Source of the DNA: Candidatus Forterrea multitransposorum CG_2015-17_Forterrea_25_41
GTDB taxonomy: Archaea > Iainarchaeota > Iainarchaeia > Iainarchaeales > CSSED10-239
Reading direction: 5' to 3'
NCBI GenBank assembly: GCA_009392915.1
Contig: CP045477.1
Coordinates: 96,001-160,000 of the forward strand
DNA: 64,000 nucleotides
Every line of letters starts with the position of its first letter. Positions within the stretch are counted from its first letter, which is position 1. Position numbers and translations under genes: made by a program. The notes beneath the pieces are model-generated. The model did no database searches, was not told the origin of the DNA, and was given only the letters and a program-made list of their open reading frames with translations. Shown here piece after piece: positions 1 to 64,000 of this stretch.

Positions 1-61
1 TATGAAATATTTAACTTTAGAAGAAATTTCAAAAAGATTAGGTGCAAAATATTCAAATTAA
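1..61 (+). CDS. rpl13: ribosomal protein uL13, C-terminal end (partial, runs off window start)
   Basis: Frame-2 reading frame open from the window edge, stop TAA at 59-61. Tail is ..LTLEEISKRLGAKYSN. Position directly upstream of uS9 fits the conserved archaeal L13-S9-RpoN order. Confidence 0.4.
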   Translation, partial: MKYLTLEEISKRLGAKYSN

Positions 62-78
62 GAGTAATGTGATAGATT

Positions 79-486
79 ATGGTAAAAAATTATATGGTTA
101 AAGCAACTAGAAAAAATGCAGTTGCAAGAGCTTCAATTAAACCTGGGAAAGGAGAAATAAGAGTTAATAAAATGTCTCTTGATGCTATTTATCCTACAGG
201 TTATAAAAAAGCAATTGTTTTAGAACCTACAAAAATTGCTTCTGAAGAATTTTCTAAATTTAATTATAATGTTAATGTTATTGGTGGAGGATCTTCTTCA
301 CAAGTCCAAGCAGTTAGAAGTTGTATTGCTAAGGGAATTGTACTTGCTAATGGTAATAAAAAAGCATTAAAAGATAAATTCTTAGAATATGATAGACATC
401 TTTTAATTGATGATGCTAGAAATAAAGAACCAAAGAAAGAACTTGGTGTTGGTGCTAGAAAGAAGAAACAAAAATCTAAGAGGTGA
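79..486 (+). CDS. rps9: 30S ribosomal protein uS9 (S16e)
   Basis: 135-aa ORF with basic C-terminus ..GARKKKQKSKR typical of uS9. Sits in an L13-S9-RpoN-S2 neighbourhood. Alternative start Met at 94. Confidence 0.9.
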   Translation: MVKNYMVKATRKNAVARASIKPGKGEIRVNKMSLDAIYPTGYKKAIVLEPTKIASEEFSKFNYNVNVIGGGSSSQVQAVRSCIAKGIVLANGNKKALKDKFLEYDRHLLIDDARNKEPKKELGVGARKKKQKSKR

Positions 487-493
487 ATAATTA

Positions 494-688
494 ATGATTA
501 TTCCAGTTCGTTGTTTTTCTTGTGGGCAAGTAGTTGCTCACAACTATGAAGAATTTTTAAAAGAAATTAAAGATAAAAAATTAAAACCTACAGATGTTTT
601 AGATAACTTAGGTGTAAAAAAATATTGTTGTAGAAGAATGTATATTTCAAATGTTGAAGTAATTGATGAAATTATGAAATATAATTAA
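494..688 (+). CDS. rpoN: DNA-directed RNA polymerase subunit N (Rpo10/Rpb10)
   Basis: 64 aa, MIIPVRCFSCGQ...YCCRRM zinc-bundle signature of Rpb10/RpoN. SD GAGGTGA lies 7 nt upstream. Confidence 0.95.
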   Translation: MIIPVRCFSCGQVVAHNYEEFLKEIKDKKLKPTDVLDNLGVKKYCCRRMYISNVEVIDEIMKYN

Positions 689-714
689 ATATTGAAAAAA
701 AAGTGTGAAAAAAA

Positions 715-1452
715 ATGAATAAAAGTACAGAAAATAAAGCTATTGAAAATAATCCTTCTGAGAAAAGAACTCCAAATAATAGATTTCAAAAAACATTAGT
801 AAATATTGATCTTTATTTAAAAAATGGTATCCATATTGGAACTAAATATAAAAATGGAGCTATGAGAAGATTTATCTTTAAATCAAGAAGTGATAAATTA
901 AATGTAATGGATGTTCAGATAATTGATCAAAGAATAAAAACTTCAATTGAATTTTTATCAAAATTTAATCCTGAAGATGTTGTTTTTGTTTCAAGAAAAA
1001 AATATGCTTTATTTGGTTTAACTTTACTTGAAAAAACTTTTGGTTATAAAATAAAGGTTGGAAGATTTATTCCTGGTACTTTTACAAATCCAGATTCAGA
1101 ACACTTTATGGAACCAAAACTTGTTTTTGTAGTTGATCCTAATATAGATAGACAAGCTATTTTAGAAGCAACTAAAATTAGAGTACCTATAGTTGCTCTT
1201 GCAACAACTTCTAGTAATGTGAGAAATATTGATCTTTTAGTTCCTTTTAACAATAAAGGACGTAAATCTATTGCTCTTTATTTTTGGCTTTTAAACAGAG
1301 AGCTTCAATTAAAGAATGGTTTTATCAAGTCTGAAAAAGAATATAATTACAAAGTAGATGATTTTGTAATAACTAATGATGATAAAAAAGATGATGAAAC
1401 TAGAGATAGAAAACCAAGACCTAGATTTGTTAAGAAACCTTTTAGAAAATAA
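715..1452 (+). CDS. rps2: 30S ribosomal protein uS2, with N- and C-terminal extensions
   Basis: YLKNGIHIGTKYKNGAMRRFIF core and ..PIVALATTSSN.. motif of uS2. K/R/D-rich C-terminal tail. Follows rpoN as in other archaea, but rpoK and eno are absent. Confidence 0.9.
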   Translation: MNKSTENKAIENNPSEKRTPNNRFQKTLVNIDLYLKNGIHIGTKYKNGAMRRFIFKSRSDKLNVMDVQIIDQRIKTSIEFLSKFNPEDVVFVSRKKYALFGLTLLEKTFGYKIKVGRFIPGTFTNPDSEHFMEPKLVFVVDPNIDRQAILEATKIRVPIVALATTSSNVRNIDLLVPFNNKGRKSIALYFWLLNRELQLKNGFIKSEKEYNYKVDDFVITNDDKKDDETRDRKPRPRFVKKPFRK

Positions 1453-1579
1453 AAGGTTTTTAAATTTTTAAATAAGCTTTTAAATGTTACTATACATCTT
1501 ATATATAGTAATTAATTAATCTAAAAAGGTTAATATTGTTAACAATTATAAAAAAACGTAAAAAAGAGTGTGAAAAATC

Positions 1580-2305
1580 ATGAAAGATAATTATTTAGTT
1601 TCACTTTTAAAAGAACTTAATTTAACTGAATATGAAGCAAAAGCTCTTGTTACGTTATTTAAATTTTCAGAATCTGATGCTCCAACTATTAGTAGAAATT
1701 CTGAAATTCCAAAAACTAGAATTTATGATGTTTTAGATAGACTTAAAGATAAAGGTTTTGTTTTAGAAGTTTATAAAAGTCCTAAAACCTATAAAATAGT
1801 TAATCCTGAAGAAATTTTTAAAGGACTTTTAGATTTAAAACAAAATGAACTTTTAAATCTTTCAAAAAAAGTAGATGATGTTATTTTAAACTCAACATGG
1901 TCTTCTTATGCAAATAGTAATCCTGAAAAAGTATTACAAGTAAACAATATTAAAGATTATAATAAATTTTTATCACAAGAATTTGAAACTGCAGAAAAAG
2001 AAATACATGGTTTTACAAATCTTGATGAAAGAATTGATTCTTTAAAATCTGTTTTTACAAATAAAAATTTATCAATTAATATTTTAACAAATCCAGTTAC
2101 AAAAATACATGAAATTCCAAAACATGTAACTATTCAAGAAACTAACCATTCAATGGATGCTTTTGTTTTAGATAAAAAGAAAGTTATTATGGCTTTAAAT
2201 GATTTATCTTCTCCTAAAAAAGCATATAATTTAACTGTTCTTGAAAATAATCCTACCCTTGCAAATGCACTCTTATCTCATTTTAAGGATTACTGGAAAA
2301 AATAG
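1580..2305 (+). CDS. TrmB-family transcriptional regulator
   Basis: N-terminal wHTH LKELNLTEYEAKALVTLFKF..APTISRNSEIPKTRIYDVLDRLKDKGFV is the TrmB (PF01978) signature. Confidence 0.85.
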   Translation: MKDNYLVSLLKELNLTEYEAKALVTLFKFSESDAPTISRNSEIPKTRIYDVLDRLKDKGFVLEVYKSPKTYKIVNPEEIFKGLLDLKQNELLNLSKKVDDVILNSTWSSYANSNPEKVLQVNNIKDYNKFLSQEFETAEKEIHGFTNLDERIDSLKSVFTNKNLSINILTNPVTKIHEIPKHVTIQETNHSMDAFVLDKKKVIMALNDLSSPKKAYNLTVLENNPTLANALLSHFKDYWKK

Positions 2306-2347
2306 TTTTTTTTAATATATTGAATACTTTTTTAAAGTTAACTATCT

Positions 2348-2357
2348 TTATAAATAT
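2348..2357 (+). promoter_or_regulatory. TATA box (TTTATAAATA) upstream of the metalloprotease gene
   Basis: Exact TTTATAAATA about 40 nt upstream of ATG 2397, with SD AGAGGT at 2382-2387. The same motif recurs upstream of other genes and a tRNA in this window. Confidence 0.45.
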
Positions 2358-2396
2358 ATATAAGGGTATATTAACTTTTAAGAGGTAATAAATTAT

Positions 2397-4484
2397 ATGC
2401 AGTTAAAGAAACTAACTTTAGTTTTATTATTTTTATTTATTTTTTCCATACCAGTTTTTTCTTCTTCTATAACTCTTTATGTTTCCTCTCCTTTTTCCTC
2501 TTCATCTTCAAATTTTAGTATTTCTCCTTCACTTTCTTTTGACAAGTTATCTTTAGTTTCAGAAGATAATTTATCTTTATTAAGAGAGCAAAATATTATT
2601 GTTAAAGAAGAAATTATTAAAGAAAAAGAATCTTCTTTAGAAGATAATTCTCTGTTAGAAGAAATAAATTCTCCAAATCATATTTATGAAACTTATTTTC
2701 AAGATTCTGTAATGATTGGAGATGTTTATTTTCCAGAAGGTATAATTGATTCTTCTCAAGTAAGAGAAAGAAGAAATATTAACTCTCAGTCTACAGTTGA
2801 TAATATTTGGGGTACCACTCCATTAACTGGAGAATATCATATTCCTGTTTTTTTAGTTGATTTTTCAGATGTTCCACATACTCTTTCTAAAGAAGTTTTT
2901 GAAGAACAATTTAATTCTCCTCTTTACTTGGACGGTAATGGTACAAGTGTAAGTCAGTATTACAAGAAACAATCCTATGGTGAACTTGATATTACTTTTG
3001 ATGTTTATGATTGGAGAGAAATGCCTGAAACTTATGAATATTATAGTACAAGATTAGGTGTTTTTGGAGCTCAAACAATAGATCTTTTTGGAACTGGTCC
3101 AAATGCAATTGATTTAACTCAATATGATTCTGATAATGATGGTAGGATAGATGGTTTTGTAATTGTTCACGCTGGTTTTTCTTTACAGAACGCTGGTACT
3201 GGTCATATTAAGACATCTACTTTATTAATGTATTCTGATGAAATTTTAACCATTCAAGGTTTGCATTATGGTAATATAGCTGTTACTTCTGAGAGATATC
3301 CTAGTTGTTCTTCTGGTTTTAATGAAAATTTAATTCCATATCCAGATGATTGTAGAATTGGTGTTTTAGATCAAACACATGAGTTTGGTCATATTTTAGG
3401 TCTTCCAGACTTTTATGGTATTGATCCAAATACTGGTGGTCAATCTCCTGGTCTTCAAAACCTAACTATGATGATGATGTATGATGACATTCCTCAAAAA
3501 CCAATTAATTTAGATGCTTGGGCAAGATATTTTTTAGGTTGGATACAACCAACTGTAATTGAAGAGGGCATGGAAGGTGTTTATCCAGTTTATTCAATTG
3601 ACACCAATCCAGATGGTGCTTTTATTTTACAAGATCTAACTGAGATGGATGAACGTGAATTTTTTATAATTGAAAATAGATTTATGCAAAACTCCCCTTA
3701 TAATCAAGATACTTTTCTTTTAAACACTTCTCAACTAAATTGGGATTATTTAAATGGTCATTTTGGTGGAATTGCAGTTTATCATGTTGATGAGCAATAC
3801 ATTGAAGATAATTATCCAACTAACAGTATCATGTGGGATCCTGATGGAGATTTTTATGATGATACTATAGGGCATCCTGGAATCGTTTTTGAAGAAAATA
3901 TAAAATTTTCAGAAAATAATTGGGATTATTCATTAGGAGATTTATATTCTAGTGAACGTAATGCTGGTTTTGGAGATAATACTTTTGGTAATTTTGATAG
4001 ATACCAAAGATTTTATCCAGAATATAATATGTTATGGGATTATCACAATAAAGCCTATAATGGTAATTTAACTGGTGTTACTGTTGGCACTTTAAGTGGT
4101 AGTGGATCTATAGTTTATGCTTATCTTCAAAGTTATCAAGAAACTTTTAATGCTTTAATCTCTTCTCCAAAAAATAACAGATGGTATAAGTATACTAATA
4201 ATTTAAATTTCATTTCAAGTTATTATAATAATTTAGGAGATGTAAGTTGTGTTTGGGAAGATTCCAGTAATAATATTCTATCTCAAGATTGTGAATTTTC
4301 TGCAACTCCAGAAGATTTAGGTTTACCAATCAGTGAATGTTCTGAGAAAATCACTCTAACTTTAGAAATAACAGATCAAGAAACTGGTGATACAATTATT
4401 GATACTGTTGATATAAAGATTTATGAAACCATAAGAGATATTTGTGAGACTGCTCATAACAACACCCAAGCAGCCACAAAATAA
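2397..4484 (+). CDS. secreted M6-family (immune inhibitor A-like) zinc metalloprotease
   Basis: N-terminal signal peptide (LTLVLLFLFIFSIPVFSSS). HEFGHILGLPDFYG matches the HExxHxLGLPDxY motif of the M6 metalloprotease domain (TIGR03296/PF05547 type). Large C-terminal non-catalytic region. Confidence 0.7.
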   Translation: MQLKKLTLVLLFLFIFSIPVFSSSITLYVSSPFSSSSSNFSISPSLSFDKLSLVSEDNLSLLREQNIIVKEEIIKEKESSLEDNSLLEEINSPNHIYETYFQDSVMIGDVYFPEGIIDSSQVRERRNINSQSTVDNIWGTTPLTGEYHIPVFLVDFSDVPHTLSKEVFEEQFNSPLYLDGNGTSVSQYYKKQSYGELDITFDVYDWREMPETYEYYSTRLGVFGAQTIDLFGTGPNAIDLTQYDSDNDGRIDGFVIVHAGFSLQNAGTGHIKTSTLLMYSDEILTIQGLHYGNIAVTSERYPSCSSGFNENLIPYPDDCRIGVLDQTHEFGHILGLPDFYGIDPNTGGQSPGLQNLTMMMMYDDIPQKPINLDAWARYFLGWIQPTVIEEGMEGVYPVYSIDTNPDGAFILQDLTEMDEREFFIIENRFMQNSPYNQDTFLLNTSQLNWDYLNGHFGGIAVYHVDEQYIEDNYPTNSIMWDPDGDFYDDTIGHPGIVFEENIKFSENNWDYSLGDLYSSERNAGFGDNTFGNFDRYQRFYPEYNMLWDYHNKAYNGNLTGVTVGTLSGSGSIVYAYLQSYQETFNALISSPKNNRWYKYTNNLNFISSYYNNLGDVSCVWEDSSNNILSQDCEFSATPEDLGLPISECSEKITLTLEITDQETGDTIIDTVDIKIYETIRDICETAHNNTQAATK

Positions 4485-4561
4485 AAAAATAAGTAAACCA
4501 TTTATATACTTTATGTTATATAATTTATAATATAATTATTTAAAATAAAAAATAAATTAAG

Positions 4562-7531
4562 GTGAATATTTTGATAAAAATAAAAAAAGGACAAATTTCT
4601 TTAGAAGCAATTATTATAATTGGTGTTATTGTTTTAGCAAGTATTATATTTGCGACATTCTATATTTCTAATGTTAATAAAAAAATAGATACTGCAAGTA
4701 ATCTAGATCCTAATTTTTCTGGAATGATTGGATCTGATGAAATGGGGTCAACTGATCCTATAACTATTGGTGAAGAACCAGGTCCAGGCCCAGGTCCAGG
4801 AGGAAGTACTTGTGGTGATAATATTATTGAAGGTACAGAAGATTGTGATGGTACTAATTTAGGTGGTGCTACATGTGAGTCTGAAGGTCAAGGTACAGGA
4901 GATTTATCTTGTAATTCAAATTGTACTTTTGATTATTCTGGTTGTTCTAGTCCAACAGCAAGTTATACAATAACTTCAAGTCATGGATCAAATGGAACTA
5001 TTTTTCCTTTAGGAGCTGTAACAGTTTTAGAAGGGGCAAGTAAAAAATTTAATTTGTATCCAAATGCAGGTTATGATGTAGATACTGTTTCAATTGATGG
5101 TGCAGAAGTTTCTCTTAGTGAAAGAAGAAGTTATACTTTTAATAATGTTACTTCCGGTCATACTATTCATGTAACTTTTAAACCTTATGCTTCAAATGAA
5201 CATATTATTTTTGCAAGTAGTGGTTCTCATGGAACCATAGATCCTGCAAGAAATAATACAGTTATAGAAGGAGATGATATTACTTTTACATTTAATCCAG
5301 ATACAGGATATCGTGTAGGTAATGTCTATATTGATGATACTACTGTTGGTTCAGAACAAATAGAGATTATTAATGATTTTTCTTCAAAAGATTCTGAAAA
5401 TAATAATTTATATTTTTCAGAAGAAGATGTTTTATATTTTGCATCTGATACAGGGACAGGTACTTCTTCAAATTTAGTTTATACTTTTGAAGATGTAGAT
5501 GATAGTCATACTATTCATGTAACTTTTATATCAAACACAACTCCTACATATACTTTAGAATATATTGCTGGAGCAAATGGTAGTATTTCTGGTCCAAATC
5601 CTCAAACTGTAAGTCAAGGAGAAGATGGTACAGAAGTATGTGCTGTTGCAGATGAAGGTTATGAATTTTTTAAATGGGATGATGATTATTATTCTGAATG
5701 TAGAACTGAAACAAATGTAACAAGTAATCAAACATATACTGTTATCTTTAATGAAAATGCAGGTCAAACAATGGCTATGAATTTAGAAGGTGTTGAATCA
5801 ACTCCAATAAATCAAAACTTTGATGTTGTTGTTAATACTTCTGAAACTCCAGGAACTGTAAGTTATGGTTTAGTTGCAGGATTATTAATTTATAATGATG
5901 TTGCAGGAGATTATTTGCCAACAAACAATTGTTCTTATAACGGAACTTTTGCTTCAAATCATACACTTGAAACAAATCAATCTCCAGGTATTGAAAATTA
6001 TACTTTTACATGTAATACTTCTGGAAACTATAAATTTACATTTACAGCAACAGATACAACTAACTCAACAAATGATGTTTCAAGAGATAAATTAATTACT
6101 GTTGTAAATAACCAAACAGCAGCACCAACATTTTCAATTGATGGAGGTACTTATTTTAATGATCAAACATTAACTTTAAGTTCAACAACTCCTAGTGCAA
6201 CTATAAAATACACAACTAATGGTACTATCCCAACTTGTACTACAGGAACAACTTATTCTCCTGCAAGTCCAATTCAAATTAATCAAATTTTAACAGTAAA
6301 AGCAATTGCTTGTAAATCTGGATATATTGATAGTCAAGTTGTTACAGAAATTTATAATTTAAAAGTTGGATATCCAGAACCAAGTGTTAATCCTGGTGTA
6401 TATTCTCAAGCACAGACAATTACTCTTTCAACAGAAACAATTGGTGCAACTTTGTATTATTCAACAGATGGTTCTGATGCTTTTGATGGAAGTGTTTACG
6501 TTCCAGGAGAAGAAATTATAATTTCAAAACCATATACTGAATTAAGAGTGGCAGGAGAAAAATCAAATTATAATGATAGTTCAGAATTTGATGAATATTA
6601 TTATATAAATGGTTATGAATCTCCAACTCCAAGTATGGTTTTTACAAATTATTATGGAGATGCATATAATCTTGTAGGTGCTGCAAATTTAACTCACTCA
6701 GATGTTTTCTTTGAAGATGAAGAAAATAATTTAGTAAGATTTGTTAATCCTAAATTAAATGGAGATTATTTTAACGGAAGTAATGCTTCAGGAGCTACAT
6801 TAATAGATTGTGAGGCATTTTGTTCTGAAAAGTATCTTGGAGGAACTTGTGATTCTTTTGATAAAACTAATTATTCTGGAAATGCAAATAATTTGATATA
6901 TTATAGAAATATGATTCCTGGTTCTGGTGGTGCAAATGATGTTTTCCCTTACACAATTGGGGGTGAGTTATCTAATTCTCCTCAATGGGCTTATGCTTCT
7001 GGAGCTATTGGTGGACCAGATAGAGTAGGATACTTCACTTGTGATTTTTCACACACCTCCAGTCCAGAAGATGCAGACTTTGGATTTATTGATTTATATA
7101 CTGAAGATTTATTATTAAATTATGGTGATCCATTTGATGGTACAGAATTCTATTATGATTCTTCAAGAGTAACTTTTGATAATGTTACAAAGTCTGGTTC
7201 AGAATATACTTATTCAGGTTTAAATGTTGTAGGTAATTTTGACACACCAGGCGCAACTGCTCCAACAGGAACAGTTTATATACTTTCAGATGATTTTTCA
7301 CAAGCTTGTGATGCTGTATGTGATGCTTTATATCAAGAAAGTTCTTGTGAAAATTATGATACAACAGATGTATATACTGCTAAAGGAGTTTCATATAATT
7401 ATTATCCTCCTGAATATGCAACAATATTTAATCCTAATTTAAGTACAGGTTATTATTGGACATCTGGAAGTCAACTTTTCTATGATGTTTGGTCAGAAGC
7501 TGTTCTTTCAGAAGTTACTTGTTCAAAGTAA
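4562..7531 (+). CDS. giant surface adhesin-like protein with archaeal class III (type IV pilin-like) signal peptide
   Basis: N-terminus ..IKIKKG|QISLEAIIIIGVIVLASIIF: short basic leader, G|Q, S+3, E+5, hydrophobic helix (QxSxE, DUF361-type). SD AAGGTGA 4559-4565 favours TTG 4571 as the real start. Also has a PGPGPGPGG linker and a Cys-rich CGDN..EDCDG..C..C repeat. Contains repeated ~80-aa beta modules (YTITSSHGSNGTI / HIIFASSGSHGTI / YTLEYIAGANGSI) and two TIKYTTNGT / TLYYSTDGS modules. Confidence 0.75.
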   Translation: MNILIKIKKGQISLEAIIIIGVIVLASIIFATFYISNVNKKIDTASNLDPNFSGMIGSDEMGSTDPITIGEEPGPGPGPGGSTCGDNIIEGTEDCDGTNLGGATCESEGQGTGDLSCNSNCTFDYSGCSSPTASYTITSSHGSNGTIFPLGAVTVLEGASKKFNLYPNAGYDVDTVSIDGAEVSLSERRSYTFNNVTSGHTIHVTFKPYASNEHIIFASSGSHGTIDPARNNTVIEGDDITFTFNPDTGYRVGNVYIDDTTVGSEQIEIINDFSSKDSENNNLYFSEEDVLYFASDTGTGTSSNLVYTFEDVDDSHTIHVTFISNTTPTYTLEYIAGANGSISGPNPQTVSQGEDGTEVCAVADEGYEFFKWDDDYYSECRTETNVTSNQTYTVIFNENAGQTMAMNLEGVESTPINQNFDVVVNTSETPGTVSYGLVAGLLIYNDVAGDYLPTNNCSYNGTFASNHTLETNQSPGIENYTFTCNTSGNYKFTFTATDTTNSTNDVSRDKLITVVNNQTAAPTFSIDGGTYFNDQTLTLSSTTPSATIKYTTNGTIPTCTTGTTYSPASPIQINQILTVKAIACKSGYIDSQVVTEIYNLKVGYPEPSVNPGVYSQAQTITLSTETIGATLYYSTDGSDAFDGSVYVPGEEIIISKPYTELRVAGEKSNYNDSSEFDEYYYINGYESPTPSMVFTNYYGDAYNLVGAANLTHSDVFFEDEENNLVRFVNPKLNGDYFNGSNASGATLIDCEAFCSEKYLGGTCDSFDKTNYSGNANNLIYYRNMIPGSGGANDVFPYTIGGELSNSPQWAYASGAIGGPDRVGYFTCDFSHTSSPEDADFGFIDLYTEDLLLNYGDPFDGTEFYYDSSRVTFDNVTKSGSEYTYSGLNVVGNFDTPGATAPTGTVYILSDDFSQACDAVCDALYQESSCENYDTTDVYTAKGVSYNYYPPEYATIFNPNLSTGYYWTSGSQLFYDVWSEAVLSEVTCSK

Positions 7532-7552
7532 TTTTAAAACAATTACTTTTAA

Positions 7553-7595
7553 AAAAGCTTAATTTCTTTTAAGCTTTTCTTTTTTTTTTCTTTTT
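7553..7595 (+). terminator. hairpin plus T-run terminator after the adhesin gene
   Basis: Perfect 10-bp stem AAAAGCTTAA (7553-7562) / TTAAGCTTTT (7569-7578) with a 6-nt loop, followed by CTTTTTTTTTTC. Confidence 0.6.
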
Positions 7596-7715
7596 ATATA
7601 GCTTTTTTTAAATAATTATATTTAAAAACATTCCTCCATATATAATATTTATATATATAGTTCTTTTTTTTAAAAAAACTAAAAAACCAATGACACTATA
7701 AGGAGGTTGTTTGTC

Positions 7716-8255
7716 ATGTCTGAATTTATAAAATTCTCTGTACCTGAAGATTTAAGAGTTTTACAAGATGAAACTATTAAAAAATTATCAAAATCAGGTA
7801 AAATAAAAATAGGTATAAACGAAGTTACAAAAACAATTGAAAGAGGAAATGCAAAATTTGTTATTATTGCTGAAGATGTATCTCCTGCTGAAATTGTAAT
7901 GCATATACCAATAATCTCAAAAGAGAAAAAAATCCCTTTTTCTTATGCAAAAACTAAAGAAGATTTAGGTAAAATGGTTGGTATCTCTGCAAAAGCAAGT
8001 TGTGTTGCTATAACAGATGCTGGTTCAATGCAAAAAGAATTAACAACATTAATTGATAAGATTGAAGAAGTTTCTGGTGGTAAAAAAGCAGCTGTAAAAA
8101 CAGAAGATGTTAAAAAAGAAAAACCTTCTCCTAAAAAAGAAGAAGTAAAAAAAGAAGCTCCTTCTCCTAAAAAAGAAGAAGAAGTAAAAAAAGAAACACC
8201 TAAAGAAGAAAAACCAGAAAATAAAGAAGAAGTTAAAAAAGAAAACAAAGAATGA
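7716..8255 (+). CDS. rpl7ae: 50S ribosomal protein L7Ae (eL8) with K/E/P-rich C-terminal extension
   Basis: ..KIKIGINEVTKTIERGNAKFVIIAEDVSP.EIV.HIP core of L7Ae. SD AGGAGG at 7702-7707 fits ATG 7716 (track start TTG 7707). About 60 extra residues of KKE/PSPKKEE repeats. Confidence 0.9.
   Translation: MSEFIKFSVPEDLRVLQDETIKKLSKSGKIKIGINEVTKTIERGNAKFVIIAEDVSPAEIVMHIPIISKEKKIPFSYAKTKEDLGKMVGISAKASCVAITDAGSMQKELTTLIDKIEEVSGGKKAAVKTEDVKKEKPSPKKEEVKKEAPSPKKEEEVKKETPKEEKPENKEEVKKENKE
8124..8195 (+). repeat. in-frame tandem repeat (33 and 36 nt) encoding PSPKKEE(E)VKKE in the L7Ae tail
   Basis: CCTTCTCCTAAAAAAGAAGAAGTAAAAAAAGAA at 8124-8156 recurs at 8160-8195 with one extra GAA. Confidence 0.7.
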
Positions 8256-8267
8256 GGTGAATAATTT

Positions 8268-8480
8268 ATGGCTGATGAAGGAATACCTGCAGAAGTAGTA
8301 GAAGTTGTAGGTAGAACTGGTTCTCGTGGAGAAGCTACCCAAGTTCTTTGTAGAGTTATTGATGGTTATGAGAAAGGTAGAATTAAAAAAAGAAATGTCA
8401 AAGGTAATGTTAAGAAAGGAGACATTCTATTATTAATGAATCCAGAAACAGAAGCAAAGGACATTAAGGCACGTAGGTGA
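8268..8480 (+). CDS. rps28e: 30S ribosomal protein S28e
   Basis: PAEVVEVVGRTGSRGEATQVLCRV is the S28e signature. SD GAGGTGA upstream. Confidence 0.9.
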   Translation: MADEGIPAEVVEVVGRTGSRGEATQVLCRVIDGYEKGRIKKRNVKGNVKKGDILLLMNPETEAKDIKARR

Positions 8481-8486
8481 TTTTTA

Positions 8487-8681
8487 ATGCAATGTACATT
8501 TTGCGGAAAAGAAGTTCCAAAAGGGACTGGTGTTTTATATGCAAAGAAAGATGGAACTACTTTTATATTTTGTTCAAGCAAATGTAAAATTAATGTTCTT
8601 GAAAAAAAATTCAAAGCACATAAAACCAAATGGACAAATAAATATCATGTAGAAAAAGAAAGACATTTAAAGAAAAAATAA
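8487..8681 (+). CDS. rpl24e: 50S ribosomal protein L24e
   Basis: CTFCGKEVPKGTGVLYAKKDG..FIFCSSKC zinc-ribbon signature of L24e. Completes the conserved L7Ae-S28e-L24e trio. Confidence 0.9.
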   Translation: MQCTFCGKEVPKGTGVLYAKKDGTTFIFCSSKCKINVLEKKFKAHKTKWTNKYHVEKERHLKKK

Positions 8682-8781
8682 TTTTTTTTTCTTTTTCTTT
8701 TTTCTTCAAATATTTCTAAATATAAATATTTTTTTTAATATAAATTAAATATTTAAAATAAAAATAAATAAAAGGTGGTTT

Positions 8782-10524
8782 TTGTTGTTTAGACAACCAA
8801 TAATTACAATAATGGGACACATTGATTCTGGAAAAACAACTTTTCTAGATAAGATCAAGGGTACCGGTATTGCAAAACTAGAAGCTGGTAAAATAACACA
8901 GCATATTGGTGCAACAGAGATATCTTTAGATGTTATTTTAAAAATTTGTTCTCATCTTTTAGAAAAATATAAATTTGAAGTAACTATTCCAGGTTTATTA
9001 TTTATTGATACTCCAGGACATAATGCTTTTGATAATTTAAGAGAGAGAGGTGGATCTTTAGCAGATTTAGTTGTTTTAGTTGTTGATATTAATAAAGGTC
9101 TTCAAGCACAAGATATTGAAACTTTAGAAATATTAAAAATGTATAAAGTTCCATTTATTATTGCTGCAAATAAAATAGATTTAGTTTCAGGATATTTTCA
9201 AGAAGGAAAAGATATCTCTCAAGCTTTAGAAAAACAATCAAAATCAACTGAAGATAAAATAGATGAATTAATCTACAAAATTGTTGGACAGCTTTATGAC
9301 AAAGGTTTTCAAGCTGAAAGGTTTGATAGAATCTCTGACTTTAAAAAACAAATTGCAATTATTCCAACCTCTTGTGAAAAAGAATATGGTTTAACAGAAG
9401 CAATTTTATTTTTATCAGTTCTTTCTCAAAAGTTTTTAGGTCCAAGAATAACACTTGATTCTTCTCAAAAACCACAAGCAACAATCTTAGAGGTTGGAGA
9501 AATAACTGGTATTGGAAAAACAGTTGATGCAATTGTTTATCAAGGAGTTTTAAAAGTAAAAGATAAAGTTTCTTTTCTTTCAAGAGAAGGAGTTATTGAA
9601 ACAAAAATAAAATCTCTTCTTAAATTAAATGTAATGAGTGCAATTAATAAAAAAAGAGATTATAAAAACGTAGATTTTGTATCAGCTGCAAGTGGAGTTA
9701 AAATAGTTGGTCCTGATCTTGATAAATGTATTCCAGGAAGTATTATTGTTTCTTCTGAAGATTTAGATGCTGTTGAAAGATTAAAAGAAAAAACATTAAA
9801 TAGTTTTGTATCATCAGATATTGATGGTGCTTTTCTAAAAACAGATACTTTAGGATCTTTAGAAGCATTAATTAAACTTCTTACAAAAAATAAAATTCCA
9901 ATTGCAAAAGCAGATATTGGTCCTATTACACAAAAAGATATTTTAGAGATAAAAGTTTTAAATCAAAGAGATAAGAAAAAAGGAGTTTTGTTTTTATTTA
10001 ATGCAAATATTTCAAAAGATTTTTTAGAAGATTTAAATAAAGAAAAAATTCCAGTTTTTAAAAATAATATAATCTATAAACTTATAGAAGAACATGCCGA
10101 TTGGCTTTTAAAAGAAAACAAAATTGAAAAAGATAGTTTACTTAAGGAAATTATTTTTCCTTGTGAAATTAAAGTTTTAAAAAACCATATATTCAGAACT
10201 AGTAAACCTGCAATTGTTGGAGTTAAAGTTGTTGCAGGAAAATTAACTCCTGGTTCAAGAGTATTATTAAATGATAAAGAAATTGGAGTTGTTGAAGGAA
10301 TTCAAGCTGAAGGAAAATCTTTAGATATTTTAGAAAGAGGTTCTGAAGCTGCAATTTCAATTAAACATGCAGTATATTTAAAAGATTTTAAAGAGGAAGA
10401 TGTTTTTTCAGTATATGTTCCTGATTCCTCTATTAAAAAACTTGAACAAATGATAGATGATCTTACAAATGAAGAACAAGAAATGTTATATAAAATTAAA
10501 TCAAAAAGAATTAATGTAAATTAA
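8782..10524 (+). CDS. infB: translation initiation factor aIF5B (IF2-type GTPase)
   Basis: RQPIITIMGHIDSGKTT (G1), DTPGH (G3), NKID (G4). 580 aa, TTG start preceded by AGGTGG. Confidence 0.9.
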   Translation: MLFRQPIITIMGHIDSGKTTFLDKIKGTGIAKLEAGKITQHIGATEISLDVILKICSHLLEKYKFEVTIPGLLFIDTPGHNAFDNLRERGGSLADLVVLVVDINKGLQAQDIETLEILKMYKVPFIIAANKIDLVSGYFQEGKDISQALEKQSKSTEDKIDELIYKIVGQLYDKGFQAERFDRISDFKKQIAIIPTSCEKEYGLTEAILFLSVLSQKFLGPRITLDSSQKPQATILEVGEITGIGKTVDAIVYQGVLKVKDKVSFLSREGVIETKIKSLLKLNVMSAINKKRDYKNVDFVSAASGVKIVGPDLDKCIPGSIIVSSEDLDAVERLKEKTLNSFVSSDIDGAFLKTDTLGSLEALIKLLTKNKIPIAKADIGPITQKDILEIKVLNQRDKKKGVLFLFNANISKDFLEDLNKEKIPVFKNNIIYKLIEEHADWLLKENKIEKDSLLKEIIFPCEIKVLKNHIFRTSKPAIVGVKVVAGKLTPGSRVLLNDKEIGVVEGIQAEGKSLDILERGSEAAISIKHAVYLKDFKEEDVFSVYVPDSSIKKLEQMIDDLTNEEQEMLYKIKSKRINVN

Positions 10525-10546
10525 AATAAACTGAGGTGTTTTGAAA

Positions 10547-10930
10547 ATGAAATTAAATATTGCAGACCCAAAAAAAGCAAAAACATATTCCATAGAAGCA
10601 GATGAAAAAAATAGTCTTTACTTTGTTGGAAAAAAATTAAAAGATGAAGTTGATTTATCTTTCATTGCAGCAGGACTTAAAGGAGTAATTACTGGTGGTT
10701 CTGATAAAGATGGTTTTCCAATGCACGGAGCACTCGATTCAGAAAATAGAAAAAAATTATTATTATCTGGTGGAGTTGGATTTAAACCTACAAGAAAAGG
10801 TGAAAGAAGAAGAAAAAGAGTTGCTGGAAGAATAATTACAACACACATTCAACAAATAAATATTAAAGTAACTGCAGGAGATTCAGCAGTTTTAGAAGAA
10901 AAACATACAAAAAAAGATGAAAAAAAATAA
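10547..10930 (+). CDS. rps6e: 30S ribosomal protein S6e
   Basis: MKLNIADPKK..GGSDKDGFPM..GERRRK.V.G pattern of S6e. SD GAGGTG at 10533-10538 favours ATG 10547 over the track start TTG 10541. Confidence 0.85.
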   Translation: MKLNIADPKKAKTYSIEADEKNSLYFVGKKLKDEVDLSFIAAGLKGVITGGSDKDGFPMHGALDSENRKKLLLSGGVGFKPTRKGERRRKRVAGRIITTHIQQINIKVTAGDSAVLEEKHTKKDEKK

Positions 10931-10957
10931 AAGGATAAAATAAGTAGGTATTAATAT

Positions 10958-12163
10958 ATGAATAATGAAATTCAAGCAGAACTAAATATAGGGATTGTAG
11001 GACACGTTGATCACGGAAAAACAACATTAACTTCAAAGCTAACCGGTAAATGGACAGATAGACATTCTGAAGAAATAAAACAAGGAATTTCTATTAAATT
11101 AGGTTATGCAGACGCAGAGTTCTATATTGATCCATCAGTTTCTGGAATTTCAAGCTATACCTCTCAAAAAACACATCCTTTGACAGGAAATAAAACAGAG
11201 TTGGTTAGAAAAGTGTCATTTGTTGATGCTCCTGGCCACGAAACCTTAATGGCAGTTATGCTCTCTGGAGCTGCATTATTAAATGGTGCAATTTTAGTTG
11301 TTGCTGCAAATGAAGAATGTCCTCAACCAAGAACTATTGAACATCTTTTAGCACTTAAGATGCATGGTATTAAAAATTTAGTTGTTGCTCAAAATAAAAT
11401 AGATTTAGTTTCAAAAGAAGAAGCTCTTTTAAATTATAAAAAACTAAGAGAGTTTTTAGATTCTGAAGGTTATAAGGATTCTCCAATTATTCCAACTTCT
11501 GCTCATTTTGATACAAATATCGATGCTTTAATTTATGCAATTGTAAACACTATTGAAAAACCTTCAATTGAAAAATTATCCTCTAAACCTTTAAAGATGC
11601 AGATTGTAAGATCTTTTGATATTAATAAACCTTCAACAAAATTAAAAGAACTTAAAGGTGGAGTTTTAGGTGGAGCTATTTTAGAAGGTAAAATCTCAGT
11701 TAATGAAAAATGTTTTATTTATCCTGGTTTTGAAAATGGTCCAATTGAGTTTAAAGTTAAATCTTTAAATTCTGAAAAGATTTCTCTTAAAGAAGCACAT
11801 TTAGGTGGACTTATAGCAATTGGAACTGATTTAGATCCTTTCTTTTGTTTTTCAGATAAAATGGTTGGTCAGATTGTTTGTGAAGAAAAATCAAAACCTA
11901 CTCTTTCAAATATTATTAAGATTGATTATAATAAAATAGAAAGATTAATTGAGCCAAATCAATCAGAATTTAAGATTGGAGAAAGAGTTGTTTTAGTTAT
12001 AGGATCTTCTGCTCAAGTAGGAGTTATTAAAAAAATAAATAAAAATAATGAATTTGAAATAATGCTTGCAAGAAATGCAGCTTTTTATCCAAAAAATAAA
12101 GTTGCAGTAAGCAGAAATGTTAATAGTAGATGGAGACTTGCAGGATATGGGGAGATTAAATAA
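10958..12163 (+). CDS. eif2g: translation initiation factor aIF2 gamma subunit (zinc knuckle cysteines absent)
   Basis: NIGIVGHVDHGKTTL, DAPGHE, QNKIDL GTPase motifs. Collinear by eye with remembered aIF2gamma sequences. The segment between G1 and G3 has no Cys. Confidence 0.9.
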   Translation: MNNEIQAELNIGIVGHVDHGKTTLTSKLTGKWTDRHSEEIKQGISIKLGYADAEFYIDPSVSGISSYTSQKTHPLTGNKTELVRKVSFVDAPGHETLMAVMLSGAALLNGAILVVAANEECPQPRTIEHLLALKMHGIKNLVVAQNKIDLVSKEEALLNYKKLREFLDSEGYKDSPIIPTSAHFDTNIDALIYAIVNTIEKPSIEKLSSKPLKMQIVRSFDINKPSTKLKELKGGVLGGAILEGKISVNEKCFIYPGFENGPIEFKVKSLNSEKISLKEAHLGGLIAIGTDLDPFFCFSDKMVGQIVCEEKSKPTLSNIIKIDYNKIERLIEPNQSEFKIGERVVLVIGSSAQVGVIKKINKNNEFEIMLARNAAFYPKNKVAVSRNVNSRWRLAGYGEIK

Positions 12164-12554
12164 TGTTTTGATTGATACTAATGTATTAATCTATATGTAT
12201 GAAAACAAAAAAGATATCTTTGATTATGTTACAGTTTTAATCCCTGATCCTAAGTTTTTTATTTTAGATAAAGTTTTTGATGAACTTTCAAAAGTTTATA
12301 AAGCTAAACCAAATAAATTTTTAGGTATTAAAAGATATTTAGAAAAATTAAAAGAAATAAATAAGTTTGAAATTATTGAAGTTGGAGAAGATGTTTTAAG
12401 TCTTAGTGTTAAATTTACAAAAATAGATAACTTATTAATATATTACAGTAATAAATATTTAGTATATACAAATGATAAAATATTAAAAGATAAAATTAAA
12501 AAAAAAGGAAATAGAGTTTTAACTTTAAAAAATAATGGTGTTTTATTAATTTAA
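12147..12554 (+). CDS. PIN-domain nuclease (Fcf1/Utp24-like, COG1412-type) of the aIF2gamma-PIN-Rpo7 cluster
   Basis: VLIDTNVLIY start of a PIN fold and later ..YTNDK.L acidic site. Sits in the conserved position between aIF2gamma and rpoE. Likely start ATG 12147, overlapping the aIF2gamma stop (track start 12117). Confidence 0.7.
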   Translation: MGRLNNVLIDTNVLIYMYENKKDIFDYVTVLIPDPKFFILDKVFDELSKVYKAKPNKFLGIKRYLEKLKEINKFEIIEVGEDVLSLSVKFTKIDNLLIYYSNKYLVYTNDKILKDKIKKKGNRVLTLKNNGVLLI

Positions 12555-12583
12555 AAAAAAATATAAAAAGAGGAAGATTTTAT

Positions 12584-13213
12584 ATGGGTTATAAAAAATT
12601 TGATGTAGAAGGAATCGTTTCAGTATCTCCTTTAAATTTATCTGGAGAATTAAAAGATATTTTAAAAGAACAATTATCAATTAACTATGATGGTGTTATT
12701 GATAAAGACATAGGTCTTATAATTGCAATAACAGATGTTTTAGATCATAGTGAAGGAGAAATTATTCCTGGAGATTCAGATGTTTTCTTTAAAGTTAAAT
12801 TTAGAGTAATAAGTTTTCTTCCTAAATTACATGAAGTTATTAGAGGTAGAGTTACACAAGCAACTGATTTTGGTGCTTTCATAAATATTGGCCCTTTTGA
12901 AGGTTTATGTCACGTATCTCAAGTAATGCCAGATTTTAATTCTTATAACCCTGAACTTCCTGGTTTCTTTGCAAAAGAAAGTAAAAAAACATTAGTGGTT
13001 GAAGATAAAGTTTTAACTAGAATTTCAAACATTAGTTTTAAGAAAACAATTGCTGAAACAAAAATTGGTCTTACAATGAGACAAACAGGTCTTGGTAAAG
13101 AAGAATGGATTGCAATTGATGCAAAGGCTGAGAAGAAAACTACTAAAAAAACATCTAAAAAAGATGATACTAAAGAAAAAAAGACCACAACTAAAAAAGG
13201 TGGTAAAAAATGA
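12584..13213 (+). CDS. rpoE: RNA polymerase subunit E prime (Rpo7) with S1 domain and K/T-rich tail
   Basis: N-terminal Rpb7-like fold followed by the S1 motif GRVTQATDFGAFINIGPFEGLCHVSQV. Tail is KKTTKKTSKKDDTKEKKTTTKKGGKK. Confidence 0.9.
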   Translation: MGYKKFDVEGIVSVSPLNLSGELKDILKEQLSINYDGVIDKDIGLIIAITDVLDHSEGEIIPGDSDVFFKVKFRVISFLPKLHEVIRGRVTQATDFGAFINIGPFEGLCHVSQVMPDFNSYNPELPGFFAKESKKTLVVEDKVLTRISNISFKKTIAETKIGLTMRQTGLGKEEWIAIDAKAEKKTTKKTSKKDDTKEKKTTTKKGGKK

Positions 13214-13434
13214 ATAAAAAAGCATGTAGAAAGTGTAGAAAAATTATAGAAGAAGTTGAAGTTAATGAAAAAGGAAAAGAAGAATCTGTAAAGGTTTGTC
13301 CTGTATGTGAAAGTACAAATTTCACAACTTTTTGGAAAGGTTCTGCACTTGTTGTAAATCCTGAAAAATCAGAAATTGGTAAGGCAATGGATGTAACAGT
13401 TCCTGGAAAATATGCCTTAAGATTAAGTAGGTGA
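13210..13434 (+). CDS. spt4: transcription elongation factor Spt4 (RpoE double-prime)
   Basis: 74 aa, CRKCRK...CPVCES zinc ribbon. 4-nt overlap (ATGA) with rpoE, the conserved gene order. Confidence 0.85.
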   Translation: MNKKACRKCRKIIEEVEVNEKGKEESVKVCPVCESTNFTTFWKGSALVVNPEKSEIGKAMDVTVPGKYALRLSR

Positions 13435-13437
13435 TTT

Positions 13438-13462
13438 ATAAGTATTATTATACTTATTTTTT
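13438..13462 (+). terminator. hairpin plus T6 after spt4
   Basis: ATAAGTAT (13438-13445) / ATACTTAT (13450-13457) perfect 8-bp stem with 4-nt loop, followed by a T-run. Confidence 0.4.
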
Positions 13463-13570
13463 AAGAATGGATTTTACGAAAGTAAAGTCTTAAATTTTTC
13501 TTGAAAATTAGTTTTTTTAAGGAAAATAAAAATCTCTCTCAAAGATTTTAGAAATATAAGGTGAAAATTA

Positions 13571-13981
13571 ATGGAAATAGAATTTGAAAAATCAAGAAAT
13601 GAACTTTTAAATAGAACAAATGTTTTTGTAAAAATAAGAAGTGTTAAAACACCAAGTAAAAAAGAACTTCAAACAAAAGTTGCTTCTGTTCTTGCGTGTG
13701 ATCAAGCATTAGTTGTTGTTGATAAAATTTCTCAAGAATTTGGATCTAAAATTTCAAATGCATATGTTAAGGTTTATGATTCTTTAGAAGTTTTAAAAAA
13801 AATAGAACTTGAACATAATATTAGAGATCTTTTAAAAGAAGAAAAAGAAAAAGAAGATGCTCTTAAGGCTGAAAGAAAAGCAAAAAAAGAAGCTGCAAAA
13901 AAACCAGCTGAACCTGAAAAAGAAGAAGCTGAAAAAGAAGAAGCTGAAGAAAAGTCTCAGGAAGAAGTTAAAGAAGAGTAG
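13571..13981 (+). CDS. rps24e: 30S ribosomal protein S24e with K/E-rich C-terminal extension
   Basis: NELLNR..V.V....KTPSKKEL..KVA pattern of S24e. Sits upstream of S27ae as in other archaea. SD AGGTGA. Roughly 50-aa EKEE/KKEA tail. Confidence 0.8.
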   Translation: MEIEFEKSRNELLNRTNVFVKIRSVKTPSKKELQTKVASVLACDQALVVVDKISQEFGSKISNAYVKVYDSLEVLKKIELEHNIRDLLKEEKEKEDALKAERKAKKEAAKKPAEPEKEEAEKEEAEEKSQEEVKEE

Positions 13982-14033
13982 TTTTTAAACAAAAACTAAT
14001 TTTTAAAAAATTGGAAAATTAAGGTGAAAAATT

Positions 14034-14261
14034 ATGGCTAAAAAGAAAGGAGCTAATTCAGTTAAGAAAGGTAAGAAAGCTCATAAGAAAACTGTAAGAG
14101 TTAAAGTGAATAAATTTTATGAAGTTTCTGGCGCAAGTGTTACAAGAAAAGGAAAAGATTGTCCTAAATGTGGTACTGGTGTAAAGATGGGTTCTCACAA
14201 AACAAAAGATGGTCAAGTAAGATATGCTTGCGGTAAATGTGGGACAACAGTTTGGGAATAG
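14034..14261 (+). CDS. rps27ae: 30S ribosomal protein S27ae
   Basis: CPKCGTGVKMGSH....YACGKCG zinc ribbon, basic N-terminus. SD AGGTGA. Confidence 0.85.
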   Translation: MAKKKGANSVKKGKKAHKKTVRVKVNKFYEVSGASVTRKGKDCPKCGTGVKMGSHKTKDGQVRYACGKCGTTVWE

Positions 14262-14375
14262 TTTTATTTTAAATAAATGTGATTTAATATTTTCTATATA
14301 TTAGATCTCTTTTTATTTTTATTTCCTATTTATTTTTTATTTTTTGAAAATAGAAAAATTAAATTTAAAGAGATT

Positions 14376-14816
14376 TTGTCTAATTTTGGTGTTAAAAAAA
14401 TCTCTTTTAAATATTTTATAAAACATACTTTTATTGTTTTTTTTATTTTGTTATTTATAAGTATGTTTATTAATCTAGTATTTATTTTATTTGGTTTTAC
14501 AGATTTAGGTCTTGTTACTGAAAAAATAAAAACTCTTTCTCCATTTTTTATAGTTTATTTATTAGTTATTAGAGTTTTTTTAGAAGAATGGTTTTTTAGA
14601 GGTTTTTTAGTTTATAAAACAGGTATTTTATTTTCTGCATTTCTATTTGCTGCAGGACATTATGGGTATGGGTCTATTGTTGAAGTAGTGGGTGCTTTTA
14701 TATTAGGTTTAGTTTTAGCTTTCTATTATAAAAAAATAAATAATATTTATCCTCTTTATGCTGCGCATTTTCTATATAACTTAATGGTTATTTTAGTTAC
14801 TTTTTTTACAATTTAA
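14376..14816 (+). CDS. CPBP-family intramembrane glutamic endopeptidase (CAAX protease-like)
   Basis: Polytopic membrane protein with EEWFFRGFL, ..AAGHYGYG and HFLYN motifs (PF02517 pattern EExxxR / H / HxxxN). TTG start. Confidence 0.8.
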   Translation: MSNFGVKKISFKYFIKHTFIVFFILLFISMFINLVFILFGFTDLGLVTEKIKTLSPFFIVYLLVIRVFLEEWFFRGFLVYKTGILFSAFLFAAGHYGYGSIVEVVGAFILGLVLAFYYKKINNIYPLYAAHFLYNLMVILVTFFTI

Positions 14817-15180
14817 TTTTAATTAACAATAGTTAATTAATTATATTTTTTAAAAATTAATTTAAAGAAAAGAATAGTGGTATAGTTTAATTTATTAATG
14901 TGTAATATTTTGTATATCTATTTTAGTATTATATATATATAGTTTATGTTCTATTCTTATATTGGATTGAAAAAGCTATTCTTTATAGAGATGATAGAAG
15001 AGCTTTTGTGAGTATTATGAGTATGACAATACAACACAAATCCGATAGTTAGGAGGAGCTAAACTCAACGTGTTTAAACGGAAAAAAAATTAAGGTGTGC
15101 TCCCCTATCTTTAACATTTACTATTTTTATTATTTTCTAATATTATTTTTTCAAATTCTATTTTTTTAAGTAAATCGTAA

Positions 15181-15231
15181 TTTATAAATAATTTTTTAAT
15201 AAGTAACCTAAGTAACAATGTTACATAGGTT
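15181..15231 (+). promoter_or_regulatory. TATA box plus 27-bp near-perfect palindrome (putative PadR operator)
   Basis: TTTATAAATA at 15181-15190. AACCTAAGTAACA-A-TGTTACATAGGTT at 15205-15231 (12/13 arm match) lies where transcription would start, 31 nt before the padR ATG. The centre contains ATGT/ACAT. Confidence 0.55.
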
Positions 15232-15261
15232 TATATTCTTTTTGTTATATGTATTCTTATA

Positions 15262-15624
15262 ATGGTTACAATAAAAAATATGGCTGATAATCCTGAAAAG
15301 ATATGGTTGCAATTTCTTATATTGAGATTGATTTATGAAAATCCAACTTATGGTTATAAGTTAATTAAAGATATTAATAAAATAAGTAATGGAAAATATA
15401 TTGTTAAATCAGGTACTATGTATACTACACTTAGACGAATGGAAAAAAATAAATTACTAAATTCTATTTGGGAAAAAAATGAGTCTGGTCCTAGTAGTAG
15501 AATTTATAATCTAACTATAAAAGGTAAAATGAAACTTAAAAATTTACTTAAAATGGTTGTTGAAAGAAAAAAAATAATAGATCAGTTAATTAAATTTTAT
15601 GAAAAAGAATTTAAAGAACAATAA
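15262..15624 (+). CDS. PadR-family transcriptional regulator
   Basis: ..LRLIYENPTYGYKLIKDINK...VKSGTMYTTLRRMEKNKLL matches the PadR wHTH (PF03551). Confidence 0.8.
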   Translation: MVTIKNMADNPEKIWLQFLILRLIYENPTYGYKLIKDINKISNGKYIVKSGTMYTTLRRMEKNKLLNSIWEKNESGPSSRIYNLTIKGKMKLKNLLKMVVERKKIIDQLIKFYEKEFKEQ

Positions 15625-15648
15625 ATATAATGTAAATTAAGATTATTT

Positions 15649-15873
15649 ATGAAAATAAAATTACATCAAATATTACTTTGGATTACAATAATTTCTTTAA
15701 TAGTTTTAGTTATATCTACTGTGCCTTTATTAGTTAGTTATTTAAAAAATCTAGATGTTAAATTTCCAATGTTTGTAACTATTCATGTTTGGTCTGGTAT
15801 TATACTATTAGTGGTTGTATTATTAAGAGTTTTTATTAATCGTAAAAAATTAAAGATAATGCTTACTAATTAG
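15649..15873 (+). CDS. small two-TM membrane protein
   Basis: 74 aa with two hydrophobic helices (..HVWSGIILLVVVLL..). Tightly spaced in the PadR operon. No family recognised. Confidence 0.4.
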   Translation: MKIKLHQILLWITIISLIVLVISTVPLLVSYLKNLDVKFPMFVTIHVWSGIILLVVVLLRVFINRKKLKIMLTN

Positions 15874-15897
15874 TTATTTTAAAAATTAAGGAGTTAA

Positions 15898-17103
15898 TTG
15901 ATTAATATGTTTTCAAAAAAAATTATTTTAGTATCTGTTTTATTTTTACTTACATCTTTATTTTCGGGGTTGATTTTCTCTGAAAGATATATAGATAGTT
16001 CTTATGTTCAAGTTATTGCTCAAGAAGTAAGTCCTGAACCAGTAGAGCCTGGTCAAGATTTTTTACTAAAAGTTAGAGTTCATAATTTTGGAACAGTGGA
16101 TGCTAAAAATGTAAAAATTAATCTTGATTTAAATTATCCTTTTTATTTAAAAAATACAAGTGAGTCTTATATTGACTTTAATTCGATTTGTTCTAATTGT
16201 TCTGCAGAAAATACATATTATTTTACAGTTTCAAGTTCTGCAGTTTCAGGGATATATCCAATACATTTTAATATATCTGAAATAAATAATGAAACTGTTT
16301 CTTTTAAACCTCAAATAATAGATATTTCCATATTAGGTAAACCTGATTTAGTTTTAGAAACCATAAAAGTAGATCAAAATATTTCTGCCGGAGATATATT
16401 TAATATTAAATTTTTATTAAGGAATATAGGTACTGGGAATTCTAGAAATATAAAAATAATTCCTAATTCTGATGATTTTATGCTTATTGGGACAAATACT
16501 AAATGGTTTGAAGAATTAGGTCCCAATAAAGAAATTATTTTTGATTTAAATTTTATTTCAAACAAAGATTTAATTTCAAATAGTTATATTTTTCCTATAG
16601 ATCTTGAATTTTTAGGAGAAAAACAAAATTTTTATACCTCTTCATATAATATTGGAATTAATCTTTTAGGAAAAGCAGATTTATCTTTACAAAATTTAAA
16701 AATTACTCCTTTAAACCCTTCTTTAAAAGATTTAATTAATTTTGAAGGAATTATTGAAAATATAGGAAATGGAAAAGCAAATAATGTTTCTTTAGAATTA
16801 TTTGTTTCAAATGATGAGAATTATAAATATTATATTGGTCAATTAAATAAAGATGATGATGCTCCTTTTTATTTTAATGAAATTAAATTTAATTCTGTTG
16901 GAAATAATAAAGTAAATTTGATTGTAAATTATGATGATGATTACGGTAATTATAAAATAGAAATTCCTTTAAATCAAAATATAAATAAATCTAATAATTT
17001 ATCTTTATTTTTTATAGTTTTATTTTTATTTTTGGTTTTATTTTTTAGTTTGTATTTATTAAAAAATAATAAACACAATAAAAATAAAAAAATAAAGAAT
17101 TGA
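15898..17103 (+). CDS. surface protein with repeated CARDB/COG1361-like domains, C-terminal TM anchor
   Basis: Signal peptide. Repeated ~100-aa modules with V.P..PG..F.L.V...N.G...A.NV (e.g. EPVEPGQDFLLKVRVHNFGTVDAKNVKINL; NISAGDIFNIKFLLRNIGTGNSRNIKI; LINFEGIIENIGNGKANNVSLEL). C-terminal TM plus KNNKHNKNKKIKN tail. Confidence 0.6.
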   Translation: MINMFSKKIILVSVLFLLTSLFSGLIFSERYIDSSYVQVIAQEVSPEPVEPGQDFLLKVRVHNFGTVDAKNVKINLDLNYPFYLKNTSESYIDFNSICSNCSAENTYYFTVSSSAVSGIYPIHFNISEINNETVSFKPQIIDISILGKPDLVLETIKVDQNISAGDIFNIKFLLRNIGTGNSRNIKIIPNSDDFMLIGTNTKWFEELGPNKEIIFDLNFISNKDLISNSYIFPIDLEFLGEKQNFYTSSYNIGINLLGKADLSLQNLKITPLNPSLKDLINFEGIIENIGNGKANNVSLELFVSNDENYKYYIGQLNKDDDAPFYFNEIKFNSVGNNKVNLIVNYDDDYGNYKIEIPLNQNINKSNNLSLFFIVLFLFLVLFFSLYLLKNNKHNKNKKIKN

Positions 17104-17114
17104 TTTAGATTTAT

Positions 17115-18314
17115 ATGAATAAAAAAGATATTAAGCTAATGTTTTTTTTAGCTTATAAAAATATAATTAAAAGTAAATCTACTTTTATTGTAATTGTAGC
17201 TGTAATGGCTATGAGTTTTTTGTCAATAACTTTTTTTTCTGCAATTATTGATGGGTTAAGTTATGAATTTGAAGAGTCGATGATTGATGGTCAAACAGGG
17301 CATTTAATGATCGAACCATCTAATGAAGAAAGTTTTATATTTAATTCTGATAGATTAGAAAAAAATATTTCTAAAATTCCAGGAGTAATTGGTGTTTCTT
17401 CAAGATTAGAATCAAATATTTTAATTACTTATAAAAATGAAGAGCTAGGGGCACCTGTTTTCTTTATTGATCCTATTGATGAACAAAAAGTATCTAATTT
17501 TCATGAAAGTTTAATAGAAGGTAGTTTTCTTTCATATAAAGATACATCTGAAATTATTATTGGTTCTGATTTACTAGAACAGTATGCGCCTATAGATGAT
17601 ACTAAGAAAAGGTTTAATCTTAGAATAGGGGATAATATTATTTTAACTTTTAATAATGGTTATAAAAAAGAATATAAAATCAAAGGTATTTTTAAAACAG
17701 GTTCTAAGTTTAATGATGATAAAATTTTAATTAATAAAGAAGAATATTTTTCAATATTTAATAAAGAAGATATTTCTCATAAAATACTTGTTAAACTTCC
17801 TTCAAGAGGTCTTGAAAAAGAATATATTCAAAAGATAGAAGCTTTAGGAATAATTGAACAGATTAACCCTTGGGAAACTAAGATTGGTATGATTAAACAA
17901 TTTGTAGGAAGTCTTCAAATTACAAATCAGATAACTGGTTTTATAGGTTTATTAACTGCATTTGCAACAATTTACATAATTATTTTTATAAATGTAACTA
18001 ATAAAAGAAAGCAGATAGGTATATTAAAAGCTATAGGTATAAAAAAAAAAATTATTCTTGGATCATATATTATTCAATCTTTTATTTATGGTTTTGTAGG
18101 TGTTATTTTTGGAAATATTATTATGCAAATTTTGTTGGCTTTACTTGCAAGTTATCCATTATCTATGCCTATTGGGGATGTAGTTCCATTACTAACAATA
18201 GGTAAATTATTAACTACCTCTTTTATTTTAATTTTAGCCTCTATTGTTGCAGGTTTTTTCCCTTCTAGAAAAGCTTCTAATGATAATATCTTAGATGCTA
18301 TATTTGGAGGATAG
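17115..18314 (+). CDS. ABC transporter permease, FtsX/MacB-type with large extracytoplasmic domain
   Basis: TM1, ~230-aa loop, then a 3-TM FtsX domain (..KRKQIGILKAIGIKK..). Immediately followed by a MacB/LolD-type ATPase. Confidence 0.85.
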   Translation: MNKKDIKLMFFLAYKNIIKSKSTFIVIVAVMAMSFLSITFFSAIIDGLSYEFEESMIDGQTGHLMIEPSNEESFIFNSDRLEKNISKIPGVIGVSSRLESNILITYKNEELGAPVFFIDPIDEQKVSNFHESLIEGSFLSYKDTSEIIIGSDLLEQYAPIDDTKKRFNLRIGDNIILTFNNGYKKEYKIKGIFKTGSKFNDDKILINKEEYFSIFNKEDISHKILVKLPSRGLEKEYIQKIEALGIIEQINPWETKIGMIKQFVGSLQITNQITGFIGLLTAFATIYIIIFINVTNKRKQIGILKAIGIKKKIILGSYIIQSFIYGFVGVIFGNIIMQILLALLASYPLSMPIGDVVPLLTIGKLLTTSFILILASIVAGFFPSRKASNDNILDAIFGG

Positions 18315-18317
18315 ATT

Positions 18318-19007
18318 ATGATTAAAAATATTATTGAAGTAAATAAACTTGAAAGAATATATTCTAATGGAATTGTTAAAACTTATGCCTTAAAAGACGT
18401 TTCTTTAAGTATAAAACCTGGTGAATTTGTTGCAATTATGGGGCCTAGTGGTTCTGGAAAAAGCACTTTACTTCATCAGTTAGGACTGTTAGATACTCCA
18501 ACTAATGGAAGTATTATTATTGATAATGAAGATGTATCGAAATTAACTGATAAACAAAAAACTACCTTTAGATTAGAAAAATTAGGTTATGTTTTTCAGT
18601 CATATAATTTATTACCAGAACTTAATGTTATTGAAAATGTTTTTTTAACCTCTATGGCTAAAGGTTTAGATCCTAAAGAATATAATTTGAGAGCAAAAGA
18701 TATTCTTGAAAAAGTAGGTTTAAAAGATAGATTGTATTATTATCCTTCTGAACTTTCTGGAGGTCAACAACAAAGAGTTTCTATTGCAAGAGCATTAGTT
18801 AATAAACCTAAAATTTTATTTGCAGATGAACCAACTGCAAATCTTGATTCTGATTCTTCTCAAGATATAATTGATTTATTTAAAAAATTAAATAAAGAAA
18901 TTAATCAAACTATTGTTATGGTAACACATGAATTAGAAGAAGGTAAAAAAGCAGATAGGATAATTTGGATTAAAGATGGTATTCTAGATAAGTCTGTAAA
19001 AGTTTAA
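18318..19007 (+). CDS. ABC transporter ATP-binding protein (MacB/LolD-type)
   Basis: Walker A GPSGSGKST, signature LSGGQQQRVSIARAL, Walker B ILFADEPT, H-loop VTHE. Confidence 0.95.
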   Translation: MIKNIIEVNKLERIYSNGIVKTYALKDVSLSIKPGEFVAIMGPSGSGKSTLLHQLGLLDTPTNGSIIIDNEDVSKLTDKQKTTFRLEKLGYVFQSYNLLPELNVIENVFLTSMAKGLDPKEYNLRAKDILEKVGLKDRLYYYPSELSGGQQQRVSIARALVNKPKILFADEPTANLDSDSSQDIIDLFKKLNKEINQTIVMVTHELEEGKKADRIIWIKDGILDKSVKV

Positions 19008-19108
19008 CTATTTATAAATAAAATATTTAATATTTTTATTATAACTATATTTTAAATAAAATTTAGATCTATAGATATTTTTATATATTTTATTAATATA
19101 GTTTATTT

Positions 19109-19618
19109 ATGAAGTCAAGATATATTTTATTAGTTTTAATATTGTTAATTATAATTATAGGTTTTATTATATTTTATAATAAATCAAATTCTAATTATTT
19201 TTTAAAAAATAATATTTTGGATAATAATTTATCTGTAGAAGAAATAAATGCTTTAAACGCAACTTTAAATGATGAATATAAAGCAGAAGCTATCTATCAA
19301 AAAGTTATTAATAAATTTGGAAATGTTCCACCTTTTGTAAATATTATGTCTGCTGAACAAAAACATAGTTCTTCTTTAATTATGTTATATAATAAATATA
19401 ATTTAACTATTCCAGAAAATGATTGGTATAATGAAGTTCCAGAATATGAAAGTGTTCAAGAAGCTTGTAAAGCAGGAGTTAATGCTGAAATTGAGAATGC
19501 TGCTTTATATGATGAAATGATGAAAAATATAACTCATGAAGATATAATTCAAGTTTTTAATTCCTTAAAAAATGCTTCTTTAGAAAAACATCTTCCTGCT
19601 TTTGAAAGATGTTCTTAA
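19109..19618 (+). CDS. DUF2202-type ferritin-like protein, N-terminally membrane-anchored
   Basis: N-terminal TM. LNDEYKAEAIYQKVI.KFG.V.PF.NI..AEQKH...L..L pattern remembered from DUF2202 (ferritin-like four-helix) proteins. Confidence 0.6.
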   Translation: MKSRYILLVLILLIIIIGFIIFYNKSNSNYFLKNNILDNNLSVEEINALNATLNDEYKAEAIYQKVINKFGNVPPFVNIMSAEQKHSSSLIMLYNKYNLTIPENDWYNEVPEYESVQEACKAGVNAEIENAALYDEMMKNITHEDIIQVFNSLKNASLEKHLPAFERCS

Positions 19619-19799
19619 TTAGTTGTATTAAATTTCATTTTTCTTTGAGGTTCAATTTCCGCCAGAAGCTTTGCTTTTTAATTTATGTTATTTTAATTTA
19701 TTTTTTATTACTTTTAGAAATAAATCTATTTAAATAGTTTATTTTTATATATATGTATTATTCGCGAATAATGTTGGACAAAAATTTTGAGGTGGTTGT

Positions 19800-20474
19800 G
19801 TGTTTGATATCGCAGATTTTCCAAAATTAGAATCTCCCTTTATAAGAAAAACTATTAATGAAAAATATATAGTAACTTTTGAGATTAATCCTAAATATAA
19901 ATGGATTTTTAATAGAAACATTGTTTTAGCTTCAGAAAAGATAGATGGAACTAATGTTTCAATAATTATAAATAAAGGAAAAATAATTGATATATACAAT
20001 AGAAAAAATAAAATTGAAATATTAGCAAATAAAAAATATTTTAGATTTATAGATGGTATCAACTATGCCTTATATAAAGAATTATTTAGAACAAATAAAT
20101 CTATGCAAATATTTGGAGAATTAATTGGGCCAACAGTTAATGGAAATCCCTATAATGAAGTAAGAAACATATGGGTGCCTTTTTCTTACTTAAAAGAAAA
20201 ATGTGAATTTAAATTTTGGAATAAATTTTTAGAAGAAGAAATTGACGGTAAAGATTTAAGCGAAAAAGAAATATTTGAAAAAACATCAAATATTTTTAAA
20301 AATCTTTGGAGTCTTTATTATAGAAGAAAAACAGGCGAAAAGATATTTGCTGAAGGAATTGTATTTTATAATAAAGAAACTGGAGAGATGTGTAAACTAA
20401 GAAGAGATATGTTTGATTGGTATGAAGGAATTAGTCATGATTTTTTTAAAGCTAAAGCAAAAAAAGATCTATAA
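19800..20474 (+). CDS. minimal ATP-dependent RNA ligase (Rnl2/PF09414-like adenylyltransferase domain only)
   Basis: Nucleotidyltransferase motifs in order: I EKIDGTN, III FGELIG, IV AEGIVFY, V CKLRR. 224 aa, no extra C-terminal domain. GTG start with GAGGTGG SD. Confidence 0.6.
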   Translation: MFDIADFPKLESPFIRKTINEKYIVTFEINPKYKWIFNRNIVLASEKIDGTNVSIIINKGKIIDIYNRKNKIEILANKKYFRFIDGINYALYKELFRTNKSMQIFGELIGPTVNGNPYNEVRNIWVPFSYLKEKCEFKFWNKFLEEEIDGKDLSEKEIFEKTSNIFKNLWSLYYRRKTGEKIFAEGIVFYNKETGEMCKLRRDMFDWYEGISHDFFKAKAKKDL

Positions 20475-20500
20475 AATGTAATTTTTATAAACATATTTTA

Positions 20501-20555
20501 TATTACTCACATCTGTGTATTACTCACAATCTTTTTAAATGTTTTGAGTAATACA
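20501..20555 (+). promoter_or_regulatory. direct and inverted repeats immediately upstream of the Fic gene
   Basis: TATTACTCACA at 20501-20511 and 20518-20528. TGTATTACTCA (20516-20526) is perfectly complementary to TGAGTAATACA (20545-20555), ending 5 nt before ATG 20561. TATA-like TTTTTATAAA at 20483-20492. Confidence 0.55.
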
Positions 20556-20560
20556 TATTT

Positions 20561-21496
20561 ATGAGTTATTTATCTAAACTTAAAAGAAATAATAAAACAT
20601 ATTATTATCTTGTAGAAAATATTCCTATATCTAAAGGTAGGCGAAAACAAATTAGAAAATATATAGGGACAATTAAACCTACAGATCAAAAATTATCTTT
20701 AGAACTATTAAAGTTTGAAAAAGAAATTACTTCTAAAAAAAAACAAATGCAAGGATTTACCTATTTAACTAAAGAAGAAATAAAAGAAGTAGATGAAATT
20801 AATTCAAATTTTTGGAAAAAATATAATAAATTATCAAAAACTGAGAGAGAAGAATTTTGGAATAATTTTATTGGAATTTTTGTTTTTAACACAAACTCAA
20901 TAGAAGGTTCAACTTTAACATTAAAGGAAGTTGAACTACTATTATCTGAAAATATATCTCCAAATAGACCTTTAGAAGATGTTTTAGAAGCAAAATCTGC
21001 AAAAAAAGCAATTAATTTTATTTTAAATTATAAATCTGATTTGTCAATAGATTTAATTACTAAAATTCATAAAATATATTTTAAAGAAAGCTTTCCAGAT
21101 ATAGCTGGTAAATTTAAAAGATTAAATAATAGAATAAAAGGATCAAAATTTGATACTACTCCAAAAGAACTAGTTTTAACTGATTTAAAAATACTTATAG
21201 ATAATTATAAAAAATTTAAAAAAGAATTACATCCAATAGAATTATCTGCTTGGTTGCATTGGTCTTTTGTAAAAATTCATCCTTTTCAAGATGGAAATGG
21301 AAGAATTTCAAGATTACTTATGAATTTTATACTTTTTAAAAATAAATATGCTTTAATAGATATTAAAACAAAAGAAAAACAAACATATTTTAATTCTCTT
21401 GAAAAATGTAATTATTTGAATAATGGAAAACCATTAGCTCAAAGATTAGTTAGAAGATTTAAAAAACAGTATAAAAATATATTTTCAAATTTATAG
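20561..21496 (+). CDS. Fic/DOC-family protein (AMPylase-type motif)
   Basis: Canonical Fic motif HPFQDGNGRISRLLMNF (HxFx[DE]GNGRxxR). Confidence 0.9.
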   Translation: MSYLSKLKRNNKTYYYLVENIPISKGRRKQIRKYIGTIKPTDQKLSLELLKFEKEITSKKKQMQGFTYLTKEEIKEVDEINSNFWKKYNKLSKTEREEFWNNFIGIFVFNTNSIEGSTLTLKEVELLLSENISPNRPLEDVLEAKSAKKAINFILNYKSDLSIDLITKIHKIYFKESFPDIAGKFKRLNNRIKGSKFDTTPKELVLTDLKILIDNYKKFKKELHPIELSAWLHWSFVKIHPFQDGNGRISRLLMNFILFKNKYALIDIKTKEKQTYFNSLEKCNYLNNGKPLAQRLVRRFKKQYKNIFSNL

Positions 21497-21525
21497 TTTT
21501 ATTAATTTTTTTTTAAAAGAAAAAA

Positions 21526-22272
21526 CTATTTATAACTTAAAAGCTTTTTAACATTTATATTCTCATTAAAAATCTCTTTTGACATTCCTTCAACATGTCC
21601 AGCACCAACAACAACCACAATGCTGTTAACATCTTCTTGTTGTAAGATCTGTCTAATACCATAAGCCATAAACTGATCTCTCTCATCAATCATTATTCTC
21701 TTTAAGGTCTTATGTCTTTTCATGAAAATTTCAAGAAGTTTATTTAGTTTGTCACCACTCTCTTCATCATCAACGCTTTTTAAAAGAACATTTACATCAA
21801 AGTCTTTACCAAGTTCTTTTCTTGTGTTAAATCCTCCAAAGAAAAGTCTAAATTTATCTCTAAAGGTTAAATTTTTTAAAAGTTTACTTAAAGTAAACTC
21901 TGCATCTCTATCCAGAAGTAAAAGCTTTGATTTATTCTCTTGAGCAGAAATAACTCCTTGCATCATTTCTTCTCCAGGAGTTGTATCAAATTTACTTGCA
22001 ATTTTTTTTTGAAATTTTTGTAAAACATAATATACTAAAAAAAGTCCAGGTTTTTTAGCTCTAAAAATATCTTTTAATCTAATCTCTCTTTTATTTTCTT
22101 TTGTCATCATGCTTTGAAATCTTTTTCTATCAAGCTCAATTCCAACAACATCAGGTTTTTCTAAATCAATAGTTTCTTTTACTTTTTCCTTGCTTTTTTT
22201 AGAAATATGTGCTGTTCCAACAATAATTATTTTTTTATTATTATAAAAAATAGTTTTAATCATAATTTTCAC
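21526..22272 (-). CDS. TraB/PrgY-family protein
   Basis: IIIVGTAHISKKS near the N-terminus and VVVVGAGHVEGM near the C-terminus are the two TraB-family (PF01963) signatures. Confidence 0.8.
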   Translation of the reverse strand: MKIMIKTIFYNNKKIIIVGTAHISKKSKEKVKETIDLEKPDVVGIELDRKRFQSMMTKENKREIRLKDIFRAKKPGLFLVYYVLQKFQKKIASKFDTTPGEEMMQGVISAQENKSKLLLLDRDAEFTLSKLLKNLTFRDKFRLFFGGFNTRKELGKDFDVNVLLKSVDDEESGDKLNKLLEIFMKRHKTLKRIMIDERDQFMAYGIRQILQQEDVNSIVVVVGAGHVEGMSKEIFNENINVKKLLSYK

Positions 22273-22380
22273 TTAAAATAAACATTTAAATAGGTTTTTA
22301 ATATATTATATATTATAAATAATAGGAAACATTTTTAATATGTTTTTAAAATATTTAAATTAAGGAAAATCAAGATATAT

Positions 22381-25300
22381 ATGAAAAATAAGATACTAAT
22401 AATTTTTTTATTTACAATTTTACTTTCAACTTTTATTTTTTCAGATCCTGTTGTAAAGATAAATGATAATTTAACAACATATACAAACAGTGATTCTGAA
22501 AACTTCTATGTTGAAGTAAGTAATACTGGAGATAATTGTGAAGTTGAATCTGATTTTATAAGTATTAATTTAAGTTCAGATGCAGCAAGTTCTTTTCCAT
22601 ATTTAATATACTGTAATCTTGAAAGAAATTATAGTGGTTATTTTTCAGTAGATTTTTCAACAAACACACCAACACCTCCAATACCAAATGTTTTAGTTAA
22701 TAATGAAGATACTGTTATTGCAGACTATAATGGGTTTACTGCTAATTTAGTAGTTGACACAATAAATACTATAACAGGAACTTTTGATTTAAATTCTGTT
22801 GATTCAGTTGTAAATAATTACTATAAAGGAGATGTTGAAGTTACTTCTTTAAGTTCTTTTTCAGATGCACATTCTGGTTTAAAAGAATATTACATTTATA
22901 TTGTTGAAGTTGATTCAGTAAATGACTATAGAGATGATTATTATAAGAGATTAATTGTAGATGTTAATGAAACTTCTATTGATTTAGGTACATCTACAAC
23001 TGTTTCTGATGGAAATTATTTTGTTTTAGTTGAAGCTTTAGATTATGCTGAAAATCTTGCAATACCTTCTCAAGTAATTTTAAATAAAAAAAATATGTAT
23101 GTTGATAATACAGCACCTCAAGTAACTTCTTTTAGTTTAGGAAGTTTTTCAGAAGGTACAACTTATTATGTTCCTTCAACAACTACTACTTTGACTTTAT
23201 TAATTGAAGATGATGGTGTAGGGGTAAGGAATGAACCTCTATATACACAAATAGATAGAGATAGTGTAAAGTTAGCAGATTATAATTCTATATTAGGCGG
23301 TTTCTTTTTTGATTTTACAACAGTTGATTATGATATTGATGGTTCATATGAGCTTGCAGCAACAGATCTTTTAGGTAATTTAAATGAAAAAACATTTTCA
23401 ATAATGATAGATGAAACTTCTCCAACAACTCCAACAATTTCAACAGTTACAAGAGCTGTAGATAATAATGTTACAATTTCAAATTGGGGTACTTCAACTG
23501 ATTCTGGAAGTGGTTTAAAAGAATACAAAGTCTATAGGTCAACTTCTTCTTTTACAGAAGTTTCAAATCAAGATTTAATTTGTACAGTTTCTGCAGCTGC
23601 TTCAAAAACTTGTCTTGATTCAACTTCAAAATCAGATGATACAAGATATTATTATGGTGTTACTGCAGTTGATAATGCAGGAAATAATAGTCCAGTTGTA
23701 ACTGCAAGCATAAAAACAGGTCCTGAACTTGATATTTATATTGATTTAGAAGATTCTGATTTTGTAAATACTGTTACTCCAGAGATAACTTTAGAGTATG
23801 GTTCTGATGTTAATGCTGTTAGATTTAGTTGTAATGCTTCAACTTTTACATCATGGGTTGAAGTTTCGGGAACTTCTGAGGTTTATGAAAGTTTTAATGT
23901 AACTTCTGGAAATGGATGTAATACAGATCAAGGAGATAAAATAATTTATGTTGAAGCAAGAAGTGAAGACGATCCTTATCTTATTACTAGAGAATCTTTT
24001 GAGTTTGAACTTGATTCAAAAGCACCAACAATACCTAGTAACATAGAAGTTTTAGAACAAGCAAATGGTTCTTTAAATATTTCTTGGACAAGCTCAACAG
24101 ATGTAAATGGTAGTGGTCTTGAAGAATACAGGATTTATTATTCAGAATCTGAGTCAGTTTCTAAATCCTCACAATATATGACTTCTTCAGATGAAGAGTA
24201 TATTTTTAATCCTAATGAAGATAAAACATTTTATTTTAAAATATCTGCAATTGATGAAGCATTAAATGAATCTGATCTTTCATCTATTGCTTCTGGAACT
24301 GCAAAAAGATTTGGACCTTCTTTTACTTTTAATGCAAGCCCAAAAAATTTAATTGATGATGTTTATTATTTAAAAAAAGGAAATGTTTTATTTACTATTA
24401 CAAGTAGTGAAGAATTAAAACAAACACCTATTATTAGACTTAAAATTGGTAATTCACCTTATAAATCAATTTCTGCAATTTATAGTAATTTAATTACAAC
24501 TTTTAATTATTCTTTAGAAGAAAGTGGAGATTCAATTTTAGAAATTACAGGTACAAATAATAATAATGAAACAACAACTGATACTTTTAATTTTATAGTA
24601 GATGCAGAAGTTCCAACTTTTACTGCTGACTATAATTTCTTTGAAGATACTAAATTATATGAATTTAAAATAAGTGATTTTTCAGATGATGTTTTCAGAG
24701 TTCAATATTTATTTAATAATGTTGAAGAAGTTTGTTTTATTGAAGATTCAAATAACAATTATCTTTGTTCACTTGATTCTACTCTTTATAAAGATGGTAA
24801 TCATAAAATGTATGTTTTAGTTTATGATAGAGCATTAAATTATGAAACTGAAATTATTTCTTTTGAAATAGATAATGTTGATGAAGCTTTAATTTTAAAA
24901 GAAAATTTAGTTGCTGAAATTAATACAAATATTTTTACAATTGAAGATAGAATTTCTTTCCTTCAAGCAATCTCTTTAGAAGTTTCTCAAGATGTTTTAG
25001 ATAAATTTTCTGAAGCTAAAGAAAAAGTTGTTCTTGCAAAATCTCTAGAAGATTCAAATAATTTTTCAGAAGCTGTAAATACTTATACTTCTGTAAATAA
25101 TTCTTTACTTGAGATATTAGAAGTTTTACCTACAGAAAATGTTTTAAAAACAAAAACTATTGAAATTGATCTTTTAGATAATTCTTTTGATCTTAATACA
25201 GTTATTTTGGATCAAAATATATTAACTGATAATTTGTCTTTTTATGATGTTAATAATCAAGACCTAAATTTTATATCAGTTTCAAGAGAATTTAGTGTTT

Positions 25301-25959
25301 TTGAAGTATCTGGTCAAAACTTTTATTCTAGTAATTTAATTTTTGTAAATGACTCTAATGTAGATAAAGTAATTTCTTTTATTGAAGTAATACCTAAAGA
25401 ATTTGAAAAATCTTCAGATAATATTTATTTTGATAGAAATATTGTTGTAATTGATAAAGATCCAATAATTCTTTATAATTTAGTAATTCCTAAAAATTCT
25501 TCTCTTACAACAAAATATATTAGTCAAACAGCAATTACAAGTTTTGATATTTTAACTAAATTTGATGCAATTGTTTACAAGTCTCCTCTTCTTTTAACTG
25601 GATCTGTAAATTTAGAAGATTTAAATTTTGAAAAACCTTTAATTGATAGTAAATCTTTATTTATGATAGCAGTTGTTCTTTTAATAATAATTATCTTACT
25701 TTTAGTAATCTGGATGGTGGCTTCTGGTCGTAAGAAAAAAGAAGATGTCTTTAAAGAAATGGAACCTAAGGATGCTATGAATAAATATCTTGGAAATAAA
25801 CTAAATAGTAATTCTCAAGAAAAATCTTCAACTGATTCTTCTTCATCTAAAACTTTAGAAGAAAAAGAAGAAGAGCATAAAAGTGATCTTGAAAAGAAAA
25901 AGAAGTATGATAGTAATTATGAGTTTATTTTAGATGCTGTTAAAAGAAGTAATAAATAA
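22381..25959 (+). CDS. large type-I membrane surface protein with Fn3-like repeats
   Basis: Signal peptide. Repeated modules containing [HG]SGL[KE]EY.[IV]Y ... A.D.A.N.S (three copies). C-terminal TM LFMIAVVLLIIIILLLVIWMV plus K/E/S-rich cytoplasmic tail. Confidence 0.6.
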   Translation: MKNKILIIFLFTILLSTFIFSDPVVKINDNLTTYTNSDSENFYVEVSNTGDNCEVESDFISINLSSDAASSFPYLIYCNLERNYSGYFSVDFSTNTPTPPIPNVLVNNEDTVIADYNGFTANLVVDTINTITGTFDLNSVDSVVNNYYKGDVEVTSLSSFSDAHSGLKEYYIYIVEVDSVNDYRDDYYKRLIVDVNETSIDLGTSTTVSDGNYFVLVEALDYAENLAIPSQVILNKKNMYVDNTAPQVTSFSLGSFSEGTTYYVPSTTTTLTLLIEDDGVGVRNEPLYTQIDRDSVKLADYNSILGGFFFDFTTVDYDIDGSYELAATDLLGNLNEKTFSIMIDETSPTTPTISTVTRAVDNNVTISNWGTSTDSGSGLKEYKVYRSTSSFTEVSNQDLICTVSAAASKTCLDSTSKSDDTRYYYGVTAVDNAGNNSPVVTASIKTGPELDIYIDLEDSDFVNTVTPEITLEYGSDVNAVRFSCNASTFTSWVEVSGTSEVYESFNVTSGNGCNTDQGDKIIYVEARSEDDPYLITRESFEFELDSKAPTIPSNIEVLEQANGSLNISWTSSTDVNGSGLEEYRIYYSESESVSKSSQYMTSSDEEYIFNPNEDKTFYFKISAIDEALNESDLSSIASGTAKRFGPSFTFNASPKNLIDDVYYLKKGNVLFTITSSEELKQTPIIRLKIGNSPYKSISAIYSNLITTFNYSLEESGDSILEITGTNNNNETTTDTFNFIVDAEVPTFTADYNFFEDTKLYEFKISDFSDDVFRVQYLFNNVEEVCFIEDSNNNYLCSLDSTLYKDGNHKMYVLVYDRALNYETEIISFEIDNVDEALILKENLVAEINTNIFTIEDRISFLQAISLEVSQDVLDKFSEAKEKVVLAKSLEDSNNFSEAVNTYTSVNNSLLEILEVLPTENVLKTKTIEIDLLDNSFDLNTVILDQNILTDNLSFYDVNNQDLNFISVSREFSVFEVSGQNFYSSNLIFVNDSNVDKVISFIEVIPKEFEKSSDNIYFDRNIVVIDKDPIILYNLVIPKNSSLTTKYISQTAITSFDILTKFDAIVYKSPLLLTGSVNLEDLNFEKPLIDSKSLFMIAVVLLIIIILLLVIWMVASGRKKKEDVFKEMEPKDAMNKYLGNKLNSNSQEKSSTDSSSSKTLEEKEEEHKSDLEKKKKYDSNYEFILDAVKRSNK

Positions 25960-25971
25960 TTTTGAAAAAAT

Positions 25972-27156
25972 ATGATTGAAGGTATAGATAAAAGAATAAT
26001 TATTGTTGGTGGTGGACCAACAGGACTTTATTGTGCTTATCTTTTAAAAAAATTAAATCCAAATATAATTATTACAGTCATAGAAGAACATAAAACTTGT
26101 GGTTCTCCAATGTGTTGTAGTGGTTTAATTGATGTTTCTGGTTATAATAGATTAAAGCTTAAAAATTTTTTAGTTTTAAAAGACTTTTTAATAAATAAAA
26201 TATATGGATCTCACATCTATGGTCCTTTAGAAGCAAAAATAGATGTTCTTTCAAAAGATGTTAAAGCATATGTTATTGATAGAGAAAAATTTGATAATAG
26301 TATAAAAGAATTAGCCTTAAGTTTTGATGTTGAACTTTTATCTGGAAAAAGAGTTGTTTCTATTGAAAATAATTTTGTAACTTTTAAAGATTTAGAAACT
26401 GATTCTGAAGAACAATTAAGATACGATTATTTAGTTGGAGCAGATGGTCCTAATTCTTTGGTGAGAAAAACTTTTTTCCCTGAAATTAAAAACTCAGAGT
26501 TTGTGCATACTTATCAAGTAACAGTTGAAGGAAATTTTGATAATAGAAATGTTTCTGTTTATTTAGGTGATTTTGCAAAAGGTTTATTTGCATGGATTGT
26601 TCCTGAATCATCAAGTGTTGCAAAAATTGGTTTAGGTGTTTCTTTAGGTAAAAATCCTAAAGATGCTTTTTTAAAATTTAAAGAAAAATATAAATTGACT
26701 TATCAAAGAGAGATTTATGAATGTTCAGGTATATTGCCTATCTCTAAACCATTAAAAAATTTAGTGCATGACAATGTTTTACTTGTTGGAGATGCTGCTT
26801 GTTTTGTAAAGTCTACAACTGGAGGAGGAGTGAATTTTGGACTTCTTTCTTCTGAAATGGCATCAAAAGCAATTAATGAAAGAATTAAAGAGTATAAGTC
26901 TCTTAAAAACTATAATACTTTATTAAAAAAATACCGTAAAGAATTAAATACTCATTATAAGATTAGGAATTATTTATTGTCTAAAAATTTTGTAGAACAA
27001 GATAAATTGCTTTTAAAGATTAAAGATTCAAATATTCATAAAATTTTAGAAGAATATGGCAACATGGATTATCCTAGTGAATTTTTATCAAAGATTTTTA
27101 CAAATAAAAATAGTTTTTTATTAATTCCTGAATTTTTTAAATTTATTATTAAATAG
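25972..27156 (+). CDS. geranylgeranyl reductase-family FAD-dependent oxidoreductase
   Basis: Dinucleotide-binding IIIVGGGPTGLYCAYLL, ..LVGADGPNS.. and LLVGDAACFV motifs typical of archaeal GGR. Confidence 0.8.
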   Translation: MIEGIDKRIIIVGGGPTGLYCAYLLKKLNPNIIITVIEEHKTCGSPMCCSGLIDVSGYNRLKLKNFLVLKDFLINKIYGSHIYGPLEAKIDVLSKDVKAYVIDREKFDNSIKELALSFDVELLSGKRVVSIENNFVTFKDLETDSEEQLRYDYLVGADGPNSLVRKTFFPEIKNSEFVHTYQVTVEGNFDNRNVSVYLGDFAKGLFAWIVPESSSVAKIGLGVSLGKNPKDAFLKFKEKYKLTYQREIYECSGILPISKPLKNLVHDNVLLVGDAACFVKSTTGGGVNFGLLSSEMASKAINERIKEYKSLKNYNTLLKKYRKELNTHYKIRNYLLSKNFVEQDKLLLKIKDSNIHKILEEYGNMDYPSEFLSKIFTNKNSFLLIPEFFKFIIK

Positions 27157-27769
27157 ATTTATTTTCTAATTTTTCAATTTCTCTTTCAAAATCTTTCCAA
27201 CTTTCAATTTTTTTAGTATTTTTAGGAAGTGGTCTTTTTTTATTCCATTTATATTGATTATTTTTATCAAATAAAAAAAGTTTTGTTTTTGAATTTTTTG
27301 AAGCTATGTCTTTTATTTCATCTAAATTATCTTCAATTACAACATCTATTTTAAATTTATTTACTAAATCTCCTTTAGTAAATATAGGTTCATTTTTATC
27401 TGTATTTTTATAATCAATAAATAATATTTCTTCAAATTTATTTTTATAATGTTTATCAATCCAAAGAATTGTTTGAAATTTAACTTTACTATTTCTTGCT
27501 GTAATTATATATATTTGATGTTTTAAACTTAATTTCTTAATAACTCTTGTAGAGCCTTTAATAGGTTTCATTGATAAATGTTTTTCTGTATTAAGAAATT
27601 CTTCCCAGTCATTATAAAAACTATTAAAATCAGAATGGAATAAATCATAGCCTGATGGTTTTTTTGAATGCACTTCTTTTTTTTTAAGAGAATATTTTTT
27701 ATTTAAATAGTTAATAATTGTTTTGAAAGTAGGTGCAATGGTATTATCAATATCTATTCCAATTTTCAT
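27149..27769 (-). CDS. HAD-superfamily 5'(3')-deoxyribonucleotidase-like protein (NT5C family)
   Basis: HAD motif I at the N-terminus (MKIGIDIDNTIA). Size and ..IITAR.. / ..VIEDN.. motifs resemble PF06941. Confidence 0.55.
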   Translation of the reverse strand: MKIGIDIDNTIAPTFKTIINYLNKKYSLKKKEVHSKKPSGYDLFHSDFNSFYNDWEEFLNTEKHLSMKPIKGSTRVIKKLSLKHQIYIITARNSKVKFQTILWIDKHYKNKFEEILFIDYKNTDKNEPIFTKGDLVNKFKIDVVIEDNLDEIKDIASKNSKTKLFLFDKNNQYKWNKKRPLPKNTKKIESWKDFEREIEKLENKSI

Positions 27770-27802
27770 AATTAATCATATTTTATTATATATATTAAAT
27801 AT

Positions 27803-27874
27803 AGCTCGGAGGAGATTCGAACTCCTGTCGTAAGATCCAGGGTCTTACATGCTTGGCCTCTACACTACCGAGCT
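27803..27874 (-). tRNA. tRNA-Gln (anticodon CUG) with unusual C at position 33
   Basis: Manual cloverleaf on the reverse complement. Acceptor AGCTCGG/CCGAGCT, D stem GTGT/GCAT, anticodon stem TAAGA/TCTTA with loop CCCTGGA, T arm AGGAG-TTCGAAT-CTCCT. No encoded CCA. TATA-like box about 25 nt upstream. Confidence 0.8.
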
Positions 27875-27957
27875 TTTTTTGTTTTTAAATCTTTCTTTAT
27901 ATATAATATATTTATCATATAAAAATCTATTTAAAACAATTGTATTAATATATAATT

Positions 27958-29172
27958 ATGGATATTTTAAAAATTAGAGAAGATTTTAAAGTTTTAAAAG
28001 AAAATAAAATAATATATTTTGATAATGCAGCATCTTCTTTAAAACCAAAACAAGTTTTAGAAGGAATTAGTGAGTATTATTTAGACTTTCCTGTAAACAT
28101 TCATAGAGGTATACACAAATTATCAATGAGAGCATCTATAATCTATCAAGAAACAAGAGAAAAGCTTGCAAAGTTTATAGGATCTAAAGAAAATGAAGTT
28201 GTTTTTACAAACAATAGTACAGATGCAATCAATTTAGTGATGTATTCTCTTTATAATTCTGAATATTTAAAAAAAGATGATGAAATAATTCTTTCAATTC
28301 TAGAACATCATGCAAATTTAGTTCCTTGGCTTTTTTTATCTAAAAAAATAGGTGTTAAACTTAAGTTTGTTGAAATAAAAGATGATTTTACACTTGATAT
28401 GGAAGATTTTAAAAATAAACTTTCTTCTAAAACAAAGTTAGTTGCAATTACACATATTTCAAATACTACAGGAACTATTGTTCCAATTAAAGAAATTATT
28501 TCTTTATCTAAGAAATATGATTGTTTAACATTAATTGATGCTTCTCAATCAGCACCACATTTTAAAATAAACTTTAAAGAACTTGATTGTGATTTTCTTG
28601 TATTTACAGCTCATAAAATGTTAGGTCCTACAGGTTTAGGATTTTTAATTTCAAAAGAAAATAATTTAGAAAAGTTTATGCCATTTAAGTTTGGTGGGGA
28701 CATGATTAAAAATGTTTCAACAACTGATTTTAGTACTAATAGTGTTCCTTTTAAATTTGAAGCAGGAACTCCAAATATATCAGCAGTTTTTGGTTTTTCA
28801 AAAGCTATTGATTATTTATCTGATATTGGACTTGAAAATATTGAAAAACAAGATAAACTTTTATTAGAGTATGGTATTGAAAAATTAAAAGCTATTAAAA
28901 ATTTAGAATTTTTTAATCCTTTAGATAAAAATTTACAAAGTCCTATCTTTTTATTTAGACTTAAAGGTATTGATTGTAATGATCTTTCTGCAATTTTAGA
29001 TGATATGTCAAATATTGCAACTAGAGCGGGAGTTCATTGTGCAGAACCAATTGTTACAAGATTTGATAAAAATGGACTTTCAAGAGCTTCTCTTTATTTT
29101 TATAATACTTTTGAAGAAATTGATAAGTTTGTAGAGTCAATAAAGACAGTTGATGGTAAAATAAATGGATAG
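27958..29172 (+). CDS. cysteine desulfurase (class V aminotransferase, SufS/CsdA-like)
   Basis: ..FDNAASS.., ..ITHISNTTG.., PLP-lysine context FTAHKMLGPTGLGFL, and C-terminal ..RAGVHCAEP with the active-site Cys. Confidence 0.85.
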   Translation: MDILKIREDFKVLKENKIIYFDNAASSLKPKQVLEGISEYYLDFPVNIHRGIHKLSMRASIIYQETREKLAKFIGSKENEVVFTNNSTDAINLVMYSLYNSEYLKKDDEIILSILEHHANLVPWLFLSKKIGVKLKFVEIKDDFTLDMEDFKNKLSSKTKLVAITHISNTTGTIVPIKEIISLSKKYDCLTLIDASQSAPHFKINFKELDCDFLVFTAHKMLGPTGLGFLISKENNLEKFMPFKFGGDMIKNVSTTDFSTNSVPFKFEAGTPNISAVFGFSKAIDYLSDIGLENIEKQDKLLLEYGIEKLKAIKNLEFFNPLDKNLQSPIFLFRLKGIDCNDLSAILDDMSNIATRAGVHCAEPIVTRFDKNGLSRASLYFYNTFEEIDKFVESIKTVDGKING

Positions 29173-29271
29173 TTTTGTTTTTTGTATAATAATTAATATT
29201 TTAAATACTTTCTATTCATAATATTAATATAAAATGTACATATACAATTCCGATATAAAAGGGGGAAAAAT

Positions 29272-29562
29272 ATGACTAGCGAAAATGGATCTGTTGAAAC
29301 AAATATAATATATATTGGTAAAAAAGTAACAATGTCTTATGTTTTAGCAGTAATAACTCAATTTAACCAAGGTGCAGAAAGTGTTGTTATTAAAGCAAGA
29401 GGTAAAACAATATCAAAAGCAGTTGATGTTTCTGAGATTGTGAAAAATAAATTTGTAAATACTTTAAGAGTTGAAAAAATAAATATTTCTACAGAAGAGA
29501 TAACAACTGAAAACAATACCCCTATGAAAGTTTCTGCAATTGAAATTATACTTGCAAAGTAA
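29272..29562 (+). CDS. albA: DNA/RNA-binding protein Alba
   Basis: NIIYIGKK..MSYVLAVITQFNQGAESVVIKARGKTISKAVDVSEIVKNKF matches the Alba (PF01918) core. Confidence 0.85.
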   Translation: MTSENGSVETNIIYIGKKVTMSYVLAVITQFNQGAESVVIKARGKTISKAVDVSEIVKNKFVNTLRVEKINISTEEITTENNTPMKVSAIEIILAK

Positions 29563-29566
29563 ATTT

Positions 29567-31015
29567 CTAATTAACTATTAGTTTTGGTATTGGTAAGTTT
29601 AATTGAGGAAAATAATTATTTATTTTCTCAATAATTTTTTTTTCTTTTACAATTACTTTTTCTTTGTCTATTAAATATTTATTTTCATTTACATCTATTT
29701 TCTTAATGGTTTCAAGCTTCAAATATTTTATTGATTGAGCAAGTAAAGAATCATAAAACTTAGTATTTTTATGTTCTATAAACTTAGGTATCTCTTCAAT
29801 AAGGTCATTTATAAGTTTGTATTCTGTTAGATATTGTATAAACATAGGATTTTGTTCTAAATTGTTCTTGAAAGAATAATTATAGTTAAAAGAATTACTT
29901 AAATTTATAGAAGTTTCTAAATATTTTAATCTCTTTAAATATTCTTTTATTTTAATAGATAAGAAAGATTCTTTCTTTAAACAATACCATTTGATTTCAT
30001 CTAAGTTATCAATTATTTCAATTTCTTCTTCTGAAACTAAATTTACTGCATCTATTAAAGGAATACTTGCAAAATCTCCTTTGTAAAAAGGTCCTGTTGG
30101 CATTTCTTTTAAACCATTATTTTTTTTGAAATTAATTCTATTTTCTTTATTTATATTCTCTTGATGGAATTGTTCATATGCCCATTTTTGATCTTTTGAA
30201 ATAAAATAGAATCCTTGTTTTTTAAATCTTACTTTAACAATTGAATTTGATAAAACATTTATATCTAAATAGTTTTTTGGTTTACAACAATCACAATTTA
30301 AAGTATCATGCCCTATATTGTAAAAATCTTTTGTTAAAAGATATGGCCAGATATTTGAAAAATCCATTTTAATTCCTTGTCTTATGTTTTTTTCTTTTTC
30401 TAAGTATTCTATACTAATTTTATTGTTTAGCATCATTTTATTTTCAAAATATAAGTTTTCAAAGAAATTATTTAAAATTTCTTGATTATTAATATTTTTA
30501 ATTTTTATTTTTAATATGTTACTTAAAAGTAGTTTTTTAGTTAAGTTTTCAATTAACTTTAATTGCTCTTCTTTTAAGAAAGGATTTATATATTTTTTAA
30601 CAATTGAACTTATATTGTTATTTTCTATTTTTTTAATTCTTGTTTTTGAAACAATTATAAATAAATCATAATAACTCCATTCTTTCTCAATTAAATACTC
30701 TCTTTCAATATCTAAGATTAATATGTTTTTAGAAGTAGATATAGATAATATTTTATAAATCTTATTTAATGTTTCTTTATTTTTTGCAATTACTTTAATT
30801 TTATTTTTTTCAATTTTTTCTATATTTACTTCTCTTTTAAAATCAGATAATAGCTTTTGTACTACTTCTTTTGGAAGGTCAATATAAAAATAAGGGTTAA
30901 ATTTTTCCTTATAAACAAAATCATACTTATTGCTATAAGGATCTTTTGAAAAATAGCTTATAATTCTTTGTTTTTCTTCTTCATACACGCATTCTGTTAA
31001 ATATAGTTGTTCCAT
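29567..31015 (-). CDS. family-B DNA polymerase-like protein, truncated and probably catalytically inactive
   Basis: By-eye collinearity with remembered archaeal PolB. FNPYFYIDL (cf. F[RK]PY[IF]YAL), LDIEREYLIEKEW, MDFSNIWPYLL..HDTLNC (cf. motif A DFxSLYPSII..SPDTL), INLSNSFNYNYSF (cf. motif B KxLANSFYGYYGY). No DTD motif C (only FYDSLL). 482 aa versus about 775 aa, with the exonuclease region largely missing. Confidence 0.4.
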   Translation of the reverse strand: MEQLYLTECVYEEEKQRIISYFSKDPYSNKYDFVYKEKFNPYFYIDLPKEVVQKLLSDFKREVNIEKIEKNKIKVIAKNKETLNKIYKILSISTSKNILILDIEREYLIEKEWSYYDLFIIVSKTRIKKIENNNISSIVKKYINPFLKEEQLKLIENLTKKLLLSNILKIKIKNINNQEILNNFFENLYFENKMMLNNKISIEYLEKEKNIRQGIKMDFSNIWPYLLTKDFYNIGHDTLNCDCCKPKNYLDINVLSNSIVKVRFKKQGFYFISKDQKWAYEQFHQENINKENRINFKKNNGLKEMPTGPFYKGDFASIPLIDAVNLVSEEEIEIIDNLDEIKWYCLKKESFLSIKIKEYLKRLKYLETSINLSNSFNYNYSFKNNLEQNPMFIQYLTEYKLINDLIEEIPKFIEHKNTKFYDSLLAQSIKYLKLETIKKIDVNENKYLIDKEKVIVKEKKIIEKINNYFPQLNLPIPKLIVN

Positions 31016-31196
31016 AATCTATTCACTTAATTTTCACAAATATTATAAATAATCTAAAAAGTTGGCAGTTCTTTTTAGGTTATCTTTAAAGGCAATATAT
31101 AATTAGATTGTATAAAATATATCTCTTTTCAAGGGGGGTACTTGGCCGAGAAAGATAATCTTTTAGTTTAAAAATAGTTCTCTCCATTATTTCTAT

Positions 31197-32831
31197 ATGG
31201 CAATTAAAAAAAATATTTTAACTTTAGAGCTCAAATTATTAATATTTTCTCTAATTTCTTTATTTGTCCTTAAAATATTTTATATTAAACAATTAGATAT
31301 AATCTTAATTACAACTTTTTTTGATATTTTAATTTTTACATTTATTTTTTCAATTTTTATTTTATTTAAAAATATTTTTTCAAAAGTTTTATTTCATATT
31401 ATTTATGTTTTAAATTTTATTCTTTTTTCTTTTTTCTACATTTTCTATTATGATGTATCTCAAAGAGGGCTTTTCATTTCTAAAATAAAATTAGATGCAA
31501 TTACTTTTGTTTTAAAAAATATTATTTCTTTTAAATTAATATTAATTGTATTTCTTGCTTTATTTTTTATCTATTTTTTATCTTTTTTTATTTTAAAATA
31601 TAAAAAGTTTTTATTAAATTCATTTACTTTAAAATTAGTTTCTGTGATTTCTCTTTTAATATTTTTATTTCTAGTATTATTATTTAATCTAAATTATAAT
31701 CCTTATGCTGATGTTGTTTTAAATTTTAAAAATAGTTTTAGTTATATTCCTTTAGAAGATAATTCTAAAGATTTATCTATTTTTCCAGTAAACAATACAT
31801 TATATCCTGAAAATGAATTAGATATTAAATATAAAAAAATAATTCTGCTTATTGGTGAAGAATGGATGTTTTCTAGCTTTTTGAAAGATAGTAATTCTTT
31901 AGATAATAGTTTTTTTAAAAAAACTGAAAATAATACTCATTTTTATTCAAATTATTACACCACAAATCAAGATAGTAGAACTGCTATTTACACTTTACTT
32001 ACAAGTCAATTTATTCCTTTTGAAGCATATTTAGATTCTACTTATTCAATATATCTTGAAAAGATTAAAACAGTTCCAAGTCTTGTAGATTATTTTAATG
32101 ATAATAATTATTCTTCTTTCTTTGTAGTTTCTTCAATTGAACAACCAGATATTGCAACTCCTTTTAATTGGACTGAAATTGTAACTTTAAAAGAAGATGT
32201 TTATAATAGTAATAATTATTATTGTTCTTCACTTTTTACATATGAAACTTCTTGTGAAGATCTTTCTATTTTAGATGATGTGAAAAAAAAATTAATTTCT
32301 GATGAAAATATATTTTTAGTTCAAGAGTTTATTTATGGTCATAGCTACAAACATATTATAGATACTAAAAAATCAAGAACTCAATATTATAATAATTATT
32401 TTAATTCATTATATGATTTTTTAGAAAAAGAATCCTTGTTAAAAGATACTTTAATAATCATTACTTCAGATCATGGTTCTAGAGCTTACAATGAAATGGT
32501 TTCTCCTGAAGGATATCATATTCCTTTTTTAGTAATTTCAAACAATTTAGATTATAAAGATGATGATTCTCTTTTATCTCATTTAAATTTTAAAGATATT
32601 CTTTATAAATATATCTTAGGTATAGATTATATACCAAACAATAAATCTATAATGTTTACTGGTGGAACAAACAGTGATCTTTTAGGTTTTATTACAAATA
32701 AAAATGATTTTGGAATAATTAATTCTTCTAAATCATTATTAATAAATTATAATAAAGAAGATTTATCTATTAAAGAGAAATCTCAAAATCATTATAGTTA
32801 TTATAATTTTTTAAAAAATAATTTTAAATAA
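31197..32831 (+). CDS. membrane-bound sulfatase-superfamily protein, LtaS/phosphoglycerol-transferase-like
   Basis: About five N-terminal TM helices followed by an extracytoplasmic domain. That domain has IILLIGEEWMFSSF, TNQDSRTAIYTLLTS and IIITSDHGS, which resemble alkaline-phosphatase/sulfatase fold motifs as in LtaS/OpgB/EptA. Confidence 0.55.
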   Translation: MAIKKNILTLELKLLIFSLISLFVLKIFYIKQLDIILITTFFDILIFTFIFSIFILFKNIFSKVLFHIIYVLNFILFSFFYIFYYDVSQRGLFISKIKLDAITFVLKNIISFKLILIVFLALFFIYFLSFFILKYKKFLLNSFTLKLVSVISLLIFLFLVLLFNLNYNPYADVVLNFKNSFSYIPLEDNSKDLSIFPVNNTLYPENELDIKYKKIILLIGEEWMFSSFLKDSNSLDNSFFKKTENNTHFYSNYYTTNQDSRTAIYTLLTSQFIPFEAYLDSTYSIYLEKIKTVPSLVDYFNDNNYSSFFVVSSIEQPDIATPFNWTEIVTLKEDVYNSNNYYCSSLFTYETSCEDLSILDDVKKKLISDENIFLVQEFIYGHSYKHIIDTKKSRTQYYNNYFNSLYDFLEKESLLKDTLIIITSDHGSRAYNEMVSPEGYHIPFLVISNNLDYKDDDSLLSHLNFKDILYKYILGIDYIPNNKSIMFTGGTNSDLLGFITNKNDFGIINSSKSLLINYNKEDLSIKEKSQNHYSYYNFLKNNFK

Positions 32832-32838
32832 ATTTATC

Positions 32839-34143
32839 ATGGCCTTTAAATTATCAAAAAGAATGTTTTTTTTTATAATCTTTCTATTTATCTTTATTTT
32901 TTATTATATTTCTATTAAAGGAAGTTTTGTAGTTTTTTTAATAATGTCTTTTATTTTTTTATATTTAATAGTTTTAATAATTATTTTATATGTTCTTTAT
33001 CCAAATATTGCAAAAGAGAGGGCTTTTCCTAAAAAAGCACCAACTGTTGCAGTAGTAACTTATGCTTTTAATAATTTTCAACCTGTAAAAAGAACTATTG
33101 AAGCTTTATTAAAATTAGAGTATCCTATCCCTTTTAAGGTTTATGTAATAACTGACGGAACTTGTATTTTTTTAAAAAACTTAAAAGGTGTAAAACAAAT
33201 TGTAATTGATAAAAAATATTTTAAAAAATCAAAAAATACTAAATCTATTGTGATGAATGAAGGTTTAAAATATATTAAAGATGAAAATATTTTTTGTGTT
33301 GATGGAGATACTATAGTTGATAGTAAGGCTTTAAAAAGAATGACTGGTTTTTTAGATGAAAAACAAGTAGTTGCTGTAAATGGAATTTTAGTTCCTGAAA
33401 ATAGAAGTAGTTTTTGGGAAAAAGTTCAAGTTATAGAATATAGTCTTAATTGGGGTATTTATCAAAGAATTTTATCTGCAATGGATTCTATTAATATTCC
33501 TATTGGTGCAATGTTTCTAATGAAAAAGAAAGTATTTGATCAATTAGGAGGCTATTCTACAAACAATTTTGTTGAAGATAAAGAATTAGGTTATAGAATT
33601 ATTAAAGCTGGTTATAAGATAAGATGTTGTGAAGTTGCATATGGTTTTACAGAAACTCCTAAAACATTAAATGGCTGGTATAAACAAAGGAAAAGATGGT
33701 CTAGAGGAGAGCTTGCAACTATATATGAGCATAGAGATGTTTTATTTAATTTTAAATATAGTGTATTTGGAATGTTTGTTTTACCTTTTACTTTTTTTGT
33801 TCAAACTGTAGGTGTTGCTTTTATTTTTACATATATTTTTATTTATTTAAGAAGATTTATTATTTTTATTTATTTTTTAATTTCTGAATTTTTAAAAAAC
33901 TCTATTTTATTATATCCTAATTTTAGTAGTATTGTGCTTCCATCTACAATTTATGTTATTTTCTTATCTTTAATAATTTTCTTGATATATGCTTTATTTG
34001 CATTTAAAATAACAAAATTTAACTTAAATTACAAATATATTCTTCCTTTTGCATTTTTTATATTTATATATACCTATTTATTAATTTCTGTATATTTAAT
34101 ATCTATAATACAAGAGTTTTTAGGTTTTGAAAACAAATGGTAG
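32839..34143 (+). CDS. processive family-2 glycosyltransferase (QxxRW synthase type)
   Basis: N-terminal TMs, GT2 core (VAVVTYAFNN.., DGDT, VEDKELGYR), QRKRWSRGE (QxxRW) motif and C-terminal TM bundle. Architecture of PgaC/IcaA/NodC/cellulose-synthase-like enzymes. Confidence 0.8.
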   Translation: MAFKLSKRMFFFIIFLFIFIFYYISIKGSFVVFLIMSFIFLYLIVLIIILYVLYPNIAKERAFPKKAPTVAVVTYAFNNFQPVKRTIEALLKLEYPIPFKVYVITDGTCIFLKNLKGVKQIVIDKKYFKKSKNTKSIVMNEGLKYIKDENIFCVDGDTIVDSKALKRMTGFLDEKQVVAVNGILVPENRSSFWEKVQVIEYSLNWGIYQRILSAMDSINIPIGAMFLMKKKVFDQLGGYSTNNFVEDKELGYRIIKAGYKIRCCEVAYGFTETPKTLNGWYKQRKRWSRGELATIYEHRDVLFNFKYSVFGMFVLPFTFFVQTVGVAFIFTYIFIYLRRFIIFIYFLISEFLKNSILLYPNFSSIVLPSTIYVIFLSLIIFLIYALFAFKITKFNLNYKYILPFAFFIFIYTYLLISVYLISIIQEFLGFENKW

Positions 34144-34153
34144 TTGAAATGAT

Positions 34154-34852
34154 ATGAATAAAAAAGATAAAAAATTTATTAAAAATAAAACTTTTAACAA
34201 TAATGTATTATTATTTGCATTCTTAATAATTGTGGTGTTATTTATTATTGTCTTTTCTGCAATTAATTTTTATGATAGTCATAAAAGAAAAGTAATTGAA
34301 GACGATTATAATATTTTACAACAACAGATTATTTTAAATGATCTTTATAAAAAATATTTAGATGAAACTAATTCTGAAAAATGTACTGTTTTAAAAAATC
34401 AATTAGATTCTTATCTTAATATTAATAGTGAACTTTACTTAAGACTTAAAAAAATAAATAGAAATGCAATTGTTGAATCAGATGATAGAACTAAACTTTT
34501 ATTTGTTTTAACAAATATTAATCTTTGGCTTCATTATAACTCTATTGAAAAAGAGTGTGGATATAATAAAGAAAGAGCAATTTTATATTTTTATCCTGAG
34601 TTTCAAGATTTTAGTGTCGAAAAAGCAGAATCTGATGCTAGAACTTTATTTTTTGCAGAAAAATTAGAAAGATTAACTAAAGAGTGTAATTTAAATTCAA
34701 TTGCTCTTCCTTATGTTGATTATATTCCTATTTTAAATCAAATAATTTCTGATTATAATATTAATTCATCTCCATCAGTATATATTAATGGAAAAGTATA
34801 TTATGATGTAAATTTAGATGAATCTTTCTTAAAAGAGATTGGATGTAGATAA
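34154..34852 (+). CDS. N-terminally anchored extracytoplasmic protein, unknown function
   Basis: Single N-terminal TM (VLLFAFLIIVVLFIIVFSAINF). C-terminal ..SSPSVYINGKVYY resembles the end of DsbA-like folds, but no CxxC is present. Confidence 0.35.
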   Translation: MNKKDKKFIKNKTFNNNVLLFAFLIIVVLFIIVFSAINFYDSHKRKVIEDDYNILQQQIILNDLYKKYLDETNSEKCTVLKNQLDSYLNINSELYLRLKKINRNAIVESDDRTKLLFVLTNINLWLHYNSIEKECGYNKERAILYFYPEFQDFSVEKAESDARTLFFAEKLERLTKECNLNSIALPYVDYIPILNQIISDYNINSSPSVYINGKVYYDVNLDESFLKEIGCR

Positions 34853-34864
34853 AAGGGATAACTT

Positions 34865-35605
34865 TTGGCTTTACAGCAAACACATGTTATTTTTTTAAAA
34901 GAAATTATAGAGCTACATCCTAATCTTTTAAAAAACTATAATAAAAAATCGCTTTATTATGGAGCTGTTTATCCAGATATTTTTTATATTAGGCTACTTA
35001 AAACTAGACCTAATTTTTCACTTTATCTTCATGAAAATAAAAATATTATAAAAATAGGTGAAGAACTTTATAATAATTCATCTAATATTTCTGAAAGATC
35101 TTTTTCAATTGGTTTTTTATCTCATTTTTTTCTAGATAAAAGAATACATGGTTATTTAGAGAAAATTGGATTTATAGATGGCCCTGAACATTTATCTCTT
35201 GAGTTTTATTTATATATGTTTTTAGATAAAAAAACAAAAGTTAGTGTTTCTAAAAATCCAAACAAATTATTAAAAAAAATATTTAAATTTTATTTTAATA
35301 AACAAAATTATTTTTTTATTCCAAACATATTAATTAAAAGATTATTTTTGTTTGTTTGTAATTATATAATTAAAGAGACTATTGATATTAAGTATAAAAA
35401 AATAAAAAAAGGTAATTTTTTTAAAAATAATTTACTTAAAATCTCTTATTATTTTGCTTTTAATTCTTATGGTTACAGTGTATCTAAATTATTTAATCCA
35501 GATTTTAAATTTTTAGAAAAACATTTGCCTTTTCTTTTAAAAGAATATAATCTGGCAAAAAAAGATTTTATTGATTTTTTAAATAATGGTAATTTTTATG
35601 GTTAA
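34865..35605 (+). CDS. zinc-dependent phospholipase C-like family protein (tentative)
   Basis: ..THVIFL.. near the N-terminus, YYGAVYPDIFY and GFLSHFFLDKRIHGYL resemble the H / G.xxPD / HxxxDxxxH pattern of PF00882-like proteins. TTG start. Confidence 0.4.
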   Translation: MALQQTHVIFLKEIIELHPNLLKNYNKKSLYYGAVYPDIFYIRLLKTRPNFSLYLHENKNIIKIGEELYNNSSNISERSFSIGFLSHFFLDKRIHGYLEKIGFIDGPEHLSLEFYLYMFLDKKTKVSVSKNPNKLLKKIFKFYFNKQNYFFIPNILIKRLFLFVCNYIIKETIDIKYKKIKKGNFFKNNLLKISYYFAFNSYGYSVSKLFNPDFKFLEKHLPFLLKEYNLAKKDFIDFLNNGNFYG

Positions 35606-36077
35606 AATATTATTTGTTTGTAGTGGGAATGTTTTTAGAAGTATGTGTGCTAAATATTGTTTAGAATATTTTTTAGCTAAAAATAATATTAAAAATATTT
35701 CTGTAGATTCTGCAGGTATTTCTGTAACTTCTAAAAAACCACAAAATATTGCTTTAGAAGTTAAAGAGTTACTTTTTAAAAAAGGAATAGATGTTTCAAA
35801 GCATTTATCTAAGAATGTTTCAAAAGTTGATTTAAAATCTTTTGATTTAGTAATCTCTATGGGTTATAATCATAAAAAATATTTAAAAGAAAAATATGGT
35901 ATTTCTTCTGTTTTATTTAATAAAGTGTGTTACGGTGTTAATTATCCTGTTTATGATAATAATGAAATTTTAAAAGAATATAAAGGTTTTAGAGGTAAGA
36001 TTTATAATATAGAAGTTGTTAAAAAAATTTATTCAGATATTAAATTTTTTCACAAAAATTATAAAAAATTCATTTAA
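35598..36077 (+). CDS. low-molecular-weight protein-tyrosine phosphatase / ArsC-like
   Basis: P-loop MVKILFVCSGNVFRS (CX5R[ST]). ATG 35598 overlaps the upstream stop (ATGGTTAA); track start is 35586. Confidence 0.8.
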   Translation: MVKILFVCSGNVFRSMCAKYCLEYFLAKNNIKNISVDSAGISVTSKKPQNIALEVKELLFKKGIDVSKHLSKNVSKVDLKSFDLVISMGYNHKKYLKEKYGISSVLFNKVCYGVNYPVYDNNEILKEYKGFRGKIYNIEVVKKIYSDIKFFHKNYKKFI

Positions 36078-36705
36078 TTTTTTTTAAACAAATTTTGTTT
36101 ATTGGGCATTTTTCACAATTAGGATTTCTTGGAAAACAAATGTTTTGTCCTAAGATAACAAATAAATAGTTTGTATCTATCCAAAATTTTTTAGGAAGTT
36201 TATTTCTTAAAACCATTTCTGTTTCTAAAGGGTTTTTTGTTTCAATATAGCCTATTCTATTAAATATTCTGTGTACATGTGTATCTACACAAATAGCTGG
36301 TATTTTATATGATACTGCAATTACTAGATTTGCAGTTTTTCTTCCTACACCTGGAAGAGTAATTAATTCTTCTATGGTTCTTGGTACTTTATTATTAAAA
36401 TCTTCTTTTAATTTTTTTGCAAGTAACTTTAAGTTTTTAGCTTTAGTTTTATAAAATCCAACAGGATATAATAATTGTTCTAATTTTTCAATTTTAATTT
36501 TTATTAAGTCATCTGTATTCTTTATTTCTTTAAATAAATTATCACAAACTTTTGCAGTAATTTGATCTTTTGTTCTTGCTGAAAGCATTGTTCCAATTAA
36601 TACATAAAAAGAATTTTTACTTTTAATATCTATTTGTTCTGCAAGAGGAATTGTGTACTCTTTTAACTCTTTTTCAAGAATTTTATATATTTTTTCAATA
36701 TCCAT
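36070..36705 (-). CDS. nth: endonuclease III (DNA glycosylase/AP lyase)
   Basis: HhH-GPD LPGVGRKTANLV, catalytic-Lys region, VDTHVHRI, and C-terminal 4Fe-4S cluster CFPRNPNCEKCPINKIC. Confidence 0.9.
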   Translation of the reverse strand: MDIEKIYKILEKELKEYTIPLAEQIDIKSKNSFYVLIGTMLSARTKDQITAKVCDNLFKEIKNTDDLIKIKIEKLEQLLYPVGFYKTKAKNLKLLAKKLKEDFNNKVPRTIEELITLPGVGRKTANLVIAVSYKIPAICVDTHVHRIFNRIGYIETKNPLETEMVLRNKLPKKFWIDTNYLFVILGQNICFPRNPNCEKCPINKICLKKIK

Positions 36706-36791
36706 ATTAATTATTTTTGTTAAGAAAACATTTAAAAAGACATCTATAATATATATTAATATTTTAAATATATTTTAAAGAGATTATTAAT

Positions 36792-38186
36792 ATGAACAAA
36801 AATTTAACAAAATTATTTTTCTGGATATTTGGTATAATATTCAGTGGAATTTTTTATTTTTTCTCAAAAACATCTACTTCTTTATCATATATTAATGAAA
36901 TTAAGTTTCTTCCATACGTAATAATGTTAATAATTATTTTGTTATTTTTCTTAATTGGTATTTTATTTTCGAAAATACCTTTTTTTTGGTATTCAAAATT
37001 TAGAAAATCCAATCTTAATGAAGTTTTATCTGAAGTTGATGTAAAAAAAACTGAAGAAAATATTGATCAATTAATTGATAAATTAAAAGATGCTATAAAA
37101 AATATTAGTAAAAGTAATTATTCTCAAATATCTATAAATTATTTAATAAAGAATGTAGGTATTTCAAAAGAAAGTGCAGATGGAATTATTAAAAATATAA
37201 AGAGATTAAAAAGATTAAAAACTTTATCAATAGCTTTAGGAATTATAATTTCTTTAGGTTTATATTTTTTTGTAAGTAGTTTACCAGTATTTAATATTAT
37301 TCCAAATTATGTGTTTATAATATCTGCAGTAATTATTTTTCTTTTATTTGTTTTAGAAGGTTATTTAATTACAAGAATGCCTGATTCATTTTATTTAAAT
37401 TTAATTAATATAAATAAAGAAAAAATATTAGAAGTTAAAAGAGAATCTTTAGAAAAAGAAGAAAAGTTAAATAATTATAATCAAAAACAAAAAGGTTTGT
37501 TAGATAATATTCAAAAAGCAACTAAATTTCTTTTATCTCAAGATGTAAGTAAAGAAGCAATTTCTAATTTCTTTAGTAAATATGATGTTGATCAGTCTAC
37601 AATTTCAAAATTTATTGAACTTTCAGAAAAAGAATTAAATATTGAAAAGAATAATTCTGGAAAAGTTTTATTTAATGCAAAATCAGATTCTGCAATAAGA
37701 TTAACTCTTTCTAAAATACACGATAGTTTTGAACAAATTAATCAAATATATAATGAAGTTTCAAAACTTCAAAAAGAAGTAAGTGATATTTCTCAAAGAC
37801 AAGAAAAACTTGAAAAAATGTCAACTATTAGTGTTTCAAAAGAAGTTAAAAAACTTAAAAAAGAACCAATAATGTCAAACAAGTATAAGGATTTAAAAAA
37901 AGCAGATCCTAAAGAAATTAAAGAATTGTTAGATAAAAGAAATGAAGAATATGATAAACTTATAAGTTATTTATATCACTTGTTCTTACCATCTGTTGAA
38001 ACTTCTTCTCAAAATGATGTTTTTTCTACATTAGTTTATTATGGTTATCCTTATGAGATTGTAGAAGATGTTTTACAAAAGTTTAAAGATAAAAAAATTA
38101 ATTTCGGGAAAGATAAAAAAGTATCTTTCTCTGAAAAATTAGTAAATAAAATTAATGGTTTTTATGAATTATTTGCCTCTAAATAA
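36792..38186 (+). CDS. uncharacterised 4-TM / coiled-coil protein, paralog A (see 49583-50956)
   Basis: Two TM hairpins separated by a helical loop, a long K/E-rich helical region, and a small C-terminal domain. Clear by-eye paralogy with the 457-aa ORF at 49583. Confidence 0.6.
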   Translation: MNKNLTKLFFWIFGIIFSGIFYFFSKTSTSLSYINEIKFLPYVIMLIIILLFFLIGILFSKIPFFWYSKFRKSNLNEVLSEVDVKKTEENIDQLIDKLKDAIKNISKSNYSQISINYLIKNVGISKESADGIIKNIKRLKRLKTLSIALGIIISLGLYFFVSSLPVFNIIPNYVFIISAVIIFLLFVLEGYLITRMPDSFYLNLININKEKILEVKRESLEKEEKLNNYNQKQKGLLDNIQKATKFLLSQDVSKEAISNFFSKYDVDQSTISKFIELSEKELNIEKNNSGKVLFNAKSDSAIRLTLSKIHDSFEQINQIYNEVSKLQKEVSDISQRQEKLEKMSTISVSKEVKKLKKEPIMSNKYKDLKKADPKEIKELLDKRNEEYDKLISYLYHLFLPSVETSSQNDVFSTLVYYGYPYEIVEDVLQKFKDKKINFGKDKKVSFSEKLVNKINGFYELFASK

Positions 38187-38189
38187 AAA

Positions 38190-39479
38190 CTATATTAATT
38201 TTACTTTTTGTATTTTTGAAAAACTATAAAGTGAGCTTCCAAAGAACTTTTGTTCTTTTGAAAATTCTATTTCTTTAAATAGTTCTTTTAAATTACCTGT
38301 TAAATTTAAGTTTGTAATAGTTTCCTTAAAATTACCATCTTTAATAACCTTTCCAGAAGATATTGTTAATGAAAAGTCACCAGTTGTTATTTTGTTTGTG
38401 TGAAACCCTAAAATCTCATAAACTAAGATTCCTTTTTTAGTTTTTGATATCATATCTTCTATTTTTTTAGTACCTGCTTCTTGTATTAAGTTTGTATATT
38501 CTGGATTAAATCCATTTTCAAGGAATGCATTTCCAGTTGGTTTTTTATTATATTTTATACTTTCATAAAGATTATAGATTGGTTTTCTAAAAATACCTTT
38601 ATTAATTATATTTTTCTTAGAAGTCTTAAATCCTTCATCATCTATTCTTGAAGAATTTAAAAAATAATCAATAGTTGGATCTTCTTTTAGATTTATGTTT
38701 TCAGAAAATATTTTTTTTCCTAAAGAATCGTGTAAAAAACTATTTTTCTTTTCAATAGCTTCTCCTTTTGTTCCTGAAAGAATAAATTCAAAAAATTCTC
38801 TTGTAATTTCTGGAGTAAATATTAAAGTGTATTCTCCTTTTTCACCATTTACAGGATCCATTAAAGTATATGCATTATGTTTTGCTTGCATAAATGTTTG
38901 ATTAATGTCAATATCTTCTTTTTTTGTAAATATTGAAGAAAAATCACCAGATGATTTTTTTTTATTTTTTGTAATTACTAGAGATGATAGTGAAATAAAA
39001 TCAATTTTATTTTCTTTACTAAGATAAGGATTTATAAAAAAACTTTCTATATGGTTTTTTGAAACACCTCCAAGATATCCTTGAATATATTTATCTTTAG
39101 TTAAGTTTTCTTTAATTTTTTCTAAAGTTTTTGAAAAATCTATTTTTTCTATTTCTGAATCATATTTTATTTTCTTATTATTAATATCTTTTCCAAAATT
39201 TTCAAACTTAACTTCTGATTTTTTATTTCTGGCAATATCTTTTGCTTTCTTAACACCTTTTTCAATTTTTTCTTTTGTAATTCCTTGTATGCTGTAGGAA
39301 CCTATTTTTCCTTTATCTATAACTCTTATAAATAATCTATCTATGTTATTCATTCTATAATTTTCAATTGAGAAATTTCTAAATTCTCCTTTTTCACTTT
39401 CATTTTTTATATATTTAAAAGTAACTTCTTCTTTTTTACTTATTTTTTCACAATAATTAAATATTTCTTCTTTATTCAT
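38190..39479 (-). CDS. pmbA: TldD/PmbA-family protein (PmbA-like subunit)
   Basis: Size, 8-nt overlap with the upstream tldD-like gene, and C-terminal ..GILVYEILGFHT.N..TGDFS..SGK.I.DG pattern of PF19289/PF01523 proteins. Lacks HExxxH. Confidence 0.75.
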   Translation of the reverse strand: MNKEEIFNYCEKISKKEEVTFKYIKNESEKGEFRNFSIENYRMNNIDRLFIRVIDKGKIGSYSIQGITKEKIEKGVKKAKDIARNKKSEVKFENFGKDINNKKIKYDSEIEKIDFSKTLEKIKENLTKDKYIQGYLGGVSKNHIESFFINPYLSKENKIDFISLSSLVITKNKKKSSGDFSSIFTKKEDIDINQTFMQAKHNAYTLMDPVNGEKGEYTLIFTPEITREFFEFILSGTKGEAIEKKNSFLHDSLGKKIFSENINLKEDPTIDYFLNSSRIDDEGFKTSKKNIINKGIFRKPIYNLYESIKYNKKPTGNAFLENGFNPEYTNLIQEAGTKKIEDMISKTKKGILVYEILGFHTNKITTGDFSLTISSGKVIKDGNFKETITNLNLTGNLKELFKEIEFSKEQKFFGSSLYSFSKIQKVKLI

Positions 39480-40860
39480 GTTTTGTACCCCCTACAATAA
39501 CATTTTCTATTTTAATTAAGGGGCTACTTCCACTTACAAAAGCTGTTTGCCCATTTTTTCCACAATACCCAAATTCAAAATTTCCAACCTTGTTTGAAAT
39601 TTCTGTTATTTTATTTAAATATTTTAAAATATCTCCAGATATTGATGCTTGTTTATATTTATTTATAATTTCTCCATGTTTATATTCATAAGCTTGTCTA
39701 ATTCCAAACATAAATGTTCCAATATTTGTATCTACTTCTCCACCTGAAAATCCTTTAAGTAAAAATCCAGTGTAATCTGATAACATATCTTTTACTTTAG
39801 TTGTTCCTTCTTTAAAATATGTGTTGCTCATTCTAACTATAGGAAGATAATTATAGTTTTCACTTCTTGCAGAACCATTTGAAACTTCATTTAATTTTGT
39901 TGCAGTTGTAATATCTGTCATAAACTCATTTACAACTCCATTTTTAATAAGATCTACTTTTTTTGATTTAATTCCTTCATCATCATATTTAAAATATCCA
40001 AAATCTTTTTTCTCTGGATTATCTATAATATTTACTTCTTTGTTATTTGAAACTTTTAATCCTTTTTTAAGAACTGTTGTTTTATCTATTAAAAAATCTC
40101 CTTCACAAGCATGACCTATTGCTTCATGTGCTAAAAGTTCACCAACATCTGGACTTAAAATAATATCTGTTGTAATTGCAGGACATGGTTTTGATTCTAA
40201 TAATTCTTGAAGTGTTCTTCTATTTTCAAGAACCGTTTTCATTTTATCTTCTTTGTTAAATATTTCAAGACCACCTAGATTTCCAAGTCTATCTACATTA
40301 GTTTCTATTTGGTTATTTCTTTTTCCTGTTATTTTTGAATAAAACACAGTATATGGTCTTTTTTGATGTATTTCTGAATCGTTTGTTAAAAAGTATTTTT
40401 CAATTTCTGTTTCTTTATAAATTATTTCTGAATTTAGTATGTTTATATCTCTATTACTTGTTTTTAATATTTCTTTATTAATTTCATTAAATTCTTTTAT
40501 TTTTTGAGAATTTGAAATACTTTCAAAATCTTTATATTTTAAAATATCTTTTCCTTTATTTGTGGAATAATTCTTAAATTCTGTTTTTTTATTTATTTTT
40601 TTTGTATTTTCAATAACTCTATCTATTTTTTCTTTATATTTTGAAAATTCATTTAATGCTAAGAAACCTACTTTTTTATCTACAATTATTCTAATTCCAA
40701 TTCCTTCAGTTTCTTTTTCAATAAGTTCTTTTGTAGAAGTATTTTCAACATCTATTATTCTATTTTTATGTTTTTCAAACCTTACTTCAAAATAATCAAG
40801 GTTTTTTGTATTTAGATATTTTTTAATATCATAAAGCATAGGTATTATTTTTTTATCCAT
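39472..40860 (-). CDS. tldD: TldD-family metalloprotease
   Basis: HEAIGHACEGD (HExxxH of TldD) and C-terminal GxC ..GYCGKNGQ..VSGSSP.. motif. Confidence 0.85.
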   Translation of the reverse strand: MDKKIIPMLYDIKKYLNTKNLDYFEVRFEKHKNRIIDVENTSTKELIEKETEGIGIRIIVDKKVGFLALNEFSKYKEKIDRVIENTKKINKKTEFKNYSTNKGKDILKYKDFESISNSQKIKEFNEINKEILKTSNRDINILNSEIIYKETEIEKYFLTNDSEIHQKRPYTVFYSKITGKRNNQIETNVDRLGNLGGLEIFNKEDKMKTVLENRRTLQELLESKPCPAITTDIILSPDVGELLAHEAIGHACEGDFLIDKTTVLKKGLKVSNNKEVNIIDNPEKKDFGYFKYDDEGIKSKKVDLIKNGVVNEFMTDITTATKLNEVSNGSARSENYNYLPIVRMSNTYFKEGTTKVKDMLSDYTGFLLKGFSGGEVDTNIGTFMFGIRQAYEYKHGEIINKYKQASISGDILKYLNKITEISNKVGNFEFGYCGKNGQTAFVSGSSPLIKIENVIVGGTKHE

Positions 40861-40952
40861 GTAATATTAGTGTATAGTTACTTTTTTAAAACAATATTTA
40901 GTATAATTATTTATATACAGTAATTTAAATTATAGTGTTATATGATACAAAC

Positions 40953-41489
40953 ATGAAACAAACAAAGCTATCTGACTTTAAGCTTAAAAAACCTAGTTTT
41001 TTTAATAGTTTAATAGTTTATAAGAAAACTTCTTTTATCTATAAAATCTATTATTGGTTAATGGACTTTAAGTTGTTCTATAAAAATAAAAAAACTCTTA
41101 AATATCTAGTCATAGGTCTTTCAGGAGAAATTATTGATTTTTCATTTTTACTTTTATTTACAGAAGTTTTTAATATTTTTTATCTATTATCAGCTGTTAT
41201 TGCATATTTTTTTGCTATAATAAATAATTTCTTTTTAAATGTGATATTTACTTTTAAATATAAACCTTTAAATAAATCTGAATTAATTGGTGCTTTATTT
41301 AATTATTTTCTAGTCTCTTTATTTGGTTTTATATTAAGTGTTTTATTGATATTTGTTTTTGTTGAAGTCTTAAATATTTATTATTTAATTGGTAAAGTCT
41401 TTTCTTCAATAATTGTTTTTATTATGATATATACTGGTCATAATTTTGTGTTTTCAAGAAAAAAATTATCAATTTGTAAATTCAATTAA
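40953..41489 (+). CDS. GtrA-like membrane protein
   Basis: Four TM helices with YLVIGLSGEIIDFSFL..F and ..NNFFLN..FTFK typical of GtrA (PF04138). ATG 40953 (track GTG 40935). Confidence 0.65.
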   Translation: MKQTKLSDFKLKKPSFFNSLIVYKKTSFIYKIYYWLMDFKLFYKNKKTLKYLVIGLSGEIIDFSFLLLFTEVFNIFYLLSAVIAYFFAIINNFFLNVIFTFKYKPLNKSELIGALFNYFLVSLFGFILSVLLIFVFVEVLNIYYLIGKVFSSIIVFIMIYTGHNFVFSRKKLSICKFN

Positions 41490-41538
41490 AAAGAACAATT
41501 ATATTTGTTTTGTTATAATATAATATATGTGATATATA

Positions 41539-42879
41539 ATGAAAAACTTAACAACTGACGATATTGGTAAAATCATAGAAATCAAAAGAAAAGTAAATAA
41601 TCAAGAGATAACTCATAAAGGTTATTTAGTTGAAATCTTAAATGATTCTTTAAAAGTTAAGCTTTTAGATAATGGTTATAATATAAGTATTTTTTCAAAA
41701 GAAATTTCTTCTTTTTCTTTAGATGAGTCTAAAGTTTCTTTAGGAAAAGTTAATTCTAAAGACTTTAAAGAAAATTCTTCTCTTCCAAATATTGTATATA
41801 TTGGAACAGGTGGAACTATTGGAACACATGTTGATTATGTTACTGGTGGAGTTACAATGTCAAGAACTCCTCAAGAAATAATTTCTACAACACCTGAACT
41901 TGAAAATATAATTAATATTAAAAAAATAGAATCTCCTTTTAGAAAAGCATCAGAAGACATTTATTATAAAGATTGGCTTGTTTTATCTGAAGTTGTTTTT
42001 AAATATTTAAATGATCCTTCAATTGACGGAATAATTATAACTCATGGAACAGATACTTTATCTTTTACAGGGAGTGCACTTTCTTTTTTAATTGAAAACA
42101 TAAATAAACCTGTTCTTTTAGTTGGTGCTCAAAGATCTCCTGATAGAGCAAGTTTTGATGGATCTTTAAATCTTATTTGTGCAGCTCGTTTTGTAAAGGA
42201 AAAAATACCTGGTGTTTTTACTGTTATGCATGGTTCTATTAATGATGATTTTTGTTCAGTTATTAAAGCTGTTAAATCTAGAAAAATGCATACTTCTAGA
42301 AGAGATGCTTTTATTCCAGTAAATGATATTGTTTATGCAAAAGTTTTTTCTGATGGTAAAATAGATTTTTTAAAAAAAGAAATTTTTTCAAAAGATAAAA
42401 TTCCTTTATTAAATAAAGAATATGAAGAAAAAGTAGCACTTATAAAAATACATCCAAATATTGATCCTTCAATAATTGATTGGTATATTGAAAAAGGTTA
42501 TAAAGGAATTATTTTTGAAGGAACTGGTTTAGGTCATGTTCCAACTGCAGAAAATAATGATTCTATTCTTCCTTTAAAATATCAGTTTATACCTTATATT
42601 AAAAAAGCAATTGAATCTAAATTAATTGTAGTTATGTCTTCCCAATGTCTTTTTGGAAGAGTAAATAATAAAGTTTATTCTAACCTTAGATATCTTTCTC
42701 AAGCAGGTGTTGAATATTTAGATTCTCATGACATTTTACCAGAAGTTTTACAAATAAAACTTTCAGTTGCTTTAAAAAAATTTAAACCAAAAGAAGAAAT
42801 AATTAAATATCTTAAGACCAATATTTCTGGCGAAATAACTTCTAAAGAAGTTCCTTCTTTTTATGATGAAGTTTTATAA
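41539..42879 (+). CDS. gatD: Glu-tRNA(Gln) amidotransferase subunit D
   Basis: Asparaginase-type motifs GTGGTIG and ITHGTDTL after an N-terminal AD1-like domain. Directly upstream of gatE. Confidence 0.9.
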   Translation: MKNLTTDDIGKIIEIKRKVNNQEITHKGYLVEILNDSLKVKLLDNGYNISIFSKEISSFSLDESKVSLGKVNSKDFKENSSLPNIVYIGTGGTIGTHVDYVTGGVTMSRTPQEIISTTPELENIINIKKIESPFRKASEDIYYKDWLVLSEVVFKYLNDPSIDGIIITHGTDTLSFTGSALSFLIENINKPVLLVGAQRSPDRASFDGSLNLICAARFVKEKIPGVFTVMHGSINDDFCSVIKAVKSRKMHTSRRDAFIPVNDIVYAKVFSDGKIDFLKKEIFSKDKIPLLNKEYEEKVALIKIHPNIDPSIIDWYIEKGYKGIIFEGTGLGHVPTAENNDSILPLKYQFIPYIKKAIESKLIVVMSSQCLFGRVNNKVYSNLRYLSQAGVEYLDSHDILPEVLQIKLSVALKKFKPKEEIIKYLKTNISGEITSKEVPSFYDEVL

Positions 42880-42900
42880 TGTTTATTAATATGATTTATT

Positions 42901-44823
42901 ATGATTAAAATTGATATAAATAATTTAGATTATGAAAAACTAGGCCTTATGTGTGGTCTTGAATTACATCAACAGTTAAACACAAATAAACTTTTTTGTA
43001 ATTGTCCTTCAAAATTAATTAATGATGATTTAAAGCCAGATAAAGTAATCCATAGACAATTAAGAGCAGTTTCTTCAGAGACTGGAGATTTAGATGTTAC
43101 TGCAAAAGAAGAACAAGATAAAAATAAAATTTTTAAATATCTTTTTTATAATTCTTGTAATTGTTTAGTTGAAACAGATTCACAACCTCCTTTAAATATT
43201 AATAAAGATGCTTTAAATATTGCTTTAGTTGTTTCTTTTTTAACAAATTCAGTTGTTGTAAATACTTCTCATGTTATGAGAAAACAAGTAATTAATGGTT
43301 CTAATGTTTCTGGTTTTCAGAGAACTACAATGATTTCAACTGATGGTTATCTTGATTTTAGTTTTGGAAAAGTAAGAATTGATAAAATTCTTTTAGAAGA
43401 AGATGCTGCTAGAACAATTGAAAAAACTGATTCTATTGTAACTTATTCTTTAGATAGGCTTGGTATTCCTTTAATAGAATTAGTTGCATGGCATGATATG
43501 CACACTCCTGAACAAGTTAAAGAAGTTGCATTATATCTTGGACAAATGTTTCGAAGTACTGGTAAAACTAAAAGAGGTTTAGGTTCAATCAGACAAGACA
43601 TTAATATTTCTATTAAAGATGGTTCTAGAGTAGAGATTAAAGGTTGTCAAGATCTTGATTTAATTCCAGAGATTGTTAATAGAGAGATTGTTCGTCAATT
43701 AAATTTAATAGATATTAAAAAAGAAGTTATTGAAAAAAATCTTACTTCATTTTCTTTAAAACCTATTATGATTAATGATTATTTTAAGCAAACTGATTCT
43801 AAAGTTGTTTTAAAATCTTTTTCAGAAAATAAAAATGCTTATTTATTTTTACTTCCTGGATTTAAGGGTTTTTTAGGTAGAGAAATTCAACCAAACAGAA
43901 GACTTGGAACTGAAATTGCAAGTGTTTTAAAAATGAGAACTACTCTAAAAGGTCTTTTCCATTTAGATGAACTTCCAAATTATGGTATTACAGAAAAAGA
44001 AGTTAATTTAATTAAAAAAGATTTTTCTGTTAAAGAAAATGATTCCTTTATAATTATTTTTTCTTCTGAAAATGAAATTTCTTCAGTTAAAAATGTAATT
44101 GAAGATAGACTTAATAAACTTAAAGACGGGGTTTTAAAAGAAACTAGAGCTTCAACTGTTGAAGGAAATACAGAATATCAAAGACCTCTTTCAACTTCTT
44201 CAAGAATGTATCCTGAAACTGATCTTTCACCAATTGTTTTTAATGAAGAATTATTAGCTTTAGCTAAAAAAGAAGTTCCTTTATCTTTAGAAGATAGAAA
44301 AAAATTATATGTTGATACTTTTAAACTAAGTTCACAACTTGCAGATAAAATGAAACTTAATAATTTTGCACCAATTTTTGAAAAAATAGTTTCTGAATAT
44401 AAAATTAATCCTACAACTCTTTCAGTATTTTTACTTGAAGATTTAATTAAAGCTTCAAGAGAAGGAGTTTTAGATCTTGATGATGTTAATGATTCTTTAT
44501 TAATTAATTTTTTTAAAACAAAAGATTTGTTTAACAGAATTAATAAAAATAAACTTTTAGATGTCTTTATTGAATTTTTAAAAAATCCTCTTGATTTAGA
44601 AAGAATTATTCAAGAAAATAAAAAAGAGGATTTATCTTTTGATGTATTAACTAATATTATTGATCAAGTAATAGATGAAAATAAAGATTTTATTTTAAAA
44701 CAAAAAGAAAGATCTTTAGGTTTATTGATGGGAAGAGTAATGTCTAAAACTGAAAATAAATATGATGGGAAAATTATTTCTCAAACAATTAAAGAAAGAT
44801 TAAATCTTTTTTTAAAAAATTAA
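42901..44823 (+). CDS. gatE: Glu-tRNA(Gln) amidotransferase subunit E
   Basis: MCGLELHQQL...KLFC.CP..., ..NVSGFQRT.., ..GSIRQDINISI.. GatB/GatE core with the archaeal insertion domain. 640 aa. Confidence 0.9.
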   Translation: MIKIDINNLDYEKLGLMCGLELHQQLNTNKLFCNCPSKLINDDLKPDKVIHRQLRAVSSETGDLDVTAKEEQDKNKIFKYLFYNSCNCLVETDSQPPLNINKDALNIALVVSFLTNSVVVNTSHVMRKQVINGSNVSGFQRTTMISTDGYLDFSFGKVRIDKILLEEDAARTIEKTDSIVTYSLDRLGIPLIELVAWHDMHTPEQVKEVALYLGQMFRSTGKTKRGLGSIRQDINISIKDGSRVEIKGCQDLDLIPEIVNREIVRQLNLIDIKKEVIEKNLTSFSLKPIMINDYFKQTDSKVVLKSFSENKNAYLFLLPGFKGFLGREIQPNRRLGTEIASVLKMRTTLKGLFHLDELPNYGITEKEVNLIKKDFSVKENDSFIIIFSSENEISSVKNVIEDRLNKLKDGVLKETRASTVEGNTEYQRPLSTSSRMYPETDLSPIVFNEELLALAKKEVPLSLEDRKKLYVDTFKLSSQLADKMKLNNFAPIFEKIVSEYKINPTTLSVFLLEDLIKASREGVLDLDDVNDSLLINFFKTKDLFNRINKNKLLDVFIEFLKNPLDLERIIQENKKEDLSFDVLTNIIDQVIDENKDFILKQKERSLGLLMGRVMSKTENKYDGKIISQTIKERLNLFLKN

Positions 44824-44838
44824 AAATGTGAATTATTT

Positions 44839-45348
44839 ATGGCTAAACATGATATTCTTTATGCTCCTTGGAGAAAAAAATATGTAACTTCAAATACTAA
44901 AAAAGAAAGTAAAAATCCTAAAACTTGTATTTTTTGTAAAGCTCCAAAAGAAGAGGTAATATTTTCAAGTAAAAAAATATTTCTTCAAGCAAATAAATAT
45001 CCTTATGGGGAAGGTCATCTTTTAGTAATTCCAAAAAGACATGTAAATCAAGTTATAGATCTAACTTCTAAAGAAAGAGAAGAATTATTTAATATGATTG
45101 ATCTTTCAGTTTATGCTTTAAATATTTTTATGAAACCTGAAGGTTATAATATTGGTTGTAGTATAGGTGATGTTGCTGGAGAAAGTATTAAACATTTGCA
45201 TTTTCATATCTTACCAAGATATAAAGGAGATGTTGCATGGTCAAGACTTTGTGATTTTGAAGTTGTTTCATTATCTCCAAATGAATTAGCTATTAGTCTT
45301 AAAGAAATTATTGAAAAAAATAAACTTGCAAAAAAATTTAATCTTTAA
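44839..45348 (+). CDS. HIT-family nucleotide hydrolase/transferase
   Basis: Histidine triad IKHLHFHILPR. N-terminal LYAPWRKKYV. Confidence 0.85.
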   Translation: MAKHDILYAPWRKKYVTSNTKKESKNPKTCIFCKAPKEEVIFSSKKIFLQANKYPYGEGHLLVIPKRHVNQVIDLTSKEREELFNMIDLSVYALNIFMKPEGYNIGCSIGDVAGESIKHLHFHILPRYKGDVAWSRLCDFEVVSLSPNELAISLKEIIEKNKLAKKFNL

Positions 45349-45475
45349 GTAAAATAGTTTGTTTTTTTATCTTTTTTTAAGTTTTTCTAAGGTTTATATG
45401 TAACCATTAGTTTTTAAATATATTTATACATTATATATATAAATTTTATATTTATGCTTTTTTGGTGATTAAGAT

Positions 45476-45961
45476 ATGTTTAAACTATTTAAGAAGACAA
45501 GAGTTACAGAAGTTGTTGAAATTGATGAGTCTACTATTTCTGAAATTAAAAGACCTAAAGTTGTTCAAGTAGAACAAAAGAACTATAGAGTTAAATCTAT
45601 TGATTGGTTAGAACAACATTATATAGTTGTTTCAGAAGTTGCATCTGGTAAAAAAACTGGTGCAAGACAACAAGGAAAATTTACTTTTGAAGGAAGACAG
45701 ATCTATAAGGATGATGTTACAAGAAAACTTTATAGTGATCTTTTAGATAATTATAGTTATTATGCTATGACTGTTAAAAGATATATTGTTGTTAGAAAAG
45801 AACTTGAGATTATTGATAAACAAAAAGATGAAGAATACTTAATTGCAGGTAGAGCGAAAGAATTTAATTTAGAAGCTTCAAGACTTGAGAATGCATTAAA
45901 TGTTTATCTAACAAATATTAATGTTATTAAAAATAAGATTAAGGATTATTTATATTCTTAA
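45476..45961 (+). CDS. hypothetical protein
   Basis: 161-aa ORF with GGTGA SD. Ordinary K/E-rich composition. No motif recognised. Confidence 0.5.
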   Translation: MFKLFKKTRVTEVVEIDESTISEIKRPKVVQVEQKNYRVKSIDWLEQHYIVVSEVASGKKTGARQQGKFTFEGRQIYKDDVTRKLYSDLLDNYSYYAMTVKRYIVVRKELEIIDKQKDEEYLIAGRAKEFNLEASRLENALNVYLTNINVIKNKIKDYLYS

Positions 45962-46008
45962 ATCTTTTTTCTATTTTCTTATAAAATTAGTTTTTTTTAA
46001 AAAATATT

Positions 46009-46203
46009 TTAAATCATTCCTTTTGCCATACCTTTGGTTGATCTTAAACATTTTTTATGCCAATACTGTCCACCCCATTTTTTATCACAACCTTTTTGGT
46101 TGCAAAGGGCGCATGTTTCATCAGGATATTTAGATTTTGAGAAATCTATTCTTTTTTCATTATCTTCTTTATTTTCTTTTTTTTTAAATAATCCAAATAC
46201 CAT
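46009..46203 (-). CDS. small Cys/His-rich protein (putative zinc-binding)
   Basis: 64 aa, CALCNQKGCDKKWGGQYWHKKC. Composition is protein-like, whereas the two overlapping + strand ORFs are F/L/I-rich shadows. Co-oriented downstream of tRNA-Gln(UUG). Confidence 0.45.
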   Translation of the reverse strand: MVFGLFKKKENKEDNEKRIDFSKSKYPDETCALCNQKGCDKKWGGQYWHKKCLRSTKGMAKGMI

Positions 46204-46238
46204 TTTTTTTCACAATTAGTTTTTTTTTAAAAAATTAT

Positions 46239-46310
46239 AGTCCGGAGGAGATTCGAACTCCTGTCGCCAGGTTCAAAGCCTGACATGCTTGGCCACTACA
46301 CTACCGGACT
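46239..46310 (-). tRNA. tRNA-Gln (anticodon UUG)
   Basis: Manual cloverleaf on the reverse complement. Acceptor AGTCCGG/CCGGACT, anticodon stem TCAGG/CCTGG, loop CTTTGAA, T arm AGGAG-TTCGAAT-CTCCT. Near-identical D and T arms to the tRNA at 27803. Confidence 0.9.
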
Positions 46311-46443
46311 ATTTTATTTAGCAAAGAAATATTTTCTTTTCTATTAATATCTAAAAAAGGAAGGGTTTTTATTTCTTTATTAAGTTAAATATTTAATAAT
46401 AGAAATATTTTTATATACTATTCTTTATAAATTAATATATAAA

Positions 46444-46518
46444 GGGAGTGTAGCTTAGTCTGGTTGGAGCACTCGACTGATAATCGAGAGGCCGCAGGTT
46501 CGAATCCTGCCATTCCCA
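46444..46518 (+). tRNA. tRNA-Ile (anticodon GAU)
   Basis: Acceptor GGGAGTG/CATTCCC, anticodon stem CTCGA/TCGAG, loop CTGATAA, T arm GCAGG-TTCGAAT-CCTGC, discriminator A. TTTATAAATT box about 20 nt upstream. Confidence 0.9.
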
Positions 46519-46559
46519 CTTTCTATTTTTATATAGATTTTAAAAAAAGAGGATAATTT

Positions 46560-46733
46560 ATGAGAAATATACAAGATGTATTAAAATCAGATTCCGATTA
46601 TGATTTTTCTGAATTTGATTATGATGAAGATCCTAAAAAGAAAAAACAAGACCAATTAGATTCACAAGAAGAAGAAATTCGTGTTGATGATGAATGGGAT
46701 GATGAGTCAGATGATAGTGATTCTGACTATTAA
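46560..46733 (+). CDS. 57-aa extremely acidic small protein (below the ORF-track cutoff)
   Basis: ATG 46560 preceded by GAGGA 7 nt upstream, stop TAA 46731-46733. Translation is MRNIQDVLKSDSDYDFSEFDYDEDPKKKKQDQLDSQEEEIRVDDEWDDESDDSDSDY. Confidence 0.4.
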   Translation: MRNIQDVLKSDSDYDFSEFDYDEDPKKKKQDQLDSQEEEIRVDDEWDDESDDSDSDY

Positions 46734-46853
46734 TTTTTTTTATTTTTTTACTTAATTTTAGTGCTATTTTTTAGTTAATAATAATCTATTTAAATACTTT
46801 GTACCATATATTATTATAGTGTTTTTAATAATTAATGAAAGGGGTATTTAAAT

Positions 46854-47267
46854 ATGAGTGAAGTTGAAAAACAAATAAATGATCAAGAAGTTTTAGAAAA
46901 AAAAGAAGAAGCTTTAGTTGATGATGAAGATGAAGCTTTAGAAGAAGATGATGAAAAACTTCCTTTCCCTAATGCTAGAGTTGTAAGACTTATGAGAGAA
47001 AGTTTAGATCAAAATAAACAAATCAAATCTGTTGTTAAAAAAGAAATGAATATTTTCTTAGGAAGAATAGTTGAAACTATTTGTAAGAAAATGAACGAAT
47101 TTGATTATAGTTATGTTGATTATGGTATGTTTAAGCAAGCAATAGAAACTTTTGAAAATATTCAAACAATTGAACTTGAAAAAATAAGAATCATAAAAGC
47201 TTTAGAAAAAATAAAAGCAGATTGTGATGTCTTAGTAAATGATGTTGAAAGAAAATTCCATGAATAG
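46854..47267 (+). CDS. histone-fold protein with acidic N-terminal tail and long C-terminal helix
   Basis: LPFPNARVVRLMRE (alpha1) - SLDQNKQIKS (L1) - VVKKEMNIFLGRIVETICKKMNEF (alpha2) - DYSYVDY (L2) - GMFKQAIE (alpha3) resembles archaeal histone / NF-Y-like folds. About 35 acidic residues lie before the fold and about 40 helical residues after it. Confidence 0.6.
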   Translation: MSEVEKQINDQEVLEKKEEALVDDEDEALEEDDEKLPFPNARVVRLMRESLDQNKQIKSVVKKEMNIFLGRIVETICKKMNEFDYSYVDYGMFKQAIETFENIQTIELEKIRIIKALEKIKADCDVLVNDVERKFHE

Positions 47268-47357
47268 ATGGAATTTTTTATTTTTATTTTTTTTAAAATA
47301 TTTTTTTTTTAACTTTAAAAAAAAACAAAAAACCTATTTAAAAAGAAGGTGATTTTT

Positions 47358-48980
47358 ATGACTGATTCTCAAACACAAAATAACGCCATGTTTGGTGAAG
47401 GAACTAGACGTGAGAGGGGCAAAGATGCTCAAAAAATAAACATACTTGTTGCAAAAGCAGTTGCTAATGCGGTAAAGTCTACTTTAGGTCCAAGAGGGAT
47501 GGACAAGATGCTTGTTGATGAACTTGGAGATGTAACTATTAGTAATGATGGTGCTACAATTTTAAAAGAAATGTCAATAGAACACCCTATAGGTAAGATG
47601 TTTGTTGAACTTGCAAAAACACAAGATGATGAAGTTGGAGATGGTACTACTTCAAGTGTTATTATTGCAGGTGAGTTAGTTTCTAAAGCTGAAAACTTAC
47701 TTGATGAAAATATACATTCTTCAATAATTATTAGAGGATATAAAATGGCTTCTGAGAAAGCAATTTCTTTTTATCAAGAAATTTCAGAAGATATTTCTTT
47801 AAGTGATAAAGATCTTTTATTAAATATTGCAAAAACTTCAATGACAGGAAAAGCTTCAGACTATAGTGATTATCTTTCAAAAGCTGTTGTTGATTCTATA
47901 TTGATGATTTTAAATGAAACAAATTATAAAGAAATTGATAGAGATAAAATAAGACTTGAAAAAAAGATTGGATCTTCAATTTCTGAAACAAAAATAATTG
48001 ATGGTATTGTTCTTGATAAAGAGATTGTGCATCCTGAAATGCCAAAATCTTTAGAAAATTGTAAAGTTGCAATTTTAAATACTGCTCTTGAGATTAGAGA
48101 ACCTGAAAATGATACTAAAATACAAATCAATTCTCCTGAACAACTTCAAATGTTTATTGAACAAGAAGAAAGTCAATTAAGAAAAATGGTTGATAAATTA
48201 ATTGAAACTAAAACAAATATTGTTTTTTGTCAAAAAGGAATTGATGATCTTGCAGAACATTATCTTTCAAAAGCTGGTATTTCTGCAATTAAAAGAGTTA
48301 AACAATCAGATATTGAAATTTTAGCAAAATCTTCAGGCGCAAAGATTATTACAAGAATAAATGATATGTCACAAGAAGATTTAGGTTTCTTTGGAAAAGT
48401 TTATGAAAAGAGAATTTCTGGAGAAAATATGTTGTTTATTGAAAATCCTAAACAAAAAGGAATTGTTACAATTCTTTTAAGAGGTTCTTCAGAACAAGTT
48501 TTATCTGAAACAGAAAGAACAATTACAGATGCTATTGGTGCTGTACTTTCTTCACTTAGATCAGGAAAATATGTTTCTGGTGGGGGTTCTTGTGAAATTG
48601 AAGTTTCTTTAAGACTTAAAAACTATGCTAAAACAATTGGAGGAAGAGAACAACTTGCAATTGAAGCATTTGCAGATGTTTTAGAATCTATTCCTAAAAT
48701 TTTAGCTGAAAGTTCTGGACTTGATGCAATTGATACTTTAGTTTCTTTAAGAAGTATACATCAAGATATAAATAATAAAAGTTATGGGGTAGATGTAATT
48801 AATAGTAAAATAGAAGATATGAAAAAATTACATGTTATTGAACCATTAAACCTTAAAACCCAAATTATTAATTCTTCTTTTGAAGTAGTTGAAATGATTC
48901 TTAGAATAGATGATATTATTGCAGCTTCTTCAAAGAATAAAGGGCAAGGTTTTCAAGGAATGCCAAATAATTTAATGTAG
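47358..48980 (+). CDS. ths: thermosome subunit (group II chaperonin)
   Basis: [30 protein letters not shown] and the rest collinear with the CCT/thermosome family. SD GAAGGTGA favours ATG 47358 (track GTG 47349). Confidence 0.95.
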
Positions 48981-49076
48981 ATTTTAAAAAAGAAAAATAT
49001 ATAAACTCTTACCTTCTATAAATATTTATAACTTGTAAATTTTAACAAGTTATTATTTTATAAATTTGATAAATAT

Positions 49077-49415
49077 ATGAAAGTAAAAGATATAAAACCT
49101 TTCCAAAAAAAAATAAGTCTTTTATGTAAAGTAATTTCAAAGACTGAAATAAGAAAAGTAGTTTCAAGATTAGATGAAATTGAACATAAAGTTTGTGAAG
49201 CTTTAATTGGTGATGATACTGGTGTTGTTTATCTTACTTTATGGGATTTATCTATAGAAAATTTACAAGAAGGTAAGGTTTATTCTTTTGAAAATCTTTA
49301 TTCTTCAGAGTTTAAAAAATCTTTAAGACTTAATCTTGGAAGATTTGGAGAATTTAAAGAAGTTTCTCAAGAAATTGAAGTAAACAAAGAAAATAATCTT
49401 TCAAAAGAAGTTTAA
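49077..49415 (+). CDS. single OB-fold ssDNA-binding protein (RPA/SSB-like)
   Basis: 112 aa. IKPFQKKISLLCKVISK..., ..EALIGDDTGVVYLTLWD.., ..GKVYSFENLY...F.....L.LG pattern of short archaeal OB-fold SSBs. Confidence 0.55.
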   Translation: MKVKDIKPFQKKISLLCKVISKTEIRKVVSRLDEIEHKVCEALIGDDTGVVYLTLWDLSIENLQEGKVYSFENLYSSEFKKSLRLNLGRFGEFKEVSQEIEVNKENNLSKEV

Positions 49416-49450
49416 TTTTTTTCTTTTTAAAAAAGTATTATTATTATTTT

Positions 49451-49525
49451 GGAAGTGTAGCTTAGTCTGGTTAGAGCATTGGTCTTATACACCAAAGGTC
49501 GCAGGTTCGAATCCTGCCATTTCCA
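49451..49525 (+). tRNA. tRNA-Ile (anticodon UAU)
   Basis: Acceptor GGAAGTG/CATTTCC, anticodon stem TTGGT/ACCAA, loop CTTATAC (UAU), T arm GCAGG-TTCGAAT-CCTGC. D and T arms almost identical to tRNA-Ile(GAU) at 46444. Confidence 0.85.
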
Positions 49526-49582
49526 CTTTTTTTTAAAAATAAAGCTTTATAAATCTAATTAACTACTATATATTAGATAATT

Positions 49583-50956
49583 ATGGGTTATTCTTTTAAA
49601 AAAGAAAGTAGATTATTTTTTTGGATATTAAGTATTTTACTTTCTTCATTAATATTTTCTATATTATATTTCTTCCAAGTGTTTGGAAGTTCTCAAAATA
49701 ATTCTCTTTCATTTATCTTTTCATTAATTATTTTAATTGTTTTATTTATTGTTGGTATGTTTAATTATAAACTTACAACAAAGCTATATGGTTTTATTTC
49801 TTCACAAAGAGATTTATCTAAACTTATAAGTAGAATTAATCTAGATGATTCTGAAGAAAATATTCAAAAAATGATTAGTAGATTTAAAGAAGTTTTTTAT
49901 AATCTTGATCTTTCAGATAAAGAAGGTTCAATTTTAATTATTAGAAAAACTGTTGGCTTAGATTCTGATGCTGCTTTCAAAGTATATAAGATTCTAAAAA
50001 ATATTAGTTTTACAAAAAATGTTTTAACTATTTCTGGTTTTTTAATATCTGTAATTGTTTATTTTATAATTACAAAAATTAATTTTTTTAATATTATTAC
50101 TGAAACTAAGTTTTTCCCACTTGCAATTTCTTTATTATTATTTTTTATATTTTTATTTGAAAGTAGATTGTCTTCTAAAATACCTTCTAGTTTTTATATT
50201 AACCTTGTAATTATTAATAAAAAAGCATTAACAAATAGTAAAAAGGATGTAATTGATAGTGAAAATCAATTAAATAATATTTTTAAAAAAAGAGATGAAA
50301 TTAGAGAAAAAATAAAAGATATTGTTTTTAATTTAACAAAACAAGGTTTTAAAAAAAAAGATGTTGTTGAAATAATTAATTCTAGAAAAAAAGATTCTTA
50401 TGGTCTAAAAGATTTAATTATGCAATCAAATGAAGATTTTAATTCAGAAGCAAAAAAAGCTTCTTTTAAAGATGTTTCTTTAGATATTGAGAATATTTTA
50501 AAATTTTATGAAGATGTTAAAAATAAAGAAAAAGAAGTGCTTTCTTTAAAAGAGAAAATAAACCAAATTAGAGAAATTCAAGAAACTGTTGAAAAAATAA
50601 ATTCTAATGATTGGGATTATTATAAAAATATTAAATTTAATTTAAATAAATCTAAAGAATTTGAAAGAAACATAACTGATGAAATTTCAAGTAAATTACA
50701 TCATAGATCTGAACTTAAGGAAGATAAAGAAGTTATAATTAAAAATTTATATAATTTATTCATAAATTATAAAGACTCAATTACAAAAGATCAAGTTTAT
50801 TCTTTTTTAATTTCTAAAGGTTATTGTTATGAAACTATTATGGATCTTTTTGATGAATTTAAGAAAAATAATATTGATTTAACTAAAAATAAAAAAACTT
50901 TTCAAGACAAAATTATTTCAAAGATTAATAATGTTTATGAAAGTTTTAAAGATTAG
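49583..50956 (+). CDS. uncharacterised 4-TM / coiled-coil protein, paralog B (see 36792-38186)
   Basis: Same architecture and shared strings as paralog A: LFFWI, SEENIQ/TEENID, [KR][IM]P[SD]SFY[IL]NL[VI][IN]INK, C-terminal ..GY.YE.[IV].D...[EK]FK...I......K..F..K[IL][IV][SN]KIN..YE.F. Confidence 0.6.
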   Translation: MGYSFKKESRLFFWILSILLSSLIFSILYFFQVFGSSQNNSLSFIFSLIILIVLFIVGMFNYKLTTKLYGFISSQRDLSKLISRINLDDSEENIQKMISRFKEVFYNLDLSDKEGSILIIRKTVGLDSDAAFKVYKILKNISFTKNVLTISGFLISVIVYFIITKINFFNIITETKFFPLAISLLLFFIFLFESRLSSKIPSSFYINLVIINKKALTNSKKDVIDSENQLNNIFKKRDEIREKIKDIVFNLTKQGFKKKDVVEIINSRKKDSYGLKDLIMQSNEDFNSEAKKASFKDVSLDIENILKFYEDVKNKEKEVLSLKEKINQIREIQETVEKINSNDWDYYKNIKFNLNKSKEFERNITDEISSKLHHRSELKEDKEVIIKNLYNLFINYKDSITKDQVYSFLISKGYCYETIMDLFDEFKKNNIDLTKNKKTFQDKIISKINNVYESFKD

Positions 50957-51061
50957 TTTTTAGATAAATTTAAAAATCTGTTTATAAATATAATAAATAA
51001 AAGAGATATATTTAAATTTAAAAGAGATAATAAAAATAGATAATAAAAGAGATAATAAAAC

Positions 51062-52408
51062 ATGATTGAACCAAACACATTTTTTTTAATATTTTCAGCA
51101 ATTTTTTTAATTGCTTTTTTTGGAAATCTTTTTTTTAAAAAGACAAGATTTTCAGATATTTCTATTCTTTTAATCATCGGTTTTTTAATTGGTTCTGTGT
51201 TTAACATTATTACCAATTCTCAACTTGAAATTTTAAAAAGTATGTCTTCTTTATTTGGTTCTTTAGCTTTAATTATTATTCTTTTTGAAGGTGGACTTCA
51301 TCTTAATTTTTATAAAGTTTTAAGAGAGATTGGAAAAGCTACAATGTTTACAATTGCAGTTTTCTTTTTTACAGTTCTTTTCTCTGGAGTTTTACTTCAT
51401 TATATTTTTTCAATACCTGCAATTTATGCACTTTTAATTGGTTCTGCAATTGGAGGTGTAAGTTCTGCTGTGGTAATTCCTTTAGTTATGAACTCTAAAT
51501 CTAAAGAAGAAACTAAAACTTTAATTACTTTAGAGTCTGCAATTACTGATGTTTTGTGTATTATTGTCTTTATAACTCTTTTTGAAATAATTGTGACTCA
51601 AAAATCAAGTATTCAGTTTGTTACTCAAAATATAATTTCTGCATTTGCAATTGCAACTGTTATAGGTGCAGTTTCAGGAATTGTTTGGACAAAGGTTTTA
51701 AGAGATTTTAATGTTATTAGAAAATTTAATTATCTTTTAACTCTTTCTTTTTTATTTTTAATTTATGTTTTAATTGAATATGCAAAAGGAAATGGAGCTT
51801 TTGGAGTTTTAATCTTTGGTTTAGTTTTAGGTAATTCTAATGAAATTTTAAAAATATTTAAAATGAAAACTTTAAGTCTTGATAATGTTGTTAGTTTAAA
51901 TGAAGTTTATAAGTTTCAAGCAGAAATTAGTTTATTTATTAAAGCATTTTTCTTTATTTATTTAGGACTTATAATTGATCTTTCTTCTGTAACTTTAAAT
52001 ATTATTTTAATTTCTGCAGTTTTAATTTTTGTATCAATTGCTTCTAGGTATTTATCCATTTATATATTTTCTGGAGATAAGACAATTAAGCAAGATACAA
52101 GATATATTTTATCTCTTCATGCAAGAGGACTTGCTGCTGCTGTTTTAGGTACTTATCCAATTGCTATGGGTCTTGTAAACAATTATACTTTAATCCTTTT
52201 ACCAATAACTTTCCTTGTAATCTTTTTAACAAATATTACAACTACTTTTATGTTTTTCTTTACAGAAAGAAATAAACTTAAGGAAGAGTCTTTAAATGAA
52301 GAATCTTCAGAAAAAGATTCTTCTCAGGAAGAAGAAACTAATCCTTATAGTTTAATTAAAAAATCTAATAAAAATAAAGATTCTAAAGAAAAAATAGATG
52401 ATAATTAA
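51062..52408 (+). CDS. cation:proton antiporter (Na+/H+ exchanger family, CPA1/NhaP-like)
   Basis: About 12 TM helices, LFEGGLHL.. and ..ESAITDVLCI.. motifs typical of PF00999. Hydrophilic K/E/S tail. Confidence 0.7.
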   Translation: MIEPNTFFLIFSAIFLIAFFGNLFFKKTRFSDISILLIIGFLIGSVFNIITNSQLEILKSMSSLFGSLALIIILFEGGLHLNFYKVLREIGKATMFTIAVFFFTVLFSGVLLHYIFSIPAIYALLIGSAIGGVSSAVVIPLVMNSKSKEETKTLITLESAITDVLCIIVFITLFEIIVTQKSSIQFVTQNIISAFAIATVIGAVSGIVWTKVLRDFNVIRKFNYLLTLSFLFLIYVLIEYAKGNGAFGVLIFGLVLGNSNEILKIFKMKTLSLDNVVSLNEVYKFQAEISLFIKAFFFIYLGLIIDLSSVTLNIILISAVLIFVSIASRYLSIYIFSGDKTIKQDTRYILSLHARGLAAAVLGTYPIAMGLVNNYTLILLPITFLVIFLTNITTTFMFFFTERNKLKEESLNEESSEKDSSQEEETNPYSLIKKSNKNKDSKEKIDDN

Positions 52409-52414
52409 AAATCT

Positions 52415-52474
52415 ATTCCTTTATAAATATTTTGTATCTATAAAATATTTATGACTTACAATAATACTTTAAGT
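52415..52474 (+). promoter_or_regulatory. shared ~58-nt promoter/leader element, copy A (upstream of ileS)
   Basis: ATTCCTTTATAAATATTTTG (52415-52434) is identical to 55743-55762. Downstream blocks AATATTTATG and CAA(T)AATACTTT are also shared. Contains TATA box TTTATAAATA at 52420-52429, about 175 nt before the ATG. Confidence 0.5.
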
Positions 52475-52527
52475 TTTTATAAAGATAACTTAATTTCTAT
52501 AATTATAAGTATTATTATATATTGATA

Positions 52528-52603
52528 GGCAAAGATTAACCTTCATTCTAATTTTAATCTTTTGCCAAAATTTTAAGCTTTAAAGGTAGGTGGGCAAAAA
52601 TTA
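52528..52603 (+). promoter_or_regulatory. ileS leader hairpin with alternative pairing onto the SD/start region
   Basis: GGCAAAGATTAA (52528-52539) pairs with TTAATCTTTTGCC (52554-52566), 12 bp with one bulge. The nearly identical GGCAAAAATTA (52593-52603) overlaps the spacer and start codon and could pair with the same 3' arm. Confidence 0.35.
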
Positions 52604-55443
52604 TGTTTTCAAATCAAAATGAAAAAGAAATAAAAGAGTTTTGGGAAAAAAATAATATTCCTAAAAAAGTAAGAGAAAAAGAGTCTGATAAACATTATTA
52701 TTTTATAGACGGACCTCCATATGCAACAGGTTCTATTCATTTAGGAACTGCAATGAACAGGATCTTAAAAGATATTCTTTATAGGTTTAAAAGACAAGAA
52801 GGTTTTAAGGTTTTAGACATTCCTGGTTTTGATACTCATGGTGTGCCAATAGAACGTAAGGTGCAAAAAAAATATGATTTAAAATCAAAAGAAGATATTG
52901 AAGCTTTTGGTATTGAAAAATTTTCAAAAGAATGTCATGCATTTGCAACTAAACACATCTCTGAAATGTCAAAAGATATTTATGATTTAGGACAATGGAT
53001 GGATTGGGAAAATCCATATAGAACTTTAGATCAAACCTATATGCAATCTGCTTGGTGGACTTTTAAAAAAGCTTTTGATAAAGGTCTTTTATTTCATGAC
53101 AAATATCCTATCCATGTCTGTCCTGATTGTGAAACTTCAGTTTCTTTTAATGAAATTGAATATCAAGATTTAACTGATCTTTCAATTTTTGTTTCCTTAC
53201 AATCAAAAGAAGATTCTTCTCTTTTCTTTGTTATTTGGACAACAACTCCATGGACTCTACCTGCAAACATGGCAATCATGGTTCACCCTAAATATACATA
53301 TGTTGAGCTTATCTCAAACAATAAAAAATATATTGTTGCAAAAGATTTATCTGAAAAATTAATAAAAGAATTTAATTTTGAAAACTATACTTTAGGTAAA
53401 GAATATTTAGGAGAAGAACTTGTAGGTAAAGAATATCTTCCTGTTCTAGGAGAATGGTTAAATCTTCCTGAAGATTATACAAAAAATGCATATAAAATAA
53501 TCTCTTCAGCAAGACATGTAAACCTAGAAGACGGTTCTGGTTTAGTTCATTGTGCTCCAGGACATGGTAAAGAAGATTATCAAGTTGGAAGAGAATTTAA
53601 TATTCCTATATTTTCTCCGGTTACAATGTCAGGTGAGTATGATGATTCTGTTTCTTTTGGAAAAGGAAAAAAAGTTAAAGAACTTGATTTAGATATAATG
53701 AAATATTTACATGAAAAAGAATGTATCTTAGCTAAAAGAAAAGTAAAACATAGTTACCCTACATGTTGGAGATGTCATAATCCTTTAATAATGGTATCTT
53801 TACCTCAGTGGTTTTTAAGAATTGAAGATTTAAAACCAAGACTTGTAGAACTTAATGAAAGTGAAGTTTCTTGGCATCCTTCTTGGGGAAAAGATAGATT
53901 TTCAAACTGGCTTAAAAATTTATCTGATTGGCCAATTTCAAGAGCAAGATATTGGGGAACTCCTGTTCCTATTTGGAAATGTGATAACTGTGAAAAAATA
54001 CATGTCTTTGAGTCTTTAGAAGATTTAAAGAAAAAAGCTCCTGAAGTAGATTTAAATATGGATATTCATAAACCATTTATTGACAAAATAGAAATTACTT
54101 GTGATTGTGGAACAAAGGTGAAAAGAATTCCAGAAGTATTTGATGTTTGGTTTGATTCTGGTGTTGCATCATGGGCATCTTTAGGTTATCCTTTCAAAAA
54201 AGAATTATTTGATAAATATTGGCCAGCAGATGCTAATTTAGAAGGTCCTGATCAAATAAGAGGTTGGTGGAATTCTCAAATAATTGCTTCTGTAATTGCT
54301 TTTGATAAAGTTCCATTTAAACAAATTTCTATGCATGGTATGGTTCTTGCTGGAGATAAAAGAAAGCTTTCTAAATCTGAAGGAAATGATATTCCTTTAA
54401 TTGAAAGATTTTCACAAACTTCAATTGATTACTATAGATATTATTTTGCAAAAGAATTTTCAGGAGAAGACATTGTTTTAGATTCTAAAAAATTTGATGA
54501 AGTTAGAAGAACTTTAAATCTTTTAGAAAATCTTTATAATTTCATTTCTCTTTATGATGAAAAACAAACATTTGTAACTTCTTTAGATGTTTCAAAAGAA
54601 ACTTTACTTGTTGAAGATAAATGGATTCTTTCAAGATTTAATAATCTTTTAAAAAATAGTTATGCAAACTTTTCAACAACTAACTATTCAAAAGTTATAA
54701 ATGATTTTGAAAAATTTTTGCTTGAAGATTTTAGTAGAATATATGTTAAACTTTTAAGAAAAAGAAAAGATGAAAATCATGTTCTTTCATATGTCTTTTC
54801 CTCAAGTTTAATATTGATCTCACCAATAGTTCCTCATTTTACAGAATTCATGTATCAAAAGTTTTCTGTAAAAGAAAAAGAATCTGTGCATTTCTACCAT
54901 AATCCTTTAATCAATGAAAGTTTAATTGATTTAGATCTTGAAAAGAACTTTGACCTTTCTCAAGAAGTTGTAAAAACAGCTCTTTCTTTAAGAGAGGACT
55001 TAAAGAAAAGATTAAGATGGATCTTACCTGAAATGCATGTTGTTTTAAAAGACTTTGAAAAAATATCTATCTTTAAGGAAATTATAGAAGATATGGCAAA
55101 TATTGAAAATGTAAGTTTTTCAAATAATGCTCCTGATAACATGCCTTCAAAAGAAGTTTTAAAAGATGTTTTTGTATACATTAATGAAAACATTGATTCT
55201 TCTTATAAAGAAGTTTGGGAAGTATCAGAGCTTACAAGGCTTATACAGTCTGAGAGAAAGAAACAAAAGTTAAATCCAAATGATAAAGTTTCTTTGAAGA
55301 TATCTTGTAGTGAAAAAGATTTCCTTGTAAAAAATAAACCTAAAATTGAAGATGCAACAAACACTATTCTTGATATCTTGGACGATTTAAGTGAAGACAA
55401 TAAACAAAAGTTAATAGAGAGAGAAGTTTCTTTCTCTTTTTAA
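52603..55443 (+). CDS. ileS: isoleucyl-tRNA synthetase
   Basis: HIGH (PPYATGSIHLGTAMN) and KMSKS (KLSKS) motifs, editing domain, Cys clusters CPDC/CWRCHNP/CDNC/CDCG. 946 aa. Confidence 0.95.
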   Translation: MFSNQNEKEIKEFWEKNNIPKKVREKESDKHYYFIDGPPYATGSIHLGTAMNRILKDILYRFKRQEGFKVLDIPGFDTHGVPIERKVQKKYDLKSKEDIEAFGIEKFSKECHAFATKHISEMSKDIYDLGQWMDWENPYRTLDQTYMQSAWWTFKKAFDKGLLFHDKYPIHVCPDCETSVSFNEIEYQDLTDLSIFVSLQSKEDSSLFFVIWTTTPWTLPANMAIMVHPKYTYVELISNNKKYIVAKDLSEKLIKEFNFENYTLGKEYLGEELVGKEYLPVLGEWLNLPEDYTKNAYKIISSARHVNLEDGSGLVHCAPGHGKEDYQVGREFNIPIFSPVTMSGEYDDSVSFGKGKKVKELDLDIMKYLHEKECILAKRKVKHSYPTCWRCHNPLIMVSLPQWFLRIEDLKPRLVELNESEVSWHPSWGKDRFSNWLKNLSDWPISRARYWGTPVPIWKCDNCEKIHVFESLEDLKKKAPEVDLNMDIHKPFIDKIEITCDCGTKVKRIPEVFDVWFDSGVASWASLGYPFKKELFDKYWPADANLEGPDQIRGWWNSQIIASVIAFDKVPFKQISMHGMVLAGDKRKLSKSEGNDIPLIERFSQTSIDYYRYYFAKEFSGEDIVLDSKKFDEVRRTLNLLENLYNFISLYDEKQTFVTSLDVSKETLLVEDKWILSRFNNLLKNSYANFSTTNYSKVINDFEKFLLEDFSRIYVKLLRKRKDENHVLSYVFSSSLILISPIVPHFTEFMYQKFSVKEKESVHFYHNPLINESLIDLDLEKNFDLSQEVVKTALSLREDLKKRLRWILPEMHVVLKDFEKISIFKEIIEDMANIENVSFSNNAPDNMPSKEVLKDVFVYINENIDSSYKEVWEVSELTRLIQSERKKQKLNPNDKVSLKISCSEKDFLVKNKPKIEDATNTILDILDDLSEDNKQKLIEREVSFSF

Positions 55444-55461
55444 TTTTTTAAGTGATATTTT

Positions 55462-55647
55462 ATGAAATTAATTATAGATTCTAAATTAGATATATCTTTA
55501 AAAGAATGGTCTGAAGGAAAAAAATCTTTAGGAGATGTTTCTAAAGAAAATAATTTATCTATATGTCAAACAATGGAAGAAGCTAAAAAAAGAGGTCTTT
55601 CTTCAAGCATATCTTTAGAAGATATAAAAGATGATTTCAACTTATAA
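55462..55647 (+). CDS. UPF0175-like small protein (orphan antitoxin-like)
   Basis: 61 aa. SLKEWSEGKKSLGDVSKENNLSICQTMEEAKKRGL resembles the UPF0175 core (..Y..G.[IL]SLG.AA.LAG.S...F...L...G[IL]), as does the gene at 58120. Confidence 0.45.
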   Translation: MKLIIDSKLDISLKEWSEGKKSLGDVSKENNLSICQTMEEAKKRGLSSSISLEDIKDDFNL

Positions 55648-55742
55648 AGGTTATTTATAGTTTTTTCTTATATTTTATTTTTAATAATCTTTTTTTAAAT
55701 TAATTTTTATAATTAATAAATATCTTTAAAAGGTTATTTTCA

Positions 55743-55801
55743 ATTCCTTTATAAATATTTTGCTTCTTATTAATATTTATGTATTTCAAAATACTTTTAT
55801 C
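55743..55801 (+). promoter_or_regulatory. shared ~58-nt promoter/leader element, copy B (upstream of the AsnRS-like gene)
   Basis: See copy A. The 20-mer at 55743-55762 is identical, TATA box at 55748-55757, about 235 nt before ATG 55983. Confidence 0.5.
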
Positions 55802-55982
55802 AAAAACAAGATTTTTACAAATCTACTTATTTTCTGTAGTTAACTTTAATCTCCTTTAGAGGGAGAGAATTTAATATTTATCGGTTTATATAATATTTAT
55901 AGTACTTTATTAAAATAAAGTCTAAACATATTTATAGTAATTTTTAAAAAAAATATATTTATAAAAAAGGAGTTAATAATTT

Positions 55983-57287
55983 ATGGAAAAAAAATATTTA
56001 TCAATAAAAGAAGTTTTAGAAAAGAAAGAAGGAGAGGTATCTTTAAGAGGATGGGTACACAGGTTTAGAGACCAAAAGACAACAATCTTTATAACCTTAA
56101 GAGATGTTACAGGGGTAATACAACTTGTGTGTGATCAAGATAAAGTATCTCCAGAGCTTTTTGAAAAAATAAAACAAACAACTATAGAATCATCAATAGT
56201 TGTTTCTGGAACTGTAAGAAAAGAAGAAAGATCTCCTCAAGGTTATGAAATTGATATAAAAGATTATGAGATTGCAGGTCTTGCAGAAACTTATCCAATA
56301 TCAAAAGATTTTTCTGAAGAATTTCTTTTAGATGTAAGACACTTATGGTTAAGATCAAGAAAAATGCAAGCAATCTTAAAAATAAGATCAACTGTCTTTA
56401 GAGCTATTCATGATTATTTTAGAAGTCAAGATTATTATGAATATCAATCTCCAGTTCTTCAGTCAGTTCAATGTGAAGGAGGATCAAGTTTATTTAAGGT
56501 TGATTACTTTGAAAAGAAAGGTGTCTTTTTAGCACAGACATGGCAATTGTATGCAGAGCCAGCTATCTTTTCTTTAGAAAGAATATATACAATCTCTCCA
56601 TCTTTTAGAGCGGAAAAGTCAAAGACAACAAGACATTTAGCTGAATATTGGCATGCAGAGATGGAAGGAGCTTGGGTTTCTTTTGAAGAGTTACAAGAGC
56701 ATGCAGAAGGTTTAATAAAAAAAGTAATCTCTGATGTTTTAAAACACCATAGAGATGATCTTGAAACTTTAAAGAGAGATGTTAAAGTTTTAGAAACTGC
56801 AATTTCAAAACCTTTTGTAAAAATGACATACACCGAAGCTTTAGAGATTTTAAAAAAAGAGCATGACATGCATGTTGAATGGGGAAAAGACCTAAGAACT
56901 GTTGAAGAGGATCTTTTATCTAAAATGTATGATACTTTTATTATTATTACAAGATATCCAAAAGAAGTAAAAGCTTTTTATATGAAAGAAGATCCACAAG
57001 ACCCTAGAGTAGTTTTAGGTTTTGATTGTATCGGTCCTGAAGGTTATGGTGAGATTATAGGTGCAAGTGAAAGAGAGGATGATATTAAAAAAATAGTTGA
57101 AAGACTTGAAAAAGACGGAGAAGATGTCTCACAATATGATTTCTATCTTGACACTAGAAAATATGGTTCTGTCCCTCATTCTGGTTTTGGAATGGGTGTT
57201 GAAAGAATAATCTCTTATATCATAAAAGCTGATACAATAAAGGATGCTATTGCTTTCCCTAGAACAATGGTAAGGTATAGACCTTAA
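55983..57287 (+). CDS. asnS: class IIb aminoacyl-tRNA synthetase, AsnRS-like (Asn/Asp not fully resolved)
   Basis: N-terminal OB anticodon-binding domain. Motif 2 FRAEKSKTTRHLAEYWHAEME is closer to AsnRS FRAENSNTSRHLAEFW than to archaeal AspRS. Motif 3 GFGMGVERII...AFPR. 434 aa. Confidence 0.7.
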   Translation: MEKKYLSIKEVLEKKEGEVSLRGWVHRFRDQKTTIFITLRDVTGVIQLVCDQDKVSPELFEKIKQTTIESSIVVSGTVRKEERSPQGYEIDIKDYEIAGLAETYPISKDFSEEFLLDVRHLWLRSRKMQAILKIRSTVFRAIHDYFRSQDYYEYQSPVLQSVQCEGGSSLFKVDYFEKKGVFLAQTWQLYAEPAIFSLERIYTISPSFRAEKSKTTRHLAEYWHAEMEGAWVSFEELQEHAEGLIKKVISDVLKHHRDDLETLKRDVKVLETAISKPFVKMTYTEALEILKKEHDMHVEWGKDLRTVEEDLLSKMYDTFIIITRYPKEVKAFYMKEDPQDPRVVLGFDCIGPEGYGEIIGASEREDDIKKIVERLEKDGEDVSQYDFYLDTRKYGSVPHSGFGMGVERIISYIIKADTIKDAIAFPRTMVRYRP

Positions 57288-57595
57288 TTTTTTAAAAGAT
57301 AAAAGTATTATACTTTTTATAATACTTTTTCTTATATTATTTTAGATAATTTTATTTTGGGAATATATGATTAAAAATAAATCTAAGATTGTTTTAGAAG
57401 TAATTAAAGAAGTTGAAAAATTAAAAAAACAAAAGATTAAACCAATGTCAAAGAATGATTTAAATGATTTCTTTGAAAATGCTAAAAATTAATTTTTTAT
57501 ATTTAAATATTTTTTATATTCAATTTATTTGTCTAATTTTGTTTTTGTAATACAAATAGATTGTTTTTTAAACTTTTTGTATTACATAAATATAT

Positions 57596-58099
57596 ATGTT
57601 AAATAATAAAGTTAATGCTGTAATTGACTCTTCATTTTGGATAAACTTGAGTAGAGTTGATCTTACAAAATATTTATTAGATTATTTTACTATTTATTCT
57701 ACCATAAAAGTAAAAGAAGAACTTTTTGATTTTTACGAAAGAAGAGGTTATTTTTCAAAAGATTCTTATCTTTTTAAGTTATATTTAGAAGCAGATTTTA
57801 TTATTTTAAAAGACCTTAAAGAAATTACTTTAAAAATAAAGCAAGAATTGTCAAAAGATTCTGGAGAGTTATATTCTGCTGCTCTTTTAAAGGAAATTGG
57901 AGGTGTTTTTTTAACAGATGATAAGGGGGCACTTAATTTTTGCAAAAATAATAATCTTTTTGCAATTACTTCTGTTTATTTAATAGTTAGACTTTATAAG
58001 GATAATTTAATATCAAAAGAAAAAGCTAAATTTTCAATTATGCGATTAAAAGGAAAAATAAGTAATATACATATACAATCTGCTTTAAAGGATTTATAG
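57596..58099 (+). CDS. PIN-like nuclease, DUF3368-type toxin
   Basis: N-terminal VIDSSFWINL (acidic PIN site), later ..GELYSAALLKEIG..FLTDDKGA... Directly followed by a UPF0175 gene, the usual partner of DUF3368. Confidence 0.6.
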   Translation: MLNNKVNAVIDSSFWINLSRVDLTKYLLDYFTIYSTIKVKEELFDFYERRGYFSKDSYLFKLYLEADFIILKDLKEITLKIKQELSKDSGELYSAALLKEIGGVFLTDDKGALNFCKNNNLFAITSVYLIVRLYKDNLISKEKAKFSIMRLKGKISNIHIQSALKDL

Positions 58100-58119
58100 T
58101 ATAAAAGGAGGTTTTTAAC

Positions 58120-58476
58120 ATGGTTAAAAAAGATTATAAATTGAAATCTTATAGATTATCTGATAGTTCCTTAAAATTAATATATAATGTTTCTAAAGAA
58201 AAAGATTTGAGTGAATCTGAAGCTTTAAGAATGTTAGTTGACAAAGGGCTTTATGAATATAAGTTAGAGTCAGCAATAAAAACATATTATGATAAAAATT
58301 TAGATTTAACTGCTGGAGCAAAACTTGCTGGTATTTCCAAAAGAGAGTTTATGGAAGAACTTTCAAGAAAAGGGGAAGGTATTAATCTTTCAAAAGAAGA
58401 TTATGATTATTCTAAAAAATCTTTTGAAAAATTATTTGGAAAAACAAAAAAGAAAACTACTCAAAAGCCCAAGTAG
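58120..58476 (+). CDS. UPF0175-family antitoxin-like protein
   Basis: ..AIKTYYDKNLDLTAGAKLAGISKREFMEELSRKGEGI matches the UPF0175 core. The N-terminal part looks RHH-like (KSYRLSDSSLKLI). Confidence 0.6.
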   Translation: MVKKDYKLKSYRLSDSSLKLIYNVSKEKDLSESEALRMLVDKGLYEYKLESAIKTYYDKNLDLTAGAKLAGISKREFMEELSRKGEGINLSKEDYDYSKKSFEKLFGKTKKKTTQKPK

Positions 58477-59905
58477 TTTTTTCTTTAGAATCAAAAAGAA
58501 TAACTCCTTTTTTCTTAAGGTTTATTCTTATGATGTCTGCTTCTTCCCATTTCTTAGAATCTCTTAATTCTTGTCTTTTTAAAATTAATTTTTCAATTTC
58601 TTCAACAGGCATTTTATTTTTTGCTTTATTTTCACTATTACTTTCAAAATTTAAAACTTTAAAAACAAGATTTACTTTTTTCAAAAATTCTAAAATCTGT
58701 GATGCTTCTTCTCTGGTTAATTTTTCTTGATCCATTAGTTTGTTTGTTTCTTTTACAAGGAAAAAGATTTGCGCCCATGCATTTGGTGTGTTAAGATCAT
58801 CATCCATGGCTTTTTCAAAATTAAAGATTGATGTTTCAATAATTTCTTTTGCATAAAACATTTCTTTTTCTTGTTTAACTTCTTGAAGTCTTCTTATATA
58901 GTTGTTTAGGTTTTGTAAAGTTTTTTTAGCATCTAAAATAGATTGTTCTGTATAGTTTTGTGGTTTTCTATAATGTCCTGTTGAGAAAACATATCTAAGT
59001 TCTTCAGCTGTATTTTTCTTTAAAAAGTCTTCAATGGTTATAAAGTTTCCTAAGGATTTTCCCATTTTCTTTCCATCAATTGAAAGCATTGCTGTATGTA
59101 CCCAGTAGTTTACCATCTTATGATTTAAACAACCAAAGTTTTGTGCAATTTCATTTTCATGATGAGGGAAAACATGTTCTATTCCTCCGCCATGAATATC
59201 AAAATTATCTCCAAGATATTTATTACCCATAACTGAACATTCCATGTGCCAACCAGGATAGCCAAGACCCCATGGAGAATTCCATTTCAAGATATGCTCT
59301 GATTTTGCTTTTATCCAAACTGCAAAGTCTGCTGGGTTTTTCTTTTCTTCATCATTTTTAAATCTTGTATCTTTTAAAAGATCTTCAATCTTTCTGTTTG
59401 AAAAAGAACCATATTCTGAATATTTTGAAACATCAAAATAAATTCCATTTTTAGTTTCATATGCAAAACCATTTTCAAGAAGTTTTTTAACCCATTCTAT
59501 TATTTCTGGAACATGTGCTGAGGCTTGTGGTTCTATGTTTGGTCTTGATATTTTTAAATCATCAAAAGCTTTCCACATTCTATGTGAATATTTATAAGCA
59601 AGTTCCATTGGGTGTACTTTTCTTTCTTTTGCTCTTTTTGTCATTTTGTCTTCTCCAGAATCTCCTAAGCCATCATCTGTTAGATGACCAACATCTGTAA
59701 TGTTTCTAACATAGAAAATCTGGTAGTTATGAAAAATTTTAAAATAATTGATTAAAAGATCATAGTAGATATATGACATTGCATGCCCTAAATGAACATC
59801 ATCATAAACAGTTACTCCACACACATATATTTTAAGTAAACCTTTTTCAACAGGTTTAAAGGCTTCTTTTTTTCTTGTAAGTGTGTTGTAGAGTTTTATT
59901 GTCAT
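58457..59905 (-). CDS. cysS: cysteinyl-tRNA synthetase
   Basis: CGVTVYDDVHLGHA (HIGH), KMGKSLGN (KMSKS), ..GGIEHVFPHHENE.. 482 aa. Confidence 0.95.
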   Translation of the reverse strand: MTIKLYNTLTRKKEAFKPVEKGLLKIYVCGVTVYDDVHLGHAMSYIYYDLLINYFKIFHNYQIFYVRNITDVGHLTDDGLGDSGEDKMTKRAKERKVHPMELAYKYSHRMWKAFDDLKISRPNIEPQASAHVPEIIEWVKKLLENGFAYETKNGIYFDVSKYSEYGSFSNRKIEDLLKDTRFKNDEEKKNPADFAVWIKAKSEHILKWNSPWGLGYPGWHMECSVMGNKYLGDNFDIHGGGIEHVFPHHENEIAQNFGCLNHKMVNYWVHTAMLSIDGKKMGKSLGNFITIEDFLKKNTAEELRYVFSTGHYRKPQNYTEQSILDAKKTLQNLNNYIRRLQEVKQEKEMFYAKEIIETSIFNFEKAMDDDLNTPNAWAQIFFLVKETNKLMDQEKLTREEASQILEFLKKVNLVFKVLNFESNSENKAKNKMPVEEIEKLILKRQELRDSKKWEEADIIRINLKKKGVILFDSKEKTTWAFE

Positions 59906-60141
59906 ATATTTTTCACCTTTTTATAATATATTTATAATTAATATTATAGTATAAAAAGTTTATAAAATGCTTCTTTTGTTTTATTTTTGTAATTTTTAAT
60001 ATTTTAAGAATATATATAAATATATTGTTTCTTATATAATATATAGTTTAGATAGTTATTGTTAACTTAAAAACTATATTTAATTAATTTAAATTTATGA
60101 AATAATAATTATGGAACATTTATAAAAGAGGTTTTATTAAT

Positions 60142-62544
60142 ATGCAAAAGAGATTAGGTATTTTAGGTATTTTTTTAATAGTTTTAATGTTTGTTTTTTC
60201 ATCAGGCTTTGTTTTTGCTGAAAATTCATTTGTAAGTTATAGTTCTACTTCAAAAGTAGGTTGGGAAATAACTTCTGCTGAAATTACAAATGATAATATT
60301 GAAATTAATTACATGAATAATCTTGAAGCAAGAGATTCTTGTAAAACAAATGAAAGAACTTTTATGTGGGTTCCTTTTGCAACAGAATATAGAGGTTTGT
60401 TTTTAGTAACTCTTTTTGTTCCTAATAATTTTAATAATGAATCTGGATTTGATTCATTTTTGTATGATAATTTGTCTGACAGAGGAAAAAGTGAAAATGA
60501 AACAGAAGATACTCTTAAAAAATATGAACGATATTTAAAAAGTAATGATCCTACTTTTATGAATTATTTAAATAGTTATGTTAGTGAAGATAAATATTTT
60601 TATATAGTTAAAATTGAAGATGATTTTAAACAAAATAAAAATTATACTCATAATATTGATTTAAGTATGATTAATGAATTAGATAAATTTGGAAAAGTTT
60701 ATATTTATTTATATGATCATTGTGGAAGTTTATCTTCATTTTATCATAATGACTATAAAATTTCTAAAAATCTTGCGAAAGCAGTTTATAATTTTAGTGA
60801 TGGTCAAGAAGAAACTTCTAAAAAAGAAAATGCTACTTCAATAAAATTATCTTCTTCTATTGAAGATAATAAAATAAAATTAGATTCAAATGTTACTGAT
60901 AATGTTAATATTTATTATACATTAGATGATTTTAATTTAGAAAACCATTTTAAATCAAAATTTGTTGAATTTAATTATAATAAAGAAAAAATAAATACTT
61001 ATCTTAAAAGTAATTCTTGGAATATTAATCAATTTGGGGTAAATTTTAAAGTGACTAAATATACTGCACCTGTATCTTTATCTTCTGGACAAAAACTAAA
61101 TGCAATTGCAGTTAATTATGATAATTTTACTTTAAGTAATTATCTTGAAGGAATTACTCTTTCATCTTCTGAAAATTATTCTTCATCTTCTCAAAGCAAT
61201 AATTTTTCAATTAACTTTAAAGAAGATAAAAAAACAGATAATGTGATTTGTGAAAAGGAAACAAAAATTTGTTATGTTAAATTTAATCAAAACATTGATT
61301 TAGATTTAATTGCAAATAAAGTAAATGATGGAAATGTTTATTTTTATATTAATGATATAGAAGGAGATATTGAAAATATTGTAAAAAGCTTATCTTCTCC
61401 TCTTTTAAATATTACACCACCTGCTAAATTAAATGATAATAAACTAAGTTTAGGAAGTAATTTATTCAAATATTCAGATTTAGAAAATTATACTCTAAAT
61501 CTTAATCAAAATGAATCAAAGTTTTTTACTATTAGTGCTTTCCAATTAAATACAAATGTTGATAAGTTATATTTTGTATTTTTACCTGACGAAAACTTTG
61601 AAGATTTAGTAAAATATAAAACTTTACAAAAAATAATAAATTCTGTATATTGTGATGGTTGTAAAATTCCAGATTGGATGCCAAATGGATTAATAATTGA
61701 TAATCAAAATTTATCTACTAGTGATCCTGATCCTTCTACTAGTGATCCTGATCCTTCTACTAGTGATCCAAATTGTAAATATACTGGTGATTTTGAAATT
61801 TTATGTGATTTTCATATCTTTAATTTAGATAAAGATATTGGAAGTAGTTCTATTGATAGTTCAGCAGGAACATTTAGCCCTAAAGAAACATATTATTTAG
61901 AAATTGAATATTTTTATAATGATAAAAAAAATAATTTTAATAAAAATTTAGAAGCTTATAAATTATTTGAATCTGAAAAAAATAATTTTAATCTTACTGA
62001 AAATGAAATTACAATATTTTTTTCAATAATTGGAGGAGAATCCTCTTTTTTAAATGATCAAGCTGGTGATCAAGGAGAATCTATAGGTTTAACTCAAATA
62101 AATAAACCTATATGGAGAACAGAAAGTGGTTTTAATGATCTAAAAGTATATCTTCCAAGTGAAGTTAATACAGTTGAAAAATATTATAAATATTTTGATG
62201 ATTCTAAAAATGATTTAAATAAATCTTTATATTTAGGTCTTGCAGTTTTTAAATATAATTTAAATTATGCTAAAAATAATATTTCTAACTTTAATTCAAA
62301 GTATTCAGATATTGATAGAGCATTTATAATGTTTTACGCACACCAGTTTAATATAAGAGATACAAAAACATTCTTTAATACTGTAAATATTCCTACAGAT
62401 AAAGAAAATGTAATTATTAATTGTGCAGGAACTGGTAATGATTTATTCCAAAATTCTTCTTTAAAGAAACTTGGTTGTGTTGCGACTGTAGGTTCTGTAA
62501 GAAAAATTGGATGGTATCTTAATTACATAAATAATTTAAATTAA
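60142..62544 (+). CDS. secreted 800-aa protein with C-terminal lytic-transglycosylase-like (SLT, PF01464-like) domain
   Basis: Signal peptide LGIFLIVLMFVFSSGFVFA. C-terminal ..IIGGESSFLNDQAGDQGESIGLTQI.. matches the SLT pattern ES.F...A.S..GA.GLMQ. Downstream ..LYLGLAVFKYNL.. and ..FIMFYAHQ.. resemble later SLT helices. An STSDPDP linker precedes it. Confidence 0.55.
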   Translation: MQKRLGILGIFLIVLMFVFSSGFVFAENSFVSYSSTSKVGWEITSAEITNDNIEINYMNNLEARDSCKTNERTFMWVPFATEYRGLFLVTLFVPNNFNNESGFDSFLYDNLSDRGKSENETEDTLKKYERYLKSNDPTFMNYLNSYVSEDKYFYIVKIEDDFKQNKNYTHNIDLSMINELDKFGKVYIYLYDHCGSLSSFYHNDYKISKNLAKAVYNFSDGQEETSKKENATSIKLSSSIEDNKIKLDSNVTDNVNIYYTLDDFNLENHFKSKFVEFNYNKEKINTYLKSNSWNINQFGVNFKVTKYTAPVSLSSGQKLNAIAVNYDNFTLSNYLEGITLSSSENYSSSSQSNNFSINFKEDKKTDNVICEKETKICYVKFNQNIDLDLIANKVNDGNVYFYINDIEGDIENIVKSLSSPLLNITPPAKLNDNKLSLGSNLFKYSDLENYTLNLNQNESKFFTISAFQLNTNVDKLYFVFLPDENFEDLVKYKTLQKIINSVYCDGCKIPDWMPNGLIIDNQNLSTSDPDPSTSDPDPSTSDPNCKYTGDFEILCDFHIFNLDKDIGSSSIDSSAGTFSPKETYYLEIEYFYNDKKNNFNKNLEAYKLFESEKNNFNLTENEITIFFSIIGGESSFLNDQAGDQGESIGLTQINKPIWRTESGFNDLKVYLPSEVNTVEKYYKYFDDSKNDLNKSLYLGLAVFKYNLNYAKNNISNFNSKYSDIDRAFIMFYAHQFNIRDTKTFFNTVNIPTDKENVIINCAGTGNDLFQNSSLKKLGCVATVGSVRKIGWYLNYINNLN
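61714..61770 (+). repeat. perfect 21-nt in-frame tandem repeat (2.7 copies) encoding STSDPDP
   Basis: TCTACTAGTGATCCTGATCCT at 61714-61734 and 61735-61755, then TCTACTAGTGATCCA at 61756-61770. Confidence 0.95.
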
Positions 62545-62610
62545 ATATTTTTACTTTAATTAAAAGAGAAACAATTCTCTTTTTATTTCTTTATTTACTA
62601 TATATTATAT

Positions 62611-64000
62611 ATGAGTAAAAGATATTTTACAATAATTTTCTTTATATTTCTAATAATAGGTTTATCTGTTCCTATTTTTTCTGCAGAAATAAACCTAAAT
62701 CCTTCTAAAACTTATTACTACAACCAAGAAATTAATCTAGGAACAACTTCTCTTCCAGAAGAAACTTTCTATGTAAACCTAAAAATAACTTCTGAAAACA
62801 GAACTTTATTTGAAAGAGATTTTTTAAAAGAAGAAGCTTTTAACATCCCTTTTATCTTTCAAGACTTCTACCCTTCTTCTTTAACTTTAACTTATAATTA
62901 TTTTTCAGTTTCTAAAGATTTACTTGAAACAAAAGAAGCTAATTTACTTTTAACAAAACTAAACCAAGAGATTGAATATTTTTTCTGTAATGAAATTGAA
63001 TGTGAAAAAGAACTTTTTGATGTTATTGAAGAAAATAAAGATTTCTATCTTTCCTCTTCTCTAAAAAACATGTCTTTTACAGTAAAGATAACTTCACAAG
63101 ATTATTTAAAAGACTACAAAGAAGTATCTTTACCTTTAAAACTTAATTTAAAAGAAGGAGTTTATTCTTTAGAGATTTCAACACTTCTTGATGATTCAAT
63201 ATTTTCAAAGACTTTAGATATTATTGTAGTCTCACAAGATCAGATTTCTTCTCCTGAAAACAATCCTTCAGGTCTTGAAGGTTTAGGTTCTGGTGTTCAA
63301 GGTGTTCCTTCTCAAAATATTTTTCAAAAAATAAAAAGTAACAGCTTACAAGATAATTTAAGAAGCTATTGGTATATTCTTTTAATAATTATTATTTTAT
63401 TATTTTTAATATTTAAAAAAAGAAAAAAAGAACCTATGCAAGAAAATATTAAAAAAGAAAGTTCTCTTTCAAGAAGAGAAGCAAGAAAAATACATTTATT
63501 TATATTATTAATAATTATTTCTTTATTTTCACAAATTACTTTTGCAAACTTTGTTGATAAAGAATACGAGTTTAGTTACTTTACAGATGATTATAAACTT
63601 TTAGAAAAAAACTTTCCTCAAGAAAACGAAATTTCTTTATATCTTACAAATTTAAAGCAAACTAATTCTTATTTTTTACCTTTAATAAACCATACAAACC
63701 AATCTTTAGTTTATTCTCAGAAAAAAGAACTTTATCAAGGAACACTAGAATACATTCCAATATATTCTTTATTTGCAATTGATATAAATAAATCACAAGG
63801 AAATTATGCTCCTTTCTTGCCAAATGAACAATATTCTCAATATTGTAAACCAGTTTTAGATTATTTTAAAAATCATCCTGTTAGTACAAAAGTAGATTTA
63901 ATAAACAGAAATAAATTTTATTTAACAAATTATATTGGTTTTTCAAAAGAATGTATAGATGAGCTTATCTCTAAAAGATGGCTTCAAGAAAAATATGTTT
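62611..64000 (+). CDS. secreted/membrane protein, partial (open to window end), two signal-peptide-bearing modules in one frame
   Basis: Hand translation from ATG 62611 shows no stop to 64000, so it is absent from the ORF track. MSKRYFTIIFFIFLIIGLSVPIFSA signal, TM YWYILLIIIILLFLIF plus KKRKKE at about 63370-63432. Then Met (63436) QENIKKESSLSRREARKIHLFILLIIISLFSQITFA|N looks like a second signal peptide. Confidence 0.6.
   Translation, partial: MSKRYFTIIFFIFLIIGLSVPIFSAEINLNPSKTYYYNQEINLGTTSLPEETFYVNLKITSENRTLFERDFLKEEAFNIPFIFQDFYPSSLTLTYNYFSVSKDLLETKEANLLLTKLNQEIEYFFCNEIECEKELFDVIEENKDFYLSSSLKNMSFTVKITSQDYLKDYKEVSLPLKLNLKEGVYSLEISTLLDDSIFSKTLDIIVVSQDQISSPENNPSGLEGLGSGVQGVPSQNIFQKIKSNSLQDNLRSYWYILLIIIILLFLIFKKRKKEPMQENIKKESSLSRREARKIHLFILLIIISLFSQITFANFVDKEYEFSYFTDDYKLLEKNFPQENEISLYLTNLKQTNSYFLPLINHTNQSLVYSQKKELYQGTLEYIPIYSLFAIDINKSQGNYAPFLPNEQYSQYCKPVLDYFKNHPVSTKVDLINRNKFYLTNYIGFSKECIDELISKRWLQEKYV

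What the first reader, a model, noticed from the sequence alone, without database searches (positions are those of the whole stretch)
2397..7531. Secreted protease plus giant pilin-signal adhesin inserted between conserved ribosomal gene clusters
Seen:
- The conserved uS9-RpoN-uS2 block (79-1452) and the L7Ae-S28e-L24e block (7716-8681) are separated by a TrmB regulator, a signal-peptide M6-type metalloprotease (HEFGHILGLPDFYG) and a 989-aa surface protein.
- The two large genes lie 77 nt apart on the same strand. They have their own TATA box (2348) and a strong terminator (7553-7595), so they form a two-gene unit.

Knowledge: M6/InhA-like proteases degrade host or extracellular proteins.

Inference: this is a protease plus adhesin host-contact module in a reduced-genome archaeon. 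No integrase, flanking repeats or compositional shift are visible, so it is probably not a recent mobile insertion.
Basis: partly seen in the sequence, partly recalled or inferred. Interest (0 to 1): 0.55.

Follow-up and report, generated by a model that had tools for sequence, protein, structure and literature searches.

The report
Secreted metalloprotease paired with pilin-signal surface protein
A small-genome archaeon carries a secreted zinc protease gene next to a gene for a very large surface protein with a pilin-type anchor, and this pairing recurs in about fifteen related archaeal contigs, so the two probably work together outside the cell, though for what purpose is not known.

Summary
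Window 2397-4484 encodes a Sec-signal M6 (InhA-type) zinc metalloprotease. HEFGHILGLPD is invariant in 40 homologues, and the family profile and the AF2 model both hit B. anthracis InhA2. Window 4571-7531 encodes a 986-aa protein (TTG start; 989 aa from the GTG at 4562) with a class III (type IV pilin-like) signal, MIKIKKG|QISLE plus a hydrophobic helix. It continues with a Cys-rich module, three InlB B-repeats, an Ig-like region, two CHB_HEX_C domains and an orphan C-terminal pair of 4-Cys domains.

The new result is synteny. In 13 further distinct archaeal loci (protease identity 34-51%), an M6 gene of this clade has a class III-signal gene directly next to it on the same strand. A fourteenth has a variant leader, and one more has a partner cut off by the contig edge. 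The partner lies on either side, ranges from 105 to 1805 aa, and occurs in several genomic contexts. No locus with both flanks visible lacks a partner. None of the other roughly 125 M6 loci scanned, which are higher-GC and mostly bacterial, has one.

The site between uS2-TrmB and L7Ae is shared by at least two other lineages, and GC3 is typical of the genome, so this is an old resident. Co-function outside the cell is well supported. Host contact, adhesion and co-transcription remain inference. No pilus machinery lies within the roughly 82 kb seen.

The parts
1580..2305 (+). TrmB-family winged-helix regulator (241 aa). It is a neighbour and a possible regulator of the pair. It lies directly upstream of the module in the window, in L006 and in L013/L094, but not in L003, L004 or L089-L093.
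   Evidence: PF01978 E 8e-20; NCBIfam TrmBL1/TrmBL2 matches far below cut-off; synteny. A regulatory link is inference only.
2347..2356 (+). TATA-like element TTTATAAATA, 41 nt upstream of the protease ATG. A GAGGT Shine-Dalgarno lies at 2382-2386.
   Evidence: Read from the sequence. It does not match TTTAWATA. AT-rich context makes this weak evidence.
2397..4484 (+). M6 (InhA / thuringilysin-type) zinc metalloprotease precursor, 695 aa. Layout: Sec-type signal peptide (aa 1-23); low-confidence Ser-rich region with one helix (aa 24-96), a possible pro-region; catalytic core (about aa 140-480); C-terminal beta-sandwich (about aa 560-680, PKD-like below threshold).
   Evidence: PF05547 42 bits, cut-off 22. 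TIGR03296 108 bits, cut-off 110.8. Profile of 40 homologues hits InhA 4yu5, E 3.9e-29. AF2 model pLDDT 78.6. Foldseek top hits are the InhA2 zymogen 4yu6/4yu5, E 1e-12.
3378..3410 (+). Zinc-binding and catalytic motif HEFGHILGLPD (H328, E329, H332, G335, D338), followed by Y340. The candidate Met-turn M359 lies at nt 3471-3473.
   Evidence: H328, E329, H332, G335, D338 and Y340 are invariant and M359 is at least 90% conserved in 40 homologues down to 18% identity. The same motif aligns to the InhA and snapalysin sites.
4501..4508 (+). Exact archaeal TATA consensus TTTATATA in the spacer between the two genes. There is no run of 5 or more T between the protease stop and this point.
   Evidence: The leader at 4526-4564 is 79% identical to the leader of the aIF5B gene at 8739-8777 (D9).
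4571..7531 (+). Class III-signal (type IV pilin-like) modular surface protein, 986 aa from TTG 4571 (989 aa from GTG 4562). A GGTGA Shine-Dalgarno lies at 4561-4565.
   Evidence: It has 26 N-x-S/T sequons, 20 Cys and 3.5% K+R, against 13-23% K+R in cytosolic neighbours.
4571..4690 (+). Class III signal peptide and alpha-1 helix: MIKIKKG|QISLEAIIIIGVIVLASIIFATFYISNVNKKID. The predicted prepilin-peptidase site follows Gly7, with Gln at +1 and Glu at +5.
   Evidence: PF04021 23.5 bits against 23.7. TIGR04205 N-terminal region E 4.5e-5, far below cut-off. The same K[GA]Q.S[IL]E plus hydrophobic helix is found in 13 partner proteins of relatives. It is the only such N-terminus in the 64-kb window.
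4811..4945 (+). Six-Cys module CGDNIIEGTEDCDGTNLGGATCESEGQGTGDLSCNSNCTFDYSGC, of the DUF4215 / myxococcal Cys-rich-repeat type.
   Evidence: PF13948 E 0.059, below threshold. Local hits at 60-63% identity to DUF4215 proteins P0203 and P0232. The module is conserved in the partners of L003, L004, L089 and L168.
4949..5770 (+). Three divergent InlB B-repeat (Flg_new_2) domains.
   Evidence: PF18998 E 3.5e-17, three stretches. This region accounts for most of the distant database hits.
5771..6130 (+). Ig-like region with two Cys and no confident family assignment.
   Evidence: Only sub-threshold Pfam hits, for example Big_9 and GOLD. Conserved in P0122-P0125.
6140..6601 (+). Two CHB_HEX_C_1 / Fn3_assoc domains. 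The same domain type is fused to the M6 protease itself in many relatives.
   Evidence: PF13290 E 1.2e-19, two stretches, and PF13287 E 7.8e-13. M6-CHB_HEX_C fusions are P0024-P0057.
6638..7528 (+). Lineage-specific distal region made of two tandem domains of about 150 aa, each with four Cys. The spacing is C-x3-C-x8-C-x63-C and C-x3-C-x8-C-x57-C. Function unknown; proposed to be the specificity-determining head.
   Evidence: Cys positions. The two halves align at equivalent positions, E 0.002. No Pfam, NCBIfam or PDB sequence hit. Among 1.84 billion representatives only self and one marginal hit were found. The AF2 model failed, pLDDT 31.7. One copy is present in P0125 / L003.
7553..7595 (+). 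Hairpin AAAAGCUUAA-(6 nt)-UUAAGCUUUU followed by C, T10, C, T5. Probable transcription stop for the large gene.
   Evidence: dG -9.4 kcal/mol, z -2.8, 3 of 200 shuffles fold as well. The generic scan did not flag it because it has only 2 GC pairs. That archaeal termination occurs at oligo-T is general knowledge.

Best explanation
The two genes form a conserved extracellular module of a clade of small-genome (DPANN-type) archaea.

Gene 1 is made as a Sec-exported zymogen of an InhA-type (M6) zinc endopeptidase. It has no anchor of its own.

Gene 2 is exported with a class III signal. A prepilin peptidase would cut after Gly7 (KKG|QISLE). The protein is then held by its N-terminal hydrophobic helix, either in the membrane or at the tip or base of a type IV filament. 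This resembles a modular minor pilin or a Sulfolobus bindosome protein. It projects a glycosylated, disulfide-bonded stalk roughly 950 aa long: a Cys-rich knob, three InlB B-repeats, an Ig-like domain and two CHB_HEX_C domains. The stalk ends in a fast-evolving double 4-Cys head that sets binding specificity.

The protease and the pilin-anchored protein act on the same external target, most likely the proteinaceous or glycan envelope of another cell, or protein-rich particles. The anchored protein would bind the target or hold the protease there, while the protease cuts it.

Shown: the identities of the domains, the intact active site, the export signals, and the conserved linkage.

Inferred: processing by a prepilin peptidase, surface display, physical or functional cooperation, and the nature of the target.
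For: Protease identity and intact site.

Export signals: a Sec-type signal on all 58 close M6 homologues and a class III signal on none. A class III signal on gene 2.

Extracellular composition of gene 2: 26 sequons, 20 Cys in domain-wise pairs, 3.5% K+R.

Conserved linkage. An M6 gene of this clade is immediately adjacent, on the same strand with spacers of 24-140 nt, to at least one K[GA]Q.S.E class III protein in:
- the window
- L003, L004, L006
- L011, and L013 = L094
- L089, L090, L091, L093, L096
- L168, a second M6 paralogue in the L003 genome
- L170, with two M6 genes among five pilin-like genes
- L171

L009 has a variant leader, KGFNLFT. L173 has a partner truncated at the contig edge.

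Protease identity across these loci falls to 34-38%. The order (upstream, downstream or both), the partner size (105-1805 aa) and the genomic context all vary, while the N-terminal 45 aa stay conserved.

The motif is rare. There is one in the 64-kb window. Among the 146 scanned loci with an M6 ORF it occurred only in the low-GC archaeal loci, apart from one spurious match in L039.

Domain sharing: CHB_HEX_C/Fn3_assoc is in gene 2 here but fused to the protease in P0024-P0057.

Precedent: modular pilins, including pilin-peptidase fusions, in bacteria (PMC8179133), and class III-signal non-pilin surface proteins in archaea (preprint 10.64898/2026.04.22.720090).
Against: - No prepilin peptidase, assembly ATPase or platform gene lies in the window or 8-10 kb beyond either end. 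The rest of the genome could not be searched.
- PF04021 scores 0.2 bits below its gathering cut-off.
- No pilin globular domain was identified after the helix.
- No domain with a known ligand was found. The head is an orphan and could not be modelled.
- No sequence similarity was found between the protease C-terminal domain and gene 2 that would suggest docking.
- An exact TATA consensus lies between the genes, so co-transcription is not assured.
- Gene neighbourhood shows linkage, not mechanism. It cannot tell whether the partner is a scaffold, a co-factor or a substrate.
Confidence: 0.55

Rival explanations
1. The class III-signal proteins are the substrates of the M6 protease. The protease trims or sheds their ectodomains. 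It might cut in the conserved juxtamembrane linker to release or activate the stalk, or it might remodel a filament. The linkage then reflects an enzyme and its dedicated substrate.
For: The only part of the partners conserved across all loci is the N-terminal helix plus a short acidic/aromatic linker motif (D-[FY]-x-x-[WFMI]) about 20 residues after the helix, whatever ectodomain follows. Partners as small as 105 aa, with no obvious binding domain, are still linked to the protease. InhA-type enzymes are broad endopeptidases made as zymogens (4yu5/4yu6 are zymogen structures).
Against: There is no direct evidence for cleavage. The linker motif may simply be the end of the pilin alpha-1 helix. 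Known maturation of class III-signal proteins uses aspartic A24 peptidases, not metalloproteases (general knowledge). CHB_HEX_C domains fused to the protease in relatives fit a shared target better than an enzyme-substrate pair.
Confidence: 0.15
2. The module serves nutrition. The protease digests environmental proteins for an organism that cannot make its own amino acids. The anchored protein is a bindosome-like capture device for protein or glycoprotein substrates, with no role in cell-cell contact.
For: Class III-signal proteins serve nutrient capture in Sulfolobales, and a preprint proposes that this is widespread. A TrmB-type, nutrient-sensing regulator family lies directly upstream in three lineages. 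Other peptidases (a TldD/PmbA pair) and an asparaginase-family protein (possibly GatD, since GatB/GatE-type domains lie in the next gene) are in the window.
Against: No ABC transporter or peptide-binding protein lies next to the pair in any locus seen. The distal head evolves very fast and is lineage-specific, which fits a variable biological partner better than generic protein capture. This reading overlaps with the best explanation in everything except the target.
Confidence: 0.2
3. The genes are neighbours with no functional link. Two unrelated secreted-protein genes sit side by side in a variable, surface-protein-rich spot of the genome.
For: A possible separate promoter for gene 2. Surface-protein genes often cluster. 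No physical-interaction evidence exists.
Against: Adjacency persists in 13 further distinct loci, on either side of the protease, in several unrelated genomic contexts, and for two paralogues in one genome. The motif occurs only once in 64 kb here and, apart from one spurious match, was not found in the remaining loci scanned, which are higher-GC and mostly bacterial.
Confidence: 0.05

Closest known systems
Immune inhibitor A (InhA1/InhA2) of Bacillus, MEROPS family M6 (thuringilysin)
   Same: The catalytic domain matches at sequence-profile level (E 3.9e-29) and fold level (Foldseek E 1e-12). Both have the HExxHxxGxxD zinc site, a Sec signal, an N-terminal extension consistent with a pro-region, and C-terminal beta-sandwich domains.
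   Different: Sequence identity is only about 11-12% over the structural alignment, and global TM is about 0.4. The organism is an archaeon. The gene is linked to a class III-signal protein, which is not a feature described for InhA. The substrates of the archaeal enzyme are unknown.
Modular type IV pilins (S. sanguinis PilB/PilC; bacterial pilin-peptidase fusions), Raynaud et al. 2021, PMC8179133
   Same: A class III signal with Gly at -1 and Glu at +5, a hydrophobic alpha-1N helix, a linker, then bulky functional modules displayed outside the cell. That paper also lists pilins fused to S74 or M26 peptidases, so pilin-linked proteolysis has a precedent.
   Different: Here the peptidase is a separate, Sec-exported protein encoded next door. 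No pilin globular module was recognised. The organism is an archaeon with a Gln at +1 and a QxSxE-type motif. Incorporation into a filament is untested.
Archaeal class III-signal non-pilin surface proteins (Sulfolobus bindosome sugar-binding proteins; 'widespread bindosomes' preprint 10.64898/2026.04.22.720090)
   Same: A large functional protein carries a pilin-type N-terminus. Its gene lies away from the assembly machinery and is regulated with its functional partners.
   Different: There is no solute-binding domain and no ABC transporter nearby. The partner is a protease, and the ectodomain is built from adhesin-type repeats.
SPEARE proteins of Ca. Nanohaloarchaeum antarcticus (from memory: Hamm et al. 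2019 PNAS; not checked here)
   Same: It is a DPANN surface determinant that combines protease and adhesion-type domains, and it is proposed to mediate host interaction.
   Different: SPEARE is one giant polypeptide with a serine protease and a restriction-endonuclease domain, and it has no class III signal. Here there are two genes, a metalloprotease and a pilin-type anchor. No homology was tested.
Bacterial M6-CHB_HEX_C fusion proteases (records labelled Bacteroidales and Cloacimonetes; also archaeal MAGs)
   Same: These are the closest non-self relatives of the catalytic domain (36-44% identity). They carry the same CHB_HEX_C/Fn3_assoc domains that sit in gene 2 here.
   Different: In these proteins the domains are in one polypeptide. 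The more distant bacterial M6 homologues often carry T9SS sorting domains. None of the mostly bacterial M6 loci scanned has a class III-signal neighbour.

Membership tests
Peptidase family M6 (InhA / thuringilysin) | Significant match to the family's catalytic-domain models | tested here: met
   PF05547 scores 42.1 bits against a cut-off of 22. TIGR03296 scores 108 bits, just under its cut-off of 110.8. A profile of 40 homologues hits InhA 4yu5 at E 3.9e-29.
Peptidase family M6 (InhA / thuringilysin) | HExxHxxGxxD zinc-binding and catalytic motif intact | tested here: met
   HEFGHILGLPD is present. H328, E329, H332, G335 and D338 are invariant in 40 homologues.
Peptidase family M6 (InhA / thuringilysin) | Metzincin Met-turn downstream of the motif | tested here: inconclusive
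   M359 is at least 90% conserved and lies in a run MMMM. Its placement under the zinc site was not checked in the model.
Peptidase family M6 (InhA / thuringilysin) | Overall fold like the solved InhA2 structure | tested here: met
   Foldseek top four hits are 4yu6/4yu5, E 1e-12 to 8e-12, probability 1.00, over about 710 columns. Global TM is only 0.37-0.42, as expected for a multidomain protein.
Peptidase family M6 (InhA / thuringilysin) | Proteolytic activity and zymogen activation | not testable with these tools
   The N-terminal region aa 24-96 is present but has low confidence. No biochemical data exist.
Class III signal peptide / type IV pilin-like proteins (PF04021, archaeal QxSxE type) | Short basic leader ending in Gly/Ala, then Gln +1, Ser +3, Glu +5 and about 20 hydrophobic residues | tested here: met
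   MIKIKKG|QISLEAIIIIGVIVLASIIFATFY. The pattern is conserved in 13 partner proteins.
Class III signal peptide / type IV pilin-like proteins (PF04021, archaeal QxSxE type) | Score at or above the Pfam gathering threshold | tested here: not met
   23.5 bits against 23.7, missed by 0.2 bits. Homologue P0125 carries a precomputed PF04021 hit, and the L003 partner carries one marked faint.
Class III signal peptide / type IV pilin-like proteins (PF04021, archaeal QxSxE type) | A prepilin peptidase (A24: FlaK/PibD/EppA) encoded in the genome | not tested
   None was found in the window or 8-10 kb beyond either end. The remaining roughly 580 kb of the contig could not be read.
Type IV filament subunit (true pilin, major or minor) | Assembly ATPase and platform protein nearby or in the genome, and a pilin globular domain after alpha-1 | tested here: inconclusive
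   There is no ATPase or platform gene within about 82 kb (same calls). After the helix comes a flexible PG-rich linker and a Cys-rich module rather than a recognisable pilin head. Filament incorporation remains open.
PIP-CTERM/archaeosortase D-associated class III proteins (TIGR04205) | Full-length match above cut-off | tested here: not met
   17.9-23.4 bits against a cut-off of 65. Only the signal region matches. Not filed here.
T9SS-dependent inactivated M6-like proteins (NF052323) | Full-length match and a degenerate active site | tested here: not met
   26 bits against a cut-off of 600. The active site is intact.

The most novel reading that the evidence does not exclude
The K[GA]QxS[IL]E pilin-like family and the M6 proteases form a dedicated, previously undescribed type IV-filament-related system of DPANN archaea. 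This would be a 'proteolytic pilus' or a pseudopilus-like device. Small pilin-like subunits (105-196 aa in L013, L089, L096, L170) would build a short fibre. Giant modular members such as this 986-aa protein would sit at its tip as specificity heads. The Sec-exported InhA-type protease would be its cargo or partner, used to breach the S-layer of a host cell.
Probability: 0.15. Interest if true: 0.75.

Novelty: new variant of a known kind. Interest (0 to 1): 0.45.

Why it matters
How DPANN archaea recognise, hold and open up other cells is largely unknown, and almost none are cultivated.

A gene pair kept together across deep divergence gives a concrete, testable candidate for the contact or feeding apparatus of one such clade. 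It consists of an InhA-type protease, which is a virulence-type enzyme in Bacillus, and a pilin-anchored protein with a hypervariable head.

The pair also extends the 'modular pilin' and 'bindosome' idea. A pilin-type N-terminus is used as a general anchor for functional modules, here as an archaeal protease partner.

Finally, it offers a simple genomic marker for finding more such systems: an M6 gene next to a K[GA]QxSxE gene.

If the pair is ordinary, it remains a well-annotated pair of secreted proteins.

Tried and rejected
1. A homologue search with the C-terminal 320 aa of gene 2 returned nothing, not even the self hit. This was a wasted search, probably a limit of the word index.
2. An exhaustive HMMER search of the C-terminal 311 aa against 1.84 billion representatives found only self and one marginal hit. 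The head is an orphan.
3. The AF2 model of the C-terminal head, built from a 5-sequence alignment, had pLDDT 31.7 and is unusable. My guess that it might be a C-type lectin-like domain, based on the CxxxC...W...C(D/E)F pattern, could not be tested and is dropped.
4. Pfam, NCBIfam and PDB sequence searches of sub-segments gave only sub-threshold hits for the Cys-rich module (DUF4215, E 0.059) and nothing for the head.
5. I looked for pilus machinery (prepilin peptidase, ATPase, platform) across the window and 8-10 kb beyond each end. None was found.
6. I tested for mobile-element signs. There is no tRNA, no Rfam family above gathering, only AT-rich low-complexity repeats, and native GC3. Recent horizontal insertion is rejected.
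7. I looked for a docking-type similarity between the protease C-terminal domain and gene 2. None was found.
8. The sigma-70 promoter scan is not meaningful for an archaeon.
9. Literature searches for M6/InhA together with DPANN found no paper among those listed holding both terms. Searches for the source genome accessions found none.
10. The taxon name 'Candidatus ainarchaeum', used in records of relatives, is not in the taxonomy copy. It may be a misspelling of Ca. Iainarchaeum, which is DPANN. The lineage was not independently placed.
Full report
**1. What is in the sequence**

Pfam confirms every gene named:

| Gene | Window position | Evidence |
|---|---|---|
| uS9 | 79-486 | PF00380 |
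| RpoN | 494-688 | PF01194 |
| uS2 | 715-1452 | PF00318 |
| TrmB-family regulator | 1580-2305 | PF01978, E 8e-20 |
| M6 peptidase | 2397-4484 | PF05547, 42 bits, cut-off 22 |
| Large surface protein | 4562/4571-7531 | see below |
| L7Ae, S28e, L24e | 7716-8681 | Pfam |

The large protein carries a class III signal, an InlB B-repeat (Flg_new_2) and CHB_HEX_C_1/Fn3_assoc domains.

The window is 24% GC. The same DNA is on record as a 663-kb JGI metagenome contig and as NCBI assembly GCA_009994275.1, labelled 'archaeon'. Records of close relatives are titled 'Candidatus ainarchaeum sp.'. A small-genome, DPANN-type archaeon is therefore plausible, but I did not place it phylogenetically.

**2. Corrections to the observation**

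- **Start codon.** A GGTGA Shine-Dalgarno sits at 4561-4565 and overlaps the GTG at 4562. The TTG at 4571 follows it by 5 nt. The NCBI record aa, JGI's P0121 is 986 aa, and the 83-85% identical homologues begin at the same residue. The protein is therefore most likely 986 aa, beginning MIKIKKGQISLE, and the spacer is 86 nt.
- **Promoters.** The element at 2347-2356 is TATA-like only. An exact TTTATATA lies between the genes at 4501-4508. The leader of the large gene is 79% identical to the leader of the aIF5B gene (D9). No run of five or more T follows the protease stop. Both read-through and a separate promoter are therefore possible.
- **Terminator.** After the large gene there is a 10-bp hairpin (dG -9.4, z -2.8), followed by C, T10, C, T5.
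- **Composition.** Total GC rises to 0.30-0.31 in the two genes. GC3 (0.125 and 0.062) lies within the range of the other 30 genes (0.06-0.18). The rise is in GC2, so it reflects amino-acid composition.
- **Mobile-element signs.** There is no tRNA, no Rfam family above gathering, and only AT-rich chance repeats.

**3. The protease**

An alignment of 40 homologues, down to 18% identity, keeps H328, E329, H332, G335, D338 and Y340 invariant, and M359 nearly so. The site is therefore HExxHxxGxxD with a candidate Met-turn.

The single sequence finds nothing in the PDB. The family profile hits B. anthracis InhA at E 3.9e-29, and hits snapalysin on the motif alone.

The AF2 model has a mean pLDDT of 78.6, and above 90 through the catalytic core. 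Its four best PDB matches are the InhA2 zymogen chains (E about 1e-12, probability 1.0, about 710 aligned columns). Global TM is only about 0.4.

The N-terminus is a Sec-type signal peptide. It is followed by a low-confidence Ser-rich stretch with one helix, which may be a pro-region. The C-terminus is a beta-sandwich.

All 58 close homologues have Sec-type signals and none has a class III signal. I see no membrane anchor or sorting signal at the C-terminus, so the enzyme should be released unless something holds it.

**4. The large protein**

*N-terminus.* After the leader MIKIKKG comes QISLEAIIIIGVIVLASIIFATFY. This has Gln at +1, Ser at +3, Glu at +5 and a hydrophobic helix, which is the archaeal QxSxE form of a class III signal. 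PF04021 scores 23.5 bits against a cut-off of 23.7.

*Domains that follow, in order:*
- A PG-rich linker.
- A six-Cys module of DUF4215 type. This is sub-threshold in Pfam, but has 60-63% local identity to DUF4215 proteins.
- Three InlB B-repeats.
- An unassigned Ig-like region.
- Two CHB_HEX_C/Fn3_assoc domains.
- About 300 residues with no match anywhere.

*The unmatched C-terminal region.* There was no Pfam, NCBIfam or PDB hit. An exhaustive search of 1.84 billion representatives found only self and one marginal hit. This region is two copies of a four-Cys domain, with Cys at 747/751/760/824 and at 913/917/926/984. The copies align at equivalent positions, E 0.002. The 39%-identical homologue P0125 has one copy. 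The AF2 model failed (pLDDT 31.7), so I cannot name the fold.

*Composition.* The protein has 26 N-glycosylation sequons, 20 Cys and 3.5% Lys+Arg. Cytosolic neighbours have 13-23% Lys+Arg. This is the make-up of an extracellular protein.

*Homologues.* Full-length homologues are few: P0121-P0124 at 83-100% identity and P0125 at 39%. The other hits come from the B-repeats.

**5. The main finding: a conserved pairing**

I fetched the surroundings of protease homologues from four sources: exact-protein look-ups, GTDB genomes, JGI metagenomes, and further look-ups used as a test of the prediction.

| Locus | M6 identity to window | Arrangement | Context / note |
|---|---|---|---|
| L003 | 51% | 814-aa class III-signal protein downstream | Partner 40% identical to the window's; lies between EF1A/S10 and PolD |
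| L004 | 45% | 1578-aa partner downstream | Different context again |
| L006 | 38% | 387-aa partner upstream | After uS9-RpoN-uS2-TrmB |
| L013 = L094 | 36% | 105-aa pilin-like gene, M6, then a 582-aa pilin-like gene | uS2-TrmB on one side; one minus-strand gene, then L7Ae and aIF5B on the other. Same site as the window |
| L173 | 43% | Partner (C-terminal fragment only, 83% identical to L006's) then M6 | Followed by L7Ae-S28e-L24e-aIF5B |
| L011, L089, L090, L091, L093, L096 | about 32-50% | Partners of 172-1805 aa directly beside the M6 gene | L089 has two partners |
| L168 | 36% | 386-aa partner 73 nt upstream | Second M6 paralogue of the L003 genome |
| L171 | 37% | 537-aa partner directly downstream | |
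| L170 | 37% | Two M6 genes among five pilin-like genes | |
| L009 | 36% | 585-aa downstream neighbour | Variant prepilin-like start, KG|FNLFTALVSLML |

In all of these the genes are on the same strand with spacers of 24-140 nt.

The loci without a visible partner are all cut by a contig edge on the relevant side: L008, L010, L012, L088, L092, L095 and L169. I found no informative counter-example.

The motif is rare. There is one in the 64-kb window. The strict motif was absent from the remaining loci scanned, which are higher-GC and mostly bacterial, apart from one spurious match in L039.

What the partners share is the first 45 or so residues: K[GA]|Q.S[IL]E, a Gly-containing hydrophobic helix, and Y[IL]S..N. 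A short acidic/aromatic motif follows in the linker, and there is often a Cys-rich module. The ectodomains are otherwise unrelated.

The CHB_HEX_C domains sit in the partner here but are fused to the protease itself in many relatives (P0024-P0057).

**6. What this means**

Linkage that survives changes of gene order, partner size and genomic context, and that holds for paralogues within one genome, points to selection for keeping the genes together. This is the usual signature of a functional partnership.

The simplest mechanism that fits the anatomy has four steps:
1. The protease is exported by Sec as a zymogen.
2. The neighbour is exported, cut by a prepilin peptidase after Gly7, and held by its N-terminal helix in the membrane or in a type IV filament.
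3. Its long glycosylated stalk presents a fast-evolving head.
4. Both act on one external target.

I put 0.55 on this co-functioning surface module.

Within that explanation the target is open. It could be the envelope of a host cell, or environmental protein as food. The head's rapid divergence leans towards a biological partner, but there is no direct evidence.

A distinct rival is that the pilin-like proteins are the protease's substrates (0.15). The conserved N-terminus and linker, and the existence of very small partners, fit this reading. Coincidental neighbourhood is very unlikely (0.05).

**7. What is missing**

No prepilin peptidase, assembly ATPase or platform gene lies in the window or 8-10 kb beyond each end. 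I could not read the rest of the genome. No pilin globular domain is evident. 'Adhesin' and 'host contact' are therefore still inferences.

**8. Position in the genome**

The pair lies between uS2-TrmB and L7Ae here, in L013/L094, and by the combined evidence of L006 and L173 in a third lineage. In L003 and L004 it is elsewhere. This is an old, inherited location and not a recent insertion.

An ancestral arrangement of pilin-M6-pilin with differential loss would explain the three orders seen at this site. That is inference. I found no relative with an empty site, so 'inserted' is not demonstrated.

TrmB is adjacent only in this context, so a regulatory role is possible but unsupported.

**9. 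Comparison with known systems**

The protease is a member of family M6 by every feature I could test.

The neighbour works like a modular type IV pilin (PMC8179133). That paper also lists bacterial pilins fused to S74 and M26 peptidases. The neighbour also resembles archaeal class III-signal surface proteins of the bindosome type (preprint 10.64898/2026.04.22.720090). Membership as a true filament subunit is open.

Literature searches for M6/InhA together with DPANN listed no paper holding both terms.

I therefore rate this a new variant of known kinds. The parts are familiar. The conserved protease-plus-pilin-signal pairing in a DPANN-type clade appears undescribed.

**10. Verdict**

Interest is moderate (0.45). 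The finding gives a specific, testable candidate for the surface apparatus of an uncultivated archaeal clade, but the mechanism is still inferred.

Noticed in passing
window 7716-8255: L7Ae carries a Lys/Glu/Pro-rich low-complexity tail of about 60 aa (KKEKPSPKKEEVKKEAPSPKKEEEVKKE...), encoded by imperfect tandem DNA repeats at 8083-8245. The L173 homologue is longer still, at 243 aa. L7Ae is normally about 120 aa (from memory).
   Followed up: no
window 21526-27156; L095 1336-6737: The cluster of TraB-family protein (minus strand), a roughly 1190-aa Sec-signal surface protein (faint Big_13) and a 394-aa FAD/GGR-like protein is conserved in gene order in L095. There an M6 protease of the same clade follows it directly. 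This is a second large secreted protein of unknown function in the window.
   Followed up: partly
window 60142-62544 and beyond (L172 12470-16339): An 800-aa signal-peptide protein with no Pfam hit and 18 N-glycosylation sequons is followed, just outside the window, by a 1289-aa protein also without any Pfam hit. This may be another pair of surface proteins.
   Followed up: no
L169 2668-6559; L088 3600-6943: In two relatives the M6 gene is followed by radical-SAM enzymes. In L169 there is also a 47-aa Cys-rich peptide (…CSVCHCDCGCGSDCPCSSCY), which looks like a RiPP-type cluster next to the protease.
   Followed up: no
L170 1-14904: This is a dense cluster of at least five class III-signal proteins (163-862 aa, several with faint Glug hits) around two tandem M6 protease genes. 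It is the richest version of the module and the best place to look for a filament-type system.
   Followed up: partly
L168 8453-12379: Directly after the second M6 paralogue of the L003 genome lie a HicA/HicB toxin-antitoxin pair and then an 838-aa protein with an S_layer_C domain, probably the organism's own S-layer protein.
   Followed up: no
L003 8266-8607: A 113-aa ORF with a different archaeal pilin-type start (KKEKG|ISPLIAIIILVVVSVAIIG) lies 1.4 kb upstream of the M6 gene. This locus therefore holds two kinds of class III-signal proteins.
   Followed up: no
window 38190-40860 (minus strand): A tandem TldD/PmbA-type metallopeptidase pair is present. Downstream are an asparaginase-family protein (possibly GatD, given the next gene) and a protein with GatB/GatE-type domains, all in a genome that otherwise looks reduced.
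   Followed up: no
window 6569-7528 (tool behaviour): The word-indexed homologue search with the C-terminal 320 aa returned no hit at all, not even the identical database protein P0121. The exhaustive search did find P0121. Negative results from the indexed search should not be trusted for this kind of low-complexity, Asn/Ser/Thr/Gly-rich sequence.
   Followed up: yes

Follow-up and report, generated by a model that had tools for sequence, protein, structure and literature searches.

The locus and its genome

The stretch of DNA analysed here, a window of 64 kb, comes from a DPANN archaeon of the 'Iainarchaeum' type, with 24% GC and a genome of 0.66-0.84 Mb. On its plus strand, a confirmed open reading frame at 4562..7531 forms a stand-alone gene within a ribosomal-protein gene cluster. 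It encodes a giant protein, which the public annotation describes as a 'chitobiase/beta-hexosaminidase C-terminal domain-containing protein', and nothing more. The gene adjoins another one on the same strand (2397..4484), which encodes a secreted metalloprotease of the M6 (InhA-like) type with matches to PF05547 and TIGR03296 and a Sec-type signal peptide. The synteny of both genes is kept in the loci L001, L004, L011, L032 and L034.

The reading frame has two alternative starts, a GTG at 4562 and a TTG at 4571, and the N-terminus translated from the whole frame reads MNILIKIKKGQISLEAIIIIGVIVLASIIFATFYISNVNKK. On sequence grounds, the TTG codon is more likely to be the true start, because a Shine-Dalgarno-like AGGTGA (4560-4565) overlaps the GTG, and because in the orthologues the codon that corresponds to the TTG is taken as the start both by gene callers and at NCBI (giving MTKIKKGQ, MIKIKKGQ or MTRIKKGQ). 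Direct reading extends the Shine-Dalgarno-like element to AAGGTGA (4559..4565, plus strand), 5 nt 5' of the TTG. Counted from this codon, the protein has 986 aa. Its start can be written as M(NIL)IKIKKG followed by QISLEAIIIIGVIVLASIIF, where NIL is present only if translation begins at the GTG.

A class III N-terminus

The original prediction regarded this N-terminus as a class III, type IV pilin-like signal peptide of the QxSxE, DUF361-type pattern, and both claims are borne out by the analysis. The leader MIKIKKG (4571..4591, plus strand; 7 aa, or 10 aa from the GTG at 4562) is followed by QISLEAIII, which gives the pattern Gly(-1), Gln(+1), Ser(+3), Glu(+5) ahead of a stretch of about 25 hydrophobic residues; position +9 is Ile, not the Leu of QXSXEXXXL. 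The Pfam model PF04021 (Class_IIIsignal) matches the first 40 aa with 30.1 bits (E 4.5e-7) and all 27 model positions covered. On the full protein the same model, again fully covered, scores 23.5 bits (E 5.3e-5), which is 0.2 bits under its gathering score of 23.7 bits. The residues K(-2), G/A(-1), Q(+1) and E(+5) are kept in homologues down to 35-45% identity, and paralogues of just 59-172 aa carry the same N-terminus. Altogether, a class III, prepilin-type, QxSxE/DUF361-like N-terminus is supported, with a leader predicted to be cut after Gly7. Among the 153 open reading frames of at least 40 aa in the window, the motif occurs in the giant one alone; the remaining large surface proteins encoded there begin with Sec-type signal peptides of the usual kind.

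The putative mature N-terminus (Q8-K38; 4592..4684, plus strand) comprises the QISLE motif, a hydrophobic helix of the alpha-1 type and a conserved FYxSNxNKK end. It is the sole hydrophobic segment of the giant protein, which lacks a C-terminal anchor. AlphaFold2 (AF2) places a helix at residues 11-42 (pLDDT ~58-64), with some 85 unstructured residues after it, and its pLDDT ranges from 24 to 64 across the N-terminal region. No globular head packs on the helix in this low-confidence model, from which the pilin part of the protein appears to be the helix alone. Membership of TIGR04205 (archaeosortase D / PIP-CTERM-associated) was discarded at 17.9-21.2 bits against a curated cut-off of 65, and a PIP-CTERM protein was ruled out by the end of the sequence (...LSEVTCSK), which has no hydrophobic C-terminal sorting signal.

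Domains carried after the helix

A flexible linker of about 40 residues (4685..4810, plus strand) leads away from the helix. It includes a PGPGPGPGG hinge (aa 70-78; nt 4778-4804), has no secondary structure in the AF2 model (pLDDT ~25) and differs in length among orthologues. It is followed by a 6-Cys module (C81-C125; 4811..4945, plus strand) with the sequence CGDNIIEGTEDCDG...C...C..C...C, apparently related to DUF4215 and to the Myxococcus cysteine-rich repeat. The hinge and the Cys-rich unit are thus where they had been predicted, but the unit is present once and does not form a repeat in the giant protein; as a tandem repeat it occurs only in other, mostly bacterial, proteins. At E<=1e-3, a phmmer search retrieved 5,217 representative proteins, of which the best matches listed align to residues ~79-127. 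DUF4215 (PF13948) stays below threshold on the giant protein (14.4 bits against a cut-off of 27), and the homologues P0207 and P0160 pass TIGR02232, the former passing DUF4215 too.

Further downstream lie three beta modules resembling InlB B-repeats (4958..5758, plus strand; aa ~130-205, 206-322 and 327-396). PF18998 (Flg_new_2, gathering threshold 23.6 bits) reaches 45.6 bits for the third module (aa 330-399 in GTG numbering) and 33.9 for the first two; AF2 gives a pLDDT of 70-78 for the first. This region is aligned by 119 of the 120 listed homologues. The next domain is an Ig-like beta-sandwich with one Cys pair (C454, C481; 5768..6130, plus strand), for which Pfam matches of Ig type are weak (Big_9, E 0.012) and AF2 models beta strands with a pLDDT of 55-69. 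It is kept in the homologue P0016, and a 344-347-aa paralogue matches it only marginally in BLASTP (aa 446-502, E 0.096). Two CHB_HEX_C_1 / Fn3_assoc domains come after it (6140..6565, plus strand), with 70.5 bits over two stretches for PF13290 (gathering threshold 22 bits) and 48.8 for PF13287.

The remaining C-terminal region (aa 666-986 plus the stop codon; 6566..7531, plus strand) is an orphan of about 320 residues, without matches in Pfam or PDB sequence searches; the only PDB match, a viral polymerase (E 0.01), was put down to chance. It contains two units with four Cys each (747, 751, 760, 824; 913, 917, 926, 984). These units may recall C-type lectin-like domains (C..A.C..GG...W...xC[DE]), a speculative likeness that no tool result bears out. 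Of the homologues listed, none but the four close orthologues (74-100% identity) cover this region. AF2 run on the C-terminal 321 aa with four orthologues gave a pLDDT of 32.6, against a mean of 38.5 for the full length with five sequences. The "repeated beta-rich modules" of the original prediction are not of a single type: the three modules like B-repeats are succeeded by one Ig-like domain, a pair of CHB_HEX_C_1 domains and a pair of Cys units of unknown fold. The cysteines group in even numbers, domain by domain, and N-glycosylation sequons number 26, against 16.3 +/- 3.4 in shuffled sequence. No solute-binding-protein domain was found in the giant protein by Pfam and NCBIfam scans.

A family of small and giant proteins

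The same N-terminus occurs in a family with 28 distinct members found, all of them with K-[GA] before the predicted cut, Q-x-[STA]-[IL]-E after it, and a helix. The presence of K at -2 and G/A at -1 in 28 of 28 is partly circular, as the members were retrieved by the same motif; Glu +5 is invariant. Their hosts are AT-rich archaeal contigs, apparently of DPANN type. Pilin-sized members measure 59, 93, 97, 128, 140, 141, 153 and 172 aa, and the larger ones 347 to 1,118 aa, besides a homologue of 1,155-1,165 aa (P0016/L003 and L016). Small and giant genes adjoin each other in nine loci (L003, L005, L016, L021, L023, L025, L026, L028 and L030). The 128-aa member corresponds to the first ~130 residues of the giant protein and then ends. 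In the giant protein's own lineage, the 344-347-aa paralogue, which has the first 145 aa in common with it, is the only one found; it is present in the orthologue's MAG, and also in the sample series to which the genome of the window belongs. No small paralogue adjoins the giant gene in the window.

Between strains, the giant gene and its M6 neighbour form an island of divergence (2,300-7,550), with 83-87% amino-acid identity (87% for the protease), flanked by genes that are mostly 97-100% identical between the same strains. Protease and giant protein may be functionally linked. Within the giant protein, Q8-K38 ranks among the two segments with least change (pN 0.01-0.03), closely matched by the linker next to it (0.04-0.05), and the orphan C-terminus and the third B-repeat are among the most variable parts (0.09-0.13).

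Assembly machinery

The original prediction connected the protein with a type IV filament system. Around the giant gene, however, Pfam and motif scans (A24 GxGDxK and secretion-ATPase Walker A) of the 64-kb window and some 20 kb of further flanking DNA (~84 kb) found neither a secretion ATPase nor a T2SSF platform nor an A24 peptidase. The same machinery is absent within 10 kb of eight other well-flanked family loci, by motif scan and by eye. In all the DNA examined, the Walker A and GxGDxK scans picked up no more than an ABC ATPase, SRP54, FtsY and one small P-loop protein; the 'GSGKTT' gene that neighbours class III genes at both L023 and L025 turned out to be SRP54 and not a PilB-type ATPase. 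The sole link of the family to assembly machinery is found in a different organism, where five class III genes come directly after two genes for T2SSF platforms, which score 57.7 and 52.6 bits (L030). The five include a 59-aa, helix-only member of Flp size and a 153-aa member (PF04021, 34.4 bits), and the identity of the L030 member to the giant protein is ~44% over 34 residues. Archaeal pilin genes commonly stand alone, away from the machinery (PMC4858521, PMC3875500).

A probable helix-held adhesin: on a filament or in the membrane?

The 986-aa protein is probably a large, fast-evolving adhesin, held by its helix on a pilus or on the membrane. Much of what had been predicted as a helix-anchored giant adhesin agrees with its single hydrophobic segment, its 26 sequons, its paired cysteines, its Ig-like and B-repeat domains and its fast divergence; incorporation into a filament is the part that stays conjectural. 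Starting from the observed motif and its family-wide conservation, the series of small and large paralogues, the domain content and the divergence between strains, the reading that we tentatively prefer, with a confidence slightly short of even, is that of a giant extracellular glycoprotein cut by a prepilin peptidase so as to enter a type IV pilus-like structure as a minor component, probably tip-located, with an adhesin as cargo. The protein would enter the membrane, where a prepilin-type peptidase would remove MIKIKKG, and the freed helix Q8-K38, with its Glu +5, would play the role that alpha-1 has in a type IV pilin. It would then be incorporated as a minor subunit, probably at the tip, of a pilus-like filament, whose body would be built from the pilin-sized paralogues with the same helix. 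Through the PG-rich linker of ~40 residues, a cargo of 900 residues would hang outside the filament as an adhesin, in the order disulfide knot, three B-repeats, Ig-like domain, two CHB_HEX_C domains and two orphan Cys domains. Cleavage by a peptidase, entry into a filament and the existence of a ligand are steps that we infer. For the first of them there is a precedent, as the QXSXEXXXL/DUF361 class has been shown to be cleaved by EppA in Methanococcus (PMC2910488, PMC3875500). A cargo of 100 kDa may fit in a filament at the tip only, and the absence of machinery from the ~84 kb around the gene weakens the filament reading.

That same absence of assembly genes would count for a rival reading, in which the class III leader is cut and the protein does not polymerise, so that the helix would keep an adhesin or envelope protein in the membrane or in a structure like the bindosome or a pseudopilus. 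This is a quite conceivable alternative, if on the doubtful side. It agrees with the very large cargo and with an AF2 helix that leads into a long unstructured linker instead of a pilin head, and class III signal peptides are found on archaeal substrate-binding proteins, proteases and exoproteins without visible pili (PMC2910488; bioRxiv 10.64898/2026.04.22.720090). Nevertheless, the paralogues of 59-172 aa have the same helix and no cargo to anchor, which makes them sensible mainly as filament subunits. The family-wide invariance of Glu +5 and the family member next to T2SSF genes in L030 point away from a plain membrane role as well.

An uncleaved signal-anchor, which would turn the giant into a type II membrane protein and make its class III likeness functionally meaningless, is decidedly improbable. 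The hydrophobic stretch has transmembrane length (~25 aa) with Lys on both flanks, no peptidase gene was seen in the window plus ~20 kb of flank, and the PF04021 score of the full protein falls just under the cut-off. But K-2, G/A-1, Q+1, S/T+3 and E+5 are kept despite unrelated cargo and helices that are 35-50% identical, a conservation of polar positions unexpected for a plain anchor, and PF04021 reaches 30.1 bits on the N-terminus and 34.4 on one family member. Finally, signal peptidase I might act on a Sec signal peptide of the ordinary kind and set free a soluble secreted protein. The basic n-region ahead of a hydrophobic one and the Sec-type M6 protease and other large proteins of the window might suggest this, but the idea can be practically set aside: the hydrophobic region of ~25 residues is too long for an h-region and has an acidic residue at its start, a small-x-small site is absent, the helix continues into the conserved FYISNVNKK, and the true Sec signal peptides of this genome look different.

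Beyond the preferred reading of a tip-located adhesin, we have considered a bolder and rather unlikely scheme, in which these AT-rich archaea with small genomes would have a pilin family of their own, its one conserved helix being a carrier of exchangeable cargo: small Cys-knob pilins would make the filament, hypervariable giants would act at its tip as host-recognition adhesins, jointly with the secreted M6 protease that co-varies with them, and the divergent island would be a host-range locus of an episymbiont. Cultivated DPANN archaea need contact with a host cell, and their means of attachment are poorly understood. With a shared pilin-type N-terminus, cargoes from 0 to >1,100 residues and strong divergence between near-identical strains, the family makes a candidate set of attachment factors.

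Comparison with known systems

A close likeness to the N-terminus is found in the EppA-dependent pilins and pilin-like proteins of Methanococcus maripaludis (EpdA-C, MMP1685 and the larger MMP0600/0601/0709), with a similar short leader ended in Gly, Gln at +1, Glu at +5 and helix. These EppA substrates belong to PF04021 too, include small helix-only (Flp-like) and much larger members, and have their genes scattered away from those for assembly (PMC3875500, PMC2910488); helix-only archaeal pilins of the Flp/Epd type are thus known (PMC3875500). The giant protein differs in its 986 aa, in its ~900 aa of adhesin-type domains, in the Ile at +9 and in its DPANN-type host. Moreover, unlike in M. 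maripaludis, no EppA, ATPase or platform gene was seen in the ~84 kb around it, and cleavage is here a prediction.

A second comparison is offered by the bacterial modular type IV pilins, surveyed in more than 1,200 proteins by Raynaud et al. 2021 (PMC8179133). PilB and PilC of Streptococcus sanguinis follow the same plan, in which a linker joins the N-terminal pilin module to grafted adhesion modules. A location at the tip is presumed for these pilins, and the multi-domain cases include one of 860 aa in a CPR bacterium (PMC8179133). They combine the IPR012902 N-methylation motif, on which the original definition rests, with a globular pilin module; a modular pilin in that sense has a pilin motif at its N-terminus and one or more further domains not specific to pilus biology. 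The giant protein fits this scheme with an archaeal PF04021 N-terminus, apparently reduced to the helix, joined to Flg_new_2 and CHB_HEX_C_1/Fn3_assoc domains, and the cargo of its family is larger (986 to 1,165 aa).

Large proteins with class III or other signal peptides, described as 'adhesin or minor pilin' in archaeal pilus loci, are likewise secreted, rich in Ig folds and Cys-containing (PMC4858521; bioRxiv 10.64898/2026.04.22.720090), and are predicted to work with type IV filaments (Makarova et al. 2016, PMC4858521). They are defined by their ATPase and platform neighbours, whereas the giant gene stands without them in a ribosomal-protein cluster. Their domains differ as well: DUF2341 / PilY-like and arCOG05616 in the pilus loci, against B-repeats, CHB_HEX_C and an orphan C-terminus here. 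[quoted passage not shown] However, they carry a substrate-binding domain, which the giant protein lacks, and the Q+1/E+5 motif of the latter is missing from Sulfolobus pilins (PMC3875500).

Large class III proteins and modular pilins have already been described, and the giant protein is another example of a known design in a family that is itself unannotated. This family would carry the idea of modular pilins, so far a bacterial one, over to archaea; the principle being known, its value would lie in a useful set of candidates and not in any novel mechanism.

Gene setting in a DPANN-type archaeon

The window (GC ~24%) is archaeal, and its source is a small-genome, DPANN-type archaeon. Pfam recognizes the genes of ribosomal proteins S9, S2, L7Ae, S28e, L24e, S6e and S24e, together with aIF5B, aIF2-gamma, a thermosome subunit, GatD/GatE and Alba. 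Genes identical to the window's are carried by GCA_009994275.1 (labelled 'archaeon') and by a metagenome contig of 663,598 bp; among contigs with a window protein, the longest measures 839,632 bp. The closest named relative is the MAG 'Candidatus (I)ainarchaeum sp. STF1_257'. The ORF of the giant protein spans 4562..7531 (+); its likely start is the TTG at 4571, favoured because the AGGTGA that precedes it (4560-4565) overlaps the alternative GTG and because gene calls start the orthologues at the corresponding codon. This start gives 986 aa, and residues are counted from it.

The window also encodes three further large putative secreted proteins, at 22381-25959 (1,192 aa), 60142-62544 (800 aa) and from ~62611 onward (1,289 aa; 12470-16339 in the fetched locus L009). 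None has a Pfam match above the gathering score, except for Big_13 on the first (29.7 vs 27). The first two bear Sec-type signal peptides, and the 1,192-aa protein, with its C-terminal transmembrane anchor, may be S-layer-like. Two paralogous membrane proteins of ~460 aa (36792-38186 and 49583-50956; 27% identical over 428 aa, E 5e-35) have no Pfam match, and their middle regions, judged by eye, are lysine-/glutamate-rich and possibly coiled-coil. A likely toxin-antitoxin pair, DUF3368 (PIN-like) plus a UPF0175 protein, lies at 57596-58476, as assigned from precomputed Pfam matches of the identical L009 genes.

A class III N-terminus on a modular protein

The giant protein begins MIKIKKG|QISLEAIIIIGVIVLASIIFATFYISNVNKK, and PF04021 (class III signal peptide, formerly DUF361) aligns with this N-terminus from end to end, scoring 23.5 bits (E 5.3e-5; gathering score 23.7) on the whole protein and 30.1 bits (E 4.5e-7) on the first 40 residues alone. 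The pattern is of the QXSXEXXXL type cleaved by the EppA prepilin peptidase of Methanococcus maripaludis, in whose substrates Gly -1, Gln +1 and Glu +5 are conserved (PMC2910488, PMC3875500). The class III signal peptide that the original prediction placed on this large ORF is thus borne out: the ORF is real, and its N-terminus is very probably a genuine signal of the EppA/DUF361 type.

Behind the helix, a linker without predicted structure in AF2 (residues 39-80) ends in the PGPGPGPGG hinge that had been noticed before. The Cys-rich 'repeat' described as following it is in this protein a single 6-Cys module (C81-C125); tandem copies occur elsewhere, since the 5,217 representative relatives found by phmmer are mostly bacterial proteins with 5-31 of them. 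Some of these relatives pass TIGR02232 and DUF4215, for which the giant protein falls below threshold. Of the >900 aa of repeated beta modules described there, three InlB-B-repeat-like modules (residues ~130-396, PF18998) were found, but the rest comprises an Ig-like domain (~400-520, weak matches only), two CHB_HEX_C_1/Fn3_assoc domains (~524-665; PF13290, 70.5 bits) and two orphan units with four cysteines each (666-986). This C-terminal region matches nothing in Pfam or among PDB sequences; its only relatives among the homologues listed are four close orthologues, and its AF2 model failed (pLDDT 32.6). The full-length model is poor overall (mean pLDDT 38.5), better prediction being confined to the helix at the N-terminus, B-repeat 1, the Ig-like domain and one of the CHB domains. 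An excess of N-x-S/T sequons (26 vs 16.3 +/- 3.4 in shuffled sequence) and the even-numbered grouping of the 20 cysteines within each domain are compatible with an extracellular glycoprotein.

One helix, many cargoes

An alignment of this N-terminus, scanned against genome and metagenome collections, gave 23 loci, which together with other fetched loci hold 28 distinct proteins with the motif K-[GA]|Q-x-[STA]-[IL]-E and the helix; the invariance of the motif positions is circular in part, since they had been built into the retrieval patterns. In most of these proteins the helix ends in an FYxSNxNKK-like sequence, and all the loci are AT-rich (23-32% GC). Some members are pilin-sized (59, 93, 97, 128, 140, 141, 153 and 172 aa), others are larger (347, 443, 480, 521, 562-569, 736, 784, 864 and 950 aa), and the largest reach 983-989, 1,015, 1,109 and 1,118 aa; the homologue P0016 (1,155-1,165 aa) shares its N-terminus with the 950-aa member and is counted with it. 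CHB_HEX_C_1, GLUG and Peptidase_M26_N regions occur on other giants.

Class III genes often lie next to one another, in clusters of two to five. The 128-aa member corresponds to the first ~130 residues of the giant protein (leader, helix, linker and Cys module) and then ends, a 950-1,165-aa homologue of the giant following immediately downstream; such a small gene directly precedes a giant homologue at L003:227-613, L005:9386-9772 and L016:216-602 (128 aa), and at L021:9286-9804 (172 aa). We regard the 128-aa form as a candidate major subunit. A 347-aa paralogue, in the MAG that holds the giant's orthologue, and its 344-aa version, in the sample series of the window's genome, have their first 145 residues in common with the giant protein. 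A conserved helix with variable cargo, and pilin-sized members besides, is what a pilin family would be expected to show.

Several neighbourhoods deserve mention. The Cys-rich 344-347-aa paralogue has a DsbA-like thioredoxin gene (PF13462, 119 bits) immediately upstream (L007:2524-3667, L017:3431-4081 (-)), adjoined in L007 by a gene for a small CPGC-containing membrane protein, and ~6 kb of sugar-metabolism genes are present in one of these two loci and absent from the other. In L027:412-1122, L028:5772-6482 and L029:9174-9566 (-), a 236-aa KaiC-family ATPase (PF06745, 204.7 bits) stands in divergent orientation to class III genes, downstream of which stands a conserved 223-aa gene (ScpA-like by eye only), an order kept in all three loci. 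In one lineage (L023:3-3871 and L025:4532-8323), the genes of FtsY, recognized by sequence motif only, and Pfam-confirmed SRP54 enclose two class III genes (562 or 89 aa, then 93-96 aa). Finally, L006 (CAYNMU010000050.1), labelled 'uncultured Eubacteriales bacterium', is probably mis-binned: those of its ORFs that were compared match the archaeal MAG contig L005 exactly, in sequence as well as position.

Divergence between strains

Compared with two related strains (L001/L014/L034; L004), the flanking proteins are mostly 97-100% identical, with the exception of S6e and S24e (95-97%) and of L7Ae, which abuts the island described here (92% in one strain). Identity falls to 83-84% in the giant protein and to 87-88% in the adjacent M6 protease, while the downstream CARDB protein, itself a surface protein, stays at 99.75%. 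Nucleotide identity drops to 85-92% in an island at ~2,000-7,550 (M6 protease 2397-4484, giant gene 4571-7531), against mostly 96-100% outside it (92-95% in a few windows). Synonymous and non-synonymous divergence are both raised there (dS ~0.2, dN/dS ~0.4-0.6). In protein sequence, the helix and adjacent linker change least, B-repeat 3 and the C-terminal units most, and the 344-347-aa paralogue is likewise divergent (91-93% vs 97.5% for its flanks). Such a pattern is compatible with diversifying selection or allele exchange acting on surface proteins.

Filament subunit or envelope anchor

We tentatively favour, at a little short of even chances, a modular minor or tip pilin: the prepilin-type leader would be removed, the helix built into a type IV pilus-like filament of small paralogues, and the cargo domains would act as an adhesin. 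The giant pilus adhesin of the original prediction is supported in part, by the class III N-terminus and the pilin-sized paralogues; its weak point is the link to assembly machinery. Pfam searches covering essentially all ORFs of the window gave no match to a T2SSE ATPase, a T2SSF platform or an A24 peptidase, and none was seen, by motif scan and by eye, in the flanks of eight other well-flanked family loci; scans of all fetched DNA for the motifs of the secretion ATPase and the A24 peptidase were likewise negative. Since it is normal for archaeal pilin genes to stand alone (PMC4858521, PMC3875500), a locus without machinery is weak evidence against a pilin. Of the machinery missing from the window and ~20 kb of flank, the platform does have a counterpart beside a distant member: in L030:1-6557, on a related AT-rich contig, five class III genes (59, 153, 521, 480 and >411 aa; PF04021 34.4 bits on the second) follow directly after two T2SSF genes (57.7 and 52.6 bits). 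The arrangement resembles a type IV pilus locus, cut at both contig ends, hence no visible ATPase or peptidase; two platform genes per locus is the archaeal 'system 1' arrangement, reported in some DPANN (bioRxiv 10.64898/2026.04.22.720090). The L030 member is from a different organism and matches the giant protein at ~44% identity over only 34 residues.

The same cleaved leader, taken with this lack of local machinery, would also suit a protein merely anchored in the membrane or envelope, bindosome-like, which is a plausible though lesser prospect; the pilin-sized paralogues speak against it. The N-terminal helix is the sole hydrophobic segment of the protein. An uncleaved signal-anchor is improbable, given the conserved residues around the predicted cleavage site. 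Secretion through Sec and signal peptidase I is very improbable. Sec-type signal peptides of the ordinary kind, in some cases combined with a C-terminal anchor, are found on the window's other big surface proteins (M6 protease, 1,192-, 800- and 401-aa proteins), so that the class III N-terminus cannot be the default export signal of this genome; it has no second example in the window plus ~20 kb of additional flank.

Comparison with known systems

The principle of a pilin-type helix with a large cargo is not new. Ever since FlaFind, class III signal peptides have been known from large proteins that are not pilins (PMC2910488), and large adhesin-like or minor-pilin proteins are already described from archaeal type IV pilus loci (PMC4858521; bioRxiv 10.64898/2026.04.22.720090). 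What is new is this one DPANN family, so far unannotated, and its variability at strain level, next to the established 'modular pilins' of bacteria, whose extreme is an 860-residue protein of a CPR bacterium (PMC8179133).

Follow-up and report, generated by a model that had tools for sequence, protein, structure and literature searches.

What does an ABC motor of the MacB/FtsX type act upon in an archaeal envelope, and how might its expression be switched? Bacterial systems of this type are understood from the partners that they have on the outside (MacA-TolC, LolA and EnvC/PcsB). Archaea, to our knowledge, possess neither an outer membrane nor murein. The locus described here lies in a window of 64,000 nucleotides (the whole stretch of DNA analysed) and joins a permease and an ATPase of this kind to a CARDB-repeat surface protein and a PadR-family regulator.

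Results

A probable five-gene operon within a sharply bounded conserved block

Five ORFs, all on the + strand, occupy 15262-19007 and encode, in order, a PadR-s2 regulator, a two-TM mini-protein, a CARDB protein, an FtsX/MacB-type permease and a LolD-like ATPase (Table 1). They are separated by 24, 24, 11 and 3 nt; the second gap becomes 33 nt with the start codon used by the orthologues of the CARDB protein, ATG 15907 (398 aa), which is probably the start here as well. The five co-directional, closely spaced genes of the preliminary description were thus recovered, with gaps of 3-33 nt, and most likely form a single transcript. A block from approximately 15197 to 19007 was conserved with sharp edges in two lineages: from about 8 nt 5′ of the palindrome to the ABC stop codon identity was 80-89%, against about 50% outside, where the flanks were unalignable.

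Table 1. Coordinates of the features of the operon and its promoter region.
Feature	Position	Strand	Remarks
Distal TATA-like octamer TTTATAAA	15181..15188	+	TATA box of the preliminary description
27-bp imperfect palindrome, putative PadR operator	15205..15231	.	AAGT-N9-ACAT core, 12/13 arms
Proximal TATA-like box TTTATATT	15230..15237	+	conserved in L002
PadR-family transcription regulator, 120 aa, small PadR-s2 type	15262..15624	+	Pfam PF03551
74-aa two-TM mini-protein, uncharacterised family, conserved His6 and His46	15649..15873	+	two hydrophobic segments
CARDB/COG1361 protein	15898..17103	+	signal peptide, three beta-sandwich domains, C-terminal TM helix, Lys-rich tail
FtsX/MacB-type (type VII ABC) permease, 399 aa	17115..18314	+	Pfam FtsX
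LolD/MacB-type ABC ATPase, 229 aa	18318..19007	+	Pfam ABC_tran, E 1.7e-38

The 445-nt gap upstream of the operon gave no match at E<=1 in an Rfam search for non-coding RNAs, and folding of its GC-richer patch was no better than that of shuffled sequences. A defence-system search with the PADLOC models returned only generic ABC/P-loop and LolE-TM matches; no system-specific model matched, and a known anti-phage defence system was ruled out on that ground.

The CARDB-FtsX-ATPase triad is co-conserved and its regulators are exchanged

The gene order CARDB-FtsX-ATPase was found at 21/21 loci whose DNA extends past the CARDB gene; wherever it reached far enough (17/17 loci), the ATPase gene followed. 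These loci belong to the Iain-, Woese-, Aenigmat- and Altiarchaeota and to the Methanosarcinales, the cultured hosts Methanolobus and Methanococcoides among them. The order was still kept from FtsX homologues at 38-40% identity, and FtsX relatives at 36-37% identity had no CARDB gene. The triad genes co-diverge (pairwise divergences correlate with r 0.82 to 0.96), and in several lineages they share 4-nt start/stop overlaps. FtsX and the ATPase were 63-77% identical across phyla; for the few other proteins in common, identity was 24-42%. The earlier claim that the triad recurs in archaea was therefore sustained by the gene-neighbourhood check, through both the invariant order and the correlated divergence. 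It had also been called functionally uncharacterised, and this agrees with the literature search, in which no paper describing the triad, nor any linking COG1361 or CARDB with FtsX in archaea, was found.

An adjacent dedicated regulator was present at 18 triad loci (19 including the window) and at L021, where the CARDB gene is truncated. These regulators come from three unrelated families, which argues that the function is inducible and not a housekeeping one. In other triad lineages, HTH_10 or TrmB-DUF7436 regulators take the place of PadR, and both PadR and the mini-protein of the operon are specific to the Iainarchaeota lineage. The proposed PadR-controlled module consequently stands as far as the PadR-s2 protein and a conserved operator are concerned, but it is lineage-specific, with only two Iainarchaeota variants. 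Together, regulator swapping and conservation across phyla mark the triad as a mobile functional unit, a cassette that archaea would inherit and exchange as a whole.

The permease and ATPase form a type VII ABC system

The permease matched PF02687 (FtsX) with E 2.4e-14 and 53.8 bits (cut-off 25.5); PF12704 (MacB_PCD) is recorded for many orthologues, and the window permease did not reach E 0.01. Its sequence matches in the PDB were LolF, the best, MacB and YtrF. The predicted model (pLDDT 86.6) has helices at 21-61, 258-296, 311-346 and 362-388 and an alpha/beta ectodomain at 64-252; its best folds were LolE (TM-score 0.71-0.72), MacB, Spr0695, HrtB and YbbP, and Foldseek aligned it with full-length LolE, LolC and MacB as well as with isolated ectodomains of LolE, LolC, MacB and YknZ. 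The MacB/FtsX layout first proposed was confirmed, the permease having TM1, an ectodomain of about 220 aa and three further TMs. Four TM helices, an ectodomain between TM1 and TM2, the Porter/Sabre fold and a nucleotide-binding partner of LolD/MacB type together place the pair among type VII ABC systems. In the PDB the ATPase matched the MacB nucleotide-binding domain, MJ0796 and LolD best (E 1e-56 to 1e-59), with Spr0694 also among the top matches.

Two narrower assignments were rejected. LolCDE proper was ruled out by scores below cut-off for TIGR02212 lolCE on the permease (E 6.5e-22, 78 vs 362 bits) and for TIGR02211 LolD on the ATPase (E 7e-71, 238 vs 308 bits), by the single permease gene and by the lack of a LolA-like gene in the operon. 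An FtsEX cell-division system was ruled out by TIGR00439 (29.7 vs 255 bits) and TIGR02673 (200.7 vs 264.85 bits).

The CARDB protein is a candidate outside partner

The CARDB protein matched PF07705 with E 3.4e-11 and 43.7 bits against a cut-off of 22.7. Its AlphaFold model (pLDDT 88.5) comprises a helix at 5-26, sandwiches at 37-145, 151-256 and 262-363, and a helix at 368-400, and orthologues carry AxA-like cleavage sites. That it is TM-anchored outside the cell, as previously described, is confirmed by this outward-facing arrangement with its C-terminal anchor. Score above threshold, full-length matching and architecture assign it to a three-domain CARDB/COG1361 family with 71 full-length homologues and 588 representatives at E<1e-30. 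Fold searches with the model gave generic beta-sandwich matches only, and no relative was found among the solved structures searched. The protein is about 390 aa long and keeps 32-45% identity across phyla; its TM anchor is not conserved (about 18% identity), and any contact with the permease must therefore be made through the ectodomains.

LolCDE releases lipoproteins from the membrane, and by extension the CARDB protein could be the cargo rather than the partner, a Lol-like machine extracting its C-terminal anchor from the membrane and then setting the protein free or delivering it to the surface layer. This would suit the LolE, LolC and LolF matches of the permease, the position of the CARDB gene, always first of the triad, and the variable TM helix and basic tail in which the protein ends; in many orthologues a stretch resembling (R/K)P(T/K)N, only loosely conserved, comes just before them. 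That stretch, however, is not family-wide, the NCBIfam Lol models remain far below their cut-offs, neither a LolA-like carrier nor a second permease paralogue is present, and stoichiometric, translationally coupled expression suits a complex better than an enzyme and its substrate. We consider a cargo role quite unlikely.

The database names of the homologues ('S-layer protein' or 'COG1361 S-layer family protein') and the fold itself, a generic adhesion or surface module, raise the further alternative that an S-layer component or adhesin merely shares its operon with a generic exporter of antimicrobial peptides or drugs, and FtsX/ATPase pairs do exist without a CARDB gene. Adjacency at every informative locus, in fixed order, with co-divergence and in five archaeal lineages, speaks against such independent co-expression, as does a protein conserved at this level over its 390 aa behind a repressor, which is unlike a fast-evolving constitutive lattice protein. 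The operon context likewise argues against a constitutive lattice protein, S-layer being a name only, and mere co-expression is very unlikely. A dedicated outside partner of the ABC motor is the preferred role for the CARDB protein.

A putative PadR operator overlaps a probable leaderless promoter

The regulator had been recognised as PadR, and PF03551 bears this out (E 6.7e-19 and 68.1 bits, the cut-off being 27; the match spans profile positions 1-74 of 75). Its best solved relatives were PadR/LmrR-type proteins of 110-130 aa, aligned over residues 17-111. PadR-s2 proteins are about 110 aa long with a single C-terminal dimerisation helix (PMC3506622), and the protein is assigned to them by its length of 120 aa and its alignment with LmrR-type chains. 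In its putative C-terminal helix the sequence has no counterpart of the drug-pocket Trp of LmrR. PadR-s2 autoregulators also control adjacent ABC pumps, for example LmrR-LmrCD, and bcPadR1 governs the membrane-protein gene BC4207, induced by enterocin AS-48 (PMC3506622; PMC5050560).

The 27-bp palindrome reported 5′ of the genes was confirmed at 15205-15231 as AACCTAAGTAACA-A-TGTTACATAGGTT, with 12/13 arm complementarity; no second copy was found within the 64-kb window at up to 2 mismatches. First-order Markov simulation from dinucleotide frequencies produced comparable palindromes (13-nt arms, <=1 mismatch, >=7 G/C) about 0.25 times per 64 kb, and at least one in 18% of simulated sequences, so that the palindrome taken alone is only mildly unusual. 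Chance is an unlikely origin because it lies within 60 nt of the PadR start and 25/27 positions are kept in L002, an 80% identical relative whose DNA shows only about 50% identity further upstream. L002, L026, L029, L031 and L032 share AATCTATGTAACAATGTTACATAGGTT, a perfect 21-bp core with ATGT-N9-ACAT, from which the window core, AAGT-N9-ACAT, departs by one mismatch in ATGT. In the consensus PadR operator, ATGT and ACAT are set apart by a spacer of 8-10 (PMC3506622; PMC5050560), and both cores fit this geometry, as the preliminary description had anticipated; the operon accordingly has, in the promoter of its own PadR-s2 gene, an inverted repeat with such a spacer. A metagenome scan with CTAWGTAACAATGTTACWTAG retrieved three orthologous operons, L028 (window-type) and L026 and L029 (L002-type), and no operator variant besides the two known; the remaining matches, in virus-like contigs rich in AT and in a contig of 41% GC, were due to chance. 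The operator comparison rests on these two variants, in which the entire promoter block, not the palindrome alone, is conserved. The palindrome is probably the PadR operator.

The promoter had been placed at a TATA box at 15181, with the palindrome at the transcription start. The octamer is present, but it is missing from the aligned position in L002; since the 23% GC window contains 7.6 TTTAWA hexamers per kb, it is no more than chance would supply. A start from it would place about 50 nt of leader before padR with no Shine-Dalgarno motif in it, and leadered window genes have GGTG/GGAG at -14 to -11. It is probably not a functional promoter. The proximal TTTATAT at 15230 begins at -32 from the padR ATG, which no Shine-Dalgarno motif precedes, and TTTAWA starts at -31 to -27 occur at 13/38 window genes against about 5 expected. 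A leaderless promoter at 15230 is favoured by its conservation, by a spacing typical of the genome and by the lack of a Shine-Dalgarno motif, and is the likely source of the padR transcript. With this TATA box, the operator would abut or overlap the BRE/TATA instead of marking the transcription start, which makes that part of the original proposal less likely.

The mini-protein and the reach of the operator

Searches for the family of the mini-protein gave only sub-threshold matches to cytochrome b561 and DUF4405, and a word-indexed search found five close relatives. Homologues occur in the orthologous operons; L020 has one behind an HTH_10 regulator, and those of L033-L038 stand alone, are 82% identical to the mini-protein here and have another upstream motif. 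The small membrane protein first listed as part of the module is thus present in the window operon but not obligate for the triad; judged by this distribution, it is the regulator's companion rather than the triad's, and it could serve as a sensor in the membrane or confer resistance on its own.

This distribution also bears on whether PadR and its operator govern only padR, perhaps with the mini-protein gene, the triad being expressed mainly from a separate promoter located where the mini-protein gene ends. Besides the standalone mini-protein genes under a different motif, such a split is suggested by triads that elsewhere work with other regulators or none adjacent, and by positions 15841-15900 (mini-protein gene end and gap), which at 95-98% identity are the best-conserved DNA after padR and hold, some 30 nt 5′ of the CARDB ATG, a TATA-like TTTTAAAA, with GGAG preceding the CARDB start. 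The triad may have its own promoter near TTTTAAAA. On the other side stand the single sharp-edged block from operator to ABC stop in two lineages, the short gaps, the absence of a second palindrome copy in the window and the frequency with which TATA-like strings arise by chance in this genome. Split regulation is accordingly rated unlikely, and control of all five genes from the operator is preferred.

Discussion

The reading that we favour, and hold to be somewhat more probable than otherwise, is an inducible two-layer envelope module, in which PadR represses a type VII ABC triad with an Ig-like outside partner. We infer the PadR layer from motif, position and conservation, and we also infer the partner role of the CARDB protein and the substrate. 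A PadR-s2 dimer would bind the palindrome, whose right arm runs into the BRE/TATA of the leaderless promoter, exclude TBP/TFB and so repress padR and the four genes behind it, most likely on one transcript; the inducing signal that frees PadR might, by analogy, be a hydrophobic or envelope-active compound. In the second layer, whose domain assignments and architecture are secure, a LolD-like ATPase dimer would power a homodimeric four-TM MacB/LolE-like permease; like its type VII relatives, this permease probably has no transmembrane channel, and ATP would move its Porter/Sabre ectodomain. The type-I-anchored CARDB protein with its three Ig domains would be the dedicated partner: it would pass on or take up a compound extracted from the pseudo-periplasm or the membrane's outer leaflet, or would itself be moved by the motor. 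The net role would most likely be envelope defence or repair against amphipathic toxins.

A more adventurous reading, which we think decidedly unlikely, takes the triad as an archaea-specific mechanotransmission device, ATP hydrolysis acting through the MacB-like permease on a single-pass Ig-domain protein resembling an integrin leg. The output may then be a surface change (adhesion, cell-cell contact or surface-layer remodelling) with no solute pumping, and the cassette may have been exchanged between DPANN episymbionts and Methanosarcinales, each recipient wiring in its own regulator.

The CARDB protein is a concrete and strictly co-conserved candidate partner for an archaeal MacB/FtsX-type motor, and the presence of the triad in cultured Methanolobus and Methanococcoides makes it testable. 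The PadR operator by itself is ordinary; with PadR it provides a predicted simple switch for a DPANN archaeon, a group in which we know of almost no characterised regulation.

Comparison with known systems

LmrR-lmrCD of Lactococcus resembles the window operon in its regulator of about 110-120 aa, the ATGT/ACAT repeat in the regulator's own promoter and the control of an adjoining ABC transporter; bcPadR1-BC4207 of Bacillus cereus shares the regulator length and the repeat in its own promoter and regulates an adjoining small membrane-protein gene. The window operon unites both arrangements. Unlike either, it belongs to an archaeal host, where repression must hit TBP/TFB/RNAP recruitment; it differs from LmrR in lacking the pocket Trp and in an ABC system of type VII rather than an LmrCD-type exporter.

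With LolCDE/LolDF of Gram-negative bacteria the triad shares a four-TM permease whose TM1 and TM2 enclose a Porter/Sabre ectodomain, together with a separate ATPase of LolD type. It differs in its single permease gene, presumably giving a homodimer, in having no LolA-like carrier, and in a host without an outer membrane, the partner gene encoding an Ig-like anchored protein. MacAB-TolC and the Gram-positive resistance pumps of MacB type (Spr0694-0695/YknYZ, BceAB, HrtBA, YtrEF and YbbAP) have in common with it the type VII ABC fold and the ATPase family. MacB-type pumps extract or expel compounds of the outer leaflet or periplasm, not of the cytoplasm, and are often stress-induced; the window has neither a membrane-fusion protein nor an outer-membrane channel, its ATPase is not fused as in MacB, and its accessory, a three-domain CARDB protein, is not known to accompany those systems. 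FtsEX with EnvC/PcsB/RipC is alike in combining an ABC motor, an FtsX-type permease (the FtsX Pfam domain being common to both) and a dedicated extracytoplasmic protein. In the window, however, FtsX equivalog scores are 21-30 bits against cut-offs of 225-255, the ectodomain is Lol/MacB-like, and the partner is no coiled-coil hydrolase activator, in an organism without murein.

Organization and setting of the operon

Five co-directional open reading frames, with a GC content of ~23% across the window and ribosomal protein genes upstream, encode a PadR regulator, a mini-protein, a CARDB protein, an FtsX-type permease and an ATPase. Annotated gaps of 24, 24, 11 and 3 nt match the spacing of 3-25 nt in the preliminary description, with one qualification: ATG 15907 is a more likely start of the CARDB gene than 15898, being the one used by its database twin and by L002, a relative ~80% identical, and the gap after the mini-protein gene would then be 33 nt.

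Features of the operon and its upstream region (window coordinates)
Feature	Position	Strand	Remark
Gene 1, PadR	15262-15624	+	ORF
Gene 2, mini-protein	15649-15873	+	ORF
Gene 3, CARDB protein	15898-17103	+	ORF
Gene 4, FtsX-type permease	17115-18314	+	ORF
Gene 5, ATPase	18318-19007	+	ORF
TATA-like TTTATAAA	15181		sequence present
Palindrome AACCTAAGTAACA-A-TGTTACATAGGTT	15205-15231		12/13 arm pairs
Conserved TTTATAT	15230		first base 32 nt before padR ATG

The same five genes were found in L002 and in L026, L029, L031 and L032, which are identical to L002. DNA identity between the window and this lineage was 80-89% from ~15197 to the ABC stop codon, and immediately outside the block it was ~50% on both sides, the level of unrelated AT-rich DNA. 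The contig L001, from a DPANN archaeon recorded as Candidatus Iainarchaeum sp., encodes a CARDB protein 100% identical to that of the window.

Upstream, in the same orientation, is a gene for a CPBP/Rce1-like intramembrane protease (14376-14816); it does not neighbour the operon in the related lineage (L031), and its family is often linked to bacteriocin immunity. Downstream of the operon, a DUF2202 (ferritin-like) gene forms a single 169-aa ORF (19109-19618) and is broken into two ORFs of 76 and 90 aa in L001 (9212-9720) and L028 (667-1175), contigs otherwise near-identical to the window. Elsewhere in the window, a tRNA-Ile with anticodon UAU (49451-49526) was found besides tRNA-Ile(GAU) at 46444.

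The putative operator and promoter

The 27-bp palindrome reported upstream of the genes is present, and no second copy occurs in the window. First-order Markov simulations with the dinucleotide frequencies of the window yielded 0.25 palindromes of equal quality that contain at least seven G/C, and the weight of the site therefore comes from its position and conservation rather than its mere existence. In the L002-type relatives the site reads AATCTATGTAACAATGTTACATAGGTT; the arm mismatch is repaired to give a perfect 21-bp core with ATGT-N9-ACAT, and one outer pair is lost. PadR operators in the literature are ATGT/ACAT inverted repeats with a spacer of 8-10 nt, and PadR-s2 proteins bind at their own promoters and regulate neighbouring ABC pumps or membrane-protein genes (PMC3506622; PMC5050560), in line with what the preliminary description stated of the family.

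An exact ATGT-N8-10-ACAT has just two matches in the window, one of them at 20539, in the promoter region (20490-20560) of a Fic gene (20561-21496) that also holds repeated TATTACTCACA motifs. A 35-nt perfect palindrome, A7-CTATGTAACAATGTTACATAG-T7, located 3′ of genes in two AT-rich, virus-like contigs (L030 4525-4559 and L025 2446-2480), contains the same 21-nt core as the operator of the relative. No PadR gene was found near either copy, so this likeness is probably coincidence.

The TATA-like sequence initially proposed as the promoter is indeed there. It is absent from the corresponding position of the 80% relative, and at a TTTAWA frequency of 7.6 per kb in the window it is of little informative value. 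A leaderless padR promoter, in which the right arm of the operator would overlap BRE/TATA, is favoured by three observations: the conserved TTTATAT, an enrichment of TTTAWA beginning 31 to 27 nt ahead of start codons (13 of 38 window genes against ~5 expected), and the lack of a Shine-Dalgarno motif before padR, such as the leadered genes of the window have. Both Shine-Dalgarno-led and leaderless starts are used in this organism. The palindrome is thus better placed on the promoter elements than at the transcription start, its first assignment; both geometries would entail repression by occlusion. Alternatively, the triad (CARDB, permease and ATPase genes) might have a promoter of its own within 15841-15900, a stretch that is very well conserved; this was judged unlikely, and a single five-gene transcript is preferred.

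Within the 445-nt gap before padR, a G+C-richer patch (15040-15130) holds an imperfect inverted repeat, GATAG..GGAGGAGC / GCTCCCCTATC. The patch is missing from the 80% relative, had no Rfam match, and folded no better than shuffles on either strand (z ~-1.2).

The regulator and the mini-protein

The 120-aa product of gene 1 has a PadR domain (Pfam E 6.7e-19) and aligns end to end with small LmrR-type (PadR-s2) structures; from these matches it is classed as an ordinary new PadR-s2 member. Gene 2 encodes the expected small membrane protein, of 74 aa with two TM segments and two conserved histidines, which resembles cytochrome b561/DUF4405 units below threshold only. The combination of PadR and mini-protein went with the triad in Iainarchaeota variants alone, and mini-protein homologues of 82% identity stand alone in contexts unrelated to this one, where the upstream motif differs. 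The mini-protein follows the regulator or works on its own, and does not belong to the core of the machine. Short AGTATACT-like palindromes flank a TTTTTAAATTT box at these stand-alone genes (L033 4900-5000, L036 2300-2407), an arrangement suggesting that the gene is under another regulator there. In non-coding DNA of the L033 contig (6826-6905), the 23-nt unit TAATATATATGCACTTTGTAACA is repeated perfectly in tandem (3.5 copies).

Conservation of the triad in other archaea

Relatives of the CARDB protein were encoded at 24 loci in a pattern scan covering one genome per species. Wherever the DNA extended past the CARDB gene (21 loci), the FtsX permease gene followed next in the same orientation, and the ATPase gene followed the permease gene at all 17 with enough DNA. 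Carriers were Iain-, Woese-, Aenigmat- and Altiarchaeota and Methanosarcinales (Methanolobus, Methanococcoides, Methanomethylovorans), confirming that the triad recurs in archaea. The CARDB-FtsX-ATPase order was still present with FtsX homologues of 40% and 38% identity and gone with those of 37% and 36%; the association therefore marks a permease clade. The three proteins were inherited together, their pairwise divergences correlating with r 0.82-0.96. In one of the 21, the Aenigmatarchaeota locus L009, two genes for ankyrin-repeat proteins and one for a flavodoxin (5601-7466) lie between the CARDB and FtsX genes, and FtsX has diverged to an unusual degree (35% identity).

FtsX and ATPase of the window were 63-77% identical to those of Woesearchaeota or Methanosarcinales, and the CARDB protein 32-45%, whereas the few other proteins common to these loci were 24-42% identical. 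This difference points to transfer of the cassette between phyla, strong constraint, or both.

PadR control of the module, as first proposed, fits the Iainarchaeota variants but not the other lineages. Four Woesearchaeota loci carry an HTH_10 regulator directly after the ATPase gene or, in L004, beyond two ArsP-like permease genes; one of the four (L020) has a mini-protein homologue after the regulator. The intervening L004 genes (9011-10017) are half-size and ArsP_1-like. A divergent TrmB-family gene lies upstream at twelve loci, of which eleven carry the triad and the other is the truncated L021; they come from Methanosarcinales, one Altiarchaeia and two metagenomic contigs. Most of these genes also have DUF7436, and that of L039 is shorter (146 aa) with TrmB only. 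A regulator that is dedicated yet interchangeable suggests an inducible function.

The CARDB protein and the transporter

The CARDB-domain product of gene 3 was modelled (pLDDT 88.5, 26-sequence alignment) with a hydrophobic helix at the N-terminus, then three beta-sandwich domains, a C-terminal TM helix and a Lys-rich tail. Its conserved motifs include EVSPEPVEPG, DDDAPFYF and DDFGxH. In orthologues the N-terminal helix is a cleavable signal peptide with VSA/VFA-type sites, which together with the TM helix places the ectodomain outside the cell on a C-terminal anchor, as anticipated. An exhaustive profile search gave 588 representatives at E<1e-30; among the best 150 of these, ~100 were of the three-domain type (360-420 aa), matched in one stretch. 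The database name S-layer protein is without evidence for this family.

The MacB-type ABC pair was likewise borne out. The gene 4 product has an FtsX domain, lies nearest to LolC/E profiles, short of their cut-offs, and its model (pLDDT 86.6) best matched LolE (TM-score 0.72), MacB, Spr0695, YtrF, HrtB and YbbP, a predicted type VII ABC fold whose ectodomain is of the Porter/Sabre kind. The product of gene 5 is a LolD/MacB-type ATPase. Its nearest relatives of solved structure include the textbook domain MJ0796 (E 1.6e-58), the classic ABC dimer model from crystallography, to which it is as close as it is to MacB and LolD.

The three CARDB domains were about equally conserved (35-41%), the signal peptide and TM anchor were not conserved (~18%), and in the core clade the permease ectodomain reached 55% against 75% for its TM domain. 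This pattern is compatible with, and does not demonstrate, contact between CARDB protein and permease through their ectodomains. That the genes are co-expressed without physical coupling appears improbable; that the CARDB protein is a Lol-like substrate is only slightly less doubtful. In the preferred model, the CARDB protein would be the outside partner of the permease. PadR dimers would repress the leaderless five-gene transcript until an envelope-active or hydrophobic signal lifted repression; the ATPase would then drive ectodomain movements of a homodimeric MacB/LolE-like permease, and its partner would help to extract or expel an amphipathic compound, or to reshape the surface.

Comparison with known systems

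Consistent with the claim that the triad is functionally uncharacterised, a literature search found no paper on the pairing. By its domains the transporter is assigned to the type VII ABC superfamily, and it falls below the equivalog thresholds for LolCDE, FtsEX and MacB alike. It stands without a described counterpart in being obligatorily paired with a three-Ig-domain protein that is anchored by its C-terminus, in organisms that have neither outer membrane nor murein.
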